Source of the DNA: an uncultured Candidatus Saccharibacteria bacterium | Lineage (GTDB): Bacteria; Patescibacteriota; UBA1384; DTJR01 | Direction: 5' to 3' | Length of the DNA: 64,000 nt | Assembly: GCA_964487045.1 (NCBI GenBank) | Contig: CAZAOT010000001.1 | Coordinates: 4,875-68,874, forward strand | In this document: positions 1 through 64,000 of the stretch, in pieces | How positions within the stretch are numbered: the stretch's first letter is position 1 | How the letters are laid out: every line of letters starts with the position of its first letter | The notes under the pieces: model-generated | The model's database searches: none | What the model was told of the DNA's origin: nothing | What the model saw: the letters and a program-made list of their open reading frames with translations, nothing else | Position numbers and translations under genes: made by a program

Positions 1-444
1 ACTCCTACCCTGCCTTTTGCCAAAATCCTCCCAGTGAGCGATATCAAGACAGACTCCAGCAAACTTATCTACGTTTTCTTTAAAGTCGGATCCGAGTTCG
101 TCTATGTTTTCGACAAAAATATCTCCTCTAAAATCTTTTAGCACGTAATCATCCGCAAGATTCTTCTTGCTAGAGTGGGTGTTAAAGAACTTAGTACCAT
201 ATCGATTCTTGAAGTAATTGATTTCATCAACATTGGTGTCTTCTACTCTGATGTGGACAAAGGGAACATACTCGATCGGGGTTTCGGCCAAAAGTTTGTA
301 GAAGTTGATTCTCTCTGCGGGGTTTAGAAATGTTGGGAAGACTGCTATTTCTTTTAGACCGAACTCTTTAATTTCTTGAATTTTTTCTTTCCAATTTGAG
401 TCCGGGGTAGTCGTTAATCCTAGGTAAATCTTTTGTTTTGCCAT
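1..444 (-). CDS. hypothetical protein, 5' portion only (ORF runs off the window start)
   Basis: ATG at 444-442 on the minus strand, then 148 in-frame codons with no stop down to position 1 (MAKQKIYLGLTTTPDSNWKEKIQEIKEFGL...). Lies directly downstream of rfbB on the same strand. No family recognised; weak RBS. Confidence 0.55.
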   Translation of the reverse strand, partial: MAKQKIYLGLTTTPDSNWKEKIQEIKEFGLKEIAVFPTFLNPAERINFYKLLAETPIEYVPFVHIRVEDTNVDEINYFKNRYGTKFFNTHSSKKNLADDYVLKDFRGDIFVENIDELGSDFKENVDKFAGVCLDIAHWEDFGKRQGRS

Positions 445-470
445 AAAGAATCGTTCCCGAAGGGAGCTCC

Positions 471-1502
471 TTAATTTTGAGTTTTAAGCTTTGAATTTTG
501 AGTTTGACGCGAAGCGTCAAGATACTCTTTGGAGATTATCCTCTGCCACCACGGCTCGTTGTTTTTGTACCACTCAATTGTTTGCTTCAAACCCTCCTCA
601 AAGGTCACAGATGGCTTCCAGCCGAGCTCGCGGGTGATCTTTGAGTGATCCATCGCGTAGCGCATGTCGTGGCCTTTTCGGTCCTCTACGAAGGTTTTAA
701 AAGACTGATCTTTGCCGAGCTCTTTTAGAATTGCATCGGCCAGTTCGATTGTATTTTTTTCGCTATCTCCACCAATACAATATGTTTCTCCTGGCTTGCC
801 CTTCTCTAAAATCACGTCAATTGCCGAGCAGTGATCGGTGACAAATAGATAATCCCGAACGGCCTTACCTTCCCCGTAAATTGGAACTGGTTTGTCTTTT
901 AATACATTAGTGATAAACAGCGGAATAACTTTTTCCGGAAAGTGAAATGGTCCGTAATTATTGGTGCAGTTTGAGATGGTTATTGGCAGAGAGTAGGTGT
1001 CAAAATAAGCTCTTACCAGATGATCAGAGCCAGCCTTGGAAGCAGAGTATGGCGAGTGGGGATCATAAGGTGTAGTTTCGGAAAATTTGGCTTCTCTGTC
1101 CTCTAGGCTAAGCGAGCCAAAAACTTCATCGGTGGAAACATGGTGAAAGCGCTTGATCCCCTTTTCCTTGGCGGCGTCAAGAAGAATCTGAGTGCCGATC
1201 ACATTTGTCTGGACGAAAACGGCCGGTCCAGTAATTGACCTGTCGACATGACTTTCGGCGGCGAAATGGACTATCTCATCCACTCCACTAACTGCTTTTT
1301 CAACATCTTCTTTGCTCGTAATATCCCCAAGGATAAACTGATAATTAGGATTGTTTTCGACTGACTTAAGGTTGTCTAGATTGCCAGCATAGGTCAAAGA
1401 ATCGAAGTTGATTATCTTAACGTTGTCATATTTTTCAAGCATAAAACGAACAAAATTGCTGCCAATAAATCCAGCGCCACCTGTAACTAAAATAGTTCTC
1501 AT
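471..1502 (-). CDS. rfbB: dTDP-glucose 4,6-dehydratase
   Basis: 343 aa. Extended SDR with GGAGFIGS Rossmann motif and YSASK (YxxxK). Collinear with RmlB. In an operon with rfbA and a RmlC-like gene. Confidence 0.92.
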   Translation of the reverse strand: MRTILVTGGAGFIGSNFVRFMLEKYDNVKIINFDSLTYAGNLDNLKSVENNPNYQFILGDITSKEDVEKAVSGVDEIVHFAAESHVDRSITGPAVFVQTNVIGTQILLDAAKEKGIKRFHHVSTDEVFGSLSLEDREAKFSETTPYDPHSPYSASKAGSDHLVRAYFDTYSLPITISNCTNNYGPFHFPEKVIPLFITNVLKDKPVPIYGEGKAVRDYLFVTDHCSAIDVILEKGKPGETYCIGGDSEKNTIELADAILKELGKDQSFKTFVEDRKGHDMRYAMDHSKITRELGWKPSVTFEEGLKQTIEWYKNNEPWWQRIISKEYLDASRQTQNSKLKTQN

Positions 1503-1510
1503 TATTACCT

Positions 1511-1999
1511 CTATTTGAATTTATCCCAGCCGGCGTCAATCTCCTTGTCAAAAGGATCAATTCGCTCTTCATCAGGATTATTTCTATTATAGTGTTTAGT
1601 GACGTGATAAAAAAGCATGACTGGCTCCTTGGAAATGCTCTTATAGCCATGGGCGACTCCAACTGGAATTAGTATCAGTTTGTAATCACCCTCTCCTGCT
1701 TCCACAATTTGTTTAACTTTATATGTTTTTGAATTCTTGCGTCTGTCGTACATCACGATCACTGCTTTACCCGAAGCGACAAACCAGAGGTCGTCTTGGT
1801 ATTTGTGGTAGTGAAAAGCTTTAATCGTACCTTTGCTTGAGATGGTGAAATTGCTTTGGCCAAATTTCTTCATCAATTTGTCGTCATCACGCAAAACTTC
1901 CATGAAAATTCCAGGTTCAATCTTTTGCTCTAAGTCTGGAATATCTTTGAAGACTTTTAGTTTCTTGATTACTACTCCGTCAATTTTTCCTGTTTTCAT
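1511..1999 (-). CDS. rfbC: dTDP-4-dehydrorhamnose 3,5-epimerase-like cupin (RmlC family, short form)
   Basis: 162 aa cupin (FHYHKYQDDLWFVASGKAVIVMYDRR; VAHGY). Sits between rfbA and rfbB, and its start abuts the rfbA stop. Confidence 0.7.
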   Translation of the reverse strand: MKTGKIDGVVIKKLKVFKDIPDLEQKIEPGIFMEVLRDDDKLMKKFGQSNFTISSKGTIKAFHYHKYQDDLWFVASGKAVIVMYDRRKNSKTYKVKQIVEAGEGDYKLILIPVGVAHGYKSISKEPVMLFYHVTKHYNRNNPDEERIDPFDKEIDAGWDKFK

Positions 2000-2760
2000 T
2001 AGAATGATTCTCCATTAGCTTTTCTCATTCTGATTTCATTTTGGATCTCGTTTAAAGCGTCGAAGGTTCCCGCATCGGCCCAGGTTCCATCAAAAACATT
2101 TACTTTGAGTTTATCTTGCTTGAGGTAAATATTGTTGAGGTCAGTGATCTCGATCTCGCCTCGCTTAGATGGTTTTAATTCCTTGGCATGCTTAATAACC
2201 TTATTGTCATAGGTATAGAGTCCGACTACTGCGTAGTTTGACTTTGGTTTTTTGGGTTTTTCCTCGATGGATTTAGCTTTCATTTTATCGTCAAAGCTGA
2301 CGACGCCAAAACGTTCTGGATCGTGAACTTCTTTGGCAAAAACCATTGCTCCGCTTTTGAAATTCTGAATCTCCTTGGAGAAATCATGACCAAGAAAGAT
2401 GTTGTCGCCGAGAATCATAGTTACATCGTCTTTGCCGATAAAGTCCTCGCCGATAATAAAAGCGTCTGCGAGGCCTCTGGGCGCAAGCTGGATTTTGAAA
2501 GTAAAGTCGACGCCGCAGAATTCTCCCCTTTCTCCGTTTTCTTTGCACTTCTGTTGTTCCATCGAGAGCAGGTTGACGAAACTGCCAGAGAAGGTTGGAG
2601 CAGTGATAATGAGAATATCCTTAATCCCGGCCTTGACCAAAGTCTTAATTGGGTAGTAAACCATCGGCTTGTCGTAAACCATCAGGAGCTGCTTGGAAGT
2701 GATATAGGTTACCGGCCTGAGTCTTGTCGCATTGCCTCCAGCTAGAACAATTCCTTTCAT
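1999..2760 (-). CDS. rfbA: glucose-1-phosphate thymidylyltransferase
   Basis: 253 aa. N-terminal GIVLAGGNATRLRP nucleotidyltransferase signature. Collinear with RmlA. Confidence 0.9.
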   Translation of the reverse strand: MKGIVLAGGNATRLRPVTYITSKQLLMVYDKPMVYYPIKTLVKAGIKDILIITAPTFSGSFVNLLSMEQQKCKENGERGEFCGVDFTFKIQLAPRGLADAFIIGEDFIGKDDVTMILGDNIFLGHDFSKEIQNFKSGAMVFAKEVHDPERFGVVSFDDKMKAKSIEEKPKKPKSNYAVVGLYTYDNKVIKHAKELKPSKRGEIEITDLNNIYLKQDKLKVNVFDGTWADAGTFDALNEIQNEIRMRKANGESF

Positions 2761-2818
2761 AAGATCCTTTCGTATTTATATGGGACAAATATAGCCGAGT
2801 CTGATAGTAAAATAAAGA

Positions 2819-4666
2819 TCAAGAATTAATTTGCTTTTTAAGACTTAGAAAAACACTTTCCGGAATTTTTTCTTCCAGGGTGCTAACATCGCCAAGATCC
2901 TTGTTTTCTAAAGCGGCTTTAAGTAGTCGCCGCATAATTTTTCCGGACCTGGTTTTGGGTAAGCTATCGATAAATATAATATTTGATACGGCGGCAAACT
3001 TACCAATCGAATTGACGATTAGCTGCTTGATCTCGGACTCAATATCAGCCTCTCTCGCATTTTTTAACTTAACAGCGAAGACAATTATCTGCTCTCCCTT
3101 GATGCTATCTTCAAAACCGATCGCGGCTGATTCGGCGATGAGTGGGTGCAGGTTAATAACGCTTTCTATCTCGGGTGAGCTAAAGCGGTGACCGGCAACT
3201 TTAATAACATCATCGAAACGGCCAAGGATATAAATATCGCCGTCTTTGTCTCTGGTCGCAAAATCTCCTGTTAAATAGCAGCCTTTGAACTTGCTAAGGT
3301 ATGAGTTGATGAATCTTTTTTGGTCTTTATAGATTCCAGTGGTCATTCCAGGCCAAGGCTGGTCAATCACTAGATATCCTTTTTGGCCAGTTGATGCTTG
3401 TCGACCACTTTCGTGAAGTACCTTAACCGACAAGCCTTGAAGAGGCTTGGTAGCCGATCCAGGTTTTTGCTTCTTAGGGCCATCTTTGCGGGGCGAGATA
3501 ATCACTCCACCGGTTTCGGTTTGCCACCAAGTATCAGCAATAGGGCATCTCCCCTGGCCGATCACATCGTGAAACCATTGCCAGGCTGATTTGTTGATAG
3601 GCTCACCGACAGAGCCGAGTTGTCTAAGGCTGGGTAAGTTGATCTTGGTCTTGTCTTCCTCGGCGAATTTCTTGAGCATCCGAATGGCGGTTGGCGAGGT
3701 ATAGAAAATGTCTATTTTATGTTTCTTGATTAGGCGGTACCAGATTTGTCTGTCTGGATAGTCAAGCGTACCTTCTTGCAGAAAAATCGTTAATCCATGC
3801 ATCAGTGGTGCGTAAGTAACATAAGAGTGTCCAGTTATCCAGCCGATATCTGCTGAGCACCAATAAACTGATTTTTGGTTGAAGTCGAAAATTTGCTCAA
3901 AGATCGAATAATTATGTACCAAATATCCGCCTACACGATGGACAATCCCTTTTGGCTTGCCAGTGGAGCCGGAGGTATAGAGAATGAAGATTGGATCGTT
4001 TGAGTCCATTTGCTCAGGTTCTACGTTTTCTTGCCCGATTGATTTTGACAAATTCTTAAAGCCGATACTTCTGCCTTTTGTGGTGAATTTTTCTCGATCA
4101 AAAATCAGTACTTTTTTGACACATTTAACTCCCCTCACAGCCTGATCTACATTTTCCTTAAGGCTGATTTTTTTGCCCCGTCTGTAAGAGATATCACAAG
4201 AGATCACTAACTTGCATGATGTCTCTTCGATCCGCTCACGAAGTGCCTTGGGGCTAAAACCCGAGAAAACAACATTGTGGACGGCGCCAAGTCTTGTGCA
4301 GGCAAGCATTGCAATTATTGCCTGAGGGATCATCGGCATATAAATAGTGATGATGTCACCCTTCTTTGCCCCAAGGCGTTTAAGACAAGCGGCCCAAAGA
4401 TTTACCTCTCTAAGTAAGTCATTGTAGCTAAGCTTAAGCATTTCGCCCGTCTCTGATTCCCAGATAATGGCTGTTTTTGTGCCATGGCCTTTGCTCACTT
4501 GCCAATCAATGCAAACACTCGAAGGATTAATTTTTCCTCCGATAAACCAATCAGTCTTGTTTCCTGATTGCCGGGCGACTTTAGTAAAATTTTGCGCCCA
4601 AGGAAGTTTTCGCCCCTCTTTATCCCAAAATATTTGGCTTTCCTTGCTTAGCTTGTTCATAGTCAT
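2819..4666 (-). CDS. acs: acetate--CoA ligase / AMP-forming acyl-CoA synthetase
   Basis: 615 aa. AMP-binding motif YTSGSTGKPKG, and a WWQTETGG motif typical of Acs. Transcribed divergently from the pse operon. Confidence 0.85.
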   Translation of the reverse strand: MTMNKLSKESQIFWDKEGRKLPWAQNFTKVARQSGNKTDWFIGGKINPSSVCIDWQVSKGHGTKTAIIWESETGEMLKLSYNDLLREVNLWAACLKRLGAKKGDIITIYMPMIPQAIIAMLACTRLGAVHNVVFSGFSPKALRERIEETSCKLVISCDISYRRGKKISLKENVDQAVRGVKCVKKVLIFDREKFTTKGRSIGFKNLSKSIGQENVEPEQMDSNDPIFILYTSGSTGKPKGIVHRVGGYLVHNYSIFEQIFDFNQKSVYWCSADIGWITGHSYVTYAPLMHGLTIFLQEGTLDYPDRQIWYRLIKKHKIDIFYTSPTAIRMLKKFAEEDKTKINLPSLRQLGSVGEPINKSAWQWFHDVIGQGRCPIADTWWQTETGGVIISPRKDGPKKQKPGSATKPLQGLSVKVLHESGRQASTGQKGYLVIDQPWPGMTTGIYKDQKRFINSYLSKFKGCYLTGDFATRDKDGDIYILGRFDDVIKVAGHRFSSPEIESVINLHPLIAESAAIGFEDSIKGEQIIVFAVKLKNAREADIESEIKQLIVNSIGKFAAVSNIIFIDSLPKTRSGKIMRRLLKAALENKDLGDVSTLEEKIPESVFLSLKKQINS

Positions 4667-4668
4667 AA

Positions 4669-5757
<1,089 letters not shown>

Positions 5758-5758
5758 A

Positions 5759-6922
5759 ATGGGCAAATTCATTTCTTATGGCAGGCAGTTTATTGATAAA
5801 GATGACATTAAGGCTGTCGTCTCAGCCTTGAAGAGTGATTTTTTAACTCAAGGTCCAGAGGTGGTTGAATTTGAACGAGAGATTTGCGCTTACACTGGGG
5901 CAAAATATTGTGTTGTTGTCTCGAGTGCTACTGCAGGACTCCATATTGCTGTTCAGGCGCTTAAAATTAAACCAGAAAGCGAAGGAATAACTACCCCGAA
6001 TACTTTTGTCGCCTCGGCTAATTGTCTTATCTATAACTCAATCAAACCAGTTTTTGCCGATATCGATAAGCAAACCTATAATATTTCATTTGAAGAAATA
6101 AAAAAGAAAACAACGAAAAAGACCAAACTTATAGTTTGCGTAGATTATGCTGGTCAAGTTTGTGAAGCAGAAAAAATCAGCAAATTTGCTAAGAGCAAGG
6201 GAATATACTTGATAGAAGATGCTGCGCACGCCATTGGCTCGCAATATAAAAATGGCGCCAAAGTAGGAAGCTGCCAATATTCTGATATGACTGTTTTTTC
6301 ATTTCACCCGATTAAGAATATGACCACGGGTGAGGGAGGAGCGGTTACCACAAATAGTAAAGAGCTCTACGAAAGACTCTTGCTCCTCAGGTCTCATGGG
6401 GTTGTTAAAGATCCAAAGAAGTTATCTAAAAATCCTGGCCCTTGGTACTACGAGATGATTTCAATAGGGTACAATTATAGGATGAGCGATATCTGCGCCG
6501 CGCTTGGCAGAAGTCAGCTCAAAAAATTAGATAAGTTCATTGCAAGAAGAAGAGATATTGTAGATCAGTATAATAAAGCTTTTAAAGATTTGAAAAATGT
6601 CACGATTCCTTTTGAGCAGCCTGGCGTAAAAAGTGCATTCCATCTTTATACTTTGCAAATTGATTTTAAAGCAATTGGTAAAACACGTTCCCGAGTTATG
6701 GAAGAGCTCCGCAATCATTCAGTGGGCTCTCAGGTTCTTTATATTCCAGTGCCTACCCAGCCGTTTTATAGACGCTTTGGTTATAAAAAGGGGGATTTTC
6801 CGGTTGTCGAGTCTTATTATGAAAAGACGCTTAGTATTCCGCTTTATCCCGCAATGAGCGCAAGTGATGTTAAAAAAGTGATTAACGCTTTAAATGAAAC
6901 AATTAACTCGAGTCAGCTCTAG
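5759..6922 (+). CDS. pseC: UDP-4-amino-4,6-dideoxy-N-acetyl-beta-L-altrosamine transaminase (DegT/DnrJ/EryC1 family)
   Basis: About 387 aa PLP aminotransferase (SFHPIKNMTTGEGG lysine motif). ATG at 5759, just after the pseB stop. Position within the pse operon. Confidence 0.85.
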   Translation: MGKFISYGRQFIDKDDIKAVVSALKSDFLTQGPEVVEFEREICAYTGAKYCVVVSSATAGLHIAVQALKIKPESEGITTPNTFVASANCLIYNSIKPVFADIDKQTYNISFEEIKKKTTKKTKLIVCVDYAGQVCEAEKISKFAKSKGIYLIEDAAHAIGSQYKNGAKVGSCQYSDMTVFSFHPIKNMTTGEGGAVTTNSKELYERLLLLRSHGVVKDPKKLSKNPGPWYYEMISIGYNYRMSDICAALGRSQLKKLDKFIARRRDIVDQYNKAFKDLKNVTIPFEQPGVKSAFHLYTLQIDFKAIGKTRSRVMEELRNHSVGSQVLYIPVPTQPFYRRFGYKKGDFPVVESYYEKTLSIPLYPAMSASDVKKVINALNETINSSQL

Positions 6923-7982
6923 CGCAGTAAAAGTAGTATTTTTTGTCGTTTTTATTCTATGCGCAATAATCGCTGTCGCGATAGTTGTTATGTCAATAAA
7001 ATCTCCCTGGTCCAGTAAGCCTCAAATCAAGGAAATTGCTAATTTTGAAAGGCCTTTCTGTGTGGCGCAGGATTCGCAAGAAAGGATATTGGTTTGCGAC
7101 TTTAATGTTAATCAGATTAAGATTTTCGATCAGGCGTTAAAGCCGGTTAGTGTTATCGGGCAAACAGGTACTAAGCAGGGGGAATTTAACAAGCCTCATT
7201 CGATAGATTTTAATTCAAAATCAGAGATTATTGTCAGCGATTATGCGAACAAGCGCGTTCAAAGATTTTCACGAGATTTTGATTTTAAATCTTATCTTGC
7301 GTCTGATAAAAAACTACTGGGTCCCGCTACGGCTTATTTCGGAGGGGATGGCAACCTATACGTAAGCGATTATGACTCAAGCTCTCTTTTAAAATTTGAT
7401 AAAAATGGAAAGTATTTAGGCTGGATAGGAGCCAAGGAGGATGGAAGTCTGACCGATGGTTGGAATCTCTCCGGGAATTCGACTAATTCAACTTCTCCAG
7501 GAGGATTCGATCGCTTGCATGGGGCAAAAGTTGATTCAAATGGCATGATTTATGTTGTTGATTCGTGGAATCACCGCGTCCAGCGTTTTGACGAGGATGG
7601 TAAATTTCGTGGTTTTATCGGCAGCAGGGCGGATGGAACGCTGACCGACGGCTGGGAGCTTGAAGGCCAAGTGACTGCCAGTCAGCTTCCAGGGGGATTT
7701 AATGTACCAATTGCCATCGAAATTTCAGGTGATGACCTGTTCGTCCTTGAGTTTAAGAACGCCAGAATTCAAAGATTCTCAAAATCAGGCGAATTCCTGG
7801 GCTGGTATGGCGGCATGAAAGACGGGGGTCTGACGCCAGGATTTGTTAAATCTGGTTTGTCGATGGAAGGTAATGAGCCCGGTGCTTTTAAAGAGGCTTA
7901 CGATCTCAAGATATATGAAAATAAAATTTTTGTAGCCGATACTGGTAATAAAAGGGTTCAAATTCTAACTTTTGACAAATGA
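6894..7982 (+). CDS. membrane-anchored NHL-repeat (six-bladed beta-propeller) protein
   Basis: 362 aa. N-terminal TM helix (VVFFVVFILCAIIAVAIVVM), then repeated NHL-like units (...D..N.R(V/I)Q(R/I)F...). Overlaps the pseC end by 29 nt. Confidence 0.75.
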   Translation: MKQLTRVSSSAVKVVFFVVFILCAIIAVAIVVMSIKSPWSSKPQIKEIANFERPFCVAQDSQERILVCDFNVNQIKIFDQALKPVSVIGQTGTKQGEFNKPHSIDFNSKSEIIVSDYANKRVQRFSRDFDFKSYLASDKKLLGPATAYFGGDGNLYVSDYDSSSLLKFDKNGKYLGWIGAKEDGSLTDGWNLSGNSTNSTSPGGFDRLHGAKVDSNGMIYVVDSWNHRVQRFDEDGKFRGFIGSRADGTLTDGWELEGQVTASQLPGGFNVPIAIEISGDDLFVLEFKNARIQRFSKSGEFLGWYGGMKDGGLTPGFVKSGLSMEGNEPGAFKEAYDLKIYENKIFVADTGNKRVQILTFDK

Positions 7983-8665
7983 ACAGGCAAGAAAAAATAT
8001 TCAAAGAGATTAGGCTTGAATTAAAGCAACCCCAAAGACTGAGTCTCTTTGAAGAGATTGGTCGAGAACTTTTCGCGCAAATAGAAGAGTTTGAGGGTAA
8101 GGCGCAAAATATCGATACTGCTTTTACGAGTAAGCTCAAGTTAATTTGGGTTTTGTCGGGTTCGGGCTCGATCTCAAAAAGCATTCTGGATCATGAGCGA
8201 GGAAGAATTTTTGCAAATACAGATAGGGATCGAATTAAACTTGCCCTGAAGATAGCGCGTCAAAATAAAAATATTTCTATTCTTTACAATGGTACTAACG
8301 AGCAGAATAGTGACTTAGTTAAGGCGATTCGGTCGGGACGGTATGATATTTCTCTCGACCAGGTGAAAATTATTCCTGGGGAAATAAATTGCACGCTTGA
8401 CCAGGTTAGGCTTTTTAGTTATCCTGCCGATATATCGATTAAAGGCGATGAGCTGTTTGGTGTACTTTCACATGCCCCTCATCTAGTTAGGGTGCTTAGA
8501 ATGATGGCTGCTCATAAAGGTAACTTTAAGCAAGCGAAGATACTACCAATTCCGCTGATACTCGATAATCCTAGTGAGGAAGAGGAGTTTATAAAACGAG
8601 AAATAATTGGCACAATAGACTATATATTAAAAAATGAAGCAAGAAGAGAACCTTATGGAAAGTGA
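7979..8665 (+). CDS. DUF218/YdcF-like protein (function unknown)
   Basis: 228 aa. LIWVLSGSG and GVLSHAPHLVRVLRMM resemble the DUF218 core. ATGA overlap with the upstream gene. Sits where pseG is usually found. Confidence 0.6.
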   Translation: MNRQEKIFKEIRLELKQPQRLSLFEEIGRELFAQIEEFEGKAQNIDTAFTSKLKLIWVLSGSGSISKSILDHERGRIFANTDRDRIKLALKIARQNKNISILYNGTNEQNSDLVKAIRSGRYDISLDQVKIIPGEINCTLDQVRLFSYPADISIKGDELFGVLSHAPHLVRVLRMMAAHKGNFKQAKILPIPLILDNPSEEEEFIKREIIGTIDYILKNEARREPYGK

Positions 8666-9122
8666 TCAAGTAGAAATAAGCCCAATTGGGCCTGGTGATG
8701 TTTTGGATGTTTACAAGCTCTCTAGTCAAAAAAGTGTTCGCGAAAATTCCTTTAATCAAAATAAGATTGCGCTTGAAGATCATAAGAAGTGGTTTGCTAA
8801 GAAGCTCGCTGATAACAATTGTATTATGATCAAAGCTGAGCTCGGAGGGGCTTTTGTTGGTCAGCTGAGGTTGGAAATTGAAGGCAAGGAGGCGCTTATC
8901 GGCATTTCGACCGACGAGAAGGCAAGGGGACGCGGCGTTGCTTCGATGCTTCTTCGAGAGGCGATTGATATTGGCAGAAAAAATCATTTTTCGGTAATTA
9001 ATGCTTATATTAAGCCTTCTAACGAAGCCTCGATTCACCTTTTTGAGAAGAACGGCTGGGTCTACGAAAAGGATGAAATGGTATCTGATAATCTTGCAAA
9101 AAAATATATTTATAAATTCTAA
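8655..9122 (+). CDS. pseH: GNAT N-acetyltransferase, PseH-like
   Basis: About 155 aa from the ATG at 8655. GNAT motif A (ARGRGVASMLL). Lies between the pse genes, and its stop abuts the pseI start. Confidence 0.75.
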   Translation: MESDQVEISPIGPGDVLDVYKLSSQKSVRENSFNQNKIALEDHKKWFAKKLADNNCIMIKAELGGAFVGQLRLEIEGKEALIGISTDEKARGRGVASMLLREAIDIGRKNHFSVINAYIKPSNEASIHLFEKNGWVYEKDEMVSDNLAKKYIYKF

Positions 9123-10174
9123 TGCAATTAAAAATCGGCAAAAAGATAATTTCGCAAAGCGCTCCAGCTTTTATTATTGCCGAGCTTTCTGCTAATCATA
9201 ATCAAGATTTTAAAGTCGCCGCAAAGACGATCGAAGCGATTAAGCAGTCGGGAGCGGATGCGGTTAAAATTCAAACTTATACAGCTGACACCCTGACGCT
9301 AGACTCTGACTTGCCCCATTTCAAAATTAATCAGGGTACGATCTGGGATAAAAAGACCTTTTATGAGCTATATAAAGAAGCTCATACTCCTTGGGAGTGG
9401 CAGCCACGCCTCAAGAAAATAGCCGAGGATCTTGGTTTGATTTTCTTTTCTTCGCCTTTTGACCTGACAGCAGTGGATTTCCTCGAGAAAATGAAAGTGC
9501 CAGCATACAAAATTGCTTCCTTTGAAATCACTGATCATGCCCTGATCGAGTATGTCGCTAAGCAAGGAAAACCGGTTATCATCTCTACTGGCATTGCGAA
9601 GAAGAAGGACATTGAAGATGCAATTAGAGTTTGCAAGAAAGCGGGAAACAAGCAGATAGCCTTACTAAAATGTACCTCGGCCTACCCAACTGCTCCTGAA
9701 GAAATGAATTTAAAGACTCTTGCCGATATGAGCAAGCGCTTCAAGGTGATTGTTGGCCTGTCGGATCATTCTGAGGGTTCGGTCGCTCCAATTACCTCGA
9801 TTGCCCTCGGAGCAAAAATAATTGAAAAGCATTTTATTTTAGATAAGAAGATCGGTGGCCCAGACGCTGAATTTTCCATGGAGCCTGTTGAATTTAAAAA
9901 AATGGTTGAGGATATTAGAGTGGCCGAAAAGACTTTGGGGAAGGTTAGCTATGAGCTGACTGAAAAAACGAAAAAAAGCCGTGGTTTTGCCAGGTCGTTA
10001 TTTGTTGTCAAAGAAATCAAGAAAGGCGAAATTTTTACTTCTAATAACATTCGTTCAATAAGGCCAAACCTTGGTGTTCATCCTAAATACCTTAAAGCAA
10101 TTATTGGTAAAAAGTCGGCTAAAGATCTTAAGCCAGGAGAGCCTATGAATTTAAAATATATTTCTAAATCATGA
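9122..10174 (+). CDS. pseI: pseudaminic acid synthase (NeuB/PseI family)
   Basis: 350 aa. N-terminal FIIAELSANHNQD...GADAVKIQTY TIM-barrel signature and a C-terminal SAF-like domain. Confidence 0.88.
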   Translation: MQLKIGKKIISQSAPAFIIAELSANHNQDFKVAAKTIEAIKQSGADAVKIQTYTADTLTLDSDLPHFKINQGTIWDKKTFYELYKEAHTPWEWQPRLKKIAEDLGLIFFSSPFDLTAVDFLEKMKVPAYKIASFEITDHALIEYVAKQGKPVIISTGIAKKKDIEDAIRVCKKAGNKQIALLKCTSAYPTAPEEMNLKTLADMSKRFKVIVGLSDHSEGSVAPITSIALGAKIIEKHFILDKKIGGPDAEFSMEPVEFKKMVEDIRVAEKTLGKVSYELTEKTKKSRGFARSLFVVKEIKKGEIFTSNNIRSIRPNLGVHPKYLKAIIGKKSAKDLKPGEPMNLKYISKS

Positions 10175-10851
10175 GCTGCTTAGCCATAATACCTGCTCGT
10201 GGTGGCTCAAAAAGAATTCCAAAGAAAAATATTATTTCTTTTCTTGGTTCGCCCATGATTAAATATTCGATTGATGCTGCCTTAAAAAGCAAGTGTTTTG
10301 AAGAAATCATGGTCTCAACTGACGACAAGGAAATTGCTAGCGTAGCCTCTCGCCTTGGAGCGAAGGTGCCATTTATGAGAAGTAATGATAATTCGAAAGA
10401 TTGCTCTATTCTTGCTGACGCGGTTCTTGAGGTTATTGAGCAATACGAACAATTGGGGAGAAAATTTGAATATATTTGCGTAATACTGCCAACCGCTCCC
10501 TTGATAAAAGTTAAAACTCTTAAGGAAGGTTTTGCTCTTATCAAAAAGGGGGCTCAGGCGGTTATCCCCGTTGTTGCCTTTAGCTACCCTATTCAAAGGG
10601 CATTTAAGGTTAAAAATACCAAGCTAAAGATGTTTGACGAAGCATTTATGCATGTTAATTCACAGGCTCTCGAGCCCGCTTATCATGACGCCGGTCAATT
10701 CTACTATCTGAAAACTTCTAGTTTTAAAAAACAAAAAAAGATTTTCTTGGACAAATCGCAAGCGATAATTCTTAGGGAGTCTGAGGTTCAGGATATTGAT
10801 GTCTTAGAGGACTTGAAAATCGCCGAGTTAAAATATAAGCTTCAGTCATAA
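10171..10851 (+). CDS. pseF: pseudaminic acid cytidylyltransferase (CMP-nonulosonate synthetase family)
   Basis: 226 aa. AIIPARGGSKRIPKKN signature. ATGA overlap with pseI. Confidence 0.88.
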   Translation: MSCLAIIPARGGSKRIPKKNIISFLGSPMIKYSIDAALKSKCFEEIMVSTDDKEIASVASRLGAKVPFMRSNDNSKDCSILADAVLEVIEQYEQLGRKFEYICVILPTAPLIKVKTLKEGFALIKKGAQAVIPVVAFSYPIQRAFKVKNTKLKMFDEAFMHVNSQALEPAYHDAGQFYYLKTSSFKKQKKIFLDKSQAIILRESEVQDIDVLEDLKIAELKYKLQS

Positions 10852-10872
10852 TCTATATAAGAGGAGTGTATT

Positions 10873-11496
10873 ATGTGTGCATTTAAAACAGATCAAGAGA
10901 ATTTCCGGGCTAGCGACTTTGGGGATGAATATATCAATCGTAATTGCGGCGAGGATTTTATTGCCAATCAGGTGAACTATTTTTCTAAAATTTTTGAATA
11001 TACTAGCTCAGTAAAATCAGTCCTCGAATTTGGCGCTAATATCGGGGAAAACCTTAAGGCCATCAAAGTGTTGAAGCCTAAAGCGGAATTATCGGCAATC
11101 GAGATAAATGCCAGAGCCGCCAAAGAAATGAAGAAATGGTCCAAGAACTCAATTAAGGTCTATGAGCAGTCAATTTTTGATTTTAAGGTAGATAAAAAGA
11201 GAGACTTTGTCTTTACAAAGGGTGTTCTTATTCATTTGAACCCGGAAAAGCTGAATCTTACTTATGAGCTTCTCTACAAATCAAGTAAGAAATATATCTG
11301 TATTGGTGAGTATTACAACCCTTTTCCTACCCAGGTTGAATATAGGGGAAATTCTGACAGATTATTCAAGCGCGATTTCGCCGGTGAGATGATGAAGAAA
11401 TATAAGGATCTTAAGCTAGTTGCTTATGGTTTTTGTTATCACAAGGACAATAACTTTCCTCAAGATGATATAACTTGGTTTCTTCTTGAAAAATAA
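10873..11496 (+). CDS. class I SAM-dependent methyltransferase (pse-cluster-associated methylase type)
   Basis: 207 aa. Motif I VLEFGANIGENL. RBS GAGGAG lies 7 nt upstream of the ATG. Confidence 0.75.
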   Translation: MCAFKTDQENFRASDFGDEYINRNCGEDFIANQVNYFSKIFEYTSSVKSVLEFGANIGENLKAIKVLKPKAELSAIEINARAAKEMKKWSKNSIKVYEQSIFDFKVDKKRDFVFTKGVLIHLNPEKLNLTYELLYKSSKKYICIGEYYNPFPTQVEYRGNSDRLFKRDFAGEMMKKYKDLKLVAYGFCYHKDNNFPQDDITWFLLEK

Positions 11497-11499
11497 AAA

Positions 11500-12111
11500 A
11501 TGCTAGTAGTTATCAATCTAAAAATATCCAATTTGAGTTCAGTGCTAAACGCGCTTGATTTCCTTGCTATCAAATATAAGGTTTCAGATAAGGCGGAGGA
11601 TATCAAAGGGGCGAGCGGTTTGATTCTTCCGGGCGTCGGAACTTTTGAAGCGGGTATGGGTTCGCTTGAAAAAAGTGGCCTTCTGGAAGTGCTAAAGCAA
11701 GAGGTTGTAAAAAACAAGAAACCGATACTCGGAATCTGTCTTGGGATGCAGATGTTTTTTGAAGATAGCGAGGAGTCGCCAGGGGCAAAAGGGCTTTCAT
11801 TCTTCAAGGGATCTGTGAGGAAGCTTCCCAAAAACAAGGATTATACGATACCGCGAATTGGTTGGGGCGAGAGCTATGTAAAAAAAGAAATGCTTGGCCT
11901 GAATGTCGGACAAACGAAAGACTTTTATTATATTCACTCTTTCGCAGCTAACCCACTGGACAACGGTATTATTGCAATTACTACTGAGAAAACTGGTGTA
12001 TGCGGAGCGGTGTGTGAGGGAAATATCTTTGGCTGCCAATTTCATCCAGAGAAGAGTCATACTGCCGGACTCAATATACTAAAAGAGTTCGCTAATAAAT
12101 ATTCATCATGA
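11500..12111 (+). CDS. HisH-like glutamine amidotransferase subunit (WbuY type)
   Basis: 203 aa. Class I GATase with GICLGMQ (Cys nucleophile) and FHPE. Paired with a HisF-like gene and a sugar amidotransferase. Confidence 0.85.
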   Translation: MLVVINLKISNLSSVLNALDFLAIKYKVSDKAEDIKGASGLILPGVGTFEAGMGSLEKSGLLEVLKQEVVKNKKPILGICLGMQMFFEDSEESPGAKGLSFFKGSVRKLPKNKDYTIPRIGWGESYVKKEMLGLNVGQTKDFYYIHSFAANPLDNGIIAITTEKTGVCGAVCEGNIFGCQFHPEKSHTAGLNILKEFANKYSS

Positions 12112-12896
12112 AAAAACGACTAATCCCATGTATTTTTTTGAAAAACGGACTGATTATTAGAAGTGAACAATTCAAAACACATCAAATTATTGGTAATCCT
12201 CTTGACGAACTAAGTCGCTACAGCGACTGGGCGGTTGATGAGATTGTTTATATTGATATCTCGGCTGAGCAGGAATATGACATGCGTCGCGACGATCATA
12301 AGGTTAAAGACGATATAAAAAACAAGTTTGATCTGGTCAAGAAAGTCGCCCAGCACTGCTTTGTTCCGCTTGGCTTTGGTGGTGGGATTAGAACAATCGA
12401 TGAGATAAGGCAGATTCTAAATAACGGTGCCGACAAGGTCGTTTTAAATACCGTTTTATTCGAAGATGAAACGATACTACCGGAGTCTATAAAAATCTTC
12501 GGTTCGCAGGCGATCGTTGCTTGTGTCGATTATCGTGGTGATAAAGTTTATCACTCTTCTGGCAAGATTGACTCGGGGAAAAAAGTAATAGATTGGTGCA
12601 AATATTTAGACAAAAATGGAATTGGCGAAATAATATTAAACTCTATTGACCGAGATGGCATGGCCAATGGATATGACATCGATATGATTAAAGAAGTCGT
12701 TTCTGAAACATCTGTACCTGTTGTCGCGCTAGGTGGAGTCGGTGATTATTTCGATTTTGAAGAGTGCTTTAAGGAAGCGAATCCGTCAGCTTGCGCCGCT
12801 GGCAATATTTTTCATTTTAAAGAACATAGTTATTATTACGCCAAAAAAACGCTTTCTGAAGCTGGAATTGATGTACGAAGAGAGTGGGAAGCTTAA
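12108..12896 (+). CDS. HisF-like cyclase/ammonia-channel subunit (WbuZ type)
   Basis: 262 aa HisA/HisF (beta/alpha)8 family (GGGIRT, GADKV, GGVG). ATGA overlap with the HisH-like gene. Confidence 0.85.
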   Translation: MKKRLIPCIFLKNGLIIRSEQFKTHQIIGNPLDELSRYSDWAVDEIVYIDISAEQEYDMRRDDHKVKDDIKNKFDLVKKVAQHCFVPLGFGGGIRTIDEIRQILNNGADKVVLNTVLFEDETILPESIKIFGSQAIVACVDYRGDKVYHSSGKIDSGKKVIDWCKYLDKNGIGEIILNSIDRDGMANGYDIDMIKEVVSETSVPVVALGGVGDYFDFEECFKEANPSACAAGNIFHFKEHSYYYAKKTLSEAGIDVRREWEA

Positions 12897-12912
12897 TTAA
12901 ATTCGGAGGAAG

Positions 12913-14049
12913 ATGAAGTTAGGAAAAGTAAAATACTGCAAAAAATGTGTCATGCCAAGCTCTTCCGCAATCCCGGTTGAGTTTAACGATGAAGGGATTT
13001 GCTCGGGATGCCTCGTATCCAAGCAAAAAGAAGAGATCGACTGGAAGAGGAGGGATAAACAGCTAAGGTCACTCCTCGAACAATATCGAAGCAAGGATAA
13101 GTCCAATTATGACTGCATTATTCCAGTAAGTGGTGGAAAGGATAGTTTTTTTCAGGTTCATATGATTAAGAATGTATATGGCATGAACCCCCTTCTCGTT
13201 ACTTACAATGGAAACAACTGGACTGAAACTGGTTACGAAAATCTTCACCGGATGAGAGAGGTTTTTTCTTGTGATCATATTTTCTTTACTCCTAGTATCG
13301 AAGTTCTAAAGAAGCTAAACAGAATTTGCTTCAAGAAGATGGGGGATATGAATTGGCACGCTCATTGCGGTATTTTTACTTACCCATTTATCATTGCGAC
13401 TAAATTCAATATTCCTTTGGTTTTCTATGGAGAGCATGGTTTTATGGATATCGGCGGAATGCATTCTTACAACGACTATATTGAATTTACTAACAGATTC
13501 CGTCATGAGCACGCTTTGAGGGGTTACGAATGGACTGATATGATGGGTGACAAGAAGGATCCTCTTGAGGAGAATGAACTACTTTGGGCCAAATATCCCT
13601 CTGATGAAGAGATCAAGCGAGTTGGTGTGAGAGGGATCTATTTATCTAACTATGTTGGTTGGTATCCTAATAAGCACGCCAAGATGGTCATCGAGAAATA
13701 TGGTTTCAAGGTTCCTAAAAAACCATTCGATCGAACTTATAGGACGATGTCCAACCTTGATGATATGCACGAAAATGGCATCCATGATTATCTCAAATAT
13801 ATTAAATTTGGTTATGGCCGATGCACCGACCATGTTTGCAAGGATATCAGGGATAAAAAAATGACTCGAGAAGAAGGTATCAAGCTGGTTAAGAAGTATG
13901 ACTCTGTCAAGCCAAGTGACCTTAAAAGGTGGCTTGAGTATGTTGGGATGACTGAAAAACAATTTGATAAGATTGCAGATAGCTTCCGCGATCCGAGAGT
14001 TTGGAAAAAGCAAAAAGGTGAGTGGGTTAAAGATAATATCTGGGATTAA
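12913..14049 (+). CDS. N-acetyl sugar amidotransferase (PseA/LfnA/WbuX family, PP-loop)
   Basis: 378 aa. N-terminal zinc ribbon (YCKKC...CSGC) and PP-loop SGGKDS. Partners with HisH/HisF-like genes in acetamidino-sugar clusters. Confidence 0.85.
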   Translation: MKLGKVKYCKKCVMPSSSAIPVEFNDEGICSGCLVSKQKEEIDWKRRDKQLRSLLEQYRSKDKSNYDCIIPVSGGKDSFFQVHMIKNVYGMNPLLVTYNGNNWTETGYENLHRMREVFSCDHIFFTPSIEVLKKLNRICFKKMGDMNWHAHCGIFTYPFIIATKFNIPLVFYGEHGFMDIGGMHSYNDYIEFTNRFRHEHALRGYEWTDMMGDKKDPLEENELLWAKYPSDEEIKRVGVRGIYLSNYVGWYPNKHAKMVIEKYGFKVPKKPFDRTYRTMSNLDDMHENGIHDYLKYIKFGYGRCTDHVCKDIRDKKMTREEGIKLVKKYDSVKPSDLKRWLEYVGMTEKQFDKIADSFRDPRVWKKQKGEWVKDNIWD

Positions 14050-14105
14050 TTCTGTTTGTAGGCAATTGTTTTAAATTAGCCTTCTACTGGCTAAATAATT
14101 AGTTT

Positions 14106-15098
14106 ATGAAGATTGTTACCTCTATAAATCGTATAATAAAGAAAGCTCTGTACTGGAGCCCGGCGGCCCGTTTGTTTGCCAAGCGTGCAAAATATGGGAT
14201 TTTTGACTTTGAAGAAAGCTCAAAGGATATTCCGCTAAAATATTTTGAAGGCTATACCCCGTCGCTCGATATTTTTAATGATTTTTATGGTAATGCGCAT
14301 CAATTGAAAAGATTTGCTGGGCTGAGAGAAAATTATAGAATTCCATACCATGTCGAGCATGGAGTTTTTTTGGATAGATCTAGCTATCATGATGAGCTTC
14401 ATGGGCCTTACAAGAGAATATTAGTTGCTTCGGTGCACCGAGAGGAGGTACTTCGTGAAGAATATAATCGCTCGGCCTATCCAATTGGACCAATCATTGT
14501 TTATGCAAAATCTTTCTTATCAAAGGGTGAAACTGATTTGATAAGAAAAAAATCCGGTAAGACCTTGACGGCTATCCCAGTTCATTCAACCAAGACTGTC
14601 GATTATAGCTATGATGTTGATGGATATTGCAAGGACTTAAAGAAAATTGCTAAGGCAAATGATTTTAAGACAGTTAGGATTTGTCTCTTTTATGAAGATA
14701 TTCAAAAGAACTTACATAAAAAATATGAAAAGTATGGTTTCGAAATTGTGTCTGCTGGCCACATGTTTGATCCTTTGTTCTTGCCTCGATTTAGGTCTAT
14801 AATCGAAATCTCTGATGTTACTTGCTCTAATGCTATTGGCACGCACGTAGTTTATAGTGTGTCTCTTGGAATACCGCATTATTTAAAAAAGCAGTCTTTA
14901 GATTATGAGGATAATGGGGGCGAGATTAGTCAGGATGTATGGGAAGCATATTATGGAGAGACTGAATTGGCTAAAGCATTTGAAAAATATAGTGAAAAAA
15001 TTTCCAATCGGCAGCTAAAGCTGTTAGGCTATTACGCTGGGTTGGATAAGATAAAAACTAAATCTCAGCTAAGACAGCTTTTACTAAAAAAGAAATGA
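14106..15098 (+). CDS. hypothetical protein in glycan cluster
   Basis: 330 aa, AT-rich native codon usage. Its stop overlaps the flippase start (ATGA). No family recognised. Confidence 0.65.
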   Translation: MKIVTSINRIIKKALYWSPAARLFAKRAKYGIFDFEESSKDIPLKYFEGYTPSLDIFNDFYGNAHQLKRFAGLRENYRIPYHVEHGVFLDRSSYHDELHGPYKRILVASVHREEVLREEYNRSAYPIGPIIVYAKSFLSKGETDLIRKKSGKTLTAIPVHSTKTVDYSYDVDGYCKDLKKIAKANDFKTVRICLFYEDIQKNLHKKYEKYGFEIVSAGHMFDPLFLPRFRSIIEISDVTCSNAIGTHVVYSVSLGIPHYLKKQSLDYEDNGGEISQDVWEAYYGETELAKAFEKYSEKISNRQLKLLGYYAGLDKIKTKSQLRQLLLKKK

Positions 15099-16384
15099 AA
15101 AAATATTTAATTAATTTAGTGGAAAGAATTCATCTTCTTGTATTTTCTCACCCAATGTCCGATCGGATGAGAGGATTCTTGGTAAATTTATCATGGTCTT
15201 TCTTCGCTGGATTAGGAGTAATGTTTGTTACGATGCTGATTGGGACCTTGGCTGGTAGATTGATGGGCCCTGAGGAATTTGGAAAATTTAATCTTGTTGT
15301 ACTACTAAGCTCTTACGCGATTTTATTCATCTTTTTTGGTTTGGATATCTCAACGGTAAAAACAATCGTAAAATCGAAAAGCGACAAAGATAAAAAAACT
15401 GCTTTTTTTAGTTCGTTTGTTTTTATCTTCACAATGCTGGCGGTTCTAGCGATTATATCAATCGTATTTGGCGGGAAAATCGCCAGCCATTATCATATCG
15501 AAAAAATAATTATTTTATTTGCTGTTTTGTATACTGCGATGACGTCGGTCAAGTCAGTTTTGGATCTATTGGTTCGTGCGCTTGAGAATTTCAAACTTCA
15601 AGCTATTGGGAAAATGGTAGAGGTGGGGGCGATGTTGGTAGGCTTTATTTTTATCTACATCTTCCTTAAAGGAATGGACTATCGCTCTTATATCGCGATG
15701 GTTATCGCCGGGATCTTTTGCGTCTCAGTCTATTATCTCGTTTTCTTGCGAAAATTCTTCTCAGGATTTTCTCTTCCAGTGCTTGGTCGTCAACTTTCTG
15801 AGGGAAAGTTTTTCATGCTTTCCGCTCTTCTGGCAACCTTTTTTATCTCAGCCGATAGGTTATTGATCGCTAAATATATCGATCTTAAGACCTTAGGGAT
15901 TTATAGCGCATATTACTCAGGTTCATTTGCGCTAGTTCGAACTTTTTCTCAGTTATTTACCAATGTTCTTTTACCGGCTAGTGCCAAGGAAAAAGACAAA
16001 GCGTTTACGGTCAAGCTTGATCAACTAATGATTAAAGGTTTTGTACCTTTGTATCTAATTGTTTGCCTTGCCTTGGTTGTAGTTCTTAGTCTGTTTGGCA
16101 AGGAGTATCCGCTCAGATTAGACTATTTGTCTCTATTCGCTTTGGTGTCGACCCTATTCTTTTTCCAGTGCTTATACGACACTATCATCCTTGATTTACA
16201 TAAGAAAAAATATTTTATATATGTCTTGATATCGAACGTGGTTAACTTATTAACAGTGCTGGCTTATTATCTAATTCTAAGAAGTGCGCATAAATCAATT
16301 AGTTTTGTGCTAATAGGCTTTGCTCTTAATTTGATCGTAAGCATCTTAATTCAAAGAGTATTTGTAAAAAGGATGAGAGCTTAA
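15095..16384 (+). CDS. Wzx-like polysaccharide flippase (MOP superfamily)
   Basis: 429 aa, about 12 hydrophobic segments. Located in a glycan cluster. Confidence 0.75.
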   Translation: MKKYLINLVERIHLLVFSHPMSDRMRGFLVNLSWSFFAGLGVMFVTMLIGTLAGRLMGPEEFGKFNLVVLLSSYAILFIFFGLDISTVKTIVKSKSDKDKKTAFFSSFVFIFTMLAVLAIISIVFGGKIASHYHIEKIIILFAVLYTAMTSVKSVLDLLVRALENFKLQAIGKMVEVGAMLVGFIFIYIFLKGMDYRSYIAMVIAGIFCVSVYYLVFLRKFFSGFSLPVLGRQLSEGKFFMLSALLATFFISADRLLIAKYIDLKTLGIYSAYYSGSFALVRTFSQLFTNVLLPASAKEKDKAFTVKLDQLMIKGFVPLYLIVCLALVVVLSLFGKEYPLRLDYLSLFALVSTLFFFQCLYDTIILDLHKKKYFIYVLISNVVNLLTVLAYYLILRSAHKSISFVLIGFALNLIVSILIQRVFVKRMRA

Positions 16385-16385
16385 A

Positions 16386-17381
16386 GTGGCCCTTCAAGCG
16401 AAAAAAATTGGATGTGTGATTCTAAACTGGAATAACTATCCCGATACCTTGGCTTGCCTAGACTCGCTCTTGAAGGCAAAGGGGAATTTTTCTATCTACT
16501 TGGTTGATAATAATTCTTCCGATAGGTCGGTAACTAAGATATTAGAATGGTTCGATAAGAACAAATTAAATTGTAGAGTGCTTGAAGAAAGCGAATTCCT
16601 GTCTTATAAGCCTAAGAGCAAGGACTCTAGATTCTTTTTGATAAAAAATGATGAGAACTATGGTTTTGCTGGAGGAAATAATATTGGGATTAATTTCGCT
16701 CTAAATCAATTGAATGATTACATAATGCTTCTCAATAACGATACTCTCGTGCATCATAACTTTTTAAGTCAGTTGGTCAAAAAGATTTCGTCCAGTGCAA
16801 AAATTGGTTCAGTTCAGTCGCTAATGCTCTCGATTGATGGAAAATCGATAGACTCTACGGGCCAGGAGATGATCGGAGGAAAAATTCAAGACATTGCCCA
16901 CGGAAAGAATTTTGAAAAATCGATCGAAGGCCGAGAGATATTTGGTGCTTGCGCCGGAGCTGCCCTGTTTAGATCGGAAGTATTTAAGAAAATTGGTCTT
17001 TTTGATTCAGCTTTTCATACTTCGCTAGAAGACGTTGATTTATCTTGGAGAGCTCGTTTAGCGGGGTATAAGAGCTATGTTGAGTCAAGTAGCATCGTTT
17101 ACCATAAAGGTGGGGTGTCTAGAAAAAAAGGGATTAGGCTTGATTCGACGTCGAGCTATGTCGGCTCGAGAAACACTTTAATGATTTATTTGAGATATTT
17201 CCCGGTATCAGCAAGATATTTTTTACCGAGCGTCTATCATCTATTGATCTGCTCTAGCTGTGCGCTCAAACAAGGAAAGGTCGAAGATTTATTTTCGCTC
17301 TTAACTCACTCTTTTAGTTTAAGATTAAAAATAAATAAAAATAAAAACCTAAAATCAGTTAGGAAGAAATGGCTAAAGTAG
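16386..17381 (+). CDS. family 2 glycosyltransferase
   Basis: 331 aa with a GTG start. GT-A signatures (VILNWNN..., DNNSSD, NNDT). Confidence 0.8.
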   Translation: MALQAKKIGCVILNWNNYPDTLACLDSLLKAKGNFSIYLVDNNSSDRSVTKILEWFDKNKLNCRVLEESEFLSYKPKSKDSRFFLIKNDENYGFAGGNNIGINFALNQLNDYIMLLNNDTLVHHNFLSQLVKKISSSAKIGSVQSLMLSIDGKSIDSTGQEMIGGKIQDIAHGKNFEKSIEGREIFGACAGAALFRSEVFKKIGLFDSAFHTSLEDVDLSWRARLAGYKSYVESSSIVYHKGGVSRKKGIRLDSTSSYVGSRNTLMIYLRYFPVSARYFLPSVYHLLICSSCALKQGKVEDLFSLLTHSFSLRLKINKNKNLKSVRKKWLK

Positions 17382-18511
17382 AAGAGAAGCAAAGAGAACT
17401 GACCTATCTTGATAAGGTTGATTTTTTTGACAATAATTTTGATTTCTTGCGGTTCTTAGCTGCAACCATGGTTATTGTCGGGCATACCTTTCCTCTATTT
17501 GGTAGCAATTTTGATCCACTGAGCAAAATTACTGAGACCGTGTCGCTTGGACCTCTTGGACTTTTTATATTTTTTATCATAAGCGGCTTTCTTATTACTA
17601 AGAGCTGGCTTGATAAGCCGAACTTTTTTGATTTTTTCAAGAAGAGATTGCTTCGAATAATGCCTGGTCTTATTCTGGCAACCCTTTTTGGCTTCTTGGT
17701 GATTGGTCCACTTGCTACCTCACTAAGTACCAAAGAGTATTTTAAAAACTCGTCGAGCTTCGAATATCTTAAGAATATATTTTTTATGACAAGGGTTGGA
17801 ATACCTAGCGTTTTTGAAAATAACCCTTATTCAGCCGCAATTAATGGATCCCTATGGAGTTTGCCAGTTGAATTTTGGATGTATATTGCTGTGGCAGTGC
17901 TTGGACTTATTGGAATTCTCAAACGAGCTAAGCTTTTTGTTCCTTTTGTAATTCTGGTAATTCTGGCGATGAATTGGCATGTTTTGGTTAGGCCAGAATA
18001 TAAGGGGATGGTGGTGCTCGGAATTTCAGCAGTGCAGTTTTTTCGCCTGGGCCTTTTCTTTGCACTTGGAAGCGCTTTTTATCTATATCGACGTTTGGTA
18101 ATTTTAGATATAAAACTAGTAATCTTTGCCTTAGCAATTCTTGTGCTGACGTTTCACACCACTTTGAGTGATTTAGCGCTAACTTTCATTCTTCCATACG
18201 TAGTTTTGGCATTCGCCTATATTCCGAAAGCAAGATTTCTAAGGAAGTGGGGAAAATTCGGGGATTTCTCTTATGGCATGTATGTTTATGCTTTTCCGGT
18301 TCAACAAACAATTATTCATTTTCTCAAAGATAAAATTAACATGTTCGAATTTTTTTGCTTGGCTTTCATTGTAACTTTGATTCTTTCTTACGGGTCGTGG
18401 CACTTGGTTGAAAAGCAGGCGCTAAAACTTAAAAAGAAACCGATTATTAAGCCAATAGTCGATGGCTTAAGAAAAGCTTTTAGAAAAGTAGTCCCTGGTA
18501 GCTCTCTTTAA
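17369..18511 (+). CDS. acyltransferase 3 family membrane O-acyltransferase
   Basis: 380 aa, about 10 TM segments. N-terminal FLRFLAATMVIVGH motif typical of OafA/WecH-like acyltransferases. Confidence 0.8.
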   Translation: MAKVEEKQRELTYLDKVDFFDNNFDFLRFLAATMVIVGHTFPLFGSNFDPLSKITETVSLGPLGLFIFFIISGFLITKSWLDKPNFFDFFKKRLLRIMPGLILATLFGFLVIGPLATSLSTKEYFKNSSSFEYLKNIFFMTRVGIPSVFENNPYSAAINGSLWSLPVEFWMYIAVAVLGLIGILKRAKLFVPFVILVILAMNWHVLVRPEYKGMVVLGISAVQFFRLGLFFALGSAFYLYRRLVILDIKLVIFALAILVLTFHTTLSDLALTFILPYVVLAFAYIPKARFLRKWGKFGDFSYGMYVYAFPVQQTIIHFLKDKINMFEFFCLAFIVTLILSYGSWHLVEKQALKLKKKPIIKPIVDGLRKAFRKVVPGSSL

Positions 18512-19337
18512 CTTCTCGAGGAAAGAGATTGAGAATCTCGGGGCGATTTTTAATCGTCTTAATACCCCGCATCAACATGTAGTCTTTGAGTGCAGTTGGG
18601 ATCAGATAGAACAATTTTATATATGCTGAGTAGAAGAGGACTTTCTTATTAAGATAATCACTCGGGTGATAATGCTCCGCAAACTTTTGATGAATTTTTC
18701 TTTCATACTCGTTCATTATTTTGGTTTTATTGACCGCTGAGGTCTTTGATAAATGATGATGGCGATAGAAATGCAGTACCTCTACCTTTTTGCCAACATA
18801 GCCGTTTATTGAGGCTCTGACCCAGAATTCTCGATCTTCTAAATATTTAAAATTCTCATCAAATCCATTTAGTTTATCGAAAACGGATTTCCTGACTAGA
18901 GATGTCACCATAAAATATTGATAATACTTGAGCAGCTTGGCATCGTAGGACATGACTTGCCAGAATCCCAGACGACTGCCAAACAAAACTTCATTTGGGA
19001 AACAGAAACTTATGTTCTTATCGTTGTCTAACTCTTTCGCCATTATTGATGCGAAATTTTTCTGAATAAGATCATCGGAGTCTAAAAAAAGCAGATACTC
19101 GCCCAGCGCCTTGCTTGCTCCAAAATTTCTAGCCGAGGCAGAGCCACCGTTTTCCTTATAAAATATTTTTAGTCCCTTGTCTTTTTCTAGACTCTTAAGC
19201 AGCTCCTTAGTTTTTGTATCATTTGATCCGTCATCAACAATGATTATTTCGTGCGAGATCTCTTCATCGATATTCTCAAGAGTCTTTTTAAGAAATTTGT
19301 GTGCATTATACACCGGGATGATGATCGAAACTTTCAT
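18480..19337 (-). CDS. family 2 glycosyltransferase
   Basis: 285 aa. VSIIIPVYNAHKFL, DDGSND and DSDD motifs. Confidence 0.85.
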   Translation of the reverse strand: MKVSIIIPVYNAHKFLKKTLENIDEEISHEIIIVDDGSNDTKTKELLKSLEKDKGLKIFYKENGGSASARNFGASKALGEYLLFLDSDDLIQKNFASIMAKELDNDKNISFCFPNEVLFGSRLGFWQVMSYDAKLLKYYQYFMVTSLVRKSVFDKLNGFDENFKYLEDREFWVRASINGYVGKKVEVLHFYRHHHLSKTSAVNKTKIMNEYERKIHQKFAEHYHPSDYLNKKVLFYSAYIKLFYLIPTALKDYMLMRGIKTIKNRPEILNLFPREVKESYQGLLF

Positions 19338-20164
19338 GAATAAATCTTTCCAGCTATTCTTGGGACGATATAGTTGTAGAATTTTCTAAGAAAGCTAATT
19401 TTTAGCAAGTTATACTGAACGTAATTTTTAAAATACGCTTTTGTAAATCCTGGATAATCTTTTTTATATCTCGATATGATCTGCAAATGCTCTCTCATCG
19501 CGTGAACCTTATTTTGGTTTGAGTAAGAAGTAGGGTGGAAGTGGTATTTTAGGCAGAAATCTCCCAGGTTAGCGAGTTTGGCATGAGTGCCAATGCGAAG
19601 CCAGTATTCGAAATCCTCAGTGCCGTATTTTAAATCTTCCAGATAGTATCCGATTCTATTTACTAAGCTTTTTCTAAACATTACAGAAGGGGCTACGAAC
19701 ATCGAGGCCATTAAAAGTTTTTTTCTGATCTTTTCGTCAGTTGTTGGCGGAATAAGCTCAAAATTTGGTCCATCCTCGTTTATGACTTTGGTCCAAGTTC
19801 CAATTAAGCCAAGATCGGGATCATTGAGTAGGGCTTTGGATTGTTTCTCCAGTTTCTTTTTATCAATAAACAAGTCGTCCTGATCAAGCCTGGCTATGAA
19901 TTGTCCTTTTGCAACCCTAAGACCTTTGTTTTGCGTTTTGGCTATTCCGAGATTTTTTTCGTTGATTACTAACGTGACATTGTTGGGGTTTTTCTTCTGG
20001 ATTTTTTTTGCTAATTGGAGGCTTTTATCCTTAGAGCCGTCATCAATCAAGACTATTTCTACCTGACTGAAAATTGTTTGATTAAGAACACTCGAAACAG
20101 CCCTCTCGAGTGTTTTTTCTCCGTTGTAAACCGGAATGATAACCGATACTAAAGCGTTCTTCAT
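19334..20164 (-). CDS. family 2 glycosyltransferase
   Basis: 276 aa. VSVIIPVYNGEKTL, DDGSKD and DQDD motifs. ATGA overlaps on both sides. Confidence 0.85.
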   Translation of the reverse strand: MKNALVSVIIPVYNGEKTLERAVSSVLNQTIFSQVEIVLIDDGSKDKSLQLAKKIQKKNPNNVTLVINEKNLGIAKTQNKGLRVAKGQFIARLDQDDLFIDKKKLEKQSKALLNDPDLGLIGTWTKVINEDGPNFELIPPTTDEKIRKKLLMASMFVAPSVMFRKSLVNRIGYYLEDLKYGTEDFEYWLRIGTHAKLANLGDFCLKYHFHPTSYSNQNKVHAMREHLQIISRYKKDYPGFTKAYFKNYVQYNLLKISFLRKFYNYIVPRIAGKIYS

Positions 20165-22164
20165 TTTTTTATCTTATAAATTGCAACTCCATCTTGTTCA
20201 AAAACCTTCTCGCCGTTTGCTGGTTTTGCGGTGTTTTCTAAAAACAATCCTTTGTTGTTAATGTCGTTTGACTTATAGTAATTTGGATTTCCAACAAACT
20301 TAGTTTTTTCAAATCTATATTTAGAATAAACAAAATATATATTATCTAGGTCAATTGTCTCAAAAGGAATTTCAGTTATCTCATAAATTGTTTCTTGACC
20401 CGAGGTGTCAACATAGGCGACCTTCTTAAGTTCAACCTGGCTGGCATTATAATCTTGTGCCTGCGATAAAGTTTTGGCAAAAATATCTTGCAAGCTATTG
20501 CTCGGCATTGGGCTTACTCCAAGGAAATTCTTTCCGGCAAAAGAGCTCATATTGAAATTATACGCTTGAGTTGATGCAATTGTGCTTGAGCTTGGCAACG
20601 ATCTGATGAAGTTGATCGCCTTATCTTCTTTTTTTGAAAGTAGAATTCCTCGATTATAGGTGAGGAATATTGAGCCTGCTACACCCGATAAAATAGAGAG
20701 ACTAATAATAACCGAAATTATCGTTGTTGCAGTTTTGCTTATAAGCCTGTTTTTTATTATCAGATATAGCGCTAATACGATCAATAGTGTCAGTCCGGTA
20801 TCGAGAAATATCCAGGCTCTTTCTGGCAAAAAGGCGATCTTGGCAAATCTAGGGTATATCTCAGCAACGAAGAGAAATATTGAAGTAAAAACGATCAAAG
20901 GTAGTCCAAAAAGTAATTCTTTTCTATTAATCTTCTTGCCCACTATGGCGAGTAGGAATATAGAAATAATGGCGATAAGTAAGCCAAGGTAAAAATACCA
21001 TGCGACACCGCTTAGGCCAGGGTATTCAAAAACAATTCCGTCAGGATTGACGTAATGCGAAACATACCACCAGTTCCAAGTAAATTTATCCGGGAGGTTA
21101 TTTATAAAAAAATTTGGAATAAATGCGATCAATTTTGCTTTTTGGGGAATCTTAAGCAAAATCAGATAAGGGGCAGCGATAATTAGGGCGAATATTATTC
21201 TTTTGATTGTTTGACGTGGTTTTAAGGCAAGGCCACTGATCGTCATTGTGACTACAGCCGTGAGACTAGTAAGTATCAATATAATTGCTAATTCATGAAA
21301 AGCGATAGCCGACGTCGCTAACAGAAGGCTCATTGCAACTAATAATTTGTCGTTTTTATAAAGTCCGATCACACTAGTAAGTAAAACTGGGAAGCAGAAA
21401 ATTAGGATGAAAATTTGGGGAATTGAGTATTGAAGCTGAAAATAAAGATATGGCGAGGCAAGAAAAATTAACCCTCCTAGGATTGATAATAAATAATTTT
21501 TGCTTTTAGCAAAAATTGCTATTGGCAGGGTGAAGCTAAGCATTGCCAAAACGGGCAGGAAGAAGATTAGGATAGAATTGATTGAGAGTCCGGTTGAATT
21601 GAATATAAACAAGATAAAGTGCGTGAAGAAAGGCCTTCTCTCGATGAATGGCTGGACTATCGACTGAAGACGAATGCTCTCATTTATTGACGAGACCAGT
21701 ACATATGTATCATCTCCTACAAAATAAGGATAGATGACATAGCAAACTATAAGTAGAGCTATTGGTATCATAATCGGAATAAGCCAGATTAGGCTTTTTT
21801 TCTCAAATTTTAGGTCTGGTTCGCCTTTTATAAAATAATTTATAAGTGTTAGGGCGAGGGACGTGGTGACAACTACTGCAACCGCACCGATTTGGGAGAA
21901 GATTCCAAAGAGTGCAGAGCAAATCATTGCCATAACCAGCGAGGTAAAGACCGAGATCGAGATTGAAAGAATTAAATTAAAAGGAAAAACAAAATATTTA
22001 TTGATTGGTAGTCTGGAGACTAGAAGGGCTCCGGGAAAAAATATTAGATAAACACCTAGCAAGGCAAAAATAATTTTTCCAAAATCATTTTCTTTAAGTA
22101 GGAAAGAGCAAGCATATAGCCCGATAATAATCAGATTTAGAGCAAGAAACTTATTTTTTGGCAT
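20161..22164 (-). CDS. polytopic membrane protein, probable GT-C-type glycosyltransferase (GtrC/ArnT-like role)
   Basis: 667 aa. More than 12 TM segments followed by a roughly 170-aa soluble C-terminal domain. Lies directly downstream of a GtrB-like GT2 and DUF2304. Confidence 0.6.
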   Translation of the reverse strand: MPKNKFLALNLIIIGLYACSFLLKENDFGKIIFALLGVYLIFFPGALLVSRLPINKYFVFPFNLILSISISVFTSLVMAMICSALFGIFSQIGAVAVVVTTSLALTLINYFIKGEPDLKFEKKSLIWLIPIMIPIALLIVCYVIYPYFVGDDTYVLVSSINESIRLQSIVQPFIERRPFFTHFILFIFNSTGLSINSILIFFLPVLAMLSFTLPIAIFAKSKNYLLSILGGLIFLASPYLYFQLQYSIPQIFILIFCFPVLLTSVIGLYKNDKLLVAMSLLLATSAIAFHELAIILILTSLTAVVTMTISGLALKPRQTIKRIIFALIIAAPYLILLKIPQKAKLIAFIPNFFINNLPDKFTWNWWYVSHYVNPDGIVFEYPGLSGVAWYFYLGLLIAIISIFLLAIVGKKINRKELLFGLPLIVFTSIFLFVAEIYPRFAKIAFLPERAWIFLDTGLTLLIVLALYLIIKNRLISKTATTIISVIISLSILSGVAGSIFLTYNRGILLSKKEDKAINFIRSLPSSSTIASTQAYNFNMSSFAGKNFLGVSPMPSNSLQDIFAKTLSQAQDYNASQVELKKVAYVDTSGQETIYEITEIPFETIDLDNIYFVYSKYRFEKTKFVGNPNYYKSNDINNKGLFLENTAKPANGEKVFEQDGVAIYKIKK

Positions 22165-22495
22165 TGTTAATATTAATGAGCATTATTTCTTTAGCTAGCG
22201 CAATTACCGCCTTCTCAACTCGGTTTGCTTTGACGTAAATTCGATAATTGATGAACAGGACAAAGGCGATTGCCATGCCAAATACCGTTCCTATCCCAGT
22301 TCGTTGTCCTCCGGTTTGCTTGATCAATTCATCGACTAGGTTTGGGTAGTAAGCCAAAGCGAGTATGCCAGCCCAAATCAAGATCCAGAAAACGGTCATT
22401 GTGAATGACTCTTTTTTTCTTTTGAAATCGATAAATGACCTAGAGATGACGAGTAGGCCTAGGACTGTCGCGAATATTTTAGCTATTATTAGCAT
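22151..22495 (-). CDS. DUF2304-type small membrane protein
   Basis: 114 aa, 3-4 TM segments. Typical partner encoded right after polyprenyl-phosphate GT2 genes. Confidence 0.7.
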   Translation of the reverse strand: MLIIAKIFATVLGLLVISRSFIDFKRKKESFTMTVFWILIWAGILALAYYPNLVDELIKQTGGQRTGIGTVFGMAIAFVLFINYRIYVKANRVEKAVIALAKEIMLININNAKK

Positions 22496-22496
22496 T

Positions 22497-23195
22497 TCAG
22501 CCTGTTATCTTTCTGAATAACAATTTTGCCACTATGTTGATTCCGTTTAAAATTGACTGACCTTTTTTCTTGGAATATCGGCTGTAGATTACTTTGATCG
22601 GTACTTCTTTAATTTTAAGTTTATTTTTTGAGGCTTCCATGATTATTTCACTACAAAATTCATATCCAATTGTGTTGAGCTCGATCGTGTTTAAGGCTTT
22701 TTGTGAAAAGGCCTTAAATCCTGACTGTGAATCACTCGTCCATTTACGGGATAACGCATAGGTTATAAAATTTAGTCCAAAATTACCAATTTTTTTAATA
22801 ATAGGCATGCCTTTATGATTAAGCATTCTCGAGCCGATAACTAAGTCGGCTTTTTGATCTATAATCGGCTTGATCAGCTTCGCGATATCGGAAGGCGAGT
22901 GCTGACCGTCACCGTCAAACGTAACTGCGGCAGTGACGCTTAGGTCTTTTGCAAGCTTAAGTCCGGTTAGGGTGGCGCTCCCCGGCCCGAGGTTTATCGG
23001 TAAATTAAAACACATTGCTCGAGTGTTTTTGATTTCGAGCTCAGAGTTGTCAGTTGAGCCATCATTAATAGCAAGAATCGAAATCTTATTAATCCCTTCG
23101 ATTTTTTTGGGGAGACTTTCTATTACTTGCTTGATTACCTTGCCTTCATTATAAACTGGAATGATGATAGCAAGATGAGTCTTAGCTTGAGGCAT
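22497..23195 (-). CDS. polyprenyl-phosphate glycosyltransferase (GT2, GtrB/Dpm1-like)
   Basis: 232 aa. AIIIPVYNEGKVI, NDGSTD and FDGDGQH motifs. Confidence 0.85.
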   Translation of the reverse strand: MPQAKTHLAIIIPVYNEGKVIKQVIESLPKKIEGINKISILAINDGSTDNSELEIKNTRAMCFNLPINLGPGSATLTGLKLAKDLSVTAAVTFDGDGQHSPSDIAKLIKPIIDQKADLVIGSRMLNHKGMPIIKKIGNFGLNFITYALSRKWTSDSQSGFKAFSQKALNTIELNTIGYEFCSEIIMEASKNKLKIKEVPIKVIYSRYSKKKGQSILNGINIVAKLLFRKITG

Positions 23196-24108
23196 TTTTG
23201 AAATATTCGATAGTTAGTTTTAGCCCCTCGTTTATTTCTACTTTTGGTTCCCAGCCCAATTCGTTTTTAGCTTTGTCTGCTGCAAGGCTACTATACATTT
23301 GCTCACCCGGTTTTCCTTCAGCGTGATTAATCTCGCTTTCGGACTGAGCGATCTTCTTCATTTCCTGCGCAAGAGAATTAATACTAATCTCGACACTTGT
23401 TCCGATATTGTATGAACCAGTCTTGTCGCTCTCAAGGGCTGCTAAATTAGCCGCTACAACATCTCCTACGTATACAAAATCCCTTGTTTGTTCTCCTGAT
23501 CCGTAAATTGTGCACTCTTCGTTCTTGATCATCTTCTGGCCGAATATTGCCACAACTCCTGCTTCGCCTTTTGGATTCTGTCTTGGTCCATAAACATTGG
23601 CGTAGCGTAGGCAAACAGCTTGAAGGTCTGAAGAAGCTGCGAAGTATGAGATGTATTTTTCAGCGAATAGCTTGTCGATGCCATAGGGACAAACTGGCTC
23701 CTCAGCCGATCCTTCAATGGTTGGTCTTTCAACTTTATCGCCATAAATTGCACCACCTGTTGAAGAAAAGACAAATTTCTTTGTGTTATTTTTGACAGCT
23801 AATTCAAGTAGATTGATTGTGCCGATGACGTTTATGCTCACATCGGTCTGGGGGTCTTCCGTCGAGAGTCGAACAGAAGCTTGAGCCGCAAGGTGACAAA
23901 TTGCTTCGGGGGAGAAGCCTTCAAATACCTTAGCGAGGGCATCCTTGTCGGTAATGTCGATTTCAAAGAATTTAGCCTTCTCGTTTAAGTTTTCTCTTTT
24001 TCCGGTTGATAGATTATCTACAACCGCGACCTCGTGATCACTCTGGATAAGTGCATCGACGAGATTCGATCCAATAAATCCGGCGCCTCCAGTAACTAAA
24101 ATTTTCAT
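23182..24108 (-). CDS. NAD-dependent sugar epimerase (UDP-glucose 4-epimerase family)
   Basis: 308 aa. GGAGFIGS motif and YGIDK (YxxxK). First gene of the minus-strand glycan operon. Confidence 0.85.
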   Translation of the reverse strand: MKILVTGGAGFIGSNLVDALIQSDHEVAVVDNLSTGKRENLNEKAKFFEIDITDKDALAKVFEGFSPEAICHLAAQASVRLSTEDPQTDVSINVIGTINLLELAVKNNTKKFVFSSTGGAIYGDKVERPTIEGSAEEPVCPYGIDKLFAEKYISYFAASSDLQAVCLRYANVYGPRQNPKGEAGVVAIFGQKMIKNEECTIYGSGEQTRDFVYVGDVVAANLAALESDKTGSYNIGTSVEISINSLAQEMKKIAQSESEINHAEGKPGEQMYSSLAADKAKNELGWEPKVEINEGLKLTIEYFKNASS

Positions 24109-24189
24109 AATTAAGCTCCCTCAAATTTATGAGTTCATCTTAGCTCTTTTCAGGAGTGATCGCAATAGAATAATCGGCGATGGTTTAGA

Positions 24190-24218
24190 TTGACTTGAAG
24201 CCGATATTATGTTATTTT
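24190..24218 (+). promoter_or_regulatory. putative promoter of GC-rich island 1
   Basis: TTGACT (24190-24195), 17 nt, then TATTTT (24213-24218). The -10 box is weak. The track ATG at 24209 lies inside this promoter. Confidence 0.35.
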
Positions 24219-24268
24219 TTTGTGTCAGGTTTTTTGCAGCCTGCATCACAGCAAGGGAGGGTTGTACC

Positions 24269-25675
24269 TTGAAACTTCGAGATTTGACTAGGGTTAGTAC
24301 GGCCGGTCAGCTTCATCATCTTCTGAGTAAGAAACGAACCCGCAATGAGAATGTCGAGCTGGGGGCTCTGCTCGAGAGTAATCTAGCGCTTGCCAGGCGA
24401 CTGGTCACCTTGGTGGCTGGCTCTGCTGACGCTAGTCTGGTCAAGATGTTCTCACCGATCTTCTGTCTGCTTTCGTCATCTTTGAGGGCGCAGATGATTG
24501 AGTCTTTCAAGCCGTTCAAGAGCAGAGAGTTTCTGTTCTTCGTCTCAAGTCTACCGGCCAAGGGGCTAAGGTACTTGATCAGGGCCCTCGATAAGATGTC
24601 GTCCGTTGACGACACGAGGTTTTGTCTCGGAAAGCTAGTCGTATCAGGCAATCCCGAATGGCCGGGTGTTATCGGCGAGGCTTTTTCGGACAAGGACCTT
24701 GACAGGTTGCGGGCGCGTGAGCCGATCTGTAGCGAACAATCAGAGGAATTCACTTCTCTACAGGCTATTACCTACATGATCGGTAGCTTGCTCTCAGCCA
24801 GCGTCATTCTTCTGCCGGTGTGTGGTCGGAATCCTCGACCCGAATACAACCTCGCTGGTTTCAAGCTGACAGAGATCAGGCCTCATGAGACATTGGTTAT
24901 GAATGGAGAGAAGTCTCAGAACCACTGGCTTCCTTGGGTATTTCAGACAGAGGAGGGAGTTGAGAAGGCGCTCCACTTACTCGAATTCCTCGTCGGCAGT
25001 CTGAGCCTCTGCGATCAGGGCAACGAGTTGCTCAACAGGATTGGTGACGATGCCGAAAGGATGCTGGTAGAGATCAGTGAGCGCTGGGAAGCAATCAAGA
25101 AAGGCGTGCATCGCTGGGTACTCCCAGATGGACAGATGAAGCTTCGGTTCGGAGGCGACTTTGTCTTCTGTGGCCTGATGGTGACAGAACTTCACCCCGG
25201 GAAGAAAGTACCCGAGATGACGGTCAGAATCGTACAGAATCGATTCGGTTACCTCAAGTTCAAGGATCGGCCTCTCGACGAGAATGGCCTTTTTAAGGAC
25301 ATGGACCTCGGTAAGCAGGTCGGACTGCTCGAACTTGGCATCAACCACAAGGTGGTCTGCTGGCTGGCTGATTACGCTTTGCGACCTTCAAACTACAAGC
25401 CAAAGAATGGTGAAGGCAAGAGTCTTGACCCGATCAAGGTCGCGTTTGGCGAAGGCAAGCTGCCTGCTGGGTTTCACCTTCCTGAGTATATGAATCTCCC
25501 GGACAAGATAAAGCAGAACGGCAAGCCTTACGAAGCCAGTGGCGATGCGAAGAAGCGCGCCGAAGCGCTGGGCTGGGCCGAGCCGACTGATGGTCAGACC
25601 TTTAGGATGTCGGGAGATCCTCTTAAGGAAGGCCTTGGCCTTCCGGAACCCCTCGACATCGTATATGATGTCTGA
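24269..25675 (+). CDS. orphan protein of GC-rich island 1
   Basis: About 468 aa from the TTG at 24269, preceded by GGGAGGG 7 nt upstream. G/C-ending codon bias unlike the flanks. No family recognised. Followed by a hairpin terminator. Confidence 0.7.
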   Translation: MKLRDLTRVSTAGQLHHLLSKKRTRNENVELGALLESNLALARRLVTLVAGSADASLVKMFSPIFCLLSSSLRAQMIESFKPFKSREFLFFVSSLPAKGLRYLIRALDKMSSVDDTRFCLGKLVVSGNPEWPGVIGEAFSDKDLDRLRAREPICSEQSEEFTSLQAITYMIGSLLSASVILLPVCGRNPRPEYNLAGFKLTEIRPHETLVMNGEKSQNHWLPWVFQTEEGVEKALHLLEFLVGSLSLCDQGNELLNRIGDDAERMLVEISERWEAIKKGVHRWVLPDGQMKLRFGGDFVFCGLMVTELHPGKKVPEMTVRIVQNRFGYLKFKDRPLDENGLFKDMDLGKQVGLLELGINHKVVCWLADYALRPSNYKPKNGEGKSLDPIKVAFGEGKLPAGFHLPEYMNLPDKIKQNGKPYEASGDAKKRAEALGWAEPTDGQTFRMSGDPLKEGLGLPEPLDIVYDV

Positions 25676-25690
25676 TATCTCTCTATCTCA

Positions 25691-25734
25691 AAGGGGCGCA
25701 CTGTCATCCGACAGGGCGCCCCTTCTCTTTTTTG
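25691..25734 (+). terminator. intrinsic terminator
   Basis: AAGGGGCGC (25691-25699) pairs with GCGCCCCTT (25716-25724), followed by CTCTTTTTT. Confidence 0.75.
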
Positions 25735-25742
25735 TAAAAAAA

Positions 25743-26318
25743 TTACAGACGAAAAACGCGAATTAGCTTTTCGCTGATTAACTCGCCACGTTCCAGTTTT
25801 TCCGGCAAGTATCGAAGTAAATAATTCCTAACTTCAGTCGAACTTTGGGTACCAAGGGGAATTGCAATTGGGGATTTGAAAAAACCAACTGGCTCGATAT
25901 ATAGAATTGATTTTTGCCCATGCTGGGCAATCCAAAATGACTTTAGCTCATAAAACGGAACATAATTTTCTCTTTGCAGCATTCCGCTCTCATCAATCGC
26001 AAATTCGTGAGTCTTAGGCTTCTCATGAGAAAGTTGGAAGGTAACGATGACTGCTAAAATGATTATTATTACTGGGAAAAAGTTACCGGTGTAGATCAAA
26101 ATCAGAGATAAAACCATCGAAACAAGCCCAACTACTAGTGACCAGTAAGGAGATCTTTCAAAAGTATAATAATCTGGTGCTCTCCAGCGCAATATTTTTT
26201 TGATATTACCAAGCTTGATCGGCCTTGGGGTCGTCTTTTTTTCTTCCGGCCTTTTGGAATCTTTTTTGGATTTTTGAGCCGGTTTCTTGGCTATTTTTTT
26301 GTCTTTTTCTTTGGCCAT
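25743..26318 (-). CDS. hypothetical membrane protein with Lys-rich N-terminus
   Basis: 191 aa, two central TM helices, AT-rich native composition. Confidence 0.65.
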   Translation of the reverse strand: MAKEKDKKIAKKPAQKSKKDSKRPEEKKTTPRPIKLGNIKKILRWRAPDYYTFERSPYWSLVVGLVSMVLSLILIYTGNFFPVIIIILAVIVTFQLSHEKPKTHEFAIDESGMLQRENYVPFYELKSFWIAQHGQKSILYIEPVGFFKSPIAIPLGTQSSTEVRNYLLRYLPEKLERGELISEKLIRVFRL

Positions 26319-26351
26319 TAACTTAATTATAGCACAGCGAGATTTTTTCGA

Positions 26352-26762
26352 TTAATCAATCGATTTTTTTATAGCCTCGGCGATTTTTGCTCTTTCTCCA
26401 GATGTAGTCTCTTTACCGGGCCAGAGTTTGAGGCCATCACCGGAAAAACGGGGCATAATGTGAAGATGAACATGTCCGACAACTTGCCCAGCGTCTTTGC
26501 CGTTATTTAGCCCTAGATTAAATCCGCTAGCTCCCACCGCCTCGTTCAAACTAGAGCCGATTTTTTGCGCTAGCTTCATCATCTCGCAAAGATATTTTTC
26601 TTCTACTTCTTCTAGAGAAGCAAAATGCTTCTGGGGAATTACAAGCGTGTGGCCATTATTTACCGGATTTATATCTAGAAAAGCCAAGACGTATTCATTT
26701 TCAAACACTTTGTCAGCCGGGATTTTTCCTTCTATAATTTGGCAAAAGATACAATTTTCCAT
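26352..26762 (-). CDS. HIT family (histidine triad) protein
   Basis: 136 aa with the HVHLHIMPR histidine triad. Confidence 0.9.
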   Translation of the reverse strand: MENCIFCQIIEGKIPADKVFENEYVLAFLDINPVNNGHTLVIPQKHFASLEEVEEKYLCEMMKLAQKIGSSLNEAVGASGFNLGLNNGKDAGQVVGHVHLHIMPRFSGDGLKLWPGKETTSGERAKIAEAIKKSID

Positions 26763-26764
26763 CG

Positions 26765-27217
26765 TTAAAATTTCACTAAATTTTTCTCGAGGTCCTGAAC
26801 AATTAGCTTCTTGCCCTTTGTAACTATTTTATACCCTTCTTTTTCAAGAAGCTTTTTTTGATTTTCTATTCCACCTGGGTATTTATCGTTTAATTCTCCA
26901 GAGCCTTTTAGCGTACGCCAGTAAGGGGCACCATCTTTTAATTCCTCGGAGGCGTTAGCGGCTATCCAAGTAAAGATTCCAGTTGTAAGCGGGCAAGCGA
27001 TCGCAGTTTTATGTTTTTTTGCGAAGTATTGTCTTATGAGAGCAACCGAGGCGAGTTTGCCTTTTGGAACTTTCTTCATTACTTCGTAAACTTCCTCGGG
27101 ACATGGGATGTACATTGTTTCTCCACCCCATTTTTCAGCTGCTTCTTTGTCTAATTTTACAATTTTAGGGAGGTCGTTTTTGGTTTTTAGCTTTTCTACC
27201 CATGACTTTTTAGCCAT
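26765..27217 (-). CDS. hypothetical protein (possibly MGMT/Atl-like DNA-binding domain lacking the Cys)
   Basis: 150 aa. APYWRTLKGSGEL loosely resembles the PCHRV region. Family assignment is tentative. Confidence 0.55.
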   Translation of the reverse strand: MAKKSWVEKLKTKNDLPKIVKLDKEAAEKWGGETMYIPCPEEVYEVMKKVPKGKLASVALIRQYFAKKHKTAIACPLTTGIFTWIAANASEELKDGAPYWRTLKGSGELNDKYPGGIENQKKLLEKEGYKIVTKGKKLIVQDLEKNLVKF

Positions 27218-27225
27218 ACTGCTCC

Positions 27226-27711
27226 TTAGAATTTAGGATTTTCTTTTAAACTATCGGCCCATCCACCAACTAGTCCGCTAAGGATAATTACAACAACCGC
27301 AACCAGTAGATGCCCTAGCATTATTTTACCGACCGACCTTTTTTCAGCTTTAGCTATGAAGTAGGTAAGAATTGAGATCAAAATAAGTCCAAATAGTACT
27401 GATAAAATTATCGCTTGGTTTATTTGCAAAAAGAAAAAGGGAAGGGCAAACAAAATTCCAACAGAAAATTTAGAGATAAAGGTGGAAATTGTTTCTTCCC
27501 ATTTTGATTTTTCGTTGTCCCGCTCGGCTTCATCAGCCATAAAAATTGCAAATGAGTCCGACAAGGCGTCGGTGATGGCGATTACGGCGATACCAGCGAC
27601 AATTACAGAAACTGAATGAGTTCCTTGGTTCAGGCCAATCATCATTCCAAGCGTCGTAATAATACCGCTTGTCAGGCCAAAGCCAAATCCTTTTCTAACT
27701 GCTGATTTCAT
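27226..27711 (-). CDS. VIT1/CCC1-like small membrane protein
   Basis: 161 aa, 4-5 TM segments (LTSGIITTLGMMIGL, DALSDSFAIFMADEA). Confidence 0.6.
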   Translation of the reverse strand: MKSAVRKGFGFGLTSGIITTLGMMIGLNQGTHSVSVIVAGIAVIAITDALSDSFAIFMADEAERDNEKSKWEETISTFISKFSVGILFALPFFFLQINQAIILSVLFGLILISILTYFIAKAEKRSVGKIMLGHLLVAVVVIILSGLVGGWADSLKENPKF

Positions 27712-27768
27712 AGTTTGATTTTACTCCTTAATCCAGTGTTTCGGCAAGGGTTATGTTAATTTTTCTTC

Positions 27769-27797
27769 TTGATTTGGCGCCTCGCTTGTACTATACT
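27769..27797 (+). promoter_or_regulatory. sigma70-type promoter of GC-rich island 2
   Basis: TTGATT (27769-27774), exactly 17 nt, then TATACT (27792-27797), about 70 nt upstream of the ATG at 27869. Confidence 0.6.
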
Positions 27798-27868
27798 CTG
27801 CGGATCTCAAGATTTCTCTTGAGTTGCGACGAAATAGTGAACATTGACATAGAAGGGAATGGTTACGA

Positions 27869-29638
27869 ATGCAAGAGCTGGTGCTGTTTGTTGCTGTAAT
27901 CGGCTATCTGATCGGGTCGATACCGATCGGCTATCTGATTGGCAAGAAGTTCGGCGTGAATCTTCTCGAAGAAGGGTCTAAGGCGATCGGCCGGACCAAC
28001 CTCGAGCGGGTTCTCGCGCCGATCATCGGCGCCAAGCGCGCCAAGCTCTGGGGTTATATCGGCGAGGCAGGCGACCAGCTCAAGGGACTCGTCCCAATTC
28101 TGATTGGTATGCTTCTGCTTCGTCTTGACCCCATCTCGCTCGCTGTCCTCGCTACTTCGCTCATTCTCGGCCACTGCTACTCTGCGTTTCTTTTCTTCAG
28201 GGGTGGCAAGGGAGTCGCGACGACGATGGGCATCGTGCTTGCTCTTTGCTGGTACATCGCTGTGCCATGCTACGTGTTCTGGTTTGCCGCCAAGAAAGCG
28301 CTCGAGACCAAGACGCAGGAGGCAACCGCACTCGCTTCGATTCGCGGAGGTCTTCTGGTTGGTGTTCTGGGAGTCATGGTCACGCACGACCTGGCCATGC
28401 AGATCTTCTTCGCCTTTGCTGCGCTTCACATCGTTTTTGCTCACCGCGAGAACCTGAAGCGCTACAGGCAGGAACAGCTGCAGAAGAAGCTTGAGAAAGC
28501 AAGCTTCCCGGACGATATGCCGACCGGTGTATTCATCACCGATGCGGCTACGAACAATCCTGAGACGGTCAAGCGGCTTCTGATGCAAAAGAAGAAGTTC
28601 GCCTGGCTCGTCAACCTCTTTCCGGCCCAGTTCGTCTGCGACGTGATTCTCCCCATCATCCCGATGAAGTACCTGAAGATGGGCGAGGTCATCCTCGAGA
28701 ATGATCTTGGGGCCAAGGTCAGAGTTGTGACCTGGGGCTACCCGGACATCCCAAGACGAATGATGGAGAACCCGGGCCGTACGATCTCGAGGCTACTTGA
28801 TCTTTGTTCATACGTCGAGTCGCTTGGTGCAGACGACATCTGCCTTGGCGCCAACACAGCCAGTGTCGGCGACAAGGGAGCAACGCTTCAGCAGTTTGCC
28901 CAGTCGATCACGAACGGCAATCGCCTAACCTGCGTCTATGCGGTTAAGGCTGCTCTCAAAGTGCTAGACACAATGCTAATCCCTCGAGGAACCGCTGTAG
29001 CAACTGTGGTTGGCAGTGGCGGCTCAGTAGGAGATGGCGTGTGTCAGCTTCTGCTCAAGGCCGGTATCGGACGCCTGTATTTGGTTGGAAGCACTCTTGG
29101 TAAACAGGCTGGTCAGGCAACTGAGCTCTCGAGGCGTTTTGGGGTTCCGGTTGAAGAACTGGGACTAATGGACGCCCTCTCGCGAAGTCATCTGGCCATC
29201 TTTGCCTCTAGTGGTACGGCCAGAGAGAACGCGCACAAGATCAATCCCGAGGCGCTTCCAGCAGGCTTGATTGTCGTTGACATGGAACGCCCGCGCGAGA
29301 TCTCAAAGATGCTTGCCGAGTATGTGTGGCTTCTGCCGAACGATGGTGGCATGGTTGCTATCGAAGGAACGGGCAAGGCTGGGACTGGCTTGCCTGAAGG
29401 CGTTTACTTCCCTTGTTTCAGCGAACTAGCCTTGCGCCTCTTCCGCGGAATCAGGACGAAGTGGTGCTATCCAGCTACTCTCGAGGAATTGAGGGAGGTT
29501 TGGGAAGCGGCTGAGGAGGAAGGCTTCTCTCTAGCTGGTCTGCGTCTTAATGAGCAGCCAGTTGAAGATCATGAGCTTGCTTTCCGTATCGAGCAAGCAG
29601 AGATGGCAAAAGCCTACAAACCCAGGAGGGTGACATGA
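27869..29638 (+). CDS. fusion protein: PlsY-like glycerol-3-phosphate acyltransferase + acyl-ACP-reductase-like NAD(P) domain
   Basis: 589 aa, GC-rich.
- Residues 1-200 are PlsY-like: YLIGSIPIGYLIGKKFG, GDQLKG, LGHCYSAFLFFRGGKGVATT, AHRENLKRY.
- Residues about 215-589 are collinear with cyanobacterial AAR recalled from memory: TNGN, VVGSGGSVG and YFPCFSE versus TTGN, VVGATGDIG and MFACFAE, which contains the catalytic Cys. Confidence 0.8.
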   Translation: MQELVLFVAVIGYLIGSIPIGYLIGKKFGVNLLEEGSKAIGRTNLERVLAPIIGAKRAKLWGYIGEAGDQLKGLVPILIGMLLLRLDPISLAVLATSLILGHCYSAFLFFRGGKGVATTMGIVLALCWYIAVPCYVFWFAAKKALETKTQEATALASIRGGLLVGVLGVMVTHDLAMQIFFAFAALHIVFAHRENLKRYRQEQLQKKLEKASFPDDMPTGVFITDAATNNPETVKRLLMQKKKFAWLVNLFPAQFVCDVILPIIPMKYLKMGEVILENDLGAKVRVVTWGYPDIPRRMMENPGRTISRLLDLCSYVESLGADDICLGANTASVGDKGATLQQFAQSITNGNRLTCVYAVKAALKVLDTMLIPRGTAVATVVGSGGSVGDGVCQLLLKAGIGRLYLVGSTLGKQAGQATELSRRFGVPVEELGLMDALSRSHLAIFASSGTARENAHKINPEALPAGLIVVDMERPREISKMLAEYVWLLPNDGGMVAIEGTGKAGTGLPEGVYFPCFSELALRLFRGIRTKWCYPATLEELREVWEAAEEEGFSLAGLRLNEQPVEDHELAFRIEQAEMAKAYKPRRVT

Positions 29639-30804
29639 ACAGTAGGGTGGCCGTGCTTGGAGCGGGCCAGTTTGGCTTTGCTCTTGCTTGCCGATTGGCT
29701 CAAGGCGGGATAAAGACGGTTCTGTGGGGCCGTAGTCCGCATATTCTCAGCGGTCCGCGGGCAGTCTCACAGCGGTTCAGTGGTGGATCGCCGCCCCTTG
29801 GGCTTCAAGTTACTGGCGGATCAGGTCTTCCCAGCCTGGATGACTTTGACCTGGTCTTTGTCGCCACTGATTCTTCTGGACTCGCTGAGCTAGTCCCGAT
29901 GATCGCCCAGAGTGATATTGGCGATACGCCGGTTCTTCTTGTCCAGAAGGGTCTTGTGAATGGTGTCTCTCCCGTGGAATTCGCTAGCGCCGCCGGACTT
30001 AACGCCGGTTCGTTTACCGGCGCGGCCTTCGCAAGTGACATCTATCTCGGCTCTGAGGCGATGATGATCGTCGCAGCCGAGGACGTTACCCTCTGCATTA
30101 CAGTGATGGAGCTGCTTAAGCCCCTTAAGTTCTGGATAACTGCATGTAGTGATCCAGACGCGATCTGCGCTGCCAACGTAGCGCGAACGATCACCTCGAT
30201 CGAGATGGGTATTGTCAGCGGCTTCGCGGACTACTTGCAGCGCCAATCAAAGTATGCACTGGTGCCGCATAGGTCGCCTGACTTTACTCCAACCGAGATC
30301 GCGGCGGCCACCGCTAGCATCCAGTACGAGTGGCGGGTTGTCTCAGCGATGCTTAGTCCGGTGATTAACTCCTTGCTCTATCCAGAAGTAGTCTCGGATG
30401 ATGTTTCGATCGTGCGCAACATCAATCGCGAGCGCATTCTCAGGGTCCTTTCCGCTGACAACTACCTCTGCAGCGGGATGATACTCGACCGTAACGACAG
30501 GGGAGGAGATTCTCGGGTGACTCTGGGTCTTCCTCTCGCCACACCGGTCTCGCGCAACTGGCGGTTTGGCTATGCGCTTGGCTGCTGGCGTTATGTCCCG
30601 GATGCCATAAGGGCGGTTGCTGACCTTGGAGTGATCCAGGGGCAGCAGAACGCTCTTGATCTATACAAGCGGTTCGGTGCGAGCGCCCCGCCGTTTCTCA
30701 CCTCCCTTGGCCGAATCTTGACTGAAGTGTCAAAGGTCGAGGAGGAGATCCAGGTCATTCGCGATCGTCGCGATGCCTGGTATGAAAAGTACGCTTCTAG
30801 CTGA
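29635..30804 (+). CDS. divergent GpsA-like NAD(P)H-dependent glycerol-3-phosphate dehydrogenase homolog
   Basis: 389 aa, GC-rich. VAVLGAGQFGFALACRLAQGG...VLWGR aligns with the GpsA N-terminus, and further blocks are collinear (VLLVQKGL; FTGAAFA). ATGA overlap with the upstream fusion gene. Confidence 0.65.
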   Translation: MNSRVAVLGAGQFGFALACRLAQGGIKTVLWGRSPHILSGPRAVSQRFSGGSPPLGLQVTGGSGLPSLDDFDLVFVATDSSGLAELVPMIAQSDIGDTPVLLVQKGLVNGVSPVEFASAAGLNAGSFTGAAFASDIYLGSEAMMIVAAEDVTLCITVMELLKPLKFWITACSDPDAICAANVARTITSIEMGIVSGFADYLQRQSKYALVPHRSPDFTPTEIAAATASIQYEWRVVSAMLSPVINSLLYPEVVSDDVSIVRNINRERILRVLSADNYLCSGMILDRNDRGGDSRVTLGLPLATPVSRNWRFGYALGCWRYVPDAIRAVADLGVIQGQQNALDLYKRFGASAPPFLTSLGRILTEVSKVEEEIQVIRDRRDAWYEKYASS

Positions 30805-30822
30805 GCTATGCTCGGTCTTACA

Positions 30823-30860
30823 CGGGCTCCCGGAAGTTTTCCGGGAGCCCGTTTCTTTTT
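30823..30860 (+). terminator. intrinsic terminator (shared with convergent gene)
   Basis: CGGGCTCCCGG (30823-30833) pairs with CCGGGAGCCCG (30841-30851), followed by TTTCTTTTTT. Confidence 0.8.
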
Positions 30861-31729
30861 TAGTACAAATCTAACTTTGGTTTTTTCTTTTGATAATTTG
30901 CGAATGCTTTTTTCCAACTTTTTGACCAGTAACCGGGCTTCTTGCGGTAATCTTCAAACAGAAATAATCCGCAGTACGGACAAAGTTTCTCCAATTGTTC
31001 GCGCATCGAATCTTTATCCTCTGGCAGAGTTTTTCTTCCTAAATTGAAGCCCATAATTCGATCAATTGATCCAGCATTCGGGCAAGCATAATAGCCGTGC
31101 TTGGTAAGTGATTTGCCGCACTGGTTTAGAACTAGGCAGCCATTTCTAAAATCTGCATCCTTATATCGTTTGCGATCTCGAGGTGCAGCGTTGATAGAGA
31201 TAAAGTAGCCGTGTATTTGAGAGGTCTTTTTATTGTTTTGGATAATTATGCCTTCTGGCAACTTTTTAATCTCATCTTGAACTTTTTTACCGACCCCATT
31301 GGTGATGATTTTAATTTCTGATTTTGGTGAAAAATCGCGTTTATATTTTAAAAGCAAGCGAAACATCCCCATAGTTTCTGGTTCGAGCGTTGATTCTCCG
31401 CCATAAACCGTTATCCTTCCCCATTTCTTACCCGCTTTTTTCGACTCGGAAATAAATTTTTTCACTTGCTCAATCGTCATTTTCTCGCGCGATGGAGCTT
31501 GGCGACACATCTGAGAGCAGTCGTAACATTTGAGGTTGCAATGATAGGTGGTGATTAAATCTACTTTATTAGGGTCGCTTCTGTAAGCATAACCAAGTAT
31601 CTTGGTCACTCTAGGATTGATTCGAAAACGGTGCCAATTATCTTTTAAGAAAAAATAGCTCCAGCGAGCAGCTTTTTTCAGTGGTTTTATTCTATATACT
31701 ATCTTCCGAACAAAAAAGTTTTCTGTCAC
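30860..31729 (-). CDS. radical SAM protein
   Basis: 289 aa with CNLKCYDC (CxxxCxxC). AT-rich native composition. Confidence 0.75.
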   Translation of the reverse strand: MTENFFVRKIVYRIKPLKKAARWSYFFLKDNWHRFRINPRVTKILGYAYRSDPNKVDLITTYHCNLKCYDCSQMCRQAPSREKMTIEQVKKFISESKKAGKKWGRITVYGGESTLEPETMGMFRLLLKYKRDFSPKSEIKIITNGVGKKVQDEIKKLPEGIIIQNNKKTSQIHGYFISINAAPRDRKRYKDADFRNGCLVLNQCGKSLTKHGYYACPNAGSIDRIMGFNLGRKTLPEDKDSMREQLEKLCPYCGLFLFEDYRKKPGYWSKSWKKAFANYQKKKPKLDLY

Positions 31730-31734
31730 GTGGA

Positions 31735-32259
31735 CTATTTTATTTCAATTGATTCGATCTTATCACCGATTTTGATTTTCTTAACGATGTCCATGCCTGA
31801 ACTGACCTTGCCAAAATATGTATACTGCTTGTTTAGGAATGAGCAGTCGACTGTGCAGATGAAGAATTGGTCGGCATTTGAAACTTTAATATCGCCGGCC
31901 CTGGCAATACCTACCGCTCCCTCTGAAAAATTGCTGTCAGATAACTCAGTTGCTTGATCGCCACCGCCGGTGCCGTCTCCCTTTGGGTCACCTCCTTGTA
32001 CGACCCAATCCTCGACGCGGTGAAAAGTTCTCCCAGCATACTCACCGGCAGTAACTTTCTTGATGAAATTATCGACTGTGTTTGGTGCCGACTTAGCGTC
32101 GAGGTCGATTGTAAAACTTCCAGCATTTGTTTTGATAGTAGCCTTCTTATTAATCACATTATTCACGATATTTTCCTTCGATGTCTGCTTGCTAGATGCG
32201 CAAGCGGTTAATGTTAGAGCGAGCCCAAAAACAAAAAAAGCGATAAATATTTTTCTCAT
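31735..32259 (-). CDS. cyclophilin-type peptidyl-prolyl isomerase, lipoprotein
   Basis: FHRVEDWVVQGGDP cyclophilin core. Lipobox LTLTAC after the MRKIFIAFFVFGLA signal peptide (start taken at the second Met, 32259). Confidence 0.85.
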   Translation of the reverse strand: MRKIFIAFFVFGLALTLTACASSKQTSKENIVNNVINKKATIKTNAGSFTIDLDAKSAPNTVDNFIKKVTAGEYAGRTFHRVEDWVVQGGDPKGDGTGGGDQATELSDSNFSEGAVGIARAGDIKVSNADQFFICTVDCSFLNKQYTYFGKVSSGMDIVKKIKIGDKIESIEIK

Positions 32260-32301
32260 AAAGACAATGTAAAACAACTTAGCCGTTTTGGCAAATCAAT
32301 G

Positions 32302-33474
32302 TTATCTGTTAGATAGGTCACCAATAATTTTTTTGTATGTAGCGACGCTCTTTCTTGGTTTGCGGTCAATTGTATGCAGACCAAACATCATCGAGTAACC
32401 ACTGGCCCACTCAAAGTTATCAAGAAGCGACCAATAGAAATAGCCACGAAGATCATATCCGTCCTTTATCGACTCGCCAAGCTCCTGAAAAACGTTCTCT
32501 AGATAAGCTTGGCGCTTATCGTCATCGATCGTGTCATCGCAAGGAATGCCGTTTTCAGTAATATAAATTGGTTTATTATATTTGCTTGCCTCCTTGATAA
32601 CTTCACAAATTCCAGACGGCTTTTGGATCCAGTGATATTTTTCTTTTTCGGTAATTCGATCGCGGATGAATTTTGGGCTAAAACAGACGAAATGACTCAA
32701 ATAATGATTGATACCTACAAAATCAAAATGTCCCTTTATCTTGTTTAAGAAAAATTCGTTAACTAACCATTTGGCAAGACCAGTTAGTAGTCTATCTTGC
32801 CAAACGGGACGAGAAGGGAAAAATGCGCTCATATTATAAGCAATTCCAATTTGAATATCCTTACTTTCTTTTTTCATTGCTAAATAGGACTGCTTTTGGG
32901 CTGAAATAAGATTAAAAAAAGTTCTGACGCCGTCTAGGTATGCGCCTCGTCTTCCAGGATACCAGTTCCCAGCGATGAATCCGGTCATTACATAGACATT
33001 TGGTTCGTTTAGGACAGACCATAGCTTCACTTCATTGCCGAACTCCTTCGCCATCCTAGAGGCAAACCTAGCAAAATACCAAGGGGCTTTGCGATTGGTC
33101 AGGCCTCCCTTGTCATCTAGCCAGACGGGTAGGGTGAAGTGAAACAGCGTCACCATAGGCTCAATTTTGTTTCTATTGAGCTCGGCAATTATTTCCCGGT
33201 AATGTTCAACAGCCTCTTGATTGAATTTTCCTTCTTCGGGCTCGATTCGTGACCATTCTATCGAAAAACGATAAGCATTTTGAGAAGAATCCTTCAGAAG
33301 TTTAATATCATCACGCCATTTATTGTAACTATCCGCCGCTATTTCAGCAGTATCATGATTATGAATCTTTCCGGGAAGTTTCTCCCACTCAGACCAGTCA
33401 TTGTGCTGGTGCCCTTCGATTTGGTGAGCGCTTGTGGCTGAGCCGAATAAAAATCCTTTTGGAAATTTTATCAT
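32302..33474 (-). CDS. glycoside hydrolase family 1 beta-glucosidase
   Basis: 390 aa with NEPN (acid/base Glu) and ITENG (nucleophile Glu) motifs. Confidence 0.9.
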   Translation of the reverse strand: MIKFPKGFLFGSATSAHQIEGHQHNDWSEWEKLPGKIHNHDTAEIAADSYNKWRDDIKLLKDSSQNAYRFSIEWSRIEPEEGKFNQEAVEHYREIIAELNRNKIEPMVTLFHFTLPVWLDDKGGLTNRKAPWYFARFASRMAKEFGNEVKLWSVLNEPNVYVMTGFIAGNWYPGRRGAYLDGVRTFFNLISAQKQSYLAMKKESKDIQIGIAYNMSAFFPSRPVWQDRLLTGLAKWLVNEFFLNKIKGHFDFVGINHYLSHFVCFSPKFIRDRITEKEKYHWIQKPSGICEVIKEASKYNKPIYITENGIPCDDTIDDDKRQAYLENVFQELGESIKDGYDLRGYFYWSLLDNFEWASGYSMMFGLHTIDRKPRKSVATYKKIIGDLSNR

Positions 33475-33893
33475 CTGACTTTTTTTGAATATTTAGTAAT
33501 CAGATCTTTTACTCCAGCGATGACCGCGTCGCGTACTTCAGGATCACTTTGCGCCACCCAAATTGCCAGGTTGTAGAGCTTAGCCGGCTGAATTGTCATC
33601 CATCTTTTATTTAAGAACAAAAAGATAAGCAATGTTGTGACGGCAATGCGCTTGTTGCCATTTTGAAAGGGATGGTTTTTGATGAGTAGATAAAATAATA
33701 CCGCCGCCTTTTCTTCGAATTCAGGATAGAGATCCTTGCGATTATAGGTCTGAAAGGGTACAGCAAGACAGCTTTCCAGCACTTTTGGAAATCTTGTCTC
33801 AAACGCAGGGATTGGTTCATCCCAAGCCATAGTAGCGATGGCGAGCTGGTGAGCAATATCTTTGATGTGATCAACTCCAATACGCTTGATCAT
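33471..33893 (-). CDS. doc: Doc (death-on-curing) Fic-family toxin
   Basis: 140 aa with Fic/Doc motif HPFQNGNKR. ATGA overlap with the upstream HTH gene. Confidence 0.88.
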   Translation of the reverse strand: MIKRIGVDHIKDIAHQLAIATMAWDEPIPAFETRFPKVLESCLAVPFQTYNRKDLYPEFEEKAAVLFYLLIKNHPFQNGNKRIAVTTLLIFLFLNKRWMTIQPAKLYNLAIWVAQSDPEVRDAVIAGVKDLITKYSKKVR

Positions 33894-34147
33894 TCTGCTC
33901 CCAAGTCCTTAATGACCGACCCATAATCTCGAAGTGTTTTCTCTACACCCTTAGTAATCAGAGACTTATCGTTGCCAGAAATTTCCCCCGTAATTTTATT
34001 GAGCTCTCCGATTGGTATCAGGTAATTTTTACCAAAACGCTCAGACTTAATAAGCCCAGCCTTTACTCTTCTAAAGATCTGAGATCTGCTCATACCGATT
34101 GCAAGTGCGAAATCGGGGATAGTGATAAATTCCTTTTCATGTTGCAT
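33890..34147 (-). CDS. helix-turn-helix antitoxin partner of Doc
   Basis: 85 aa. N-terminal excisionase/MerR-like HTH (FITIPDFALAIGMSRSQIFRRVKAGLI). Translationally coupled to doc. Confidence 0.75.
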   Translation of the reverse strand: MQHEKEFITIPDFALAIGMSRSQIFRRVKAGLIKSERFGKNYLIPIGELNKITGEISGNDKSLITKGVEKTLRDYGSVIKDLGAE

Positions 34148-34155
34148 ATAAGTAT

Positions 34156-34195
34156 ATTATGAAACATATGTTGCATCTTGTCAATAGTATGCAAC
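34156..34195 (-). promoter_or_regulatory. TA-operon promoter with overlapping inverted-repeat operator
   Basis: On the minus strand: TTGACA (34184-34179), 17 nt, then CATAAT (34161-34156). GTTGCAT (34170-34176) and ATGCAAC (34189-34195) flank the -35 box. A third GTTGCAT copy covers the start codon (34141-34147). Confidence 0.6.
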
Positions 34196-34196
34196 C

Positions 34197-34221
34197 AAAA
34201 AGAACCATCTTGCAATGGTTC
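34197..34221 (-). terminator. putative intrinsic terminator (minus strand)
   Basis: GAACCAT (34202-34208) pairs with ATGGTTC (34215-34221), with a T-run on the minus strand (plus-strand A-run 34197-34201). Confidence 0.4.
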
Positions 34222-34533
34222 CTTCGGGTGTCTAGCTATAAACTGGTTCGAAGATAGCTTAAACTCTTAACATAAGCTTACCATGAGTTGTCAATGGGGG
34301 TTAGGTAATATAAAAAGCCGGTTTGTTGCCGGTATTTCATTTTTGGCGGAGCGATTTTTGAGAGCTTTTGCGAGGTGGAATCGCAAAATTCCTAAGCAAA
34401 AATCTAATGTATGAGGGATTCGGTCAGCGGTCAAAATTTGCTATTTTTTCCTTATGGAGGGATCCTCGTAAGGCTGGGCAAAGCCCATCTTCCTTGCGCA
34501 CCCTCGTCGAGGGTTCGATCCTTTCCCTCGCAG

Positions 34534-34558
34534 AAATAAAACACCGACACGAGGTCGG
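34534..34558 (-). terminator. terminator downstream of tRNA-Ser(GCU)
   Basis: CCGAC (34544-34548) pairs with GTCGG (34554-34558), with T-rich tracts on both sides, immediately 3' of the tRNA. Confidence 0.5.
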
Positions 34559-34569
34559 CATTTTATTTC

Positions 34570-34659
34570 TGGCGGAGAGGGAGGGATTCGAACCCTCGGG
34601 CCCCTTGCGAGACCAACACATTAGCAGTGTGTCCCATTCGACCACTCTGGCACCTCTCC
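34570..34659 (-). tRNA. tRNA-Ser (anticodon GCU)
   Basis: 90 nt. Acceptor GGAGAGG/CCTCTCC, anticodon arm ACACA-CTGCTAA-TGTGT, long variable arm, T arm GAGGG-TTCGAAT-CCCTC, encoded CCA. Confidence 0.92.
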
Positions 34660-34722
34660 ACTCCTGAAATTTTAGCACAAAAAATGAAAAACTCAATTAA
34701 TTGCTAGCTTATTTGAGACTCT

Positions 34723-35628
34723 CTATTTTTTAAGCTCTAGGTAGACCAAAGTCCAGTATGATGAGAAATAAGCCTGTACGATGCCAGCTAGAAAAAACAT
34801 CACGGCCAAAAATGGAATTCCTAGAATTATCGAATAAACGACGGTACTGATTAGGCCGAGCGTCGTATAAACCCCGAAACCAATTAGGGAAAGTATCAGA
34901 CCGATGACTCCGATAACTATCAAAATCCCAAGTCCAGCACCCATATTTAGAACCATTTGTAGAAGCATCGCTAAAATCGAATTGCCAAGATTAGCTTTAA
35001 TTTTTCTAAGAGATCTTACAAAAGCCTCGTAAGTACCTGCCTTTTCCAGAACAATTTCCCTCTTGGCATATTCGACTGTTGGAACTAATCCAAAGCAGAT
35101 TAAAATCATTCCAAGAATGCCGACGAATACTAGGATTCCACCCAAAATGTAAATCGGTAGCGCCTGAACAAAGACCATAAGTAGAATTGGCATGGCCATA
35201 AATACTAACATCCAACCCATGACCAAGGCGCAGACTAACAGTCCGAGAAGAAATAATTTTCCAGCGTAACCCTTGCTAGATGCCCACGCCTGTGAAAAAT
35301 TCTTGAAGTGAGTTTTATTTTCAATTTTATCTACTGAGTTTATAAGCCCTGCTTCTGCTCGAAGAGATAAATAAATAAAAACAATTGCCAAGACAAACAT
35401 GATAAGGGTAGCGATAATTATCGCTGATTCGTGCGTTGAGACCCAATTTGAAATATTATCAGCAATAGGACCAACCTGATCTGATTCATTCATGTTATAT
35501 CCAGAGGACATGCTGTTTGGCATACTGCTTGATCCACCTGCCAAGGAAGCAAGTACTCCAAGACCCCATAAATATCGGTAATGTTTTATATTCTGGAAAG
35601 ATTTCGAAATAATTTTGCCAAAGTCCAT
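34723..35628 (-). CDS. polytopic membrane protein, unknown function
   Basis: 301 aa, about 6 TM segments, AT-rich native composition. Confidence 0.65.
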   Translation of the reverse strand: MDFGKIISKSFQNIKHYRYLWGLGVLASLAGGSSSMPNSMSSGYNMNESDQVGPIADNISNWVSTHESAIIIATLIMFVLAIVFIYLSLRAEAGLINSVDKIENKTHFKNFSQAWASSKGYAGKLFLLGLLVCALVMGWMLVFMAMPILLMVFVQALPIYILGGILVFVGILGMILICFGLVPTVEYAKREIVLEKAGTYEAFVRSLRKIKANLGNSILAMLLQMVLNMGAGLGILIVIGVIGLILSLIGFGVYTTLGLISTVVYSIILGIPFLAVMFFLAGIVQAYFSSYWTLVYLELKK

Positions 35629-35700
35629 ATTTTCTCCAATTTATTTATATTTTAATTATAAACTTTTTTTTAGGAGTTTGTCTTCTGCTAGAATAATACT

Positions 35701-36828
35701 ATGAAGCGAGATACTAAGATATTTATTACTCTGCTAATTTTTTTCCTAGCAGTTTTGGCTTTCTTCTGTAAGAAGGAGTATGAAAATCTTGATTATTTTT
35801 TGCCGCTTGCTAACTCGATCTTGCATGGAAAATTCAGTGTTAATTGCAACCTAGCGCTAAACGAACTCGTAAACATCAAAAATAGATGCTTTGTAGTTTA
35901 TCCGCCGGCGCCGGCGATCGCACTACTACCGTTTGCGCTTTTATTTGGCAGCAAATTAAGCCAAGTATACCCTGGAATCATCTATGCCTCGCTCGCCGGC
36001 GCCTTGTTCTATCTGGTTCTAAGACGTCTCACAAAAGAACCAGAAGCAATAGCGCTTAGTTTATTTCTGATGTTTGGCACTAATTTCTTCATGATTTCGC
36101 TGATTGGAAGGTCATGGTATTTTGCCCATGTCACCGGAATATTTTTCATGGTTATTTCAGTACTCTTTGCCCTCAAAAAAAAGCCATACTTAGCTGGAAT
36201 TTTCTTAGGCTTAGCTGGCATGAGCCGTTTGCCGATGCTCTTTGCTTTTCCAGCAGTCTTATATCTTCTCAAACCTACCAAAAAAGATTATATAAAGTTT
36301 TTTATTCCAGTTAGCGCAGTTGTTCTTATTTTCTTAGCCTATAATTACTATCGTTTCGGCTCGATATTTCAAACTGGCTACTCCCTGATTCCGGGAGTGC
36401 TTGATGAAGCTTGGTACAAGCAGGGGATTATGTCGCTTAGCTATATACCTAGAAATCTCAAAGCGATGTTCCTGCAAATGCCAGAATATATATCCGTTTT
36501 CCCTTGGTTTGTTCCCAAGACTTATGCCATGGCCTTGTGGCTAACTTCGCCGGCCCTTCTGCTTCTTGTTTTTGGCCTTAAGGACAAGCGCTCCTTAGTA
36601 ATGATGCTGAGCTTCGCTTTAATAATTTTCACCGATTTAATGCACGGCGCGGTCGGATTTAGTCAGTTTGGTTACAGATTTGCGCTTGATGGAATGATTT
36701 TTCTTATTATCGCGATGATTCCAGCCCTTGAGTCACAGCCGATACTATCACTAAGCTTAATCTTTGTAAGTGTAGTGATAAACTTTTACGCTGTTTTGGA
36801 ATATGCGCTTGGTTACTTTCATCCTTAA
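35701..36828 (+). CDS. polytopic membrane protein, probable GT-C-fold glycosyltransferase (ArnT/PMT-like)
   Basis: 375 aa, about 10 TM segments. Functional call is tentative. Confidence 0.55.
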   Translation: MKRDTKIFITLLIFFLAVLAFFCKKEYENLDYFLPLANSILHGKFSVNCNLALNELVNIKNRCFVVYPPAPAIALLPFALLFGSKLSQVYPGIIYASLAGALFYLVLRRLTKEPEAIALSLFLMFGTNFFMISLIGRSWYFAHVTGIFFMVISVLFALKKKPYLAGIFLGLAGMSRLPMLFAFPAVLYLLKPTKKDYIKFFIPVSAVVLIFLAYNYYRFGSIFQTGYSLIPGVLDEAWYKQGIMSLSYIPRNLKAMFLQMPEYISVFPWFVPKTYAMALWLTSPALLLLVFGLKDKRSLVMMLSFALIIFTDLMHGAVGFSQFGYRFALDGMIFLIIAMIPALESQPILSLSLIFVSVVINFYAVLEYALGYFHP

Positions 36829-37220
36829 ATATCGATTCTGCTATAATTAATCTGTACTAATTTTTCTGCAAAACATTTACTTCTGCGTGAAGTATCTCAA
36901 AAGAGGGGGCACCCCGATTAAATTTACATATTTAACGGGTCGAGGTGACGTACTTTTTTCGCCTAAAATCTGATAGGTAATCGTTCAGTCTCGCCTGGCA
37001 CCCTATTGCATAGCGCGATAGAACTATCACAAGTCTAACAACCTCTTTTTGCTCGCTTTGTTAAAGTCGAAATCATTTCTTTGGTTTTTACAAAGTAGAG
37101 CTAAGCGAAACCAGTCGCTATTATTAGTTTTTTGTTCGAAGGAGGGGAAAATTCGGCAATTGTTTTGTTAGTGATTTTTTTCATACTAATGAGTGGGCGG
37201 TAAGATTTTAAAAAATATTT

Positions 37221-37264
37221 AAACAAAAGAGGCGGGAGCGAAGGGGTTGCCCTTCGCTCCCGCC
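37221..37264 (-). terminator. intrinsic terminator of the GC-rich small-protein operon
   Basis: GGCGGGAGCGAAGGG pairs with CCCTTCGCTCCCGCC (37231-37264), followed on the minus strand by TCTTTTGTTT. Confidence 0.8.
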
Positions 37265-37270
37265 GGGATG

Positions 37271-37423
37271 CTACGCGCTTTTCGCGCGCTTGATGTGGTA
37301 GGCGAGTGAGATGATGGCGCACACCCCACAGAAGAATGGGATTGCGCGTATGTGCTCACCTCCATAGGCCTCAATAAGGCCGCCAGTGACCAGCGATAGA
37401 ATCGAATAGCCCAGAAGACTCAT
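37271..37423 (-). CDS. 50-aa two-TM peptide (gene D of GC-rich operon)
   Basis: MSLLGYSILSLVTGGLIEAYGGEHIRAIPFFCGVCAIISLAYHIKRAKSA. RBS TAGGAG overlaps the stop of gene C. Not in the ORF track because of its size. Confidence 0.55.
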   Translation of the reverse strand: MSLLGYSILSLVTGGLIEAYGGEHIRAIPFFCGVCAIISLAYHIKRAKSA

Positions 37424-37433
37424 CGTGATACTC

Positions 37434-37709
37434 CTATTCTAATCCCAGAGTTGCTCCGCCGGCAAAGCGGCGTTCTGTTTCAGCGAGGAGAGCCTTTCCC
37501 TCGATCGTCACCATGTTGTCCGACATGATTCCTTGCTTGTCTGGACAAATGATGAGTTCTGCTTCGCCTGTCAGTCTGACTTCAGCGGAACTCGTTTCCG
37601 CTATCTCGACAAAAAGAGGTGGCTCGTGTGAGCCAGACTTATTCTTCAGACAGACCCAGATACGCGAGCCGACAGGTTGGCGCCTGAGGTCGAAGAAGTT
37701 TAGCTTCAC
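37434..37709 (-). CDS. 91-aa soluble protein (gene C of GC-rich operon)
   Basis: GTG at 37709, preceded by GAGGAGG. GTGA start/stop overlap with gene B. VKLNFFDLRRQPVGSRIWVCLKNK... No family recognised. Confidence 0.6.
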   Translation of the reverse strand: MKLNFFDLRRQPVGSRIWVCLKNKSGSHEPPLFVEIAETSSAEVRLTGEAELIICPDKQGIMSDNMVTIEGKALLAETERRFAGGATLGLE

Positions 37710-37927
37710 GCTACCTCCTCGCTTGACGCTTCGGCTGTTTCTTCTCTTCTTCCTCTGAACGAAGAGATGATGGCAAGGCCGCCACAGAAGATGCAATTGC
37801 CGCTTGCGAGGAGAGTCACTGAGACTGGCACGTCCTGCTTGATGTAGAGAATACCGAGCAGGACAAGTCCCATGGCGATTAGTCCGAGACCGCTAAGGAT
37901 CAGGCTTATATCCGGTTTGTATTTCAT
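37706..37927 (-). CDS. 73-aa two-TM protein (gene B of GC-rich operon)
   Basis: MKYKPDISLILSGLGLIAMGLVLLGILYIK...NCIFCGGLAIISSF. RBS AAGGGAAAG. Starts 15 nt after the gene A stop. Confidence 0.65.
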   Translation of the reverse strand: MKYKPDISLILSGLGLIAMGLVLLGILYIKQDVPVSVTLLASGNCIFCGGLAIISSFRGRREETAEASSEEVA

Positions 37928-37942
37928 TGGTGCTTTCCCTTT

Positions 37943-38077
37943 CTAGCGCGTGAATGCGAACTGGGGAAGGTGCTGCCAGGCGAGAGCAATGGCAGCACAG
38001 AAGATGATCACTAGTCCTACCAAGGCGAGGTAGGCCGGCAGATTGTGCCTTTCTGATTCTAGGAATCTTAGTCGCAT
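37943..38077 (-). CDS. 44-aa single-TM peptide (gene A of GC-rich operon)
   Basis: MRLRFLESERHNLPAYLALVGLVIIFCAAIALAWQHLPQFAFTR. RBS AGGGAGAGGG lies 3 nt upstream of the ATG at 38077. Confidence 0.5.
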   Translation of the reverse strand: MRLRFLESERHNLPAYLALVGLVIIFCAAIALAWQHLPQFAFTR

Positions 38078-38204
38078 GATCCCTCTCCCTATGTCAAGTT
38101 TCTTGTGTTTTACAGAATTAGGATATTTTACATCAAAAAACCCACCTTATCAAGGGTGGGCGATCATTATTTGATCAGATCATGATATATTAAATGTCTT
38201 AGTC

Positions 38205-38233
38205 TTGAAAACTTTGCGCATAAGAAGTAGTAT
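38205..38233 (+). promoter_or_regulatory. promoter of tRNA-Arg
   Basis: TTGAAA (38205-38210), 17 nt, then TAGTAT (38228-38233), 11 nt before the mature tRNA 5' end. Confidence 0.55.
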
Positions 38234-38244
38234 TACCCTGATAT

Positions 38245-38321
38245 GCACCCGTAGCTCAGCTGGATAGAGCGTTGGCTTGCGGAGCCAAAGGTCGTAGGTT
38301 CGAATCCTATCGGGTGTACCA
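38245..38321 (+). tRNA. tRNA-Arg (anticodon GCG)
   Basis: 77 nt. Acceptor GCACCCG/CGGGTGT, D arm with A20, anticodon arm TTGGC-TTGCGGA-GCCAA, T arm GTAGG-TTCGAAT-CCTAT, encoded CCA. Its last 6 nt are also the first 6 nt of IR-A. Confidence 0.9.
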
Positions 38322-39776
38322 GTACGGAAATGTCAAATTTTGGGAGTTTGCGCCGCCTGCGGCGGCGACTAAATTGTAGGGAATTTTTGCTTCAAAATGC
38401 CACTTTCGATTCTGTAAGAAATGGTTCGAGCCGATATTTTTGAGAAATGTTAGAATTTCCGAATAATCTTCGGAATTTTTTAGTTTATCTGCTTTGGCAA
38501 GCGATAAAATGAACTCTTTGGCCGGTTCGAGCCAAGACAATCCTTTTTGTTCAAAATCTGTAATTTTTTCGTTAATCTCCAGCTTTTCGCTAAGTAGCTT
38601 TTGTTTTCGCAAAGTATATTCTTCGGTTGTAATGACTTCGCTCAGATATACATCGAGTAATTTTTCAAGCTGTTTCGTAATTTCTTCGAGCTTTACTTTG
38701 AGATTTTGAACAGAAGTTTTAGCCAACGTTCTTGCTTGAGTTTCTTGTTTCTCTAATTCAAACAAAACTTTTTTGGTATCTTGGCTCGACAAAGAAACTT
38801 TTTGTAAATACCCATTTATTTGCTCAACGAGTTTTTCTTCTCGCAGATAATGCTTTTCTTGGCAACCACTTTTCTTTTTTGTGCATCGGTAATAGTTGTG
38901 GCCTTTTTGTATTTCGGCAGTAATCGCACAGCCGCAACTTTTACATTTCATAAGCCCAAGAAAAGCAAAATGATGTTTTTCCTTTTTGCGAGGCTTGCCA
39001 CGATCTTTCAATACTTCTTGGCATTTATCAAAAAGTTTCTTTGGGATTATCGGTTTGTGTTTTCCTTCGTATATTTCGCCGTTATATTTCATTAGCCCAA
39101 TGTAGAAAATATTTTGTAGAATTGAATTGATATTGCTGATAGAAATCCTCTTGTTGAGATTCCCGAATAACATGTCATCTTCCGCCCAATTTGCGAGAGA
39201 ATTAAAGGTATATTTGCCGGTTGAATAGAGCTCAAAAAGCTTTCTGACTTTTCTAACCTTTATTTCGTCGACATCAATATTTCTTGTTCTCGGATTATTT
39301 ATATAGCCAACCGGCGCCCAGCCGGGCCAAACTCCATTTCGTATTTTTTGCCTTAACCCTCGTTTTACATTCTCTCGCAAATTGTCTACAAAATATTTTG
39401 ATTGACCAAAAGCAATGTTCAACATGAAAATCCCTTGAGGTGTTGGTTCAAACCAGAACGAAGGAAAACACAAGGATTTGATTTTCTGCCGGTCTATCAT
39501 GTGGATTATCTTTCCACCGTCTACACTATTTCTTGCTAACCTGTCAGGGTGCCAACTCAAAATCCCTTCCGCCTTTCCTTTTTCGATCAATTCTAACATT
39601 TCAGCGAACTTCGTTCGACCAGGTTCTTTGGCAGTTTTGGCTTCGCACAGCGAAGCGACAATTTCAAGTTTTTCTTTGGCGGCAAATTCCCGAAGCTCAA
39701 CTAGTTGAGCTTCAATCGAAAGAACTTGTCTGTCATCATCTTCAGTACTTTTGCGAGCGTAAATTATGTAGCGCAT
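38307..39776 (-). CDS. large serine recombinase (integrase)
   Basis: 489 aa from the ATG at 39776 (RBS AAAGGAGG).
- MRYIIYARKSTEDDDRQVLSIEAQ resolvase catalytic domain (Ser10).
- Recombinase domain, zinc ribbon CKSCGC...YYRC...C, and a coiled-coil.
- AT-rich.
- The last roughly 36 codons lie in IR-A, and the stop lies inside the tRNA. Confidence 0.9.
   Translation of the reverse strand: MRYIIYARKSTEDDDRQVLSIEAQLVELREFAAKEKLEIVASLCEAKTAKEPGRTKFAEMLELIEKGKAEGILSWHPDRLARNSVDGGKIIHMIDRQKIKSLCFPSFWFEPTPQGIFMLNIAFGQSKYFVDNLRENVKRGLRQKIRNGVWPGWAPVGYINNPRTRNIDVDEIKVRKVRKLFELYSTGKYTFNSLANWAEDDMLFGNLNKRISISNINSILQNIFYIGLMKYNGEIYEGKHKPIIPKKLFDKCQEVLKDRGKPRKKEKHHFAFLGLMKCKSCGCAITAEIQKGHNYYRCTKKKSGCQEKHYLREEKLVEQINGYLQKVSLSSQDTKKVLFELEKQETQARTLAKTSVQNLKVKLEEITKQLEKLLDVYLSEVITTEEYTLRKQKLLSEKLEINEKITDFEQKGLSWLEPAKEFILSLAKADKLKNSEDYSEILTFLKNIGSNHFLQNRKWHFEAKIPYNLVAAAGGANSQNLTFPYWYTR
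38316..38415 (+). repeat. IR-A, left copy (100 bp)
   Basis: Manual base-by-base comparison with the reverse complement of 39817-39916 gives 98/100 identical (mismatches at 38398 and 38407). Contains the palindrome CGCCGCCTGCGGCGGCG. Confidence 0.9.
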
Positions 39777-39816
39777 TTTCCTCCTTTTAATTTCATAAAA
39801 ATTTTCTTTTACAATC

Positions 39817-39916
39817 ACAGAATCAAAAGTGGCAATTTGAAGCAAAAATTCCCTACAATTTAGTCGCCGCCGCAGGCGGCGCAAACTCCCAAAATTTGAC
39901 ATTTCCGTACTGGTAC
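39817..39916 (-). repeat. IR-A, right copy (100 bp, inverted)
   Basis: Reverse complement of 38316-38415 with 2 mismatches. Lies upstream of the recombinase start. Its outer 7 nt (CTGGTAC) are shared with IR-B. Confidence 0.9.
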
Positions 39917-40004
39917 TCTATCCTGAAAATTGTTCGAACGTATTTTGGCCGCGAAGCGGCCGAGAAAACACCCCCGAAAATTCCCGACTGAAATTCTGAA
40001 CTTT
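39910..40004 (+). repeat. IR-B, left copy (95 bp)
   Basis: Manual comparison with the reverse complement of 40970-41064 gives 95/95 identical. Contains the hairpin GGCCGCGAAGCGGCC. Confidence 0.92.
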
Positions 40005-40133
40005 CAAAACTGCCAAAGAATCTGTTTCAAAAATATCGGCTCGAATCCATTAGTTTGTAAAAGAAAATTTTTATTAATTCAATCAGCACTGATTGATTTT
40101 TTATTCTTCTTGGTATATGCTTTTATTCAACAA

Positions 40134-40175
40134 TCGAAAGCAGAAATATTGAGTTTCTCAATTTCCTGCTTTCGA
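40134..40175 (+). promoter_or_regulatory. long imperfect hairpin upstream of the cargo gene
   Basis: TCGAAAGCAGAAATATTGAG, loop TTT, then CTCAATTTCCTGCTTTCGA: a roughly 19-bp stem with small bulges. An alternative CCTGCTT/AAGCAGG stem lies at 40165-40181. Sits about 37 nt before the cargo RBS. Confidence 0.4.
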
Positions 40176-40225
40176 AGCAGGAAAATCTCTGTACAGGCCA
40201 CAAGGCCGTGCAAGGAGTGAGAACA

Positions 40226-40846
40226 TTGTCTAAGGTCAACAGTATCCAGCTCACGTGTCTCAAGCCGAATGACTGTTCCACCCGACTTGCTCTTCCCGAA
40301 GTCACCTACGACTTTCGGGTGTGGGCTATCATCAACGACCTTGAGAAGGCCGTTGAGAAGGCGGGCGGTGCAACGCTCGCAGTCTTCGCGGGTGTTCCGT
40401 GGGAGTACGGGAGCCGCTCGGTCAACTTTCTCAACTATGTGGCCGAGATGGTGGTGAGAACAAACCGCGGCAAAGGGGAATTCATCGGAAGAAGCTATCT
40501 TGCGAGTGGCGGGATGTCACGGCTCGCAAGCTTGATGAAGGACGTTCGGCCAGACGGACAGATCAGAGCTGTGGTCGACCAAATCACGCGAACAATCTGG
40601 TCCGACCAGCCGATCCCGCGCGGTTTGCCCGACAATCTCTGGTACGAGCAGACGGACTACGAGTCGTTCTGCATCAAGTCGGGCAAAGGTGACATCATCA
40701 GGTGGGTTCCCGAGAATCAAGTTCAGGAGGAGCGGACGATGGGATTTCTCCGCTTGGAGTTTGAGGAGCCCTCTGTCAAGCACTTCTGTCAGCTAATTCA
40801 ACAGCTACATCGCTTTCCGGGTGTGGCCGAGTTCGCCAACGGCTAG
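40226..40846 (+). CDS. orphan GC-rich cargo protein of the recombinase element
   Basis: About 206 aa from the TTG at 40226 (AAGGAG 8 nt upstream); GTG at 40208 or 40217 are alternative starts. G/C-ending codon bias. No family recognised. Followed by a terminator. Confidence 0.65.
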   Translation: MSKVNSIQLTCLKPNDCSTRLALPEVTYDFRVWAIINDLEKAVEKAGGATLAVFAGVPWEYGSRSVNFLNYVAEMVVRTNRGKGEFIGRSYLASGGMSRLASLMKDVRPDGQIRAVVDQITRTIWSDQPIPRGLPDNLWYEQTDYESFCIKSGKGDIIRWVPENQVQEERTMGFLRLEFEEPSVKHFCQLIQQLHRFPGVAEFANG

Positions 40847-40869
40847 CTGTAGACCGGAGTACAAGCAAC

Positions 40870-40898
40870 AGGCAGACCAGCAGTGGCCTGCCTTTTTT
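40870..40898 (+). terminator. intrinsic terminator after cargo gene
   Basis: AGGCAGACC pairs with GGCCTGCCT (one mismatch), followed by TTTTTCTT. Confidence 0.6.
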
Positions 40899-40969
40899 CT
40901 TGCCGCCAAAGGAGAAATCTGCTAAGATTTCTCTAGTGAGCGAAGCTCACTAAAAAACTTGAAATTGTC

Positions 40970-41064
40970 AAAGTTCAGAATTTCAGTCGGGAATTTTCGG
41001 GGGTGTTTTCTCGGCCGCTTCGCGGCCAAAATACGTTCGAACAATTTTCAGGATAGAGTACCAG
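40970..41064 (-). repeat. IR-B, right copy (95 bp, inverted)
   Basis: Perfect reverse complement of 39910-40004. Ends with GTACCAG at 41058-41064. Confidence 0.92.
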
Positions 41065-41186
41065 AATAAAATTTGCCCCTCGCGGGCTAATTTTATTATT
41101 TGGGAACCATAGGATTCGAAGGCCGCAGCGAGCGTAGGCGAGCGAGGCGGGGTCGATGAATTTGCCAGCAGGCAAATATCAGTGAC

Positions 41187-41208
41187 CGAATCCTATCGGG
41201 TGTACCAG
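41187..41208 (+). repeat. direct repeat of tRNA-Arg 3' end (att-type site)
   Basis: 22/22 identical to 38301-38322. Followed by hairpin ATATGAC...GTCATAT plus T8 (41210-41248). Confidence 0.85.
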
Positions 41209-41288
41209 AATATGACCCCGCACAAGTGGAGTCATATTTTTTTTATTGATGTTGTTTGATGAGCGGGGTAAAATTAAATAAATAATTA

Positions 41289-41828
41289 ATGGCAAATTAT
41301 ATGAACGAAGATACAAAGCATAAGTTTCTGTTAGCAATTTTGATTATATTGATCATAGTGCTCCTAGGCTTGGTTGGGCTTATCTATAGACAGATTAAGT
41401 CTGCTAGAGACGTGGCAGCTCGAGAGGATGGCTTGGTGTCAAGCTCAGCTACAATCGCTCCTACGGACAATATCAGTGTATCCTACGACTTGGGGTCACC
41501 AAGCAGCGCAAATACGGAGATACTTGATGGCGTTAAGGACGTCGCAAATAGGTTTATGCAAGCCAAAGAAAATCGATCTCTAGAAGAAGCCAAGCCTTAT
41601 ATGACTGAAGATCTATTTAAGTCGACAGCTCAGGAAGAATTCGCTGGAACGTCTAGTCCGTCAATGGATCGATTTGAGGTTAAAAGTGCCCAAGCGGTTA
41701 AGACTCCAAATACTTATGAAGTTGATGTGGTTAGCTACTGGAAATTAAACGGCGAAGATGCCGAAACGGTTAATTATAGTTTGATAGTTATAAAACAAGA
41801 CGAAAATTATCTGGTTAGTAAATTCTAG
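41289..41828 (+). CDS. hypothetical membrane-anchored protein
   Basis: 179 aa with an N-terminal TM helix (FLLAILIILIIVLLGLVGLIY). AT-rich. Confidence 0.65.
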   Translation: MANYMNEDTKHKFLLAILIILIIVLLGLVGLIYRQIKSARDVAAREDGLVSSSATIAPTDNISVSYDLGSPSSANTEILDGVKDVANRFMQAKENRSLEEAKPYMTEDLFKSTAQEEFAGTSSPSMDRFEVKSAQAVKTPNTYEVDVVSYWKLNGEDAETVNYSLIVIKQDENYLVSKF

Positions 41829-41981
41829 TCCTATTATTTTGATAGAGGACCTCTTAGAGCATTTCGGCTCTACTGATTTTGATATATTTTTCTAATATTT
41901 CAAACAACCTTAATTATATCTGGCAACACAAATAATAATTATTTTTTGGCCAAACACAATTAAGGTTGTATTTAAGTTAAC

Positions 41982-42293
41982 TTAGATATTAAACTTGTCT
42001 GCGTACTGTCCAATGATAGGTAACGGCTTTTCTTGTCCTCCAACTGCATTGATTATACCCATAATCCAGAGGATGAAGACGACTAAACCTCCGACGATGG
42101 AGATGATCTGTCCGATCACCGGTATCACATTAATAATGCTTACCGCTATCGAAGCGATGATCAAAACCAAACCTTGCTTGATGTGAAATTTTACAAACGC
42201 ATCGTTCTTCGCATCAGTTAACAAGGGAACCACGATCAAGATACCTAGATAACACAAAACAGCCATTCCAATATTTTTACTTCCTTCGGCCAT
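41982..42293 (-). CDS. DUF4870-type small membrane protein
   Basis: ATG at 42293, preceded by GGTGGGTGA. MAVLCYLGILIVVPLL...KFHIKQGLVLII is typical of DUF4870. Confidence 0.7.
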   Translation of the reverse strand: MAEGSKNIGMAVLCYLGILIVVPLLTDAKNDAFVKFHIKQGLVLIIASIAVSIINVIPVIGQIISIVGGLVVFILWIMGIINAVGGQEKPLPIIGQYADKFNI

Positions 42294-42437
42294 ATTATCA
42301 CCCACCTTTCTTACTAAATTGTAGCAAAAATTCTGATAAGTAAATACCTTTTAAAATTTTGATTATTATGCTTGCTTTAGCGTGGTTTATCTGGTAAAAA
42401 ATGCATATCACGACCATGTTCGAAGGATGGTGAGCAG

Positions 42438-42635
42438 ATGGCCAGGCATATGAGTTGGCGTAAAGGTGGTCGGGCGAGACCCAAGAGGTGTCACCGAGAG
42501 CAACCGGGTCACCCCGATCCGCAAGGTGCCCAGTGGCGTCACGAACGGTACATCGAGCAGATGCGCGCAAGCCTGAAGCCGGGACAGCTTGAGGCCCTTC
42601 AGGCGCTCAGCCACGGTTACCACAGGTACCGATGA
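42438..42635 (+). CDS. possible 65-aa highly basic protein of GC-rich island 5 (could instead be non-coding)
   Basis: ATG preceded by AAGGATGGTGA. Followed by hairpin AGAGTCTC/GAGACTCT (42656-42692) plus a T-rich run. The composition-biased sequence makes coding status uncertain. Confidence 0.35.
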   Translation: MARHMSWRKGGRARPKRCHREQPGHPDPQGAQWRHERYIEQMRASLKPGQLEALQALSHGYHRYR

Positions 42636-42717
42636 ACCACGAGCGCAGTCGTATCCAGAGTCTCAAGCTGGTCTTGTACCGGCGCGAGACTCTTCTTCTT
42701 TAATGATTGATTTTCCG

Positions 42718-43452
42718 TTATTTCTCTTGCCACACTTCTGTGATTACCTGTCTATTTTTTTTGAGGCCCGAACTTAGTGCCCAGCCATCTGCGGTTACAA
42801 ATGCGCATGCGGACTCGCCCCTTCCTCTGGGAATGATTTCTGCAGTTGGGGAAATTGCTCTTACGGATGCGACGGCTTGTTGTAAATCCTTTGTATCAAC
42901 TCGGGGAGAAAAAATAGTGTCGAGAACCTTGAATTGACTTTGCTTTACAGACTCGCCAATATGAGCGATTTGCTTTGCTGGAAGTCGGTATAGGATATGA
43001 CTTAGTAAAATAAAGAACTGGCCATCTTTTTCTAGACGCATCATTAGTGGGCAACAGTCCTTGGCTCTATCAGTATAAGCGCTAACACCACTGTCTGCTG
43101 GTAGAATAACAGCTGCGCTCCAGTTACTTTCATCAATGTAAACAACTTTTCCATCTTTATTTGAAAAAACAGGCATCTCTCCAGAATTATATGATCGAAT
43201 TGTTTGCCCATTCTCATCTTTAATATCCTCTATGGGTCCCTCGATCACAAATTGTTTATCTAAAGTTTCAGTCGGGCCTTCTCCTGAAAATATCATAACT
43301 TTAATGTTGCGGTACTGGTCCAGGATTTTTGCTCTTTTTTGTTCATCGTTAGGATCTTCGGGGGCAGCAGGTGCGCTTGGTATCTCCGTCATACGTTGAT
43401 CGTTAGGGGAAAGATTTTCTGGGTCTATCTGCGAGCGGCTTTCGTTAAGCAT
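42718..43452 (-). CDS. hypothetical protein
   Basis: 244 aa with an acidic, Pro-rich N-terminus. No family recognised. Downstream of tRNA-Ser(UGA) on the same strand. Confidence 0.65.
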   Translation of the reverse strand: MLNESRSQIDPENLSPNDQRMTEIPSAPAAPEDPNDEQKRAKILDQYRNIKVMIFSGEGPTETLDKQFVIEGPIEDIKDENGQTIRSYNSGEMPVFSNKDGKVVYIDESNWSAAVILPADSGVSAYTDRAKDCCPLMMRLEKDGQFFILLSHILYRLPAKQIAHIGESVKQSQFKVLDTIFSPRVDTKDLQQAVASVRAISPTAEIIPRGRGESACAFVTADGWALSSGLKKNRQVITEVWQEK

Positions 43453-43496
43453 AACTAGCCTTTAAACTATTATTTAAAATATGTAATATTCCCTAC

Positions 43497-43586
<90 letters not shown>

Positions 43587-43677
43587 CTCCGTCCTCTATT
43601 CTACGGAATTCTATCTTATTTTAGCAATTATTTCAATCCATTTACTAATTATTTTATATTTCCGCTATCTTTTGCTC

Positions 43678-43706
43678 TTGATTGTATGGGTATATTCTAG
43701 TATTAT
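43678..43706 (+). promoter_or_regulatory. sigma70-type promoter of GC-rich island 6
   Basis: TTGATT (43678-43683), exactly 17 nt, then TATTAT (43701-43706). Confidence 0.6.
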
Positions 43707-43750
43707 GACGTGACGAGAATTCGCGTTCATTACAGAGGAGAGAGTGCCAT

Positions 43751-44179
43751 ATGTGTAAGAAACTGATATTTGCTAGTACGCTGGCACCGAAACTCTACTG
43801 CTTGTGCACACCGAGTGAGGAGTTGCTGGAGGTCTTGCTTGAGCGTGCCAAGGACGATGAGTGTCGCGCCGAGCCACTTATGGTGGCCGAACAGGAGATC
43901 GAGTTCGGGCCAGCCAACTATCTTTATGACGAGGCCCGCATGCGCGTCTGTGAGGCTAGTGCAGGCATGGCTACGGTCATGATCCAGGTCGGTAGTCATG
44001 CTGATGGAATTCGATCAGTGCTTGTGCCTGTTGGCGAGAAGGAGGGTGATGACGAAGCCCTGCCTGAAGGGGCTTTGATGCCAGGTATCGGTTGCCCGAT
44101 GGAATGTCTGCTGGGCCTGGGGCTGTTTTGTCTCGTGATCAAAGGCGGCATTTGCGCCGTCCATTATCTGCTCGGCTAA
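43751..44179 (+). CDS. orphan Cys-rich protein with C-terminal TM helix (GC-rich island 6)
   Basis: 142 aa. RBS GAGGAGAGAG. C-terminus GIGCPMECLLGLGLFCLVIKGGICAVHYLLG. Confidence 0.6.
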   Translation: MCKKLIFASTLAPKLYCLCTPSEELLEVLLERAKDDECRAEPLMVAEQEIEFGPANYLYDEARMRVCEASAGMATVMIQVGSHADGIRSVLVPVGEKEGDDEALPEGALMPGIGCPMECLLGLGLFCLVIKGGICAVHYLLG

Positions 44180-44200
44180 TGGCCGGGAGGGGAGTACAGC

Positions 44201-44512
44201 ATGTCTTTGTTTGGCAAAAAGGGAGAGCCGAAGCCGCCTAAGGTGAGGAAGGAGCGCAAGCCGCGCGCTCCGATCACCAAGGAGCGAGTCTTTGAAGGGT
44301 TGTTGGCTTTTGGCCGCAACCTGTTGCTGGTAGTGACCGTCGTAGGCATCTTGGCGCTCTCGGCGCTCGTCTACGTCCTGTTCCAGAAGATCGGCGGCGG
44401 CAGTAGCGACCCAGCAACGAAGAACCTGATTCTCGTCGCGACTGCGATGACGGCCGGAGGCGGCTTTTTCACGCTCTGGCTCGGCCGCACCTGGGGCATC
44501 ATCCCGTACTAG
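44201..44512 (+). CDS. orphan two-TM protein with Lys/Arg-rich N-terminus (GC-rich island 6)
   Basis: 103 aa. RBS GGGAGGGGAG lies 6 nt upstream of the ATG. Followed by a strong terminator. Confidence 0.65.
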   Translation: MSLFGKKGEPKPPKVRKERKPRAPITKERVFEGLLAFGRNLLLVVTVVGILALSALVYVLFQKIGGGSSDPATKNLILVATAMTAGGGFFTLWLGRTWGIIPY

Positions 44513-44535
44513 GGCTGATGCCTGCGAGCATCTTT

Positions 44536-44576
44536 GGCGGTTTGTCCGGTCACCCGGACAAACCGCCTTCTTTTTT
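44536..44576 (+). terminator. intrinsic terminator
   Basis: GGCGGTTTGTCCGG (44536-44549), loop TCAC, CCGGACAAACCGCC (44554-44567), then TTCTTTTTT. Confidence 0.85.
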
Positions 44577-44582
44577 AAAAAC

Positions 44583-44603
44583 AAAAAAATCGCCCTTTGG
44601 CGA
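44583..44603 (-). terminator. intrinsic terminator of the valS-TPR operon
   Basis: TCGCC (44590-44594) pairs with GGCGA (44599-44603), with a T7 run on the minus strand. Confidence 0.5.
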
Positions 44604-44644
44604 AATAGAGTTCTCTCGTTCTTAGCTCTTAGTTTTTAGTTTTT

Positions 44645-45286
44645 TTATCCTCCAATTTCAGTCTCGAAACCAAATTGTTTGGCTTTGGCGAACTCCTTCT
44701 TGGCGGTTGTATTGTCTTTTAGCTCTTGATAGGTGAGGGATAGAAGATAATGGGCTTGGCCGCAAAGAGGATCGATTTTAAGAGCTTGCTCGAAGGCCGT
44801 TTTAGCCTCATCAAATTTGTTAGCAACCAGAAGAACATGGCCTTGATTGATATATCCATCGCGCCACGAAGCATCTTTTTCAACTGCCAATCTTGCCGCT
44901 GCTTCGGCTCGTTCTACGTCTTTATTTTTCAAAAACTGCTCAGAAAGGGCGACAAATCCTAGGGCATCAGTAGCCTGCGAAGCAACTTCTGCTTTAATTT
45001 TAGTAATATGCTCTTCATAGGTTTGTTTTTGCGCTACCATTGCCGCTTCGTTTGATTTGGCCGAGTATTCATAAACTGACTTAATACCAATATAACTCAT
45101 CACGATCAAGGCAAAGACTCCAAGAACCAAACCGATGCCCTTAAAGGGCACCTTTTTCAAATTTATCGAAGTTATTAGGTCAATTGGCGAGTATTTAAAT
45201 GAAGAAAAAGAGGTAGCTGATTTTCGGTTGTGATGTAATTCGGCTTTTAATTGAGCCGAAAGATGATACGACTTTAGATTATTCAT
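44645..45286 (-). CDS. membrane-anchored TPR-repeat protein
   Basis: About 213 aa from the Met at 45286 (MNNLKSYHLS...); the longer track ORF would overlap valS. One TM helix and C-terminal TPR units (AKTAFEQALKIDPLCGQAHYLLSLTY). Confidence 0.7.
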   Translation of the reverse strand: MNNLKSYHLSAQLKAELHHNRKSATSFSSFKYSPIDLITSINLKKVPFKGIGLVLGVFALIVMSYIGIKSVYEYSAKSNEAAMVAQKQTYEEHITKIKAEVASQATDALGFVALSEQFLKNKDVERAEAAARLAVEKDASWRDGYINQGHVLLVANKFDEAKTAFEQALKIDPLCGQAHYLLSLTYQELKDNTTAKKEFAKAKQFGFETEIGG

Positions 45287-45321
45287 CCCCACCTTGTTAA
45301 GAATAAAAATTAAAAATTCGA

Positions 45322-47427
45322 TCAGAGAGCTGGCCAGGAAGCGTCGATGAGCATTTTGCTCTCTCGTTGCTCCTCGGGTAGCTCTTGCCAACATGCTTCA
45401 GTTACAAACGGCATGTATGGGTGAAGCAATTTCAAGCTTGTTTTCAATATTTTTGTAAGCTTTAAGAGAGACGTCTTTTTTTCTCGTTCATCGCCGCCAT
45501 AAAGACGTTTCTTTTCCTGCTCTATAATCTTATCAGCAAACTCATGCCAAATATAAGCGTACAAATGTTCGCCTGCTTGTGAAAATTTAAACTCATCGAT
45601 CAGTTTTGTAACTTCTGAAGTAACCTTATCCAGATTCTCTATATCTTTTTTATCTTGATCTGAAAAATTAGATTCCTCAGTATCAATTTCAATATTTTCC
45701 AGATTTGTTACTACAAATCTGGCAATATTCCAAATCTTGTTTGAAAAATTACGATACCCTCTGATTTTGCTTTCACCAAGGGCTATATCCTGACCTGCGG
45801 TAGTTCCGACAATCAAGGAATATCTCAGGGCGTCGGCGCCGTATTTTTCGATAATATCTATTGGATCAATCACGTTGCCAAGAGATTTGGACATCTTGCG
45901 ATTCTTTTCGTCCCTTACGAGGCCATGCAGGTAAACAGTCTCAAAAGGAGCTTTGCCTGTCAGCTCTAATCCCATCATGATCATCCTGGCGACCCAGAAA
46001 AACAAGATGTCATAACCTGTTTCCATGACTGTTGTTGGGTAGAAGTTCTTGTAATCTTCAGCATCTTTGTCTGGCCAGCCAAGAGTGGAGAATGGCCAAA
46101 GTCCACTTGAGAACCAAGTATCGAGTACATCTTCTTCTTGCACCCAGCCGTCACCCTCGGGAGCTTTTTTGCCAACATAAATTTCTTCTCCCTTATACCA
46201 AACCGGAATTTGGTGGCCCCACCAGAGTTGGCGCGAGATACACCAGTCGCGTATATTATCCATCCAATGGAAGTAAACTTTTTCAAAACGCTTTGGCATA
46301 ATTTTGATCTCGCCTGACTCCACCGTTTTTTTGGCTTTCTCGGTGAGTGGTTTCATCTTTACGAACCATTGCTTTGATGGAATTGGTTCAATTTGACCAC
46401 CGCAGCGGTAACAAGTGGCTATATTATGTTCGTAATTTTCTTCAATATGATCGATTAGACCCATTTTCTGCATATCTTCGACAATTGCTTCGCGAGCCTC
46501 CTTGGTCTTCATGCCGGTATATTTACCGGTGTTCTCCATCATGCGGCCGTTTTCGTCTATCACTTGTTTAAGTGGAATATCGTTGCGCTGAGCAATTTCA
46601 AAATCAACCAAGGAGTGAGCAGGGGTAACCTTGATCGCACCTGTGCCGAATTTTGGGTCGACGGCGTTATCAGCGACGACAACAATTTCAAAATCTCCCA
46701 GTACTCCCGGAATCATAAATTTCTTGCCAACCATATCCTTATATCTCTTATCGGTTGGGTGAACGGCGACTGCAGTGTCGCCAAGCTTTGTCTCTGGTCT
46801 AGCGGTAGCTAAGGTAAATGGACCATATTTAATCCAGTAGAATTTGCCAACTTCTGGTTTGTGCTCAACTTCATCATCGGCAATTGCGGTGTGGCAGCGG
46901 GGGCACCAGTTAACTGTGCGCAGCCCCTGATAAATAAGTCCCTTATCGTATAAATTTACAAATGCTTCTTTGACTGCTTCGGATAGTCCCTCGTCTAGGG
47001 TAAAGCGTTCTCTTGTCCAGTCACAGGAAGCACCAAGTTTTCTAATTTGAGAGGTGATAGTATTGCCGTATTCTTCTTTCCATTGCCAAACTCGCTCCAC
47101 AAACTTTTCACGTCCTAAGTCGTGTCGCCTCAAACCTTCTTTGGAAAGTTGCTTTTCGACAACATTTTGAGTGGCGATGCCAGCGTGGTCAGTTCCGGGA
47201 AGCCAAAGAGTTGGTTCTCCCCTCATGCGATGGTAGCGAGCCATAATGTCCTCGAGCGTTACGTACATACCATGGCCGATATGAAGTTTGCCGGTCACGT
47301 TTGGCGGAGGCATCGAAATAACAAAAGGTTTTTTACCTTCTTCTATTTTTGGAGTGAAGGATCCGCTATCTTCCCATTTTTTATATATTTCGTCTTCAAA
47401 AACTTTGTGGTTGTAAGCCTTATCCAT
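45322..47427 (-). CDS. valS: valine--tRNA ligase (short form)
   Basis: About 701 aa from MDKAYNHKVFEDEIY. PPPNVTGKLHIGH (HIGH), PGTDHAGIATQ and KMSKS motifs. Confidence 0.9.
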   Translation of the reverse strand: MDKAYNHKVFEDEIYKKWEDSGSFTPKIEEGKKPFVISMPPPNVTGKLHIGHGMYVTLEDIMARYHRMRGEPTLWLPGTDHAGIATQNVVEKQLSKEGLRRHDLGREKFVERVWQWKEEYGNTITSQIRKLGASCDWTRERFTLDEGLSEAVKEAFVNLYDKGLIYQGLRTVNWCPRCHTAIADDEVEHKPEVGKFYWIKYGPFTLATARPETKLGDTAVAVHPTDKRYKDMVGKKFMIPGVLGDFEIVVVADNAVDPKFGTGAIKVTPAHSLVDFEIAQRNDIPLKQVIDENGRMMENTGKYTGMKTKEAREAIVEDMQKMGLIDHIEENYEHNIATCYRCGGQIEPIPSKQWFVKMKPLTEKAKKTVESGEIKIMPKRFEKVYFHWMDNIRDWCISRQLWWGHQIPVWYKGEEIYVGKKAPEGDGWVQEEDVLDTWFSSGLWPFSTLGWPDKDAEDYKNFYPTTVMETGYDILFFWVARMIMMGLELTGKAPFETVYLHGLVRDEKNRKMSKSLGNVIDPIDIIEKYGADALRYSLIVGTTAGQDIALGESKIRGYRNFSNKIWNIARFVVTNLENIEIDTEESNFSDQDKKDIENLDKVTSEVTKLIDEFKFSQAGEHLYAYIWHEFADKIIEQEKKRLYGGDEREKKTSLLKLTKILKTSLKLLHPYMPFVTEACWQELPEEQRESKMLIDASWPAL

Positions 47428-47495
47428 AGGTTTAATATTAGCGCAATTCAAGGAGAAAACAAGATGAAACTGTGAAAGCTGGAAGCAATTAGTGA

Positions 47496-47524
47496 TTGAC
47501 TAATTATTACTCTTGAGCTATATT
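47496..47524 (+). promoter_or_regulatory. sigma70-type promoter of GC-rich island 7
   Basis: TTGACT (47496-47501), exactly 17 nt, then TATATT (47519-47524). Confidence 0.65.
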
Positions 47525-47575
47525 TTCAGGATTGAGTGCCCCTTATGGGGCCCAAAGGACATTGAGGTGATGGCG

Positions 47576-48730
47576 ATGCGAATCGGCATGTTCACTTTGA
47601 CTTATGGAAGGTCTAACGGCGTGGCCGTCTCCGTCGCCAATCTGAGCCGCGCGCTTCGCGAAGCCGGCCATGAAGTTCATATCTTCGGGCCAAGCGGTGT
47701 GGCGGATACAGACGAATTCTACCATCCGTTCGTGACGGTGCGATTTCCCCAGGCTCCGGACTATCCGGTGCCAATACCGAACTTCCTGCGTGCTCTCAAG
47801 ATAGCGCGTCGGTACAATCTTAAGCTTATGCACACTCACCATCCTTGGCTGCTCGGCAGTGATGCGGTGAGGGTGGCGCGCGAGCTGGAGGTGCCGGTAG
47901 TTTCCACGGTGCACACTCAGTATGATTTCTACTCCGAGCTTTTCCCGTGGATTCCGAGCAAATGGAAGCGCAAAGCGCTGCATTGGGTGCTCAGGCGTCA
48001 CCTCTGCAGTGTCGATCTGGTGACGACGCCGGGCATTGGTTCCAAGGCGCGCCTGGATGACATGCAGCTGACTACGCCGGTTCGTCTCGTCACCAACGGC
48101 ACCGACCTGTCGCTCTTCGGGTATGGCGGCGCCAACGAAATCAGACGCCAGCTCAGAATTCCGGAAGGCGCCCAGGTCTTCGGCTATGTTGGCCGGTTCG
48201 ATCCCGAAAAAGATCTCGGCACCCTGATCGATGCGGCGGCTAAAGTGTTCAAATGGCATCCGCGAGCCGTGCTGCTCATGGTCGGCGACGGTAAAGAGCG
48301 CGAATCGCTCGAGTGGAAATCCAAACCGCTCGGCAACCGAGTCATCTTCACCGGCCGAATTGCCCACGAGCAAATCGCGCCCTACTACAGCGCGATGGAT
48401 ATCTTCGTCACGCCGAGTAGGTTCGAGGTTCAGCCGATGACCATCGCCGAAGCGTTTGCCAGCGGTTTGCCGGTCGTTGCTTTGGATGTGCCTGGCAGCG
48501 AGATGGTCCATCACGGCTACAACGGCCTGCTCGTGGATCCAGCCCAACCGGTAAGCGCCCTGGCTCGAGGAGTCAGTCAGATCTTTAGCGACCCATTCCG
48601 ACATCTGACGCTACAGGGCCACGCCAGAGAGTCGGCGCGGCAGTACGAAACCGCCGAAGCTTTGTCACAGATGCTCAGTGCCTACCAAGACGCCGGCTAC
48701 TTCTGCCGCACTCGTCAGTCGTCCGTCTAA
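47576..48730 (+). CDS. GT4 glycosyltransferase, GC-rich copy (diacylglycerol glycosyltransferase-like branch)
   Basis: About 384 aa from MRIGMFTLTY (GAGGTG RBS; ATG at 47570 is an alternative start). Motifs NGVAVS, GHEVHIFGP, TVHTQYDFY, VDLVTTPG, EVQPMTIAEA. Resembles alMGS/CpoA-type GT4 (from memory). Confidence 0.8.
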   Translation: MRIGMFTLTYGRSNGVAVSVANLSRALREAGHEVHIFGPSGVADTDEFYHPFVTVRFPQAPDYPVPIPNFLRALKIARRYNLKLMHTHHPWLLGSDAVRVARELEVPVVSTVHTQYDFYSELFPWIPSKWKRKALHWVLRRHLCSVDLVTTPGIGSKARLDDMQLTTPVRLVTNGTDLSLFGYGGANEIRRQLRIPEGAQVFGYVGRFDPEKDLGTLIDAAAKVFKWHPRAVLLMVGDGKERESLEWKSKPLGNRVIFTGRIAHEQIAPYYSAMDIFVTPSRFEVQPMTIAEAFASGLPVVALDVPGSEMVHHGYNGLLVDPAQPVSALARGVSQIFSDPFRHLTLQGHARESARQYETAEALSQMLSAYQDAGYFCRTRQSSV

Positions 48731-48746
48731 CAAGTAATGGTTCCGT

Positions 48747-48778
48747 GGCCGGAGGTTCGCCTCCGGCCTGTTTTTTTT
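48747..48778 (+). terminator. intrinsic terminator
   Basis: GGCCGGAGG (48747-48755), loop TTCG, CCTCCGGCC (48760-48768), then TGTTTTTTTT. Confidence 0.85.
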
Positions 48779-48803
48779 GAAAAAAGGTTCTACAATTAGG
48801 GTG

Positions 48804-49958
48804 ATGAAGATCGCAATTTTTACTAATACCTATTGGCCAACTGTAAATGGCGTAGCTGTTTCGGCGACTAATTTGCGCGAAGGACTCATTCAGCTTGGAC
48901 ATGAGGTTTTTATCTTTGCGCCAGACGACGAAGATTTGAAGAAGTTGAAAGAACAGGCTAACGTTTATCGCTATCCATCTTTCAATATTAAAGAAATTGC
49001 TGATTATGAATTGGCGCTTCCGTCCTTGAAGATTAATGAAGTTTTAGATAAAAATTCCTTTGATATCGTGCACAGCGAACATCCGCTCTGGATAGGAAAG
49101 TGGGGGATGAATTATGCCAAAAAAACCAATACCCCGATTATTACAACCGTTCATACTCAGTACGATCTCTACGCCAAATTAATACCGCTACCCCAGGGAA
49201 TTTTGGTACCAATTTTACATAAAAATCTTAATCGATATTTAAATAATGTTGATTTAGTGACGACTCCAGGGGAGGGATCGAAGCAAAGGCTGATTGAGCA
49301 AGGAGTGAAGACGCCGATCAGGGTGGTTTCAAACGCGACCGATCTCAGTAGGTACTGGAAGGCCAAAGGAGATAAGGTACGCCGTGAGCTGACTAACAAT
49401 AATGAGAAATTGATTGGGTTTGTCGGGCGGCTATCGAAGGAAAAAGACGTTTCTGTCTTACTTGATGCAATGAATCTTATTTTAAATAAAATGCCTGATA
49501 GTAAGCTCATTTTGATTGGTGATGGTCCGGATAGAAAAGAGCTCGAGGAAAAAGCCAAAACTATTTCAAACAAAATTGTTTTTCTTGGCAAAATTGATCA
49601 TAAACAAATCCCTGATTATTATGCCTCCTTTGATATTTTTCTCTCGGCTAGCCAGTCGGAGGTTCAGCCAATGACTTTTGCCGAAGCGATGGCAACCGGT
49701 ACGCCGATTGTTGTTTTTAATGTTGCTGGTTGTAATGATATGGTGAAAAATCGCGAGAATGGACTATTGATTGACCCTAAAAAGGGCGCCCAGGGATTGG
49801 CAGATGCGGTGACAAAGATTTTAGTAAACGAAAAAGAGTTAAAAAAATTAAGCTCTCAGGCTAGAAAATGGGCCAGCCGCTATGATCTGATGACGGCGAC
49901 CAAAGATATGGTTGAAGCCTATGAGCAGGCAATCAAGATTCACTCAAACAAGAACTAA
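48804..49958 (+). CDS. GT4 glycosyltransferase, AT-rich copy (same subfamily as 47576-48730)
   Basis: About 384 aa from MKIAIFTNTY. Shares NGVAVS, GHEVFIFAP, TVHTQYDLY, VDLVTTPG and EVQPMTFAEA with the upstream GC-rich gene. Confidence 0.85.
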   Translation: MKIAIFTNTYWPTVNGVAVSATNLREGLIQLGHEVFIFAPDDEDLKKLKEQANVYRYPSFNIKEIADYELALPSLKINEVLDKNSFDIVHSEHPLWIGKWGMNYAKKTNTPIITTVHTQYDLYAKLIPLPQGILVPILHKNLNRYLNNVDLVTTPGEGSKQRLIEQGVKTPIRVVSNATDLSRYWKAKGDKVRRELTNNNEKLIGFVGRLSKEKDVSVLLDAMNLILNKMPDSKLILIGDGPDRKELEEKAKTISNKIVFLGKIDHKQIPDYYASFDIFLSASQSEVQPMTFAEAMATGTPIVVFNVAGCNDMVKNRENGLLIDPKKGAQGLADAVTKILVNEKELKKLSSQARKWASRYDLMTATKDMVEAYEQAIKIHSNKN

Positions 49959-51079
49959 ATACCTAGCCCAATTGCTGTTTTGGCTTCCTTTAGAGTTTCC
50001 TGCGCATCGGGGGCGACTTTTGAAGCGCCGTCCGAGAGAATTTTTTTGAGGTTTTCTTTATCGGCAATCAGTTCGTTAAATTTTTCTCTAACTGGCTTTA
50101 ACTCGGCGATGACTGCTTCTGCCAAGGCCTCTTTGAATTCGCCATAGGTTTTGCCTTCAAATTCTTTTTCAATTTCGCTAATTTCCCGGCCGGTAACCCC
50201 GGAAAAAATATTAAGTAGATTGGTGATAGCAGGTTTATCTTCTCCAGCTTTGATTTCATTTCCAGAATCTGTGACCGCTTTTTTAATCTTGGTTCTAATC
50301 GTCTTATCATCATCAGTTATAGCAATGTAATTTGCGGGTGATGGGGCTGATTTTGACATTTTCTTTTTAGGATCATCAAGTCCCATAATTCTAGCGGTTT
50401 CTTTGCGGATTAAAGGTTCTGGAACGGTAAAGATTTGCCCATATTTATTATTAATTCTTTGGGCAATATCTCGGGTTATCTCAATATGTTGTTTTTGATC
50501 TTCGCCGACCGGAACTTGATCGGTTTGGTAAAGCAAGATATCAGCGGCCATGAGCGCTGGGTAGTCAAAAAGGCCAACTGAACTTATATCGTAGGATTTA
50601 CGTTCGGATTCTTCTAGGATATTTTTTGCAAGGTCTATTCTCTTTTCATTATTATCTTGTAATTCTTTTAGCTGTTCGGGTGAATTTATTTTATCGACTA
50701 ATCTTTTTATGACATTATCTGAAATTCTGTCTCTTATTTCACTCGATTTTTCCTTAAATTGGGTCATGCGGTTAAGCTCACCCATATAGGTATGGCAATT
50801 TAAAATCCAAGCTAGTTCGGAGTGCTCGGGACGGTCAGACTGAACAAAAATTGTTGATTTATTGGGGTCGATGCCAGAAGCAATATAGAGTGCGGCGACT
50901 TCTAGTGTCTTTTCTTTTAAAACTTTTGGATCTTGGGGAACGGTAATTGCATGCAGATCGACGATGCAAAAGATGCACTCGGCTTCATCTTGAACCTTGG
51001 CCCATTGCTTAAGTGCCCCTAAATAATTTCCTAAATGTAGGTTGCCCGACGGCTGTACGCCGGAAAAGATTTTTTTCAT
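49955..51079 (-). CDS. trpS: tryptophan--tRNA ligase
   Basis: 374 aa. SGVQPSGNLHLGNYLG (HIGH-type) and KKMSKS motifs. Confidence 0.9.
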   Translation of the reverse strand: MKKIFSGVQPSGNLHLGNYLGALKQWAKVQDEAECIFCIVDLHAITVPQDPKVLKEKTLEVAALYIASGIDPNKSTIFVQSDRPEHSELAWILNCHTYMGELNRMTQFKEKSSEIRDRISDNVIKRLVDKINSPEQLKELQDNNEKRIDLAKNILEESERKSYDISSVGLFDYPALMAADILLYQTDQVPVGEDQKQHIEITRDIAQRINNKYGQIFTVPEPLIRKETARIMGLDDPKKKMSKSAPSPANYIAITDDDKTIRTKIKKAVTDSGNEIKAGEDKPAITNLLNIFSGVTGREISEIEKEFEGKTYGEFKEALAEAVIAELKPVREKFNELIADKENLKKILSDGASKVAPDAQETLKEAKTAIGLGI

Positions 51080-51244
51080 TTTTATAGATCCTTCGACAAG
51101 CTCAGGATTAAAATGCCTTTTTAATTTTCTATTAAAACATTTTCAATTTAACAAAATTAAGGGGTTACCACAACTATTTGCTTGAAAATCGTCTGAAGGG
51201 TGTTAATTTTAATATAGATTCGGGGACCGAAGGGTAGGTGATAG

Positions 51245-51538
51245 ATGAAACTAGCATTTGTCCGCACTGAGAAGGGCTGGCAGCGAGGTTACTTCAGCGG
51301 AAGGATGCTGGTCGTAGGAGACAGCAAGCCAATCTCTGAAGTAGAGGCCAGAAGGCAGCTCAGCTTGCCAGGGGAAACGATCGTCAAGGTGATCGTTTCA
51401 GACCAAGTCTTTCGCGCCTATGACGTACTGATGAGACGGGACGATATGAAACCGGAGCAGGTCCAAATGGGTCTGCTGCCAAAGCCTGACAAACCCCGAA
51501 GAGGGTGCTTGATGTGGTTTCTTCCGCGCCATCATTGA
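51245..51538 (+). CDS. orphan 97-aa protein (GC-rich island 8)
   Basis: RBS AAGGGTAGGTGA, then the ATG. GC-rich codons. Followed by a hairpin terminator. Confidence 0.55.
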   Translation: MKLAFVRTEKGWQRGYFSGRMLVVGDSKPISEVEARRQLSLPGETIVKVIVSDQVFRAYDVLMRRDDMKPEQVQMGLLPKPDKPRRGCLMWFLPRHH

Positions 51539-51551
51539 TCCCGAATCTTAC

Positions 51552-51592
51552 AAGGGACGCTCCGCCTTGTGCGGTACGTCCCTTTTCCTTTT
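51552..51592 (+). terminator. intrinsic terminator between convergent island-8 genes
   Basis: AAGGGACG (51552-51559) pairs with CGTCCCTT (51577-51584), followed by TTCCTTTT. Confidence 0.6.
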
Positions 51593-51648
51593 AAAAGTAA
51601 AACGCCCCCCGGACCGTTGGCTCGGGGCATGAGGTTGGCTGGCCGGTG

Positions 51649-51924
51649 CTACTTCTTCTTTGGCCACGCCGGGCAGAGGACGAAGGCAAGCAAGGTGAAT
51701 CCGAGCGCGATGGGCGTTCCGAGGAACGCCCAGGCGACCCCGCTCCATCCCCAGATGGCTCCGGCTGTGACGCACCACCCGATCCATCCGGCGATCCCGA
51801 TGACAAGGGTCCAGAGAATCTTGTCGCCGGCATGGCGGATCCTGGGACAACTTAGGCCGATGAAGACAGCGGCCAAGAGCAATCCCCCTCCAACCGAAAT
51901 CAATGCGGGTACCATCGCACCCAT
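51649..51924 (-). CDS. orphan Trp-rich three-TM protein (GC-rich island 8)
   Basis: 91 aa (MGAMVPALISVGGGLLLAAVFIGL...WIGWCVTAGAIWGWSGVAWAFLG...KKK); the start may be the second Met at 51915. Overlapping ORFs in other frames look like shadows. Confidence 0.6.
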   Translation of the reverse strand: MGAMVPALISVGGGLLLAAVFIGLSCPRIRHAGDKILWTLVIGIAGWIGWCVTAGAIWGWSGVAWAFLGTPIALGFTLLAFVLCPAWPKKK

Positions 51925-51966
51925 CCTTTCTGTTCTGTTGCCAGATTGTCAAAACGCGATCTGGAT

Positions 51967-51995
51967 ATACTAACTCAAGGACAGCTATATTGCAA
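51967..51995 (-). promoter_or_regulatory. sigma70-type promoter for the 51924-51649 gene
   Basis: On the minus strand: TTGCAA (51995-51990), exactly 17 nt, then TAGTAT (51972-51967). Confidence 0.55.
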
Positions 51996-52024
51996 GCGTA
52001 TGGTTTCGATAATATAGTCGGTTT

Positions 52025-52651
52025 GTGAGTAAATTAATCAAAAGAGCCCGCTTGGCCGGACAAGTTCTGAGATTTGTTCCTTTCTTAAGGATGGCAGCTC
52101 TTAACGGTTCAATTGTCCGCGGGGAAGAAAACAAACAAAGCGATATTGATATTTTAATTATCGCCTGTGCCGGCCGGCTTTATACCTGCCGCGCGTTTGC
52201 AAGTGCATTAATTCATCTAACTGGCTGGCGACGTCATGGCAAAAAAATTTCTGGCCGAATATGCCTCAATTGTTATCTTAGCGACCAGTATTTAGATATA
52301 TTTCCGGAGAATAAAACCTCCGCTTATAAAGTGGCGAAAGCCTATAAATCGTCAATTGCACTAGTAGATGAAGGGCTAGCCCAAAAATTCCAAATTGAGA
52401 ACTCTTGGTTTGAAAAGTTTGAAAAATCATCAAACACCCATACAAAACTTTTACAAGAAGCTTGTTTCATAGGATTTCCATTGAAGCCAAGTGCCAGACT
52501 GCTTGAAAAAATGTTGCTCGGTAAGGTCGGCAATTTTGTAGAGAGAAGGTTAATGCAATATCAACAAAGTCGTATTCTCAGAGGTAAGCGAAAAGGTGAC
52601 GAAATTTACGCAAGCGAAAAAGCGATCAAATTGCATCCAAAAAAGTACTAA
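52025..52651 (+). CDS. nucleotidyltransferase-domain protein (Pol-beta superfamily)
   Basis: 208 aa with a GTG start. GSIVRGEENKQSDIDILI (GS...DxD) motif. Confidence 0.7.
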   Translation: MSKLIKRARLAGQVLRFVPFLRMAALNGSIVRGEENKQSDIDILIIACAGRLYTCRAFASALIHLTGWRRHGKKISGRICLNCYLSDQYLDIFPENKTSAYKVAKAYKSSIALVDEGLAQKFQIENSWFEKFEKSSNTHTKLLQEACFIGFPLKPSARLLEKMLLGKVGNFVERRLMQYQQSRILRGKRKGDEIYASEKAIKLHPKKY

Positions 52652-52711
52652 ATTCAGCTTGTTTGCAATGTAGAAAAAAGGTATAATTTTAGGTGGATTA
52701 TAAGGAGGGAA

Positions 52712-55700
52712 TTGGTCCAAATACCAAAGATTTTTAGCAAATCCAAATTCTTCAGGTTTAGCGAGGTTAAAACTCGCCCGAATCTTGTTATCAAATTTGG
52801 CAAGATAGAAAAAACGGCTGAAGAAAATGCTAAAAAACCTTCTAATTGGTTGATAGTTCTAACGCTAGTTGCAATTGTCATCGTTCAGTCATATTATCCG
52901 TCTGTTCAGACCAAGGCTTCGGGACAGACTTCGATTTCAAAAACTAGCACTTCTGATTGGGCTAAAGGAACTAATTCCGGAGTTAGTACTAGCTCGGATG
53001 AGGTCAAGATCTCTTCTGTGGATGGTTGGGCTAGTGATAACTACGCCTATCGTAAACAATTGACAGTTTCTGCTCAAGCATCTAATACTGTCACAAAAGG
53101 TCATACCTTAAATGCTGCTGGAGTTGGAAGCGGAACTTTTGATGGTAGCGGTGATTATTTTGATCTGGGCGATAATTATAATTCAACTGCATTGCCTGTA
53201 ACGGTTGAAGCCTGGGTCAAGATTACCGGTTCTGCTCCTGGTAGTGCGGGCTGGATGATTTTTGATTCTGATTCAAGCCCAACTTTCTATTATGGTTTTT
53301 GGATGTATGTGGATGTAAATAGAAATGTTTTTTTAAGTTATGGCGATGGTGGAGGTCAGCTATCTACAAATCGTCGCTCTAAAGTTTCTACCGGGACAGT
53401 ATCTCTTGATACTTGGACTCATGTAACTGGAGTGATTCGAGGTGCGACGGATATGTCGATTTATCTAAATGGTGTAGATGCAGGCGGATCTTACTCTGGG
53501 ACGACGAACAATGCTATGGCTCATTCTGTGGATAAAGCTAGGATTGGCTATCGTAATGTTGCAGTTAACCCAATGATGCGAGGAAATATTGACGATCTCA
53601 GAGTTTGGACAAAAGCTCGAACGACCACTGAAGTTACGGCTGATATGAACAAGGAGATATCTGCCCAGGCTAATTTGGAAGGTTATTATAAATTTAATCA
53701 GTCATCTGGAACTTTAGCCGATGATTCTGGTCATAATATCACTGGTACTGCGACTGGAGACGCAGGTTATTCACCATATTCATACGTTTGGGGTGGTATT
53801 GATACAAAGTCTCTAGTTGACGCAGGTAAGATGCGTTCGGACGGGAATGATTTGAGGGTATATTATGGTTCAAATGAAATTGAAAGGGAGTTAGTTCCAG
53901 CGAATGGAAAAACCCTGGCTACATCAGAGGCGACGCAGGTTTTGTTTAAAGCTCAGGCCCAGGTTGCAGGCGGAGCGACGGATAACGGATATTACTTGTA
54001 TTATGGTGATTCAGACGCTACTGATCCAATTGCGAATGTTTATGAAAAGAAGATGCGGGTTAAGAATGCCTATATCAACCCATCCGATGGAGACTCAACG
54101 GCGAACTCTTTGCAGTATAGCGCTGATAATTTTCCAACCGGCGGGGATGGTACTCTCGAACTGTGGTACAAATGGTCGAATCCGGTTTCTAAGTCGTGGG
54201 CAGGACCAATATTTACCGGCAACGACGATAACTCCTGGAGTATCTTCTATGGCAGATCGGGTTATAGGGTGAGATATGGCATTGGTAGTAGCCTTGTTGA
54301 ACCGTCAGGTAGCAATAATGAAGGAGGCGATTGGAACCATGTAGTACTCACATGGCATAACACGGACACCAATTCACAAATTAGAATCTACGAAAATAAT
54401 GCTTTAACACTTTCCAATGATGCTGGAACCAAAATCACAAAATGGCCCGATTATCTAAGGCTTCAAGATCCCCGAGCAGGGTTTGATGGCATAGAGATTG
54501 GTTTGTTTGACATTTATAACACTGCTAAAGATGCAGCATGGGTGTCGAGCCAATACTCAAGGACAACGGCCGTTCCATATGCAGCCGGCAGAGATACCGC
54601 TGCAACTTTTATACACAACTTTGACGGATCCACGTTTGATGCAACGGAAGCCAATGGGGGTTATGCTTTGGGAACCGCAACAGCTACGGCAACAAATGTA
54701 GCAATGAGTGGAGACTATCGAATGGGCGATACCTACGATGAAAGAGCCAATAATTCTTGGGTTAGCGGCGTTTACTATTGGTATGACGATTTTGCCGGCA
54801 ACGGAACGAAGTCGACGCCATGGAGAGAGATTGGAAAAATAAACACCGTTTCGGATGCTACGGTCTTAGGAAATGACCAGCATCTACTTATGAATAAAAA
54901 TAACATTCCAAGCAGCGTCAGAGTGGAAGCCGAAGCCAAAGGTACTGGACCGAAATTTATTTTCAACGACAGCGGTGCCTTTAACACTAACTTTTGCGGC
55001 GATCAGATGACTAGAGATGTCTATCCCGGCGATAGTGTATGGTGGCCAAGGGGTGCGGCGAGCACTTTTATCAGCGCGACTAATCAAAGTTTCATCTTGC
55101 AAAAACGTGATTATATTACTAACGGCAAGAGGATGTATATCGATATTGTAACTCCCGGGAGCTATAGTGGGCTAACCTATGAATACTGGAATGGAACGGC
55201 CTGGACATCTTTTACTCCAACCGATACAACTGCTGGGTTCACTAAAAGCGGTTATATCGATTTCTCGAATATTTATGATTCTCTAAGCGGTAGCAACCCA
55301 CCCACCGTGGGTACTTGTAACTTTTCGGGTCAAACGTATAACCGATTTATTAAAATTACTGCCACGTCAGTTACTACTGCGGCTACTTATAATATTATCT
55401 ACAATCAGTCAGATCATGCCGAAAATTTATTTACTAATGTGTCAAATGCGTTATCCGGTGATCTTCATAGTGCAACTGGTTCGACTACTATCACTCGAAA
55501 TACTAGTGCGTACAAAACAATCGGCATGTCAAAAACGTCAAACACTATCACAAGCTACATGGACGGCTATCAGACCTTTACCTCGACCGCTTCAGGTGGA
55601 GCTTGGGATAATGCGATGATTGGCCTTTCGGCCACGACTGATGCAACTTACGATAGTTTTAAAGCTTACAAAACATTAACTAGTGAACCTTCGACCGCTC

Positions 55701-58615
55701 AGGCTTCCGAGGCTCCTAAATATATAACTGGTTCGTATTATTCATCACCAACTTCTACAGCGGCTGATTCAGGAATTATTAATCTCGGTTGGATAGGAGA
55801 TTGGGGAACTCCAACCGGCTTTTCGGCAAATGTTACTATTCCGACCAATACCTCAATTGAATTCAAGGTCCGTTCTTCTTCGGTAGCCGGGTCAAATGAT
55901 GCTGACTGGACTGATTGGGCGACGATCGGCTCAGCCACAACGACTGGTGAATATAGTGTAGCTCATGCTTCGATGCCAAATATTACTTTGGGCTTGAATA
56001 AATATTTACAAATTAAGGCCACTTTAAACACTACTGACGGAGCTAGTACGCCTATTTTGAGCGACTATACTATATATTATGTTGCTGATACGGATGCTCC
56101 AACTAATCCTTCCGTTAGCTCTCTTACAGTCAATGGAACGTCAATTACTGCTTCTAACTGGACAAGCGTAAATGGAGCGGTTTTGGCGCAATTCTCTGGA
56201 GCAACGGACGCCGACGACCAATCTGGAGTAGCAGGATATTATATATATTTTGGAACGTCCTCTTCGGCTGATCCAGCTGCAAGCGGAGCATACCAAGCTC
56301 ATGTTGGAGCTGTTGGTGATACTCAAAGCTATGCTTCAACAATTACTACATCAGACGATGGAAAATATTACTATCTAATCTATAAAACCAAGGATGGCGC
56401 TGGTAACACTTCAAATGCGTCGACTTTGTATCAATTTGGCTATGATAAAACTAGTCCGATCAAGCCATCATTTGTCTCGGTTTCACCACTTGGATACACA
56501 ACGTCAAATTCGTTCACTTTTACCTGGCCAGCCGCCTCTGACCCAGATGGAGCAAATGGATCTTCAGGGATTAAATATTACGAATATCGTCGTGGCAATG
56601 AAGCCAACTGGTCGCATACGCTAAATAGCAGCCAGACCTCGGTTGCTTCACTTCAAGCTTATCAGGAAGGAGCGAACGCTTTTTATGTGAGGACGGTCGA
56701 TAGAGCTGATAATATCTCCTCTTCATACTCTCAAGTTACATATTATTGGTCAGGAACTGCTCCTGATAAGCCTGTAAATTTATCGGTTAGTCCCGATACA
56801 GCTGATGAAAATAATTTCGTAATATCTTGGGATAAGCCAACTGTTACAGAGGGGAATCCTCCAGTTGCTGGCTATTACTATTCCATCAATGCTTCTCCGA
56901 CGCTAAACAATATTACTTATATTGCTTCGACTGCAAGCCACGTCGAGCTCCCTGCTTCTAGCTATGCTACTAAGCAAGGGGCCAACATAGTTTATGTATT
57001 ATCCGTTAATGAAGCGGGTAACTTCTCGCTAGAGGAAGCATACATCGCCCAGGCAACTTTTAATTGTCAGACCGCTGCTCCGCCAATTCCGGTATCAGTT
57101 TCTATATCAGATACTACCAACCGCGCATATAATATTTATTCTCTCACTACAAAATGGTCGGCTGGAACTGGCCAAAATCAAACAAGTTTTGATCATTATA
57201 CTATTGAGAGATCAACTGACGCGGTAAATTATTCTGAACTTGCTACTACTACTTCTACAGCGTACATCGATGCTTCAAGTTTAAACAATTCAACAACATA
57301 CTACTATCGTATCAAAGCAGTTGATGATGCTGGCTCGACTTCGGCGGTTTCAACTGTGGTCTTTAAAACTCCGACCGGCAAATATCAGACCCCGCCCAAC
57401 TATCTTTCAAACCCTCAAACTTCAAATATTAAATCTTCTTCGGCCACTATTTCTTGGGCCACAGACCGAGTTTCAAATTCAATTGTAAAGTACGGAAAGA
57501 CTCAGTCGAGCCTAAGTGCTTCTAGCGGACAGCTTGACTCGGTTCTAAATCACGTAGTAGAGCTGCTTGGTCTTGAGCCATCTACTACTTATTATTATCA
57601 AGCTCAGTCGCTGGACAACGAAAGAGATTATCAATCTGACGAAGCTAATAGCGAGATGCAATCATTTACGACCTTGGCGGCGCCTGCAATATCAAATGTA
57701 AATGTATCAAATGTCACACTTTCTTCTGCTGATGTAACTTGGGAAACAACGACTCTTGCTGTTAGCTCGCTTAATTATGGTAATAATTCTAATCTTGATA
57801 AAACGCTTGATGATATTTCGGGATCAAATACTACCAAACACTCGGTTAAGCTTACCGATCTAGGGCATTCAACGCGTTATGGTTTTAGAATTTCCGGAAC
57901 AGATGCAGATAATAATGAACTCACTTCAGACCTTTATTATTTTGAGACACTACCAATGCCTCGAGTTGAAAATTTGAAATTAGAAATCGTGAAGGATAAA
58001 TCTAGGCCAGCCATCAAGGTTAATTGGAATACGAATGTTGCTACTTCTAGCATTGTTAAATATTCTGGATCAGAAGAAACACCAAAAGAAGAAGTGAAGG
58101 CCAAATTAGTCACAGAGCATGAAGTATTGCTTGAAAATCTTTCAGACGAAACTAGCTATAAAGTATCGGTATCAGGAATGGACTCGATCGGTAATTTGAC
58201 CGAAGCTTCATCGGCTTCGATTTTGACTCCGCAGGACTCAAGGCCTCCACAGATTTCTGATATTTCGATTGAAACTTCTAACGTTGGGCTAAACCGTCAG
58301 GATAAGGCTCAAGTCGTAGTTTCCTGGAGGACTGATGAACCGGCCACCAGTCGCGTCGAATATGGAGTTGGGCTAAGTGGTGACAATTATGAGAAGCAAA
58401 CCAGTGAAGATGCCAACCTAACAACAAATCATGTTGTGATCTTATCCGACCTCGAGCCAACCTCGCCATATCATCTAAAGGTTAATTCAAAAGATAAGGC
58501 GGGAAATACTTCAAAAAGTGACGATCAAGTAATTGTCTCTAGCGAAGTACCAAGATCGGTCTTGAGAGTTTTGCTAAACGCCTTAGAAGGAATATTTGGA
58601 TGGATAAAGATATGA
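52712..58615 (+). CDS. giant membrane-anchored surface protein (LamG/DUF2341-like N-terminal half, fibronectin-III-like repeats)
   Basis: 1967 aa. TTG start after AAGGAGGG. N-terminal signal-anchor (WLIVLTLVAIVIVQ). LamG-type IDDLRVW motif. The C-terminal roughly 950 aa are paralogous to the next gene. Confidence 0.85.
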   Translation: MVQIPKIFSKSKFFRFSEVKTRPNLVIKFGKIEKTAEENAKKPSNWLIVLTLVAIVIVQSYYPSVQTKASGQTSISKTSTSDWAKGTNSGVSTSSDEVKISSVDGWASDNYAYRKQLTVSAQASNTVTKGHTLNAAGVGSGTFDGSGDYFDLGDNYNSTALPVTVEAWVKITGSAPGSAGWMIFDSDSSPTFYYGFWMYVDVNRNVFLSYGDGGGQLSTNRRSKVSTGTVSLDTWTHVTGVIRGATDMSIYLNGVDAGGSYSGTTNNAMAHSVDKARIGYRNVAVNPMMRGNIDDLRVWTKARTTTEVTADMNKEISAQANLEGYYKFNQSSGTLADDSGHNITGTATGDAGYSPYSYVWGGIDTKSLVDAGKMRSDGNDLRVYYGSNEIERELVPANGKTLATSEATQVLFKAQAQVAGGATDNGYYLYYGDSDATDPIANVYEKKMRVKNAYINPSDGDSTANSLQYSADNFPTGGDGTLELWYKWSNPVSKSWAGPIFTGNDDNSWSIFYGRSGYRVRYGIGSSLVEPSGSNNEGGDWNHVVLTWHNTDTNSQIRIYENNALTLSNDAGTKITKWPDYLRLQDPRAGFDGIEIGLFDIYNTAKDAAWVSSQYSRTTAVPYAAGRDTAATFIHNFDGSTFDATEANGGYALGTATATATNVAMSGDYRMGDTYDERANNSWVSGVYYWYDDFAGNGTKSTPWREIGKINTVSDATVLGNDQHLLMNKNNIPSSVRVEAEAKGTGPKFIFNDSGAFNTNFCGDQMTRDVYPGDSVWWPRGAASTFISATNQSFILQKRDYITNGKRMYIDIVTPGSYSGLTYEYWNGTAWTSFTPTDTTAGFTKSGYIDFSNIYDSLSGSNPPTVGTCNFSGQTYNRFIKITATSVTTAATYNIIYNQSDHAENLFTNVSNALSGDLHSATGSTTITRNTSAYKTIGMSKTSNTITSYMDGYQTFTSTASGGAWDNAMIGLSATTDATYDSFKAYKTLTSEPSTAQASEAPKYITGSYYSSPTSTAADSGIINLGWIGDWGTPTGFSANVTIPTNTSIEFKVRSSSVAGSNDADWTDWATIGSATTTGEYSVAHASMPNITLGLNKYLQIKATLNTTDGASTPILSDYTIYYVADTDAPTNPSVSSLTVNGTSITASNWTSVNGAVLAQFSGATDADDQSGVAGYYIYFGTSSSADPAASGAYQAHVGAVGDTQSYASTITTSDDGKYYYLIYKTKDGAGNTSNASTLYQFGYDKTSPIKPSFVSVSPLGYTTSNSFTFTWPAASDPDGANGSSGIKYYEYRRGNEANWSHTLNSSQTSVASLQAYQEGANAFYVRTVDRADNISSSYSQVTYYWSGTAPDKPVNLSVSPDTADENNFVISWDKPTVTEGNPPVAGYYYSINASPTLNNITYIASTASHVELPASSYATKQGANIVYVLSVNEAGNFSLEEAYIAQATFNCQTAAPPIPVSVSISDTTNRAYNIYSLTTKWSAGTGQNQTSFDHYTIERSTDAVNYSELATTTSTAYIDASSLNNSTTYYYRIKAVDDAGSTSAVSTVVFKTPTGKYQTPPNYLSNPQTSNIKSSSATISWATDRVSNSIVKYGKTQSSLSASSGQLDSVLNHVVELLGLEPSTTYYYQAQSLDNERDYQSDEANSEMQSFTTLAAPAISNVNVSNVTLSSADVTWETTTLAVSSLNYGNNSNLDKTLDDISGSNTTKHSVKLTDLGHSTRYGFRISGTDADNNELTSDLYYFETLPMPRVENLKLEIVKDKSRPAIKVNWNTNVATSSIVKYSGSEETPKEEVKAKLVTEHEVLLENLSDETSYKVSVSGMDSIGNLTEASSASILTPQDSRPPQISDISIETSNVGLNRQDKAQVVVSWRTDEPATSRVEYGVGLSGDNYEKQTSEDANLTTNHVVILSDLEPTSPYHLKVNSKDKAGNTSKSDDQVIVSSEVPRSVLRVLLNALEGIFGWIKI

Positions 58616-61600
58616 GATACATAGCAAAAATTAAAAATCATTTATTGTTTGCCCTTATCTCCATAATGATCTTATCTGTTGTTGTGATTTCGCCGTGGCA
58701 CAAGCCATCTGTTGCGAGAGCGTCCTGGTATCCTGACGCTGCATGGCAATATCGTCAACAGATTGTAATCGATCATACAAAGGTTGCTGCCGATCAATCT
58801 GATTTTCCGGTAATGCTTAAAATTACCAGTCAGTACAATCCAGTTTTTGCTTCAGCCAAAGACGACGGAACTGATATTTTATTCACCTCAAGTGACGGCG
58901 CCACAAAACTATCTCATGAGATTGAAACTTTCTCTAAAACATCAAAAGAACTTTGGGCATGGGTTAAAATTCCTACATTATCATCGAGTAATGATGTGAC
59001 ACTTTATATGTACTACGGCAATGCAGACGCTACGAACCAACAAAATAATAATGACGTATGGTCCAACAATTATTCGGCTGTTTGGCATTTAGGTGAAGCG
59101 AGTGGCAATTCGTTAGATTCCACATCGAGTGGTATTAGTGGAACGATTGGCACTGGGGTGACCCAAAATGTTTCAAATAAGCTAGCTCGATATTATTCTT
59201 TGGCTGGAGCTGGTTCGGTCAATTATGGAAATTCTAGCGCTCTGCCAAATGGTACTTCAGCAAAAACGCTTTGCGGATGGGGAAGGTCTAATAGTGTAGC
59301 TGTAGGCTATCGCTGGATGGCGGCATATGGAACTGGTGCAACTAACCAAGCACTATTTATCGGGATGAATGGTACTACAGCTTATGGAGGAGGGTATGGT
59401 AACGATCTAACTTCGTCGAATTTTTGGTCTGCAGGTGAATGGAAATATCTGTGTGTAACTTATGACGGGACACAAGGAGCTTTGTACGGCAATGGATCGC
59501 AGCTAGTGGCGCCAACCACAAAACCTTGGAGCTTAGTCAGAAATCAGACATATCTTGGTCAGCAAGTGGGTGCAACTGAATACTGGAATGGAGATCTCGA
59601 TCAGGTTACAATCTCATCAACCGCCAGATCTTCAACATGGATTCAGACGGAATACAATAACCAGAATGATCCCGGAAGTTTTGCTACTTTTTACTGGGAA
59701 AAAAATCAGAACAATTATAATCAGACAACGGAAAGTGATTGGCTTTCATCGAACTGGCTTTATAGACAAAAAATTCAGGTCACAAACAATACCGCTTCGG
59801 CGCTTACAGATTATCAAGTTCTAATTGATAGCGGGTCGTTGAACTTATCTAACGTATTTAGCAAGGCAAATTCGGATGGTTCGGATATAAGATTTGGAAA
59901 TAATTCATCTAGTGAAGAGCTTAATTATTATATGCAATCTTATTCTAAGGTTTCTGGTACGGCTAAAATTTGGGTTAAAATACCTTATTTGCCGGCTAGC
60001 GGGAGCGGATATATTTACCTATATTATGGAAATTCTGGCGCTGCTTCACTTTCAAATTTGACAAATGTCAATTCCTCTACTGAAACTAAAATTAGCATTG
60101 GCTTAACAGCAAATGCTACTTCTTATTTTTCATCCTACGTGCCAGCTAACACTATCGACGGCAATACATCTTCAACTTTTTGGCATGGTAATAATGATGG
60201 TCAGCTGCATAATTTATGGGTTTCGGGGATATCTAATAAAATTTTATCGTCTGTTAAGGTTTATCATTACGCTGGACAGTGGGCTTCAACATTCAAAATT
60301 CAGGGATCAAATGATAATTTTGCTTCAGATATTCGGGAATTTGCCAGTGTTACCTCACCAACTCAAAATATGACTTTCTCTAATATTAATGATTCTGCAT
60401 CTTCGGTAAGATATCAAACCCTTACAACTACAAACTGGTATAATCCTACAATTTATGAAATTGAGATTTATACCAAATTTAAAACTGCCTCTAGCGAGCC
60501 AACCTTAATTTTGAGTGGGAGTGAGGTAGCCTTTGATTCCGATATTCCAAGCAATCCATCATCATTTGTCGGAAAAAATATCTCTGGGGGAGCAATAACA
60601 CTTGATCCAACCGCATATTATAATTACACCACGCCAGAAATCTCCTGGCCTACAGTTGGTTCAGCGGGAGGAGCCAGTGACTCAACTACCGGTGTCGACG
60701 GTTATTATATGTATTTTGGGACCAGTTGCGGCGGCGGAGGTGCTGATCCAGCACTGACCAGAGGGCTACTTAGTGACACGGGCTCGGGTCTTCATTACTC
60801 GGCAGCAGTTTCTATATCTGCTCCGACATTATCGACTGATGGAACTTATTGTCTGCGTCTAAAAACTAAAGATGTTGCAGGCAATATTTCTAGTGCTGTT
60901 GAGGCGTTTGTGTATAAGTTTGATGCCTCATCGCCTTCACAGCCAACATATATAGCCGCGAATCCCGCCGGATATACTTCAACCAATTCCTTTTCGTTCT
61001 CCTGGCCAGCCGCTTCCGATACAGGCGGTTCACTTTTTGCAGGGTATCAGTATAAGCGAGGTGGTAGCTCAGGGGACGGTTGGTCATCGACAATTACTCA
61101 AACCAGTGTATCGGGAATTCAATCTTATCAGACAGGTGAAAATATTTTCTTGGTCAGGGCTATTGATAACGCTCAAAATGTTTCAAGCGAGACCCAAACA
61201 AATTACTATTATTCTTCGAACGCTCCAACCAAGCCGACTAGTTTCTCGGCTTCTCCTGAAATATCTGCAACTAACAACTTTTCCTTTAGCTGGACAGCTC
61301 CAGTGCATGACATAGAAATTGATGAGTATGGCTATTCTATAAATGCCGCGCCAACGATGCAAAATATTACTTGGACAGGCTCAAATTCAACTTCAATTGC
61401 GGCCGGGCCATTTGCCACCAAGCAGGGCGTCAATACTATTTATCTTGTTGCCAAAGATGCTGCGGGTAACTACGCTTTTGATCAGGCTAATTATGCTACA
61501 GCGAATTTCGATTGTCAGACTTCCGCCCCGCCAACTCCAGTGGCCGTATCAGCGGTTGACTCCTCGGATAGATCAATTAGCAGATGGATGATCACAACTC

Positions 61601-63063
61601 AGTGGGCAACTGGCACTGGCCAAGACAGCGCCACATTCCATCATTATTCAGTCGAGCGCTCGACAGATAATGCTACATTTACCGAACTTGCTACTACCAC
61701 ATCAACTGCCTACATCGATGCTGATCTATCAAATACTTCCGCGTATTACTATCGAATAAAGTCTGTTGATAATGCTGGATCCAGTTCGGTTGCTTCGACG
61801 ACAGTTTCGAAAACTCCTACCGGGAACTATCCCACGCCTCCAACGATAGTGTCTGAGCCAACTTCAGTTGTTAAAGCGACTTCAGCGACAGTGACTTGGG
61901 TCACAAATAGAGCTTCAACTGGTGCGGTTAAATTTGGCACATCGGAAAGTGATATGGATCGAAGTCAGCTTGATGCGGAGGAGAGGACGGAGCATCAGAT
62001 CACTCTTCCCGGCTTAGAGCCAAATACGACCTATTATTTCAAGGTTCAATCGCTTGATAGTGCTAGGGACTATTCTGATTCCGAAGCATATTCTTCGATT
62101 TTTACGCTAAAGACACTTGCCTCCCCAGGAATTCAAAACGTAAAAATTACCAATATTAGCTTAGATTCGGCTGATATTTCCTGGGAGACTTCGTCCGCTT
62201 CTACAACCTTGATCAGATATGGGACAACGATCAATTATGATAAGTCGTGGGAAGACGCATCCTCATATACGACTAATCACACATTTAAACTTCAGGACTT
62301 AAATCATACGAGCACATATCACTTTAAAATCAGTGGCCTAGATGCTGATGAGAATAGTATCAATTCAGATGACTATGTTTTTGATACTCTACCATTACCG
62401 AAGATCTCCGCGGTTTCTTTTGACACTGACTATTCGGATGCTGAGCCCCAAACATCAATTAGTTGGACGACCAATGTTGCGACAACTTCCTCGGTTGAAT
62501 ATTTTCCAAAAAGCGGAGGCAATGTCGCTTACGAAGAAAGCCAATCAGACCTGATCACTACTCACAAGGTTAAGCTTACAAAGCTTTCCGACAATACGTC
62601 TTATAGTTTTTATGTTTCTGGAACGGATCAATTTGGAAATAAGGCTACTTCAGATGAATATATCTTTAATACCCCGTTTGACTCAAGGCCGGCCCGAATC
62701 ACCGATGTCCAGGTAGAAACTTCAAATGTCGGATTAGATAAACAGGATAAGGCTCAAATCATTGTGTCGTGGAAGACTGACGAGCCGGCTACGACTCAAG
62801 TCGAATACGGCAAAGGTGTAAGCGGTGATTATACAAATAAGACCAGCGAAGATAAAACTCTCACTAATGAGCATTTTGTTATACTCTCAGATCTCGAACC
62901 AAACCAACCATATCATTTACGGGTAATTTCCAAGGACAAGGGTGGTAACGAATCAATCGGAGAGGATACAAACTCCATTCCTGGAGAAGTACCACGATCC
63001 ATGCTGCAGGTCATATTCTCAACTTTTGAAAAAGTGTTTGGTTGGTTGGAAAAATTAGTATAG
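58600..63063 (+). CDS. giant membrane-anchored surface protein, paralog (DUF2341/LamG, discoidin-like, FN3-like repeats)
   Basis: 1487 aa. The start is 58600, or 58612 (ATGA overlap with the upstream stop). TM anchor LLFALISIMILSVVVI. NTIDGNTSSTFWHG is discoidin-like. The C-terminal half is collinear with the upstream protein. Confidence 0.85.
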   Translation: MDKDMRYIAKIKNHLLFALISIMILSVVVISPWHKPSVARASWYPDAAWQYRQQIVIDHTKVAADQSDFPVMLKITSQYNPVFASAKDDGTDILFTSSDGATKLSHEIETFSKTSKELWAWVKIPTLSSSNDVTLYMYYGNADATNQQNNNDVWSNNYSAVWHLGEASGNSLDSTSSGISGTIGTGVTQNVSNKLARYYSLAGAGSVNYGNSSALPNGTSAKTLCGWGRSNSVAVGYRWMAAYGTGATNQALFIGMNGTTAYGGGYGNDLTSSNFWSAGEWKYLCVTYDGTQGALYGNGSQLVAPTTKPWSLVRNQTYLGQQVGATEYWNGDLDQVTISSTARSSTWIQTEYNNQNDPGSFATFYWEKNQNNYNQTTESDWLSSNWLYRQKIQVTNNTASALTDYQVLIDSGSLNLSNVFSKANSDGSDIRFGNNSSSEELNYYMQSYSKVSGTAKIWVKIPYLPASGSGYIYLYYGNSGAASLSNLTNVNSSTETKISIGLTANATSYFSSYVPANTIDGNTSSTFWHGNNDGQLHNLWVSGISNKILSSVKVYHYAGQWASTFKIQGSNDNFASDIREFASVTSPTQNMTFSNINDSASSVRYQTLTTTNWYNPTIYEIEIYTKFKTASSEPTLILSGSEVAFDSDIPSNPSSFVGKNISGGAITLDPTAYYNYTTPEISWPTVGSAGGASDSTTGVDGYYMYFGTSCGGGGADPALTRGLLSDTGSGLHYSAAVSISAPTLSTDGTYCLRLKTKDVAGNISSAVEAFVYKFDASSPSQPTYIAANPAGYTSTNSFSFSWPAASDTGGSLFAGYQYKRGGSSGDGWSSTITQTSVSGIQSYQTGENIFLVRAIDNAQNVSSETQTNYYYSSNAPTKPTSFSASPEISATNNFSFSWTAPVHDIEIDEYGYSINAAPTMQNITWTGSNSTSIAAGPFATKQGVNTIYLVAKDAAGNYAFDQANYATANFDCQTSAPPTPVAVSAVDSSDRSISRWMITTQWATGTGQDSATFHHYSVERSTDNATFTELATTTSTAYIDADLSNTSAYYYRIKSVDNAGSSSVASTTVSKTPTGNYPTPPTIVSEPTSVVKATSATVTWVTNRASTGAVKFGTSESDMDRSQLDAEERTEHQITLPGLEPNTTYYFKVQSLDSARDYSDSEAYSSIFTLKTLASPGIQNVKITNISLDSADISWETSSASTTLIRYGTTINYDKSWEDASSYTTNHTFKLQDLNHTSTYHFKISGLDADENSINSDDYVFDTLPLPKISAVSFDTDYSDAEPQTSISWTTNVATTSSVEYFPKSGGNVAYEESQSDLITTHKVKLTKLSDNTSYSFYVSGTDQFGNKATSDEYIFNTPFDSRPARITDVQVETSNVGLDKQDKAQIIVSWKTDEPATTQVEYGKGVSGDYTNKTSEDKTLTNEHFVILSDLEPNQPYHLRVISKDKGGNESIGEDTNSIPGEVPRSMLQVIFSTFEKVFGWLEKLV

Positions 63064-63072
63064 ACTATTCGC

Positions 63073-63762
63073 ATGGCAGATCTAGCAAAAAAAATACTTG
63101 AAAGTATAAAAGCTGGCTTGGGTTTGATAGGAAAGTATCTTTTAATGGTAATTATAATTGCCAGAAATTTTATCACTCGTAAACGAAGACTTTATGCAAA
63201 CCCGGTATTTTATATTGCTCTTATTGGTGCTTTTTGTGCTGGAGTCTATTTAAGACAACCTGCTCAGAATATAATGTCGAAAAATTCTAAGTCAAAAGAA
63301 AAGACGCAGGTAGCTAAAGTTGTTGAAACTGATTTTTATACTGGTTGGGAAAAATATGAAGATCAGTTGGGATATACGATTCGCTACCCGAAAGATTGGC
63401 AATTTAAAAAAGAAGATGAGCTGTCTAGGTCGTTGTGTAAAGATGAATATTGTCTGTATTTTGCGATGAATAAACAAGGGAGTGGGGAATTAAAAATTTT
63501 CCAGCGCTACGACAAAGAGAAGCCAACAGACTCTGGATACTTAAAAATAGGGGAAGAAAAGCTTAAAAAGCAGAAATATCTAGTTGGCGAGAAAGCAAAA
63601 GAATATTATTATCCAAAAACAGTTCAAAATGTTAAAAATTTTCAAATTATTGCCAGTTTTGCTTATAAAAACAAAAAAGTTGAAGAAGCGAGCGTAGATA
63701 TGGAAACGCTTGATTCAAGAGCGATTGCAGAAAAAATCTTGCAATCAATCGAGCTAAAGTAG
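63073..63762 (+). CDS. hypothetical membrane-anchored protein
   Basis: 229 aa with two N-terminal hydrophobic segments. Lies 10 nt downstream of the giant gene. Confidence 0.65.
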   Translation: MADLAKKILESIKAGLGLIGKYLLMVIIIARNFITRKRRLYANPVFYIALIGAFCAGVYLRQPAQNIMSKNSKSKEKTQVAKVVETDFYTGWEKYEDQLGYTIRYPKDWQFKKEDELSRSLCKDEYCLYFAMNKQGSGELKIFQRYDKEKPTDSGYLKIGEEKLKKQKYLVGEKAKEYYYPKTVQNVKNFQIIASFAYKNKKVEEASVDMETLDSRAIAEKILQSIELK

Positions 63763-63828
63763 GTTGTTGAATCGGTTCTAACGGGTGATATAATTGACTT
63801 GTATCAAAAAAGGCGGGGGTGCATCTGA

Positions 63829-64000
63829 AGAAATTCAGATTAGACCTAAATATAAGAGAAAAGTTCTCTCTAGATTCTAAGTCTCGGGGGTATTTATATT
63901 TGACTCATATTTGCAAGTTGAATCGATTTAAGATATCATCTTCCTTTCTAGAGCGAGCTCAAAAAGTGCTTAAAAATATCTGGGACCTTGCCTATCAAAA
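63829..64000 (+). CDS. possible start of a CDS running off the window end
   Basis: GTG after AGGCGGGGG. Open frame to position 64000 (VHLKKFRLDLNIREKFSLDSKSRGYLYLTH...). Very short sample. Confidence 0.3.

Follow-up and report, generated by a model that had tools for sequence, protein, structure and literature searches.

The locus lies in a 64,000-nucleotide stretch of DNA from an uncultured Candidatus Saccharibacteria bacterium (hereafter the window) and begins with an intact tRNA-Arg(gcg) gene, the 3' end of which runs into a 2,742-bp segment (38316-41057) with only two open reading frames, one for a recombinase and one for a cargo protein (Table 1). The heptamer GTACCAG occurs nine times in the window, compared with an expectation of 2.4, and four of the nine copies fall within 38316-41208, starting at 38316, 39910 (minus strand), 41058 and 41202 (sites 1 to 4). 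An earlier note, made from the sequence alone, had described these four sites by the combinations of arms that flank them; the sequences are present exactly as it gave them, and the arms prove to be longer, at 93 nt for arm A and 88 nt for arm Q. Together with the core, arm A forms an inverted repeat of 100 nt (IR-A, 38316-38415 and 39817-39916) with two mismatches near its distal end, and arm Q one of 95 nt (IR-Q, 39910-40004 and 40970-41064) with no mismatch. The two repeats overlap in the 7-nt GTACCAG only, IR-A flanking the recombinase gene and IR-Q the one-gene cargo segment, and site 2 separates the recombinase gene from the cargo gene, which point away from each other. In addition, a 22-nt exact direct repeat of the tRNA-type arm (CGAATCCTATCGGGTGTACCAG) is found at 38301-38322 and again at site 4. 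This four-site layout is no assembly artefact: a Logan contig of the same strain from an independent sample (L086, SRR11845624) equals the window from about 41035, inside the Q arm, across site 3 and the 122-nt spacer and on through site 4, and the double inverted-repeat layout is present on about 75 independent contigs.

Table 1. Features of the locus, with positions in the window
Feature	Position	Strand	Remarks
tRNA-Arg(gcg), intact	38245-38321	+	ARAGORN; Rfam tRNA 69.8 bits
Large serine recombinase (LSR) gene, 489 aa	38307-39776	-	Pfam, phrog_95, structure model
Site 1 (attL-type), core block GTACCAG	38316-38322	+	tRNA positions 71-77
Arm A copy 1 (P' arm)	38323-38415	+	IR-A; A-arm HMM E 3.7e-21
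Hairpin and T-run, tRNA-sense strand	38457-38484	+	Antisense inside recombinase 3' coding region
Arm A copy 2, inverted	39817-39909	-	Upstream of recombinase start codon; IR-A, A-arm HMM
Promoter-like hexamers straddling site 2	39896-39924	+	TTGACA in A', 17-nt spacer, TATCCT in Q'
Site 2 core, intact attP-type junction	39910-39916	-	Q-core-A on minus strand
Arm Q copy 1, inverted (P arm)	39917-40004	-	IR-Q, HMM
Recombinase C-terminal-like sequence (FKNIGSN), then copy of recombinase promoter region (TTGTAAAAGAAAATTTTTAT)	39990-40082	+	Inverted repeats I3, I4, I5, I24
Cargo ORF	40226-40846	+	206 aa from TTG; 212 aa from GTG at 40208; GC 56%
Interrupted copy of recombinase N-terminal coding piece (FAAKEK...KLEIV)	40900-40969	+	Inverted repeats I7, I17
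Arm Q copy 2	40970-41057	+	IR-Q, HMM
Site 3 (attR-type) core; right end of element	41058-41064	+	Family conservation stops here, 51 sites
Locus-specific 122-nt stretch	41065-41186		Outside family element
Site 4	41187-41245	+	22-nt copy of tRNA 3' end (41187-41208), then hairpin and T8 terminator

The recombinase gene starts at an ATG behind an AGGAGG ribosome-binding site and reads through arm A copy 1, which doubles as its last ~30 codons, to a stop codon inside the tRNA 3' end. Its product has the Pfam domains Resolvase (PF00239, E 6.7e-22), Recombinase (PF07508) and Zn_ribbon_recom (PF13408), and matches the integrase family phrog_95 at 4e-74. The catalytic YARKST motif, which holds the serine nucleophile, is invariant across 31 homologues, and the open reading frame in the window is intact, YARKST included. 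In a structure model, in which the catalytic domain is poorly modelled, a recombinase domain and a zinc ribbon are accompanied by a long helical coiled-coil hairpin at residues 331-411 (helices 331-378 and 384-411, pLDDT 75-89) that is set into the beta-ribbon region. The top Foldseek matches of this model were the SPbeta, LI, Bxb1 and phiC31 integrases (E 9e-11 to 1e-4), the best of them solved complexes of serine integrases with att DNA; a phmmer match to the PDB was confined to the catalytic domain. When compared with the NCBIfam equivalogs, the protein stayed under every curated cut-off, for CcrB (95.5 bits against 900), XisF (90 against 375), CcrA (66.8 against 700), CcrC (38.9 against 900), YneB (37.2 against 175) and IS607 (28.5 against 110). 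The domains, the phrog_95 match and the structural matches bear out the earlier assignment to the serine type; with its coiled coil, the enzyme belongs among the integrase-type LSRs and not among the small invertases.

The cargo protein had no match in four family libraries, and the exact protein is present on Logan contigs bounded by Q repeats. Its gene is preceded by the piece that resembles the recombinase C-terminus and promoter region, the position of which is kept 10:0 across loci, while the recombinase N-terminal fragment adjoins the distal Q arm and lies on the site-3 side in 20:0 loci. The promoter-like motif at site 2 is directed into the cargo arc, and a -35/17-nt/-10 arrangement scoring at least 8/12 is found at this junction in 68 of 71 loci versus one of 49 at attL. 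At the tRNA end, a hairpin similar to the one antisense to the recombinase gene is present in 33 of 76 loci, as compared with none of 76 on the opposite strand, and its stem carries compensatory changes; from this pattern, the hairpin is likely to be a replacement terminator for the tRNA.

Of 85 related loci, drawn from CPR genomes and metagenomes, about 75 share the order tRNA / A / recombinase / A' / Q' / cargo / Q. The recombinases of these loci are 63-91% identical, and JGI labels relatives 'DNA invertase Pin-like'. Host sites cover 23 tRNA anticodons, with the tRNA abutting the 3' side of the recombinase in 48 cases and the 5' side in one; in one related locus (L036) the recombinase arc is flipped relative to the tRNA, and the landmarks of the cargo arc keep their orientation 20:0 and 10:0. 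Each element has one cargo gene, with no kinship between loci, and examples include an SDR, a subtilase, an APH-type kinase, HisG, DHODH and an IS30-like transposase. Arm copies are about 99% identical inside one element and about 64% identical between loci, a pattern for which cut-and-paste cycles give no explanation. Among decayed relatives, site 2 has been lost in three (L001, L073, L080), one has an 80-aa deletion (L004) and two have truncated recombinases (L082, L085). The viral contigs searched gave no relevant match to the element.

Comparison of the junctions between loci agrees with the earlier reading of site 1 as attL, site 2 as an inverted attP and site 3 as attR. Identity between sites 1 and 2 begins at tRNA position 71 in 35 of 49 loci, identity between sites 2 and 3 ends at position 74-76 (after 74 in most relatives), and a three-way comparison (34-49 loci) leaves a common block of 2-10 nt. 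A crossover dinucleotide within positions 71-74 fits 25-27 of 34 loci, as against 11 of 34 for the CA at 75-76 that had been proposed before. We infer that the crossover falls within positions 71-74, corresponding in the window to GTAC at 38316-38319; the resolution is that of a 4-nt block, in which two relatives (L033 and L069) favour different dinucleotides. The GTAC-CA-GTAC dyad described around the CA is specific to this subfamily and is absent from the family consensus, ...AAGAATAct-GCACCA-gtAGGAAA. Sites 1 and 3 are hybrids meeting at a short common core, and the target is not duplicated, since none of the approximately 33 other loci compared repeats the tRNA end on the far side of site 3.

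A canonical attB has two recognised half-sites. In this family, the right flank of 51 site-3 junctions has zero information content after position 76, so that there is no conserved right half-site, and the imperfect dyad of an attB with two recognisable half-sites is not seen. The left (B) half-site of the target consists of the T arm and the acceptor 3' strand of tRNA-Arg(gcg). In arm Q, GTTCGAAC precedes the CCA-equivalent position by 25 nt, versus 20 nt for the tRNA T loop, and the CCA of the arm is in register in 55 of 68 loci. For the LI integrase, attB half-sites have the distal (zinc-ribbon) motif 5 bp nearer to the centre than attP half-sites do (PMC3783163), and the left half-sites of the family obey this serine-integrase rule. 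Furthermore, the attP core tracks the target: a close relative (L094) sits at tRNA-Arg(tcg), the end of which is likewise GTACCAG, while elements at tRNA-Ala have CCACCA and those at tRNA-Leu have GCACCA.

As a whole, these comparisons make it probable that 38316-41057 is an integrated mobile element of 2.74 kb, composed of an LSR gene and one cargo gene, at the 3' end of tRNA-Arg(gcg). An attP of the form Q-core-A would have recombined with the tRNA end at positions 71-74, where the acceptor stem ends and is followed by the discriminator base and the first C of CCA, to give site 1 as tRNA-core-A (attL) and site 3 as Q-core-flank (attR), with nothing duplicated. The target would be recognised through its tRNA side, with the near-universal T-loop GGTTCGAAT as the distal half-site motif and the matching motif of arm Q placed 5 bp further out; recognition on this basis would explain why the family is found at 23 tRNAs. 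Because the element ends in arm A on one side and arm Q on the other, precise excision would yield a circle divided by two identical inverted attP copies into a recombinase arc and a cargo arc, as the earlier note had supposed, and it is the internal inverted Q-core-A that places an inverted repeat of one arm around each gene. Internal site 2 is predicted to act mainly as a cargo promoter and a recombinase-bound operator, not as a second integration site, and the element is predicted to supply the tRNA with a new terminator that functions solely in the observed orientation. The dominance of one orientation (48:1) runs against a circle with two identical attP, which should integrate either way.

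Canonical LSRs need a directionality factor for excision. In the proposed cycle, excision and re-insertion would proceed without a separate factor; the element contains no candidate for one, having only two open reading frames, the second of which is unrelated between loci. Such a factor may be encoded by the host, or the enzyme may be factor-independent. Logan short-read contigs, which break at repeats, yielded neither an excised circle nor an empty site, and no alternative junction.

The proposed element stops at site 3, and site 4 could be accommodated differently if, along the lines of the earlier note, all four sites formed one system, with site 4 as the true attB or right end (38323 to 41208), a CA crossover and arcs that flip in the manner of the 2-micron plasmid. 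GTACCAG is common to all four sites, site 4 keeps 17 of 19 B half-site positions and has a good terminator, which makes it a usable-looking attB, and the recombinase arc of L036 is flipped. We nevertheless consider such a system unlikely, as site 4 is unmatched at the approximately 33 loci compared, the stretch before it is without a family relative, the CA suits only a minority of loci and belongs to a dyad that is not conserved, both arcs hold a fixed orientation (48:1 for the recombinase arc, 20:0 and 10:0 for the cargo arc), and the 2.74 kb include no replication gene for a 2-micron-like autonomous existence. In the 122-nt stretch itself, a terminator-like hairpin (41065-41097) is followed by an inverted fragment that resembles a T loop and acceptor (41098-41117, minus strand), and part of the stretch is GC-rich; it has no match among 84 other loci and scores only 1.6 bits (E 0.038) with the A-arm HMM. 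When the element is removed in silico, the two tRNA-end repeats share 26 nt on direct reading. On grounds of parsimony, site 4 and the 122 nt are probably the remains of an older tRNA-targeted island with 26-nt direct repeats.

Since some relatives have decayed and unexplained debris lies between sites 3 and 4, the copy in the window might itself be a decaying remnant in which the four-site pattern has no present function; this is quite improbable given an intact recombinase ORF with YARKST, inverted repeats that are 98-100% identical, an intact site 2 and the recurrence of the arrangement in an independent sample. Very improbable is a fixed chromosomal locus at which the recombinase gene, the cargo or both invert as in phase variation or a shufflon, a reading suggested by two adjacent segments in ~95-nt inverted repeats (98-100% identical) that meet at a common core, by a promoter-like junction motif that inversion could switch and by the JGI annotation of relatives, but opposed by 23 tRNAs and unrelated cargo genes that demand mobility, by an integrase-type LSR with a coiled coil, by segments that, although bracketed by inverted sites (IR-A, IR-Q), show a single orientation in essentially all loci rather than both, and by the fact that inverting either arc regenerates identical junctions, so that nothing is switched at the sites.

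As an integrated mobile element, the locus can be compared with several known systems. It resembles the phage-type large serine integrases (Listeria A118/LI, SPbeta, Bxb1, phiC31) in the catalytic domain, recombinase domain and coiled-coil zinc ribbon of its enzyme, in attL and attR sites that are hybrids sharing a short core and leave the target unduplicated, and in the 5-bp motif shift of the left half-sites. Its sequence similarity to them is only distant and, unlike them, it is a 2.7-kb element with a single cargo gene and not a phage, belongs to a family that targets many tRNA 3' ends with no conserved right half-site, has no evident directionality factor gene and has a second, inverted attP inside it. 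The small transposons Tn4451/Tn4453 (TnpX) and Tn5397 (TndX), which are not phages, depend for movement on a large serine recombinase, which excises them as circles and inserts them with no separate directionality factor; their circle joint is similar to the target, the crossover is at GA, target sites resemble the elements' own ends and, in Tn4451, a promoter is formed at the circle joint. The element described here is likewise small and LSR-moved, and would share factor-independent excision, but its target is the acceptor and T arm of a tRNA, whereas those transposons have neither an internal inverted copy of the joint nor inverted repeats that bracket their genes.

The yeast 2-micron plasmid, which uses a tyrosine recombinase (Flp/FRT), replicates autonomously and exists as two coexisting flip isomers. 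The circle proposed here would similarly be split by two identical inverted sites, with the recombinase gene on one arc, but involves a serine recombinase, lacks a replication gene and has an essentially fixed orientation. In the res sites of Tn3/gamma-delta, a recombination site between divergent genes serves as an operator, and IS911-type circles have junction promoters. Site 2 is like the former in lying between divergent genes, both of which recombinase binding is predicted to be able to repress, and like the latter in that the two sides of the junction contribute the -35 and the -10; unlike in IS911 circles, the predicted promoter would be permanently assembled inside the integrated element and not in the circle only.

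Small cargo islands at tRNA genes, with tandem stacking, partial tRNAs and degraded remnants, are known from tycheposons and similar elements, and in a survey of this type 910 of 937 relied on tyrosine recombinases that were each dedicated to a single tRNA, and partial-tRNA repeats of about 40 nt flanked the elements (bioRxiv 10.1101/2020.12.28.424599). Comparable features are seen at three related loci (L057, L082, L085) and at site 4 of the window; in contrast to tycheposons, the present family uses an LSR, has no repeat in approximately 33 loci and covers its 23 tRNA anticodons within one protein family. The element does not fit an island of the tyrosine-integrase type, the recombinase being of the serine type and the 22-nt repeat of the window being absent from the approximately 33 relatives compared.

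The hallmark of the family, seen in about 75 of 85 loci, is a second, inverted copy of the attachment site inside the element. The family, apparently undescribed, is very large and occurs in CPR (Patescibacteria) bacteria, where the end of nearly every kind of tRNA gene can serve as its insertion site.

All four GTACCAG sites proposed in the earlier note, with their combinations of flanking arms, were borne out when the locus was re-examined: site 1 at the 3' end of tRNA-Arg(gcg), the inverted internal site 2, site 3 at the far end of the element, and site 4, an extra copy of the tRNA end. Sites 1 and 3 delimit a 2.74-kb element (38316-41057) that carries a large serine recombinase (LSR) gene and one cargo gene. 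Arm A, which brackets the recombinase gene, and arm Q, which brackets the cargo, are far longer than the stretches originally quoted, and the two inverted repeats overlap in the 7-nt core only (their copies beside site 2 are called A' and Q'). An independent Logan contig from SRR11845624 is identical from inside arm Q through site 3 and the spacer to site 4, and the arrangement is therefore not an accident of assembly. In an Rfam scan of 37900-41400, the tRNA was the sole match. GC content across 34000-46000 is about 38-40% outside four patches of 53-60% (37300-38050, 40150-40900, 42400-42700 and 43750-44650), one of which is the cargo gene.

Features of the tRNA-Arg(gcg) element and its right flank (window positions)
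Feature	Position	Strand	Remarks
tRNA-Arg(gcg)	38245-38321	+	intact; ARAGORN, Rfam
GTACCAG cores, sites 1-4	38316; 39910 (minus strand); 41058; 41202		flanks as in the earlier note
tRNA-type arm	38301-38322; 41187-41208		22-nt exact direct repeat
Arm A pair	38323-38415; 39817-39909		reverse complements; 2 mismatches near distal end
Recombinase gene	39776-38307	-	489 aa; Resolvase, Recombinase and zinc-ribbon domains
Hairpin and T-run	38457-38484	+ (tRNA sense)	inside recombinase 3' coding region
Promoter-like pair	39896-39924	+	TTGACA (arm A'), 17 nt, TATCCT (arm Q'); across site 2
Arm Q pair	39917-40004; 40970-41057		reverse complements; 0 mismatches
Recombinase C-terminal piece and promoter copy	39990-40082		beside Q'
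Cargo ORF	40226-40846		single ORF of second segment; GC 56% vs about 38% around
Recombinase N-terminal FAAKEK...KLEIV piece	40900-40969		30-35 nt; beside Q
T-loop/acceptor-like fragment, TTCGAATCCTATGGTTCCCA	41098-41117	-	second, inverted; no tRNA called by ARAGORN or Rfam

The recombinase matches the phage integrase family phrog_95 (4e-74) and falls far short of the thresholds set for the named families CcrB, XisF and IS607. Residues 331-411 form a long helical hairpin that its AlphaFold model predicts with confidence, as it does the recombinase domain and the ribbon; the catalytic domain is modelled poorly. The closest structural matches are the SPbeta, Listeria LI, Bxb1 and phiC31 integrases on att DNA. 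The reading frame crosses arm A and the core, placing its stop codon within the tRNA. For the cargo protein, PADLOC, NCBIfam, PHROGs and Pfam returned no family match, and exact-protein look-ups with the recombinase and the GTG-start cargo protein found nothing. A scan of viral contigs gave one irrelevant match at 23% identity, from which we take the element not to be phage-borne.

Searches for relatives uncovered a very large family. Recombinases 75-91% identical were found by genome scan in Berkelbacteria and Saccharibacteria MAGs, a metagenome scan gave more than 442 relatives, from which 80 loci were kept, and a protein search returned at least 7,835 clusters (90% identity) at E 1e-20, with generic names only ("recombinase family protein", "Pin-like invertase"). 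These clusters occur in Patescibacteria (CPR), Parcubacteria, Kuenenbacteria, Jorgensenbacteria and Nealsonbacteria, and the range of the family takes in Parcubacteria-type lineages, Berkelbacteria and Saccharibacteria. Once all loci had been annotated with HMMs built from the arms, about 75 displayed a common layout: tRNA (plus strand), A, recombinase (minus strand), A', Q', a cargo arc of 0.6-3.3 kb, and Q. In 48 cases the tRNA 3' end adjoins that of the recombinase gene, and these tRNAs represent 23 anticodons and 13 amino acids; in a single locus, L036, the tRNA lies at the 5' side of the recombinase. The cargo is almost always a single gene, mostly unrelated from one locus to the next, with examples that include a short-chain dehydrogenase, a subtilase, an APH-type kinase, HisG, dihydroorotate dehydrogenase, an IS30-like transposase, a propeller protein and many orphans.

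Variations on this layout were also seen. A third arm type, R, with attP-type spacing and a GC-rich distal part, stands in for arm Q or the tRNA beside the recombinase arc in some loci (L002, L010, L021, L026, L035, L036 and L058). In L002, inverted R arms (reverse-complement 111-199 and 4706-4794) bracket a 4.5-kb arc that contains an ORF of 852 aa and a DNA methyltransferase-like ORF of 444 aa, and larger cargo arcs therefore exist. Tandem or stacked elements and truncated copies occur in L057, L082, L085 and L047, and L057 has two elements within one tRNA cluster. In L004 (reverse-complement ~5876-6006), arm A is joined not to the complete tRNA-Leu(tag) but to a 44-nt piece from the 3' end of another tRNA-Leu, which lies 8 nt downstream of the complete one; the recombinase of this locus has an 80-aa internal deletion. 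The next tRNA gene lies between a few and about 60 nt past site 3 in L052, L064, L069, L054 and L057; the L052 element is inserted at tRNA-Ile(gat) and followed 13 nt later by tRNA-Ala(tgc), two tRNAs that typically occur together in the spacers of rRNA operons. The Berkelbacteria loci L001 and L003 have in common a stretch (...CATTCGACTCT...TCGCTCA...) about 60-120 nt past site 3, which may be a small conserved chromosomal feature.

At each locus, site 1 consists of the tRNA end joined to A, site 2 (as its reverse complement) of Q, the same core and A, and site 3 of Q, the core and locus-specific sequence. By sequence, this is the attL, attP and attR pattern of a serine integrase. Sites 1 and 2 match from tRNA position 71 onwards in 35 of 49 loci, and from a position between 69 and 72 in 45 of the 49; the match of sites 2 and 3 runs as far as position 74 in 19 of 45 loci, as far as 75 in 5 and as far as 76 in 12. 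Each of the dinucleotides 71-72, 72-73 and 73-74 is compatible as the crossover with 25-27 of 34 loci, whereas the CA at 75-76 favoured in the earlier note is compatible with only 11 of the 34. In a profile of 51 site-3 junctions, C74 is conserved, C75 and A76 are not, and nothing is conserved further right. The centre of dyad symmetry falls near positions 71-73, a call blurred by indels between the half-sites. By homology, the window crossover would lie within GTAC (38316-38319), which is as far as computation narrows it. The GTAC...GTAC dyad, read in the earlier note as framing the crossover dinucleotide, turned out to be limited to a tRNA-Arg subfamily: GTACCA is carried by the window, L003 and L094, the last of these at a tRNA-Arg(tcg) that likewise ends in GTACCAG, and most other members have GCACCA or CCACCA in agreement with their own tRNA. 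The junction of L001 (TGTCAAATTT), considered as a different crossover, is more readily accounted for by a deletion between two microhomologies of 10 nt, in which site 2 was lost.

Since the element ends in arms A and Q, precise excision must yield Q-core-A, which is site 2 inverted. The circle with two inverted attP copies envisaged in the earlier note thus follows logically from the element ends, but it was not seen in the contigs. Look-ups for other arrangements in the same strain, with the flanking proteins and the TTG-start cargo protein, retrieved only Logan contigs that end at the repeats, among which the empty site, the circle and the inverted isomer were absent, and terminal overlaps were found in none of about 12 element-size contigs. 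Loci L047 and L085, which have a Q-core-A junction in the place of site 3 (leading in L047 through a chimeric arm into a second cargo arc), were considered as circles and proved to be tandem or chimeric, with truncated copies.

The analogy with the 2-micron plasmid that accompanied this circle breaks down when behaviour is considered. With two equivalent attP sites, both orientations of integration would be expected, yet 48 of the 49 tRNA-linked copies share one, and asymmetric landmarks within the cargo arc are oriented 20:0 and 10:0. The idea that the element integrates as a single-stranded dumbbell was rejected, as insertion of such a form into a double-stranded target would leave hairpin-capped chromosome ends, unlike the layout observed.

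Two conserved signals bear on the prevailing orientation and on site 2. The hairpin and T-run in the 3' coding region of the recombinase gene is found in 33 of 76 loci in the tRNA sense and in none of the 76 on the other strand; its stem displays compensatory changes (TTCCGAA/TTCGGAA vs TTCTGGA/TCCAGAA), and it resembles a terminator that would replace the one of the tRNA. At site 2 itself, sigma-70-like -35 and -10 motifs are positioned exactly 17 nt apart across the core and point into the cargo arc; this promoter-like motif (a match of at least 8/12) is present at the junction in 68 of 71 loci, compared with 1 of 49 at attL. Together, these putative terminator and promoter signals suggest an explanation for the one-orientation bias, and their conservation leads us to favour a reading in which site 2 would act mainly as a predicted cargo promoter and as a recombinase-bound operator between two divergent genes. 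This role would resemble that of res in Tn3 and gamma-delta, which is an operator between divergent genes.

Across all loci, inverted-repeat pairs of at least 80 nt have a median within-element identity of about 99% (74 of 108 pairs at 98% or above), whereas the same arms are about 64% identical between loci. The identity spans about 95 nt from the core and has sharp ends, reaching far past a half-site. Judged from these alignments, the arm copies evolve in concert, and ordinary cycles of integration and excision do not homogenise them. No directionality factor is evident in the element. Fragments of the recombinase gene flank the cargo of the window element, and such fragments lie at the same ends of the cargo arc in about 20 other loci; in L085, a recombinase copy is cut exactly at the FAAKEK boundary.

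Comparison of arm Q with tRNA ends points to how targets may be recognised. In arm Q, GTTCGAAC precedes the CCA-equivalent position by exactly 25 nt, a register in which CCA is found in 55 of 68 loci; in any tRNA, the T-loop sequence TTCGAAT precedes CCA by 20 nt. For the LI integrase, the zinc-ribbon motif spans positions 16-24 of the attP half-site and 11-19 of its attB counterpart, and this shift of 5 bp is the basis of directionality (PMC3783163). The left half-site of the present family exhibits the same shift between attP and attB, with the motif at 18-24 and 13-19, respectively, if the crossover is assumed to be at 72-73. Recognition seems one-sided, because no position is conserved in the right half of the target, and we infer that one-sided reading combined with a near-universal T loop accounts for the breadth of tRNA targets.

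Site 4 had been tentatively assigned to the set as its attB-like member. This does not fit the family, as a tRNA-end copy downstream of site 3 is absent from about 33 other loci that have site 3, and the 122 nt between sites 3 and 4 have no relative among all loci by BLAST. Their score against the arm A HMM (1.6 bits, E 0.038) was treated as noise. This stretch contains a terminator-like hairpin, the inverted T-loop/acceptor-like fragment and a GC-rich part; a hairpin and a T8 terminator come after site 4. Taking the element out in silico leaves 26-nt direct repeats around a 118-nt remnant, since the tRNA end together with the AATA that then follows it matches site 4 and its own AATA. On grounds of parsimony, the simplest reading is that site 4 may be a relic of an older tRNA-targeted island: the island would have been almost wholly deleted, and the serine-integrase element would later have entered the restored tRNA end. 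Stacking and remnants are known for tycheposons (bioRxiv 10.1101/2020.12.28.424599), and L004, L057, L082 and L085 resemble them in this respect. Site 4 retains most of a B half-site and could serve as a pseudo-attB.

Literature searches, of incomplete coverage, returned no earlier account of such elements. Both the enzyme class of the family and its attP/attB logic are already known; relative to the systems compared, its novelty lies in a minimal build of two arcs, an internal inverted attP that is obligatory, one-sided targeting of many tRNAs and cargo in the form of a single-gene cassette. It is possible, although we regard it as rather unlikely, that the elements represent a previously unrecognised class of minimal CPR gene shuttle, made of an integrase arc and a single-gene cassette arc, for which the universal T-arm/acceptor end of the tRNA is a one-sided attB that turns almost any tRNA gene into a landing site, and which lacks a directionality factor and keeps its inverted attP pair identical by a step outside the attP x attB and attL x attR cycles. 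In such a shuttle, the attP copies would be matched by repair within a folded intermediate, or one would be regenerated using the other as template; if true, this would be a transposition pathway undescribed for serine recombinases. An integrase that takes its specificity from the conserved tRNA T loop and acceptor end would be unusual, as would one that disregards the other target half and apparently lacks a directionality factor. The concerted evolution of the arms, the single orientation of the elements and the promoter-like motif across the internal site are puzzles of the family. CPR genomes are tiny, and little is known of how these bacteria exchange genes. The cargo seen includes enzymes of metabolism and proteins for secretion, and one larger arc has a DNA methyltransferase-like ORF. 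An element of about 3 kb that brings one arbitrary gene with its own promoter to any tRNA end would be a simple and abundant vehicle of gene flux.

Follow-up and report, generated by a model that had tools for sequence, protein, structure and literature searches.

A tRNA-Arg-associated serine-integrase element with inverted repeats around both its integrase and its cargo gene

Results

Organization of the locus

The window, that is, the whole 64-kb stretch of DNA that was analysed, carries at the 3' end of a tRNA-Arg gene a recombinase gene and a single cargo gene (Table 1). The order of the parts is attL (tRNA/A), integrase, a complete attP in inverted orientation (B'/A), one cargo gene and attR (B'/x). 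A repeat search of the window returned the two copies of arm A as 100-nt sequences that are 98% complementary and lie 1401 nt apart. Compared base by base, 98 of 100 positions match as reverse complements and both mismatches are found at the core-distal end, which confirms the ~100-bp inverted repeat that a previous sequence-only reading had described around the recombinase gene. A 66-nt stretch of arm A occurs exactly twice in the window, once per strand, against an expectation of 0 matches from 100 shuffles. A second inverted pair, formed by arms B and B' (100 nt, 98%), overlaps the first by the 7-nt core GTACCAG. Since the two pairs meet at this common crossover core, each module is bracketed by inverted repeats of ~100 nt, and arm A would be present twice because the element keeps a second complete, inverted attP between integrase and cargo. 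The sequence-only reading had caught half of this structure; judged from the arrangement of the arms, the copy upstream of the recombinase is half of an intact inverted attP, and the cargo gene is likewise bracketed.

Beyond attR, the repeat search found a 22-nt direct repeat of the tRNA-Arg 3' end. This copy and the spacer before it are probably the scar of an earlier event and lie outside the standard element; a comparable tRNA fragment was seen in only 2 of 26 other loci examined (L079 and L082), and in the three loci that carry it the fragment is located 78-144 nt beyond attR. An Rfam search matched the tRNA only and no further RNA family.

Table 1 Features of the element in the window (x, sequence beyond the element)
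Feature	Position	Strand	Evidence
tRNA-Arg(GCG), integration target, intact after insertion	38245-38321	+	ARAGORN; Rfam tRNA 69.8 bits
attL core GTACCAG (last acceptor-stem bases, discriminator, CCA)	38316-38322	+	attL/attP/attR comparison, window and 33 other loci
Arm A copy 1, P' arm at attL; minus strand encodes last ~33 integrase codons	38316-38415	+	
Large serine recombinase (integrase), 489 aa, stop inside tRNA	38307-39776	-	Pfam domains; homologues
Leader motif u (GTAAAAGAAAATTTTT), upstream of integrase start	39797-39812	-	Conserved in family
Putative internal complete attP, inverted (B' / core / A)	39817-40009	-	
Arm A copy 2 (second arm of integrase-flanking repeat), within internal attP	39817-39916		
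Internal attP core	39910-39916		
Arm B, within internal attP	39910-40009		
Promoter-like motif over attP core: TTGACA (in A'), 17 nt, TATCCT (in B), towards cargo gene	39896-39924	+	
Integrase-derived patches, inner edge of arm B: rec aa ~46-52, rec aa ~445-451, copy of leader motif u	40005-40082	+	
Cargo gene, 212-aa ORFan, 56% G+C (~38% around)	40208-40846	+	
Hairpin 3' of cargo gene	40870-40893		
Integrase-derived patches (rec aa ~31-40), inner edge of arm B'	40900-40969	+	
Arm B' and core, attR (B' / GTACCAG / x)	40965-41064	+	
137-nt spacer, then 22-nt direct copy of tRNA 3' end (41187-41208)	41065-41208	+	

The integrase and its junction-encoded C-terminus

The ORF spanning the recombinase gene extends from 38307 to 39902 on the minus strand, although the real start is the ATG at 39776 (MRYIIYARKS, with AGGAGG ahead of it), which gives a protein of 489 aa. 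This protein matches the Pfam domains Resolvase (PF00239, 6.7e-22), Recombinase (PF07508, 6.6e-14) and Zn_ribbon_recom (PF13408, 1.2e-06), all above the curated cut-offs, and on this domain content it is a large serine integrase. More than 7800 homologues were found, mostly in Patescibacteria, and an exact-protein look-up gave no record for the window integrase itself. The label "Pin-like invertase" in some source records is a mere automatic one. A PDB sequence search matched the catalytic domain only, and the AlphaFold model, which is poor overall (mean pLDDT 59.7), has helices at residues 334-378 and 384-411 at pLDDT 71-91.

The stop codon (38307-38309) lies inside the tRNA-Arg gene, as had been read from the sequence. 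The repeat starts within the integrase gene at the QNR codons, the same codon boundary being kept family-wide. The homologous proteins stay alike as far as ...LTFPYW(C/Y); beyond this point they part into translations of different tRNA 3' ends or of an attP arm, and recombinases that are 99.6-100% identical bear four to seven different tRNA-derived tails. The proposal that the C-terminus depends on the integration junction is borne out by these comparisons, according to which the residues past the crossover are junction-encoded. Nearly identical integrases were found at many different tRNAs. An ancestral integrase gene ending at ...NHIL, before the repeat, was considered but is not put forward here, as a stop after the HIL remnant is present in only 10 of 35 cargo units.

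Attachment sites

Comparison of attL, attP and attR in 34 loci gave hybrid arms as expected and a shared core of mostly 2-7 nt, up to 19, with the tRNA left intact by insertion. In the window, this three-way comparison places the crossover at the first positions of the attL core, and the sequence make-up of 39817-40009 suggests a complete attP. The distance from the start of the T-loop-like hexamer GTTCGA to the core is 18 nt in the tRNA and 23 nt in attP (24 of 24 loci). In serine integrases, the zinc-ribbon-domain motif is shifted by 5 bp between attB and attP and is closer to the centre in attB (PMC3783163). By this spacing, the left arm of attP is a mimic of the tRNA T-loop placed 5 bp further out, matching the serine-integrase model.

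Two further ideas on the sites were discarded. A palindromic crossover dinucleotide, which would make site orientation irrelevant, does not occur in cores of the CCACCA type or in AC cores, and successive insertion of the modules as circles is ruled out by cores that alternate in polarity.

Conservation and concerted evolution of the repeats

The integrase-flanking repeat was found in 48 of 52 related loci at 12 kinds of tRNA, with a median length of 100 nt and a median identity of 99%, and the second repeat pair with a single cargo ORF on the opposite strand was found in 39 loci. On this comparison, dozens of related elements from ultra-small (CPR) bacteria have the layout in common. Each of the 39 elements analysed has a cargo of its own, among them enzymes, membrane and secreted proteins, and ORFans. 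A mosaic of integrase-derived patches is present at the inner edges of the cargo module in 39/39 loci. The leader motif u lies between arm A and the ATG in all loci and has a second copy upstream of the cargo. Logan unitigs of the cargo gene end inside the B arms and thus carry no information on the junctions. Single-sequence folds of the arms gave hairpins at fixed positions with weak z-scores (median -1.2 to -1.4).

Between elements, identity of the arms is 69% (A) and 66% (B), against ~99% for the copies within an element; with arms only ~69% alike between elements, the two copies within an element evolve in concert. From their near-identity, recent formation or ongoing exchange had been proposed. 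The within-element and between-element values bear out ongoing exchange, but recent formation is contradicted by a duplication with the same codon boundary that is common to elements whose integrases are 58-87% identical, and on this evidence the duplication of arm A is not recent. Across 58 loci, mismatch between copies is 1-2% over the 40 nt nearest the core, reaches 9-15% at 80-100 nt and is random beyond 100 nt.

A promoter-like motif across attP

A -35/-10-like motif with a 17-nt spacer is present at attP in 32 of 34 loci versus 1 of 34 at attL. Its -35 half lies in A and its -10 half in B, the motif being whole only across an intact attP, where it is directed at the cargo gene. The motif and the presumed site of integrase binding overlap. 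The hexamer TTGCCA upstream of the recombinase, previously taken for a -35 element, has no conserved -10 partner and is not conserved in position, and a sigma-70-like promoter between core and integrase start was absent in 41 of 42 loci.

Orientation of the modules

One state accounts for about 43 of ~48 informative copies; in it the integrase reads into the tRNA, and the cargo has the same direction as the tRNA. In contig L097, the integrase module is inverted with respect to the tRNA fragment and also to the cargo, while L096 and L098 represent further rearrangements, of which L098 looks chimeric within arm A. Elements encoding a 62-aa "mini-rec" are most simply explained by deletion from the flipped integrase-module state. 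The rare contigs L097 and L096 and the deletion derivatives with the other integrase orientation indirectly support inversion of the integrase module; together with the rearranged L098, they lend the same indirect support to the invertible 1.4-kb segment postulated earlier. Short-read assemblers can mis-resolve 100-nt repeats, so that single contigs of rare orientation carry limited weight. A search for circular contigs found overlapping ends at none of the loci. Some simple derivatives lack an internal attP, and the internal site is therefore not needed for chromosomal maintenance.

Discussion

We consider it probable that the window holds a two-module serine-integrase element of ~2.75 kb at the tRNA-Arg 3' end, in which the repeat is the P' arm (arm A), present at attL and again at an inverted internal attP. 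Arm B would be shared in the same way between the internal attP and attR (B'/x). Excision by attL x attR recombination would yield a circle of ~2.7 kb with two inverted attP sites, either of which could be used for integration, and the modules would change orientation with respect to one another and to the tRNA, via the integrase or homologous recombination, with the state seen in the window strongly predominant. Breaks at the cores that are repaired from the other copy would produce the highest repeat identity beside the core. As to the internal attP, we infer a regulatory function: when intact, it would supply a promoter split by the crossover point that drives the cargo, and bound integrase would occlude it. 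The promoter-like motif may also be conserved only as an integrase binding site.

According to the abstract of PMC3783163, characterised serine integrases carry out attP x attB recombination only, and by that rule an integrase-driven attL/attP inversion would be unusual. The cargo differs per element, so that no second gene is conserved and no candidate directionality factor is present. Equivalent attP sites predict equal orientations, so that the excess of one state requires selection or bias.

It is unlikely, in our judgement, that the repeat exists to serve as a dedicated on/off switch, in which the 1.4-kb integrase segment flips between the A arms and the integrase is off when antisense to read-through from the tRNA promoter and on when co-transcribed with the tRNA. 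Such a switch would suit an integrase with no recognisable promoter of its own between core and ATG, and also the arrangement of L097 (tRNA fragment, then A, leader and integrase, co-directional with the cargo), whose left junction is shared by the mini-rec elements; assemblies also frequently break at the arms. However, a switch of the integrase alone leaves both the bracketed cargo module and the location of the upstream arm within a complete attP unexplained, ~90% of informative copies are in one state, and known serine integrases, by the abstract of PMC3783163, do not recombine attL with attP.

An ancient inverted duplication that is kept identical by gene conversion alone, with an internal attP that has no present function, seems to us a poor prospect. 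The persistence of derivatives without the internal attP agrees with such a frozen accident, as does the integrase-fragment scaffold of the cargo module in 39/39 loci, which resembles a degenerate twin of the integrase module. Yet 48 of 52 elements, from very divergent lineages, retain ~100 nt in full on either side, a spacing of exactly 17 nt and an unchanged boundary codon, whereas unique sequence beside the repeats is unconstrained (~70-78% mismatch just past the boundary); moreover, the elements were recently mobile, and one would expect the mobile pool to lose copies that have decayed.

An assembly artefact or chimera that made a false inverted repeat is scarcely credible, for although the window and nearly all its relatives are short-read metagenome assemblies and at least one contig (L098) is apparently chimeric, the same architecture recurs in more than 50 independent assemblies from varied projects and assemblers, at 12 kinds of tRNA and with its own sequence each time, and unitigs of separate sequencing runs contain the window's cargo unit at 100% identity.

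The two-module integrase element that we favour shares features with several known systems. Large serine integrases (phiC31, Bxb1, A118/LI integrase, TnpX, CcrAB) have the same Resolvase, Recombinase and zinc-ribbon domains, and their long helical insert may have its counterpart in the two modelled helices. They likewise have a short core, a 5-bp shift of the outer motif between attP and attB, and an integrase gene beside attP. No annotated phage integrase exceeds ~26% identity to the window integrase, which also falls far under the NCBIfam cut-offs for CcrB and XisF. Unlike these systems, the element has an integrase ORF that crosses the crossover point, a second inverted attP kept after integration, a size of only ~2.7 kb with one cargo gene, and a family that targets many different tRNA 3' ends. 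Tyrosine-integrase islands in tRNA genes carry a direct repeat of at least 15 nt of the tRNA 3' end at both ends; the integrase of the window is of the serine type. IS607-type elements encode a small serine recombinase with an N-terminal DNA-binding domain, and the NCBIfam IS607 model scores 28.5 bits here against a cut-off of 110.

Hin and its H segment, Gin, Cin, Min and the shufflons also have segments with inverted recombination sites at their ends; a middle site may be common to two adjacent segments, and the recombinase gene may lie inside the segment, as hin does. Hin, Gin, Cin and Min are small serine invertases of ~190 aa with an enhancer, those of the Hin/Gin/Cin/Pin type having a C-terminal helix-turn-helix and 26-bp inverted sites, and shufflons use the tyrosine recombinase Rci with 19-bp sfx repeats, the sites of these systems being 19-26 bp. 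In contrast, the present enzyme is a 489-aa serine recombinase with integrase domains, its att sites have ~100-nt arms, and inversion would leave all junction sequences unchanged. The yeast 2-micron plasmid and plastid-type genomes, in which two inverted repeats split two unique segments and the repeat copies evolve in concert, resemble the circle predicted here, whose ~193-bp repeats would each be a recombination site, although FLP of the 2-micron plasmid belongs to the tyrosine recombinases, the element showed no replication function, and the circle is only predicted. At the level of the motif, the split promoter is like the circle junctions of IS911, IS30 and IS2, where a -35 in one end and a -10 in the other form a promoter only when joined. 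That promoter serves transposase expression and is lost when the element inserts, whereas the candidate copy here is intact in the integrated element and faces the cargo.

Cassettes between two inverted attP-type sites, which can be flipped or exchanged but not excised, are used in phiC31 RMCE and MiMIC; these are laboratory designs, and no natural counterpart was found in the searchable literature. Our literature search likewise returned no description of an attL, inverted attP and attR layout; no natural layout described for serine integrases combines the three within a single element.

CPR bacteria (Patescibacteria) have very small genomes, and little is known of how they exchange genes. 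It is possible, though we advance it tentatively, that these loci represent an undescribed and very large class of self-rearranging "attP-in-the-middle" elements, whose integrase would read the universal T-loop/CCA end of any tRNA gene, which would shuttle single arbitrary genes between CPR bacteria, whose modules would isomerise in a 2-micron-like manner and in which the internal attP would be an integrase-gated cargo promoter. The layout raises questions of site choice, of directionality without a helper protein and of how an attachment site might regulate genes. Genome engineering could make use of an integrase that recognises the conserved T-loop/CCA end and is identical at many tRNAs. With more than 7800 homologues at 58-87% identity and a different single cargo in 39 elements, the family would be a major shuttle of single genes among CPR bacteria.

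Methods

Four relevant genome loci and 80 metagenome loci were fetched for comparison. The repeat count was restricted to 52 loci in which the integrase 3' end is complete and the upstream sequence spans 260 nt or more, and the variety of protein tails was counted inside single 90%-identity clusters. The region's four GTACCAG sites (S1 to S4) were all written in one orientation.

Results

The integrase gene starts at an ATG preceded by AGGAGG and encodes 489 aa with all three large serine recombinase domains; on sequence grounds the enzyme is a member of that group. Its scores fall well short of the named-family cut-offs, and it shares at most ~26% identity with annotated phage integrases. The sequence-only reading had described an inverted repeat (arm A) bracketing this gene and a stop codon lying within the adjoining tRNA gene, and both features were recovered (Table). 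The arm A copies differ by two mismatches, both at the tRNA-distal end, and the window contains exactly two occurrences of a 66-nt piece of the arm, where shuffles predict 0 matches.

Table. Positions of features in the window and, where a locus is named, in related loci
Feature	Position	Description
Hairpin	37231-37264	perfect, 15 nt
Region just upstream of tRNA-Arg	37300-38050	53% G+C; short overlapping ORFs only, both strands
tRNA-Arg(GCG)	38245-38321	Rfam 69.8 bits
Integrase stop codon	38307-38309	minus strand, within the tRNA
Arm A pair	38316-38415 / 39817-39916	100 nt, 98% complementary
S1	38316	tRNA / A
S2	39910, inverted	B' / A
S3	41058	B' / x (flank)
S4	41202	22-nt tRNA fragment / original flank
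Arm hairpins	~38350-38368, ~39864-39882, ~39947-39961, ~41013-41027	
Motif GGGAATTTT / AAAATTCCC	~38378-38390, ~39975-39987	similar in other loci
Small hairpin	39640-39656	flanked by the integrase gene stretch matching the patches
Integrase start	39776	ATG
Promoter-like motif	39896-39924	cargo strand; TTGACA, 17 nt, TATCCT
Second inverted pair (B, B')	39910-40009 / 40965-41064	100 nt, 98%; brackets cargo gene
Integrase-derived patches	40005-40082 and 40900-40969	
Cargo ORF	40208-40846	212 aa; 56% G+C vs ~38% around
Spacer including tRNA copy	41065-41208	
Terminator-like hairpin	41065-41097	in spacer
Inverted T-loop fragment	~41111-41122	in spacer; ataggattcgaa
Second-class arms, L088	7458-7724 / 10054-10320	
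Second-class arms, L087	7717-7835 / 9780-9898	
Second-class arms, L027	2090-2212 / 5131-5253	
Mini-rec element, L093	3774-5490	

The two inverted pairs overlap in the heptamer GTACCAG, a 7-nt core in common. Judged by their make-up, S1, S2 and S3 are exactly attL, attP and attR. Thus, the repeat copy upstream of the integrase is half of a complete inverted attP, which is positioned between the integrase and the cargo ORF. Alignment of attL, attP and attR from 34 loci gave a common core in which the final bases of the acceptor stem are followed by the discriminator and CCA (GTACCA in the window, with variants GCACCA and CCACCA). The minimal shared stretch is 2-4 nt at the first core positions, and all of these insertions leave a restored tRNA. 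Target 3' ends belong to tRNA-Leu, Ala, Arg, Lys, Gln, Met, Val, Tyr, Ile, Glu, Phe and Ser.

The attP left arm repeats the T-loop sequence as GTTCGAAC, beginning 23 nt before the core, compared with 18 nt for the real T-loop (24/24 loci). This offset agrees with LI integrase, for which PMC3783163 places the zinc-ribbon-domain motif 5 bp further inward in attB than in attP (half-site positions 11-19 versus 16-24). The offset is strong evidence that this is a genuine serine integrase, that S2 is a functional-type attP, and that universal T-loop recognition accounts for the broad choice of tRNAs.

GC-rich hairpins with differing stem sequences lie ~30-50 nt from the core in both attP arms of nearly all elements, with weak statistical support (median z about -1.3); the arm A hairpin occupies the same place as the sole variable stretch of the protein tail. 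A candidate accessory binding site is the short motif GGGAATTTT / AAAATTCCC, which lies on the same strand in both attP arms, ~65-75 nt away from the core. Between attR and the direct tRNA 3'-end copy at S4 is a 137-nt spacer, which also holds a GC-rich stretch similar to the arm hairpins. Spacer and tRNA fragment may be what an earlier element left behind; fragments of this kind were otherwise found in L079 and L082 only.

More than 7800 integrase homologues were retrieved at E <= 0.001, those bearing a name being from Patescibacteria/CPR; the best 120 are 69-87% identical to the window integrase. Conservation extends through ...FLKNIGSNHILQNR..KIPYNLVAE....LTFPYW(C) and the sequences are divergent thereafter. 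Since the repeat includes conserved coding sequence, the protein does not end before it, which answers the C-terminal comparison proposed earlier. Among the 120, the tail of at least 62 is the translated reverse complement of the T-loop (GRESNPH or RQDSNLQ, for example), 29 stop immediately past the core and ~15 read on into the attP left arm (..VRT.. or ..LEPI..). Integrases that are 99.6-100% identical over ~487 aa bear 4-7 different tRNA-type tails plus an attP-type tail. The post-crossover residues are therefore junction-encoded, as had been claimed, and dispensable. Judging from these tails, one and the same element has recently been at many different tRNAs.

An inverted copy of the integrase 3' end was present upstream of the gene in 48 of 52 loci (median 100 nt, median identity 99%, 19 copies identical); in L085, one of the four exceptions, the arm is present upstream but diverged. 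The second pair, the shared core and a single opposite-strand cargo ORF were found together in 39 loci. Between elements, identity is only 69% for arm A and 66% for arm B, and the repeat begins at the same codons (QNR) in every locus. The duplication is therefore old and its copies evolve in concert. Of the two origins proposed earlier for the near-identity, recent formation is thus contradicted, whereas ongoing exchange fits the 99% identity within elements. Within 40 nt of the core, the copies mismatch at 1-2% of positions; the figure climbs to 9-15% at a distance of 80-100 nt, and past 100 nt agreement is random. Repair of core breaks from the other copy would produce such a gradient.

The promoter-like motif has its -35 in A' and its -10 in B and is directed at the cargo gene. 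TTGACA or TTGCAA, exactly 17 nt, and TATTCT or TATACT were found at attP in 32/34 loci; this arrangement occurs at attL in 1/34, and a few attR sites show a weak form of it. Reading the other way, from the core to the integrase start, 41/42 loci lack a motif of this kind. The TTGCCA earlier taken for an integrase -35 lacks a conserved partner; its counterpart in other elements is coding TTGGCG. The motif across the attP core may be a promoter, or it may merely be an integrase binding site.

The window cargo has no family match and no homologue but itself among 5.8 billion clusters; an identical unit is present in unitigs of other sequencing runs (SRR11845624, SRR29243437). Cargo proteins of different elements are nearly all mutually unrelated. 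Read from the sequences alone, they include short-chain dehydrogenase, NUDIX hydrolase, kinase-like, dihydroorotate-dehydrogenase-like and methyltransferase-like proteins, as well as many others that have an N-terminal membrane helix. One common scaffold of integrase-codon patches surrounds the cargo in 39/39 loci; the patches are sense copies in constant order beside the arms: arm B, integrase residues (rec aa) ~46-52, rec aa ~445-454 and a leader copy (GTAAAAGAAAATTTTT), then cargo, rec aa ~31-43 and arm B'. The leader copy was found in 33/43 loci; its background frequency is one per 9.3 kb. The cargo module resembles a degenerate second version of the integrase module.

Where a copy is full-length and its flank long enough, the usual arrangement is that of the window, a divergent cargo module on the 5' side; it was counted 43 times. 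L097 (assembly k = 141) reads tRNA fragment / A - leader - integrase -> A' / B - patches - cargo ->, with the integrase module alone flipped. L098 encodes the same 508-aa integrase and looks chimeric inside arm A; in L096 and L098 the cargo module is convergent with the integrase. In L027, tRNA-Leu adjoins the upstream A copy. In L088 and L087, attP-type sites flank the integrase on both sides, and the upstream B repeat was not detected in L087. These last three loci carry second-class cargo modules, always 3' of the integrase, with arms of 119-267 nt and larger cargo. L086 is a related decayed island with an OLD-family nuclease and a DNA methyltransferase.

Non-autonomous relatives at tRNA-Leu (L091-L095), without inverted repeats and with cargo such as a radical SAM protein, carry a 62-aa mini-rec ORF joining rec aa 1-52 to 446-454. 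Their simple layout, tRNA / A - leader - mini-rec - leader - cargo - rec patch - B' / x, has no internal attP and is that of a full element whose integrase module was flipped and then deleted between two 20-nt copies of rec aa 46-52.

Discussion

The layout is similar to those of invertible-segment systems, the 2-micron plasmid, IS junction promoters and engineered inverted-attP cassettes, but the element is a member of none of these. We found no description of it in the searchable literature; many subscription papers are outside its reach, so this is no proof of novelty.

Taken together, the exceptional arrangements indirectly support that modules changed orientation in nature. The repeats are short enough for occasional misassembly, and single contigs carry limited weight. 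The invertible integrase segment proposed earlier gains from the flipped module of L097 and the mini-rec layout; its rate and the enzyme responsible are not given by contigs.

Two integrase copies within a few kb were seen inside tRNA gene clusters in L077, L075, L078 and L073; thus, several elements can occupy neighbouring tRNAs of one genome. According to PMC3783163, the serine integrases characterised so far act only on the attP-attB pair, and no directionality factor is apparent in the elements, so excision and integrase-driven inversion stay proposals. It is hypothesized that excision would yield a circle carrying two inverted attP sites, and that the modules would isomerise. Cargo would be driven by a split promoter that the integrase occludes, and the predominant state would be kept by selection.

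Follow-up and report, generated by a model that had tools for sequence, protein, structure and literature searches.

Phage-type large serine integrases, such as the Listeria A118/LI integrase, Bxb1 and phiC31, have a Resolvase, Recombinase and zinc-ribbon/coiled-coil architecture, and their integrated elements are flanked by direct hybrid sites. Both features are also found at a locus in the 64-kb stretch of DNA that was analysed here (the window), in which a gene for a large serine recombinase (LSR) and a single cargo gene are each enclosed by an inverted repeat (IR-A and IR-B, respectively). The direct hybrid sites are sites 1 and 3 in Table 1, and the same arrangement is evident from a comparison of two related loci, L083 and L050 (see below). 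There are several differences, however, from the phage-type systems. The element here keeps a second complete attP, which is inverted and internal. Only the left half of attB, located in a tRNA gene, is conserved, many tRNA isotypes are used, and the arms are ~100 bp, far above an attP of ~50 bp. In addition, the element is 2.7 kb long, without phage genes or a visible directionality factor, and the recombinase ORF runs through an att site.

The yeast 2-micron plasmid has two unique segments between inverted repeats that contain the target of Flp (FRT), and one of the segments encodes Flp. Concerted evolution is seen for the two repeat copies. Acting on identical sites, Flp, a tyrosine recombinase, flips the segments and amplifies an autonomous circular replicon that has an origin and partition genes. 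The putative free form of the element here shares only the repeat layout with this plasmid. It has no origin or replication gene, it carries an LSR and one variable gene, and the orientation of its interior is almost fixed.

Tn4451 and Tn5397 are small non-phage elements with a large serine recombinase (TnpX and TndX, respectively) and a circular intermediate. A promoter assembled across their joined ends drives the recombinase, the ends carry a GA dinucleotide, and tRNA genes are not targeted. In comparison, the element here has a duplicated inverted att site, and its junction promoter is directed at the cargo module rather than at the recombinase gene.

In integrons, a conserved platform with a promoter expresses single cassettes of unrelated function. 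The element here has a similar design, and the multi-cassette arrays of integrons, with their repeated spacer, can be likened to two related loci (L081 and L067). On the other hand, there is no IntI tyrosine recombinase and no attI or attC in the element, the only recombinase being a serine enzyme. The borders of the cassette are fragments of the recombinase gene and the B arms, there is usually one cassette, and the whole platform is mobile and tRNA-targeted. In Hin/Gin invertase switches, a serine recombinase gene lies within inverted repeats containing the crossover site, as it does here. However, the Hin/Gin/Pin invertases are small (~190 aa, with a C-terminal helix-turn-helix) and use ~26-bp sites and an enhancer, whereas the enzyme here is a 489-aa integrase-type LSR. 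Both orientations coexist in these switches, whereas among the related loci compared here the cargo is flipped in 0/42 cases and the LSR module in 2 of ~60.

Tycheposons are reportedly multi-kilobase, tRNA-targeting islands, mostly with tyrosine integrases and with direct repeats of the tRNA end. Integration at tRNA 3′ ends and variable cargo are shared with the element here. We are not aware of any report of a single-gene slot or an inverted att copy within these islands. The literature searched contains no description of the element or of its two-part layout, in agreement with the initial annotation of this DNA, whose author knew of no such system.

Overall organization of the element

The region 38316–41064 is probably a single integrative element of ~2.7–2.75 kb, located at the 3′ end of tRNA-Arg(GCG) and encoding the LSR, with IR-B bounding its cargo half. 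The layout is tRNA/A–LSR–A′/B–cargo–B′/X, with slashes at the junctions, and the mobile unit would be the whole two-gene block. An Rfam scan matched the tRNA alone.

Table 1. Features of the element and its surroundings (positions in the window).
Feature	Position	Strand	Comment
tRNA-Arg(GCG)	38245–38321	+	ARAGORN; Rfam tRNA 69.8 bits
LSR gene, 489 aa	38307–39776	-	ORF crosses attL, stops within antisense tRNA
Site 1, attL (T/A), core GTACCAG	38316–38322	+	Predicted crossover dinucleotide GT (N71-N72)
IR-A left arm (A arm)	38316–38415		Minus strand is the last ~33 recombinase codons (...NLTFPYW)
Promoter-like block P (TTGTAAAAGAAAATTTTTAT)	39787–39814	-	Upstream of LSR RBS; conserved across loci
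IR-A right arm	39817–39916		Non-coding copy of A arm
Junction promoter, sigma-70-like, across A/B	39896–39924	+	TTGACA, 17 nt, TATCCT; points into cargo module
Site 2, core of complete internal attP (B/A)	39910–39916	-	Inverted relative to sites 1 and 3
IR-B left arm (B arm, outward from core)	39910–40004		GTTCGAAC at attP ZD-motif position; GGCCGC/GCGGCC palindrome
Conserved 5′ framework	40005–40102	+	Inverted repeats; alignment of 39 loci
Variable cassette	40103–40896	+	No homology to cargo of related elements
Orphan cargo ORF	40232–40846	+	204 aa from TTG; 212 aa from GTG at 40208; own RBS
Cargo terminator, hairpin and T-run	40870–40899	+	From sequence; stem detection reported it on the minus strand
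Conserved 3′ framework	40897–40969	+	Matches recombinase codons 30–43 (TTGCCGCCAAAG...AAAAACTTGAAATTGTC)
IR-B right arm (B arm, toward core)	40970–41064		P-type left half of attR
Site 3, attR (B/X), core GTACCAG	41058–41064	+	Direct orientation with site 1
Original tRNA trailer (X) and relic copy of 3′ end	41065–41208	+	X starts with a terminator-like hairpin

The LSR has the Pfam domains PF00239 Resolvase (5.7e-22), PF07508 Recombinase (5.8e-14) and PF13408 Zn_ribbon_recom (1.1e-06). In the YARKST motif, Tyr6, Arg8, Lys9 and Ser10 are invariant among 30 homologues, and Ala7 and Thr11 are nearly so. More than 7800 homologues are found at ~70–87% identity. Among solved structures, sequence comparison matches the catalytic domain alone. 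The G+C content of the LSR gene is 38%, compared to 50% for the enclosed cargo segment.

The two arms of IR-B are reverse complements at 95/95 positions by direct base comparison, exactly as first annotated. Beyond 95 bp the identity falls off gradually, and a repeat search gives the pair a length of 100 nt with 98% identity. The arms of IR-A have 81 perfect positions, followed by 3 mismatches by ~100 nt. IR-B adjoins the ~100-bp IR-A around the recombinase gene, and the core GTACCAG is common to both. Copies of the core start at 38316 and 41058 on the plus strand and its complement at 39910, where it belongs to both repeats, so that the contact of the two repeats through a shared 7-nt core was also described correctly. 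A fourth copy starts at 41202 (+). The unequal lengths of IR-A and IR-B and their ragged inner ends indicate that they are not a k-mer artefact. The longest of the other inverted repeats in the window have at most 32 nt and at most 89% identity, and a chance origin of IR-A and IR-B is excluded, as nothing else in the 64 kb exceeds 32 nt. A function of the arm hairpin as a terminator was ruled out, with no T-run on either strand.

The att sites

The T-arm, acceptor end and CCA of tRNA-Arg(GCG) constitute the left half-site of attB (T). As judged from its sequence, the B arm is an attP-type left half-site that mimics these same parts of the tRNA, and the A arm is the right half of attP, doubling as the coding sequence for the C-terminus of the LSR. 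The distance from the start of the GTTCGA motif to N71 is 18 nt in the tRNA, where the motif belongs to the T-loop, and 23 nt in the B arm. This offset of 5 bp is found in 35/36 loci, for the left half-sites only. In serine integrases, the distal ZD motif is likewise nearer to the crossover in attB than in attP, by 5 bp (PMC3783163). With the crossover at N71-N72 and positions numbered as for the LI integrase, the motif occupies positions 11–19 in the tRNA and 16–24 in the B arm, which are the ZD-motif windows of attB and attP, respectively, for the LI integrase (PMC3783163). By analogy with these windows, the crossover is predicted to be at N71-N72.

The shortest core that sites 1, 2 and 3 share always includes N71-N72, and this dinucleotide co-varies with the target tRNA (GC, CC, GT, AC and CA). 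The common core is non-palindromic in the GT, CC and AC classes, and the sites would therefore have a real polarity. With attL and attR in direct orientation and the middle site a complete inverted attP, IR-A and IR-B are the halves of one inverted attP duplication. This duplication covers a region of ~190 bp, and its internal copy is located between two divergently placed genes. The ZD motif is absent from the right halves of both attP (A) and attB (X), and the sites are thus less symmetric than in the integrases that have been studied.

Another possibility is that each module arose by integration of a circle whose att site is perfectly palindromic. This was rejected, as the common core lacks a palindromic dinucleotide in the CCACCA and AC classes. 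Such an arrangement fits the window only with a TA crossover within GTAC, and it also fits the GC class. A crossover of this kind conflicts with the ZD-motif positions, which place it at N71-N72 (GT in the window). Terminal inverted repeats with a target-site duplication were also rejected, since the core copies are inverted and are part of the repeat. The modules differ in this from an insertion sequence or MITE, as there is no direct target-site duplication at their ends.

In its free form, the element would be circular, with a length of ~2.7 kb and two attP sites in inverted orientation. The LSR is predicted to catalyse recombination between attP and the tRNA at N71-N72, a circular form of the element is expected, and gene conversion would keep the two attP copies identical. 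One half of a dual-attP circle was among the readings offered in the initial annotation for the cargo module, and it is the best fit. It agrees with the attP geometry of the B arm, the direct orientation of sites 1 and 3 and the intact inverted site 2; the circle itself was not found. None of the contigs has a ~190-nt inverted repeat or the terminal overlap of a circular form, and all 70 contigs with IR-A carry single-arm repeats (~100 nt) rather than the ~190 nt expected of a circle. No family member was found in IMG/VR, and no empty allele of the source genome was seen. No recombination directionality factor is visible; the LSR gene is the only one in the conserved part, and the cargo differs between elements. 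We know of no common sequence signature for such factors.

Downstream of the element, positions 41187–41208 are an exact second copy of 22 nt of the 3′ end of tRNA-Arg, as a direct repeat (26 nt including the shared start of the trailer, AATA). This copy lies outside the present element and is probably a relic of an earlier insertion.

The cargo module

The segment between the IR-B arms has 965 bp, a G+C content of 50% and one long ORF, which is preceded by AAGGAG upstream of its TTG start. The initial description of a GC-rich orphan gene of about this length, with its own ribosome-binding site and terminator, is borne out. The cargo slot consists of the B arms, short fragments derived from the recombinase gene and a promoter, with a different gene inside in each element. 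The junction promoter is split by the A/B junction, with the 17-nt spacing kept in 54/60 loci, and it is absent at the A/tRNA junction.

The 5′ framework contains fragments that match recombinase codons 47–52 (40005–40024) and ~445–452 (40027–40045). It also contains an inverted copy of block P (40055–40082) and a terminator-like hairpin (40079–40103). In the 3′ framework of the window, the recombinase fragment is broken by two small hairpins. Between the frameworks, the variability of the cassette was established by BLAST of the window against four related loci (L003, L006, L001 and L002) and by an all-against-all comparison of the cargo. The homology of the window to L003 stops at ~40103.

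The cargo protein has no match in Pfam or PADLOC. A remote-homology search, by word search of 5.8 billion proteins and HMMER on 1.84 billion representatives, gave no family for it, finding the identical protein (one database copy) and a weak repeat match (P0122). The single-sequence AlphaFold model has a pLDDT of 33.

Related elements

The comparison is based on 83 non-redundant related loci from candidate-phyla-radiation bacteria. IR-A is present in 70/83 loci, with a median length of 100 nt and 99% identity. Repeats like IR-B were sought around other cargo genes in relatives, as the initial annotation had proposed, and among the 34 loci whose sequence extends 1.3 kb or more upstream of IR-A, 31 have them. 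An unbroken ORF encodes the LSR in 74/76 loci. The 3′ end of a tRNA, of 10 isotypes in all, is located at the LSR 3′ arm in 47/83 loci, and a tRNA is found at the 5′ arm in one locus only (L046). With two identical attP sites on a circle, either could be used, and yet the observed ratio is 47 to 1; selection or another asymmetry is therefore needed.

In L083, the two-module block lies exactly between tRNA-Arg(tct) and tRNA-Val(tac). These two tRNA genes are only 12 nt apart in L050, the empty counterpart. In three other loci (L053, L064 and L075), the next tRNA is 2–5 nt from the end of the cargo. The comparison of empty and occupied sites indicates that the cargo and the recombinase insert together, as one unit.

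No two of the 40 distinct elements that were compared have the same cargo, and the cargo proteins are unrelated even between elements whose LSR genes have 92% nucleotide identity. They include SDR, GNAT, NUDIX, subtilase, racemase, asparaginase, HisG and DHODH proteins, many secreted proteins, and orphans. The orientation of the cargo framework relative to the LSR is identical in 42/42 modules, as read from assembled consensus sequences, in which a minor flipped subpopulation would escape. The flipped LSR modules are those of L058 and L046, and inversion between the ~100-bp arms thus occurs at least rarely.

Extra modules are arranged in arrays in L092, L091, L024 and L057. The three-module array of L092 is not associated with any tRNA, and arrays of this type are not products of simple integration. 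Their formation by homologous inversion between two elements was rejected, as it predicts equally many LSR modules between two tRNAs and none was found. Complex arrays or collapsed palindromes are present in L081, L067 and L092, and the first two have several cassettes with a repeated, palindrome-centred spacer between them.

Alternative explanations

The locus could consist of two elements side by side, an autonomous LSR element (IR-A) and a MITE-like, non-autonomous cargo element (IR-B), that were inserted separately, each at the tRNA end. Both modules have an inverted repeat of their own at their borders, pieces of the LSR gene are found in the cargo framework, as in deletion derivatives, and the extra-module arrays point in the same direction. 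Moreover, GC or TA at N71-N72 would be a palindromic crossover that permits such joins. Against this, the cores at the module ends are inverted rather than direct, and the GT, CC and AC classes have no palindromic dinucleotide, so that a single module cannot come from the integration of a one-site circle. The two modules are found together, in the same order and orientation, in 31/34 informative loci, and the loci surveyed contain no solo LSR module between a tRNA and its trailer and no solo cargo module beside a tRNA. This explanation is unlikely. The related proposal in the initial annotation, that the cargo module is a non-autonomous element mobilised by the neighbouring recombinase, holds in that the cargo moves with the recombinase. 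It fails in that the two insert as one unit and the cargo would not be excised alone: with inverted cores at its ends and a predicted crossover dinucleotide (GT) that is non-palindromic, conservative recombination could flip the module but not excise it.

A rather improbable alternative is that the ancestral element had one attP and that the internal site was created by an inversion after integration, by the recombinase or by homologous recombination, and then copied vertically as a by-product. The complex arrays and collapsed palindromes described above demonstrate that rearrangements do occur. However, the internal site is placed identically, between divergent promoter-like blocks, with 10 tRNA isotypes and in LSR lineages that are ~70% identical, and this recurrence indicates that the site is passed on with the element as part of its design, rather than created by chance at one locus.

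It is very unlikely that the cargo module is a phase-variable cassette, in which the recombinase or homology between the arms flips the segment 40005–40969 and toggles expression of the cargo, as was suggested at first. A recombinase gene next to perfect inverted repeats is suggestive of such a switch, and so are the two flipped LSR modules. On the other hand, no cargo framework is flipped in the 42 related loci. Block P is inside the module and the junction promoter is at its border, at the internal attP, and a flip would not cut the gene off from block P. Moreover, site 2 is of the attP type and site 3 of the attR type, and serine integrases do not recombine attP with attR (PMC3783163).

Although assemblers can create or mis-orient perfect inverted repeats near the read length, a fold-back chimera, raised as a concern in the initial annotation, is hardly conceivable as the source of the repeats, since 70 independent contigs from many projects and assemblers share the architecture, the IR-B junctions (both inner ones and the outer one on the right) recur in independent Logan unitigs, the two repeats are unequal with ragged inner ends, and the junction sequences follow the logic of att sites. 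The existence of the repeats is thereby secured against such an artefact; the orientation of the segment is that of the assembled sequence.

In the Logan data, the cargo is found at 100% identity in assemblies of two other runs. One unitig (L087, from SRR11845624) ends 30 nt into each IR-B arm, and a flank unitig (L086) begins within the right arm, 30 nt from its outer end, which is the behaviour expected of a k=31 graph at a true repeat. Another unitig (L088, from SRR29243437) spans 40018–40954, short of both arms. With the flanking gene and P0121 as queries, only short unitigs were returned.

A possible vehicle for single genes

Returning to the reading as one integrative element with an inverted internal attP, the family may, tentatively, represent an undescribed class of minimal 'gene-cassette shuttles' that is abundant in candidate-phyla-radiation bacteria and is characterised by a dual-attP circle, an integrase that reads the T-loop, an exchanged single gene and a retained attP. 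Such an element would have ~2.5–3.5 kb and, when free, would be a circle with two-fold symmetry and a pair of inverted attP sites. The serine integrase would use the universal tRNA T-loop as its zinc-ribbon motif; because this loop is universal, many tRNA genes could be entered, with the choice made through the N71-N72 dinucleotide. The element would supply the CCA end in some genomes, and it would carry one very rapidly exchanged accessory gene in an integron-like slot. The retained internal attP would offer an integrase-only route to module flipping, tandem arrays and chromosomal rearrangement, without a directionality factor.

If this is correct, the elements would be a vehicle for horizontal transfer of single genes among bacteria whose genomes are tiny and in which few mobile elements have been recognised, and would help to explain the patchy accessory metabolism of candidate-phyla-radiation bacteria. 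The family would also be a source of natural attP/attB pairs in the thousands, with the tRNA T-loop as the attB motif and the target apparently set by two bases. As attL, attR and an intact attP are combined in the same molecule, the elements are a natural experiment on the pairing rules behind the unidirectionality of serine integrases. Compact integrases directed at the tRNA 3′ end, which is present in every genome, would be of practical interest for genome engineering. Since assemblies break at the ~100-bp inverted repeats, the elements probably suffer from incomplete assembly and from mis-annotation under the plain name 'recombinase family protein'. Many contigs stop ~100 bp from the LSR gene.

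Inverted repeats and their cores

The element (2.75 kb) consists of two adjacent modules at the 3′ end of a tRNA-Arg(GCG) gene, each enclosed by an inverted repeat. IR-A brackets the gene of the large serine recombinase (LSR), and IR-B brackets the cargo. In the direction of the tRNA gene, the layout is T/A – LSR(−) – A′/B – cargo(+) – B′/X, where T is the tRNA end, X the trailer, and A and B the repeat arms. Base-by-base comparison confirms the initial annotation of IR-B, with exact reverse complementarity at 95 of 95 positions. The identity falls off beyond 95 nt, and a repeat finder stretches the pair to 100 nt at 98%. IR-A matches perfectly over 81 positions, and three mismatches have accumulated by ~100 nt. 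The 7-nt core GTACCAG is present in IR-B as claimed, and also in IR-A. Its copies at the T/A junction (site 1, attL), the B/A junction (site 2, internal attP) and the B/X junction (site 3, attR) have the orientations +, − and +, and there is a fourth copy downstream. No inverted repeat longer than 32 nt is found in the 64-kb window other than IR-A and IR-B, which excludes a chance origin of these two.

The cargo is found at 100% identity in independent Logan assemblies of two other sequencing runs. The unitig L087 runs 30 nt into each IR-B arm before it ends, and L086, a unitig of the flank, likewise includes just the outermost 30 nt of the right arm. A k=31 graph breaks in this way when a repeat is genuine.

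Features of the element and its surroundings, with positions in the window
Feature	Position	Strand	Remarks
G+C islands	24000-26000, 28000-31000, 37000-38000, 44000-45000, 47000-49000, 51000-52000		
tRNA-Arg(GCG)	38245-38321	+	3′ end falls inside first core
LSR gene	39776-38307	−	489 aa; Resolvase, Recombinase and Zn-ribbon domains
LSR frame from left IR-A arm to stop	38307-38415	−	
IR-A arms	38316-38415, 39817-39916		
Core GTACCAG, sites 1, 2, 3	38316, 39910, 41058	+, −, +	
Core GTACCAG, fourth copy	41202		
Terminator-like hairpin and T-run	38457-38481	+	
Palindrome GCTTCGCTGTGCGAAGC	39643-39659	−	17 nt; LSR codons 44-49
Sigma-70-like promoter across A/B junction	39896-39924	+	points into cargo module
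IR-B arms	39910-40004, 40970-41064		
B-arm palindromic element	39945-39960, 41014-41029		outside canonical attP
Framework inside left B arm	40005-40102		~100 bp
Segment unrelated to closest relatives	40103-40896		794 bp
Cargo ORF	40232-40846		
Framework inside right B arm	40897-40969		~70 bp
Two small hairpins	40911-40951		
111-bp segment region	41065-41208		downstream of element
Antisense T-arm-like piece ACCATAGGATTCGAAGG	~41108-41124		
Copy of last 22 nt of tRNA-Arg	41187-41208		

The arms reach well past a canonical attP of about 50 bp. Both contain a palindromic element roughly 30-45 nt from the crossover, in which the sequence varies and the pairing is kept (mean perfect stem of 6.2, versus 3.7 in shuffles; 21 distinct stems among 29 arms). 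The B-arm palindromes of 29 loci include GGCCGC, TCGCCGCC, TTGCGACC and T5CCGGA5, and in these loci none has a T-run on either strand. Within a locus, an arm and its second copy share 99-100% identity, versus only ~77-90% for arms of related loci. The arms thus seem to evolve in concert, probably by gene conversion between the inverted copies.

Recurrence of the layout in related loci

A total of 85 related loci were fetched, 5 from GTDB genomes and 80 from metagenomes, and 83 non-redundant ones were analyzed. Four close relatives among the GTDB loci are Ca. Berkelbacteria or Saccharibacteria MAGs. IR-A is present in 70 of the 83 loci (median 100 nt, 99% identity, 30 perfect), and the loci without it are mostly truncated by contig ends. 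A search for IR-B-like repeats around other cargo finds a pair in 31 of the 34 loci that have at least 1.3 kb upstream of IR-A. All 40 IR-B pairs (median 96.5 nt, 99% identity) enclose 0.57-3.3 kb and adjoin IR-A, with the core common to both. The LSR frame is intact in 74 of 76 loci. A convergent tRNA gene has its 3′ end in the LSR 3′ arm in 47 of the 83 loci, and ten isotypes are targeted (Leu, Arg, Ala, Gln, Ile, Val, Lys, Tyr, Met and Glu). With few exceptions, the related loci that allowed an assessment have this design, which bears on partner and target choice by serine integrases.

No member of the family is found in IMG/VR. Many metagenome contigs stop ~100-120 bp past the recombinase gene, or are about one element long. 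Inverted repeats of ~100 bp evidently break short-read assemblies, and the family is therefore likely under-assembled.

A second module type (C) is located on the LSR 3′ side in four loci (L092, 9458-12320; L091, from 9477 to the contig end; L046; L082). The perfect arms of the C modules are far longer (267 bp in L092) and enclose 2-3 kb, and the resulting three-module arrays, L092 among them, have no tRNA nearby. The B and C sites differ in their dinucleotide, GC and CC respectively. Downstream of another family member (L090, 9756-12987) are an OLD-family nuclease (AAA_15/AAA_21/TOPRIM) and an N6/N4 DNA methyltransferase, which look like defense genes associated with the element.

Geometry of the attachment sites

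For each locus, the internal site was aligned to the tRNA junction. The B arm mimics the tRNA 3′ end, but its GTTCGA motif sits five base pairs further out, starting 23 nt before N71 in place of 18 nt in the tRNA, and 35 of 36 loci show this offset. A crossover at N71-N72 would place the T-loop motif GGTTCGAnn at positions 19-11 and the B-arm motif at 24-16. The attP half-sites of the LI integrase have the zinc-ribbon motif at 16-24, and its attB half-sites have it at 11-19 (Rutherford et al. 2013, PMC3783163).

We infer that the LSR cuts at N71-N72. This dinucleotide is in every case part of the minimal core shared by sites 1, 2 and 3, and it changes with the tRNA that is targeted (GC in most Leu, Arg, Lys and Tyr genes; CC in Ala, Val and Ile; CA in Gln; GT in the window). 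Both observations are consistent with a crossover there. With a crossover at N71-N72 the sites would have a true polarity, as the dinucleotides GT, CC and AC are non-palindromic. Sites 1 and 3 are direct, and site 2 is a complete, inverted B/A site. As a result, conservative recombination would only invert a single module, and the two modules together could be excised or inserted.

Insertion as a unit is seen in the comparison of loci. The two-module block in L083 lies exactly between tRNA-Arg(tct) and tRNA-Val(tac), two genes that are 12 nt apart in L050, and 2-5 nt separate the outer end of the cargo module from the next tRNA in L053, L064 and L075. The native tRNA gene has no CCA in several genomes, and the A arm supplies it (L011, L033, L042, L083 versus L050), so that the element completes the tRNA 3′ end after insertion.

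These data are best explained if IR-A and IR-B are two halves of one inverted duplication of the attP region. Integration at the tRNA would have split one attP copy into attL and attR, and the other would remain intact between the divergently placed genes. The free form would be a circle of ~2.7 kb with two inverted attP sites. The intact inverted B/A site and the direct outer sites agree with the dual-attP circle that had been proposed for the cassette, and the circle itself was not seen. Neither a circular form nor a same-genome empty site is present in the sequences examined, and no directionality factor was seen.

A non-autonomous cargo element mobilized by its neighbor was also proposed. 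Mobilization by the LSR would fit, as the cargo inserts jointly with the recombinase; independent movement would not, as a single module should be only invertible. A phase-variable cargo switch is not supported, since the orientation of the cargo framework relative to the LSR is constant in 42 of 42 modules in the assembled consensus, and the conserved promoter-like block moves along with the module. Two loci have a flipped LSR module: the LSR 3′ end adjoins the cargo 5′ framework in L058, and a tRNA adjoins the LSR 5′ arm in L046. Exchange between the 100-bp arms therefore happens, rarely reaching consensus, and a minor flipped cargo subpopulation below the consensus is possible.

The sigma-70-like promoter at the A/B junction has its −35 element (TTGACA, TTGACT or TTGCAA) in the A arm and its −10 element (TATTCT or TATCCT) in the B arm. 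The 17-nt spacer, a length kept in 54 of 60 loci, contains the crossover. Only the attP configuration gives the complete promoter, and the A/tRNA junction of the related loci examined lacks it. Under the inverted duplication of attP, integration via one site would split one promoter copy, and the internal site would keep one aimed into the cargo.

Recombinase gene

The LSR reading frame passes the left IR-A arm, crosses the core and stops inside the antisense tRNA. Its C-terminus depends on the integration state because the ORF continues across the att site. More than 7800 full-length homologs are found at ~70-87% identity, and those with a source name are from Patescibacteria (candidate phyla radiation). 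In a protein alignment (columns 500-560), homologs are conserved up to a Trp whose codon, TGG, is the complement of CCA, and have variable tails beyond it, from the antisense tRNA T-loop ('DSN') or, in ~15%, from a B- or C-type arm.

The LSR is convergent with the tRNA in 47 loci versus the opposite orientation in 1. Possibly, tRNA read-through antisense to the LSR silences it in the common orientation, and the opposite orientation may drive LSR expression and be unstable or harmful. A hairpin on the tRNA strand, ~135 nt past the tRNA and antisense within the LSR 3′ coding region, could act as a terminator of this read-through.

Cargo module

The enclosed 965 bp are GC-rich as annotated (50% G+C, versus 38% for the recombinase gene). 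They contain one ORF, which begins with TTG, is preceded by AAGGAG and is followed by a hairpin and T-run. Its product is indeed an orphan, with no Pfam or PADLOC match and one identical database protein, and a single-sequence structure model was unusable (pLDDT 33).

Homology of the module to its closest relatives is limited to the B arms and a framework just inside them. Alignment of 39 cargo modules shows that the B arm is followed by a fragment identical to LSR codons 47-52 and then by a fragment of codons ~445-452. The promoter-like block, GTAAAAGAAAATTTTT, is an inverted copy of the block upstream of the LSR. At the opposite end of the module, LSR codons 30-43 are represented by a fragment before the other B arm. 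The palindrome GCTTCGCTGTGCGAAGC in the LSR gene occupies the exact position that the B arm has in the framework, between the fragments of codons 30-43 and 47-52. Two small hairpins (GAGAAATCT...AGATTTCTC; TAGTGAGC...GCTCACTA) interrupt the 3′ framework, and similar insertions are found at the same point in about a third of the related loci.

No two of the 40 distinct elements compared share a cargo gene, even where their LSR genes are 92% identical in nucleotides, and the G+C of the cargo gene ranges from 0.29 to 0.54. Recognizable products include a short-chain dehydrogenase, Asp/Glu racemase, GNAT acetyltransferase, asparaginase, cyclodipeptide synthase, APH-type kinase, HisG, NUDIX hydrolase, dihydroorotate dehydrogenase and subtilase. 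Secreted or membrane proteins without a known function make up many of the others. L081 and L067 have two or three cassettes inside one B-arm pair, divided by framework repeats centered on a short palindrome. The junctions in the L081 array are either the GCTTCGCTGTGCGAAGC palindrome or a collapsed B-arm remnant.

Comparison with known systems

Judged from its domain content and half-site geometry, this is an integrative element of the serine-integrase kind. Three defining features of that kind are present: the recombinase domains, the 5-bp offset of the motif (in the left half-sites) and the flanking hybrid sites in direct orientation. It resembles invertase switches, integrons, TIR/TSD transposons and 2-micron-type replicons in one respect each; their defining features are absent. 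The yeast 2-micron plasmid is a circle with two inverted sites, a layout that the proposed free form would share. To our knowledge, such a circle is not known from serine-integrase elements. A full-text literature search found no account of the family or the layout, in line with the initial annotation.

Surroundings of the element

The copy of the tRNA-Arg end downstream of the element forms, with the first four trailer bases (AATA), a 26-nt direct repeat (CGAATCCTATCGGGTGTACCAGAATA) that bounds a 111-bp segment. Within the segment are a piece similar to an antisense T-arm and a GC-rich stretch that recalls the hairpin region of the arms. An earlier insertion at the same tRNA apparently left the segment behind as a relic, outside the present element.

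The window also has islands of 1-3 kb with 49-57% G+C in a background of ~40%. None of them is flanked by long inverted repeats, and they suggest frequent gain of foreign DNA by other routes. One island (37000-38100), with small membrane-protein ORFs, is located directly upstream of the target tRNA.
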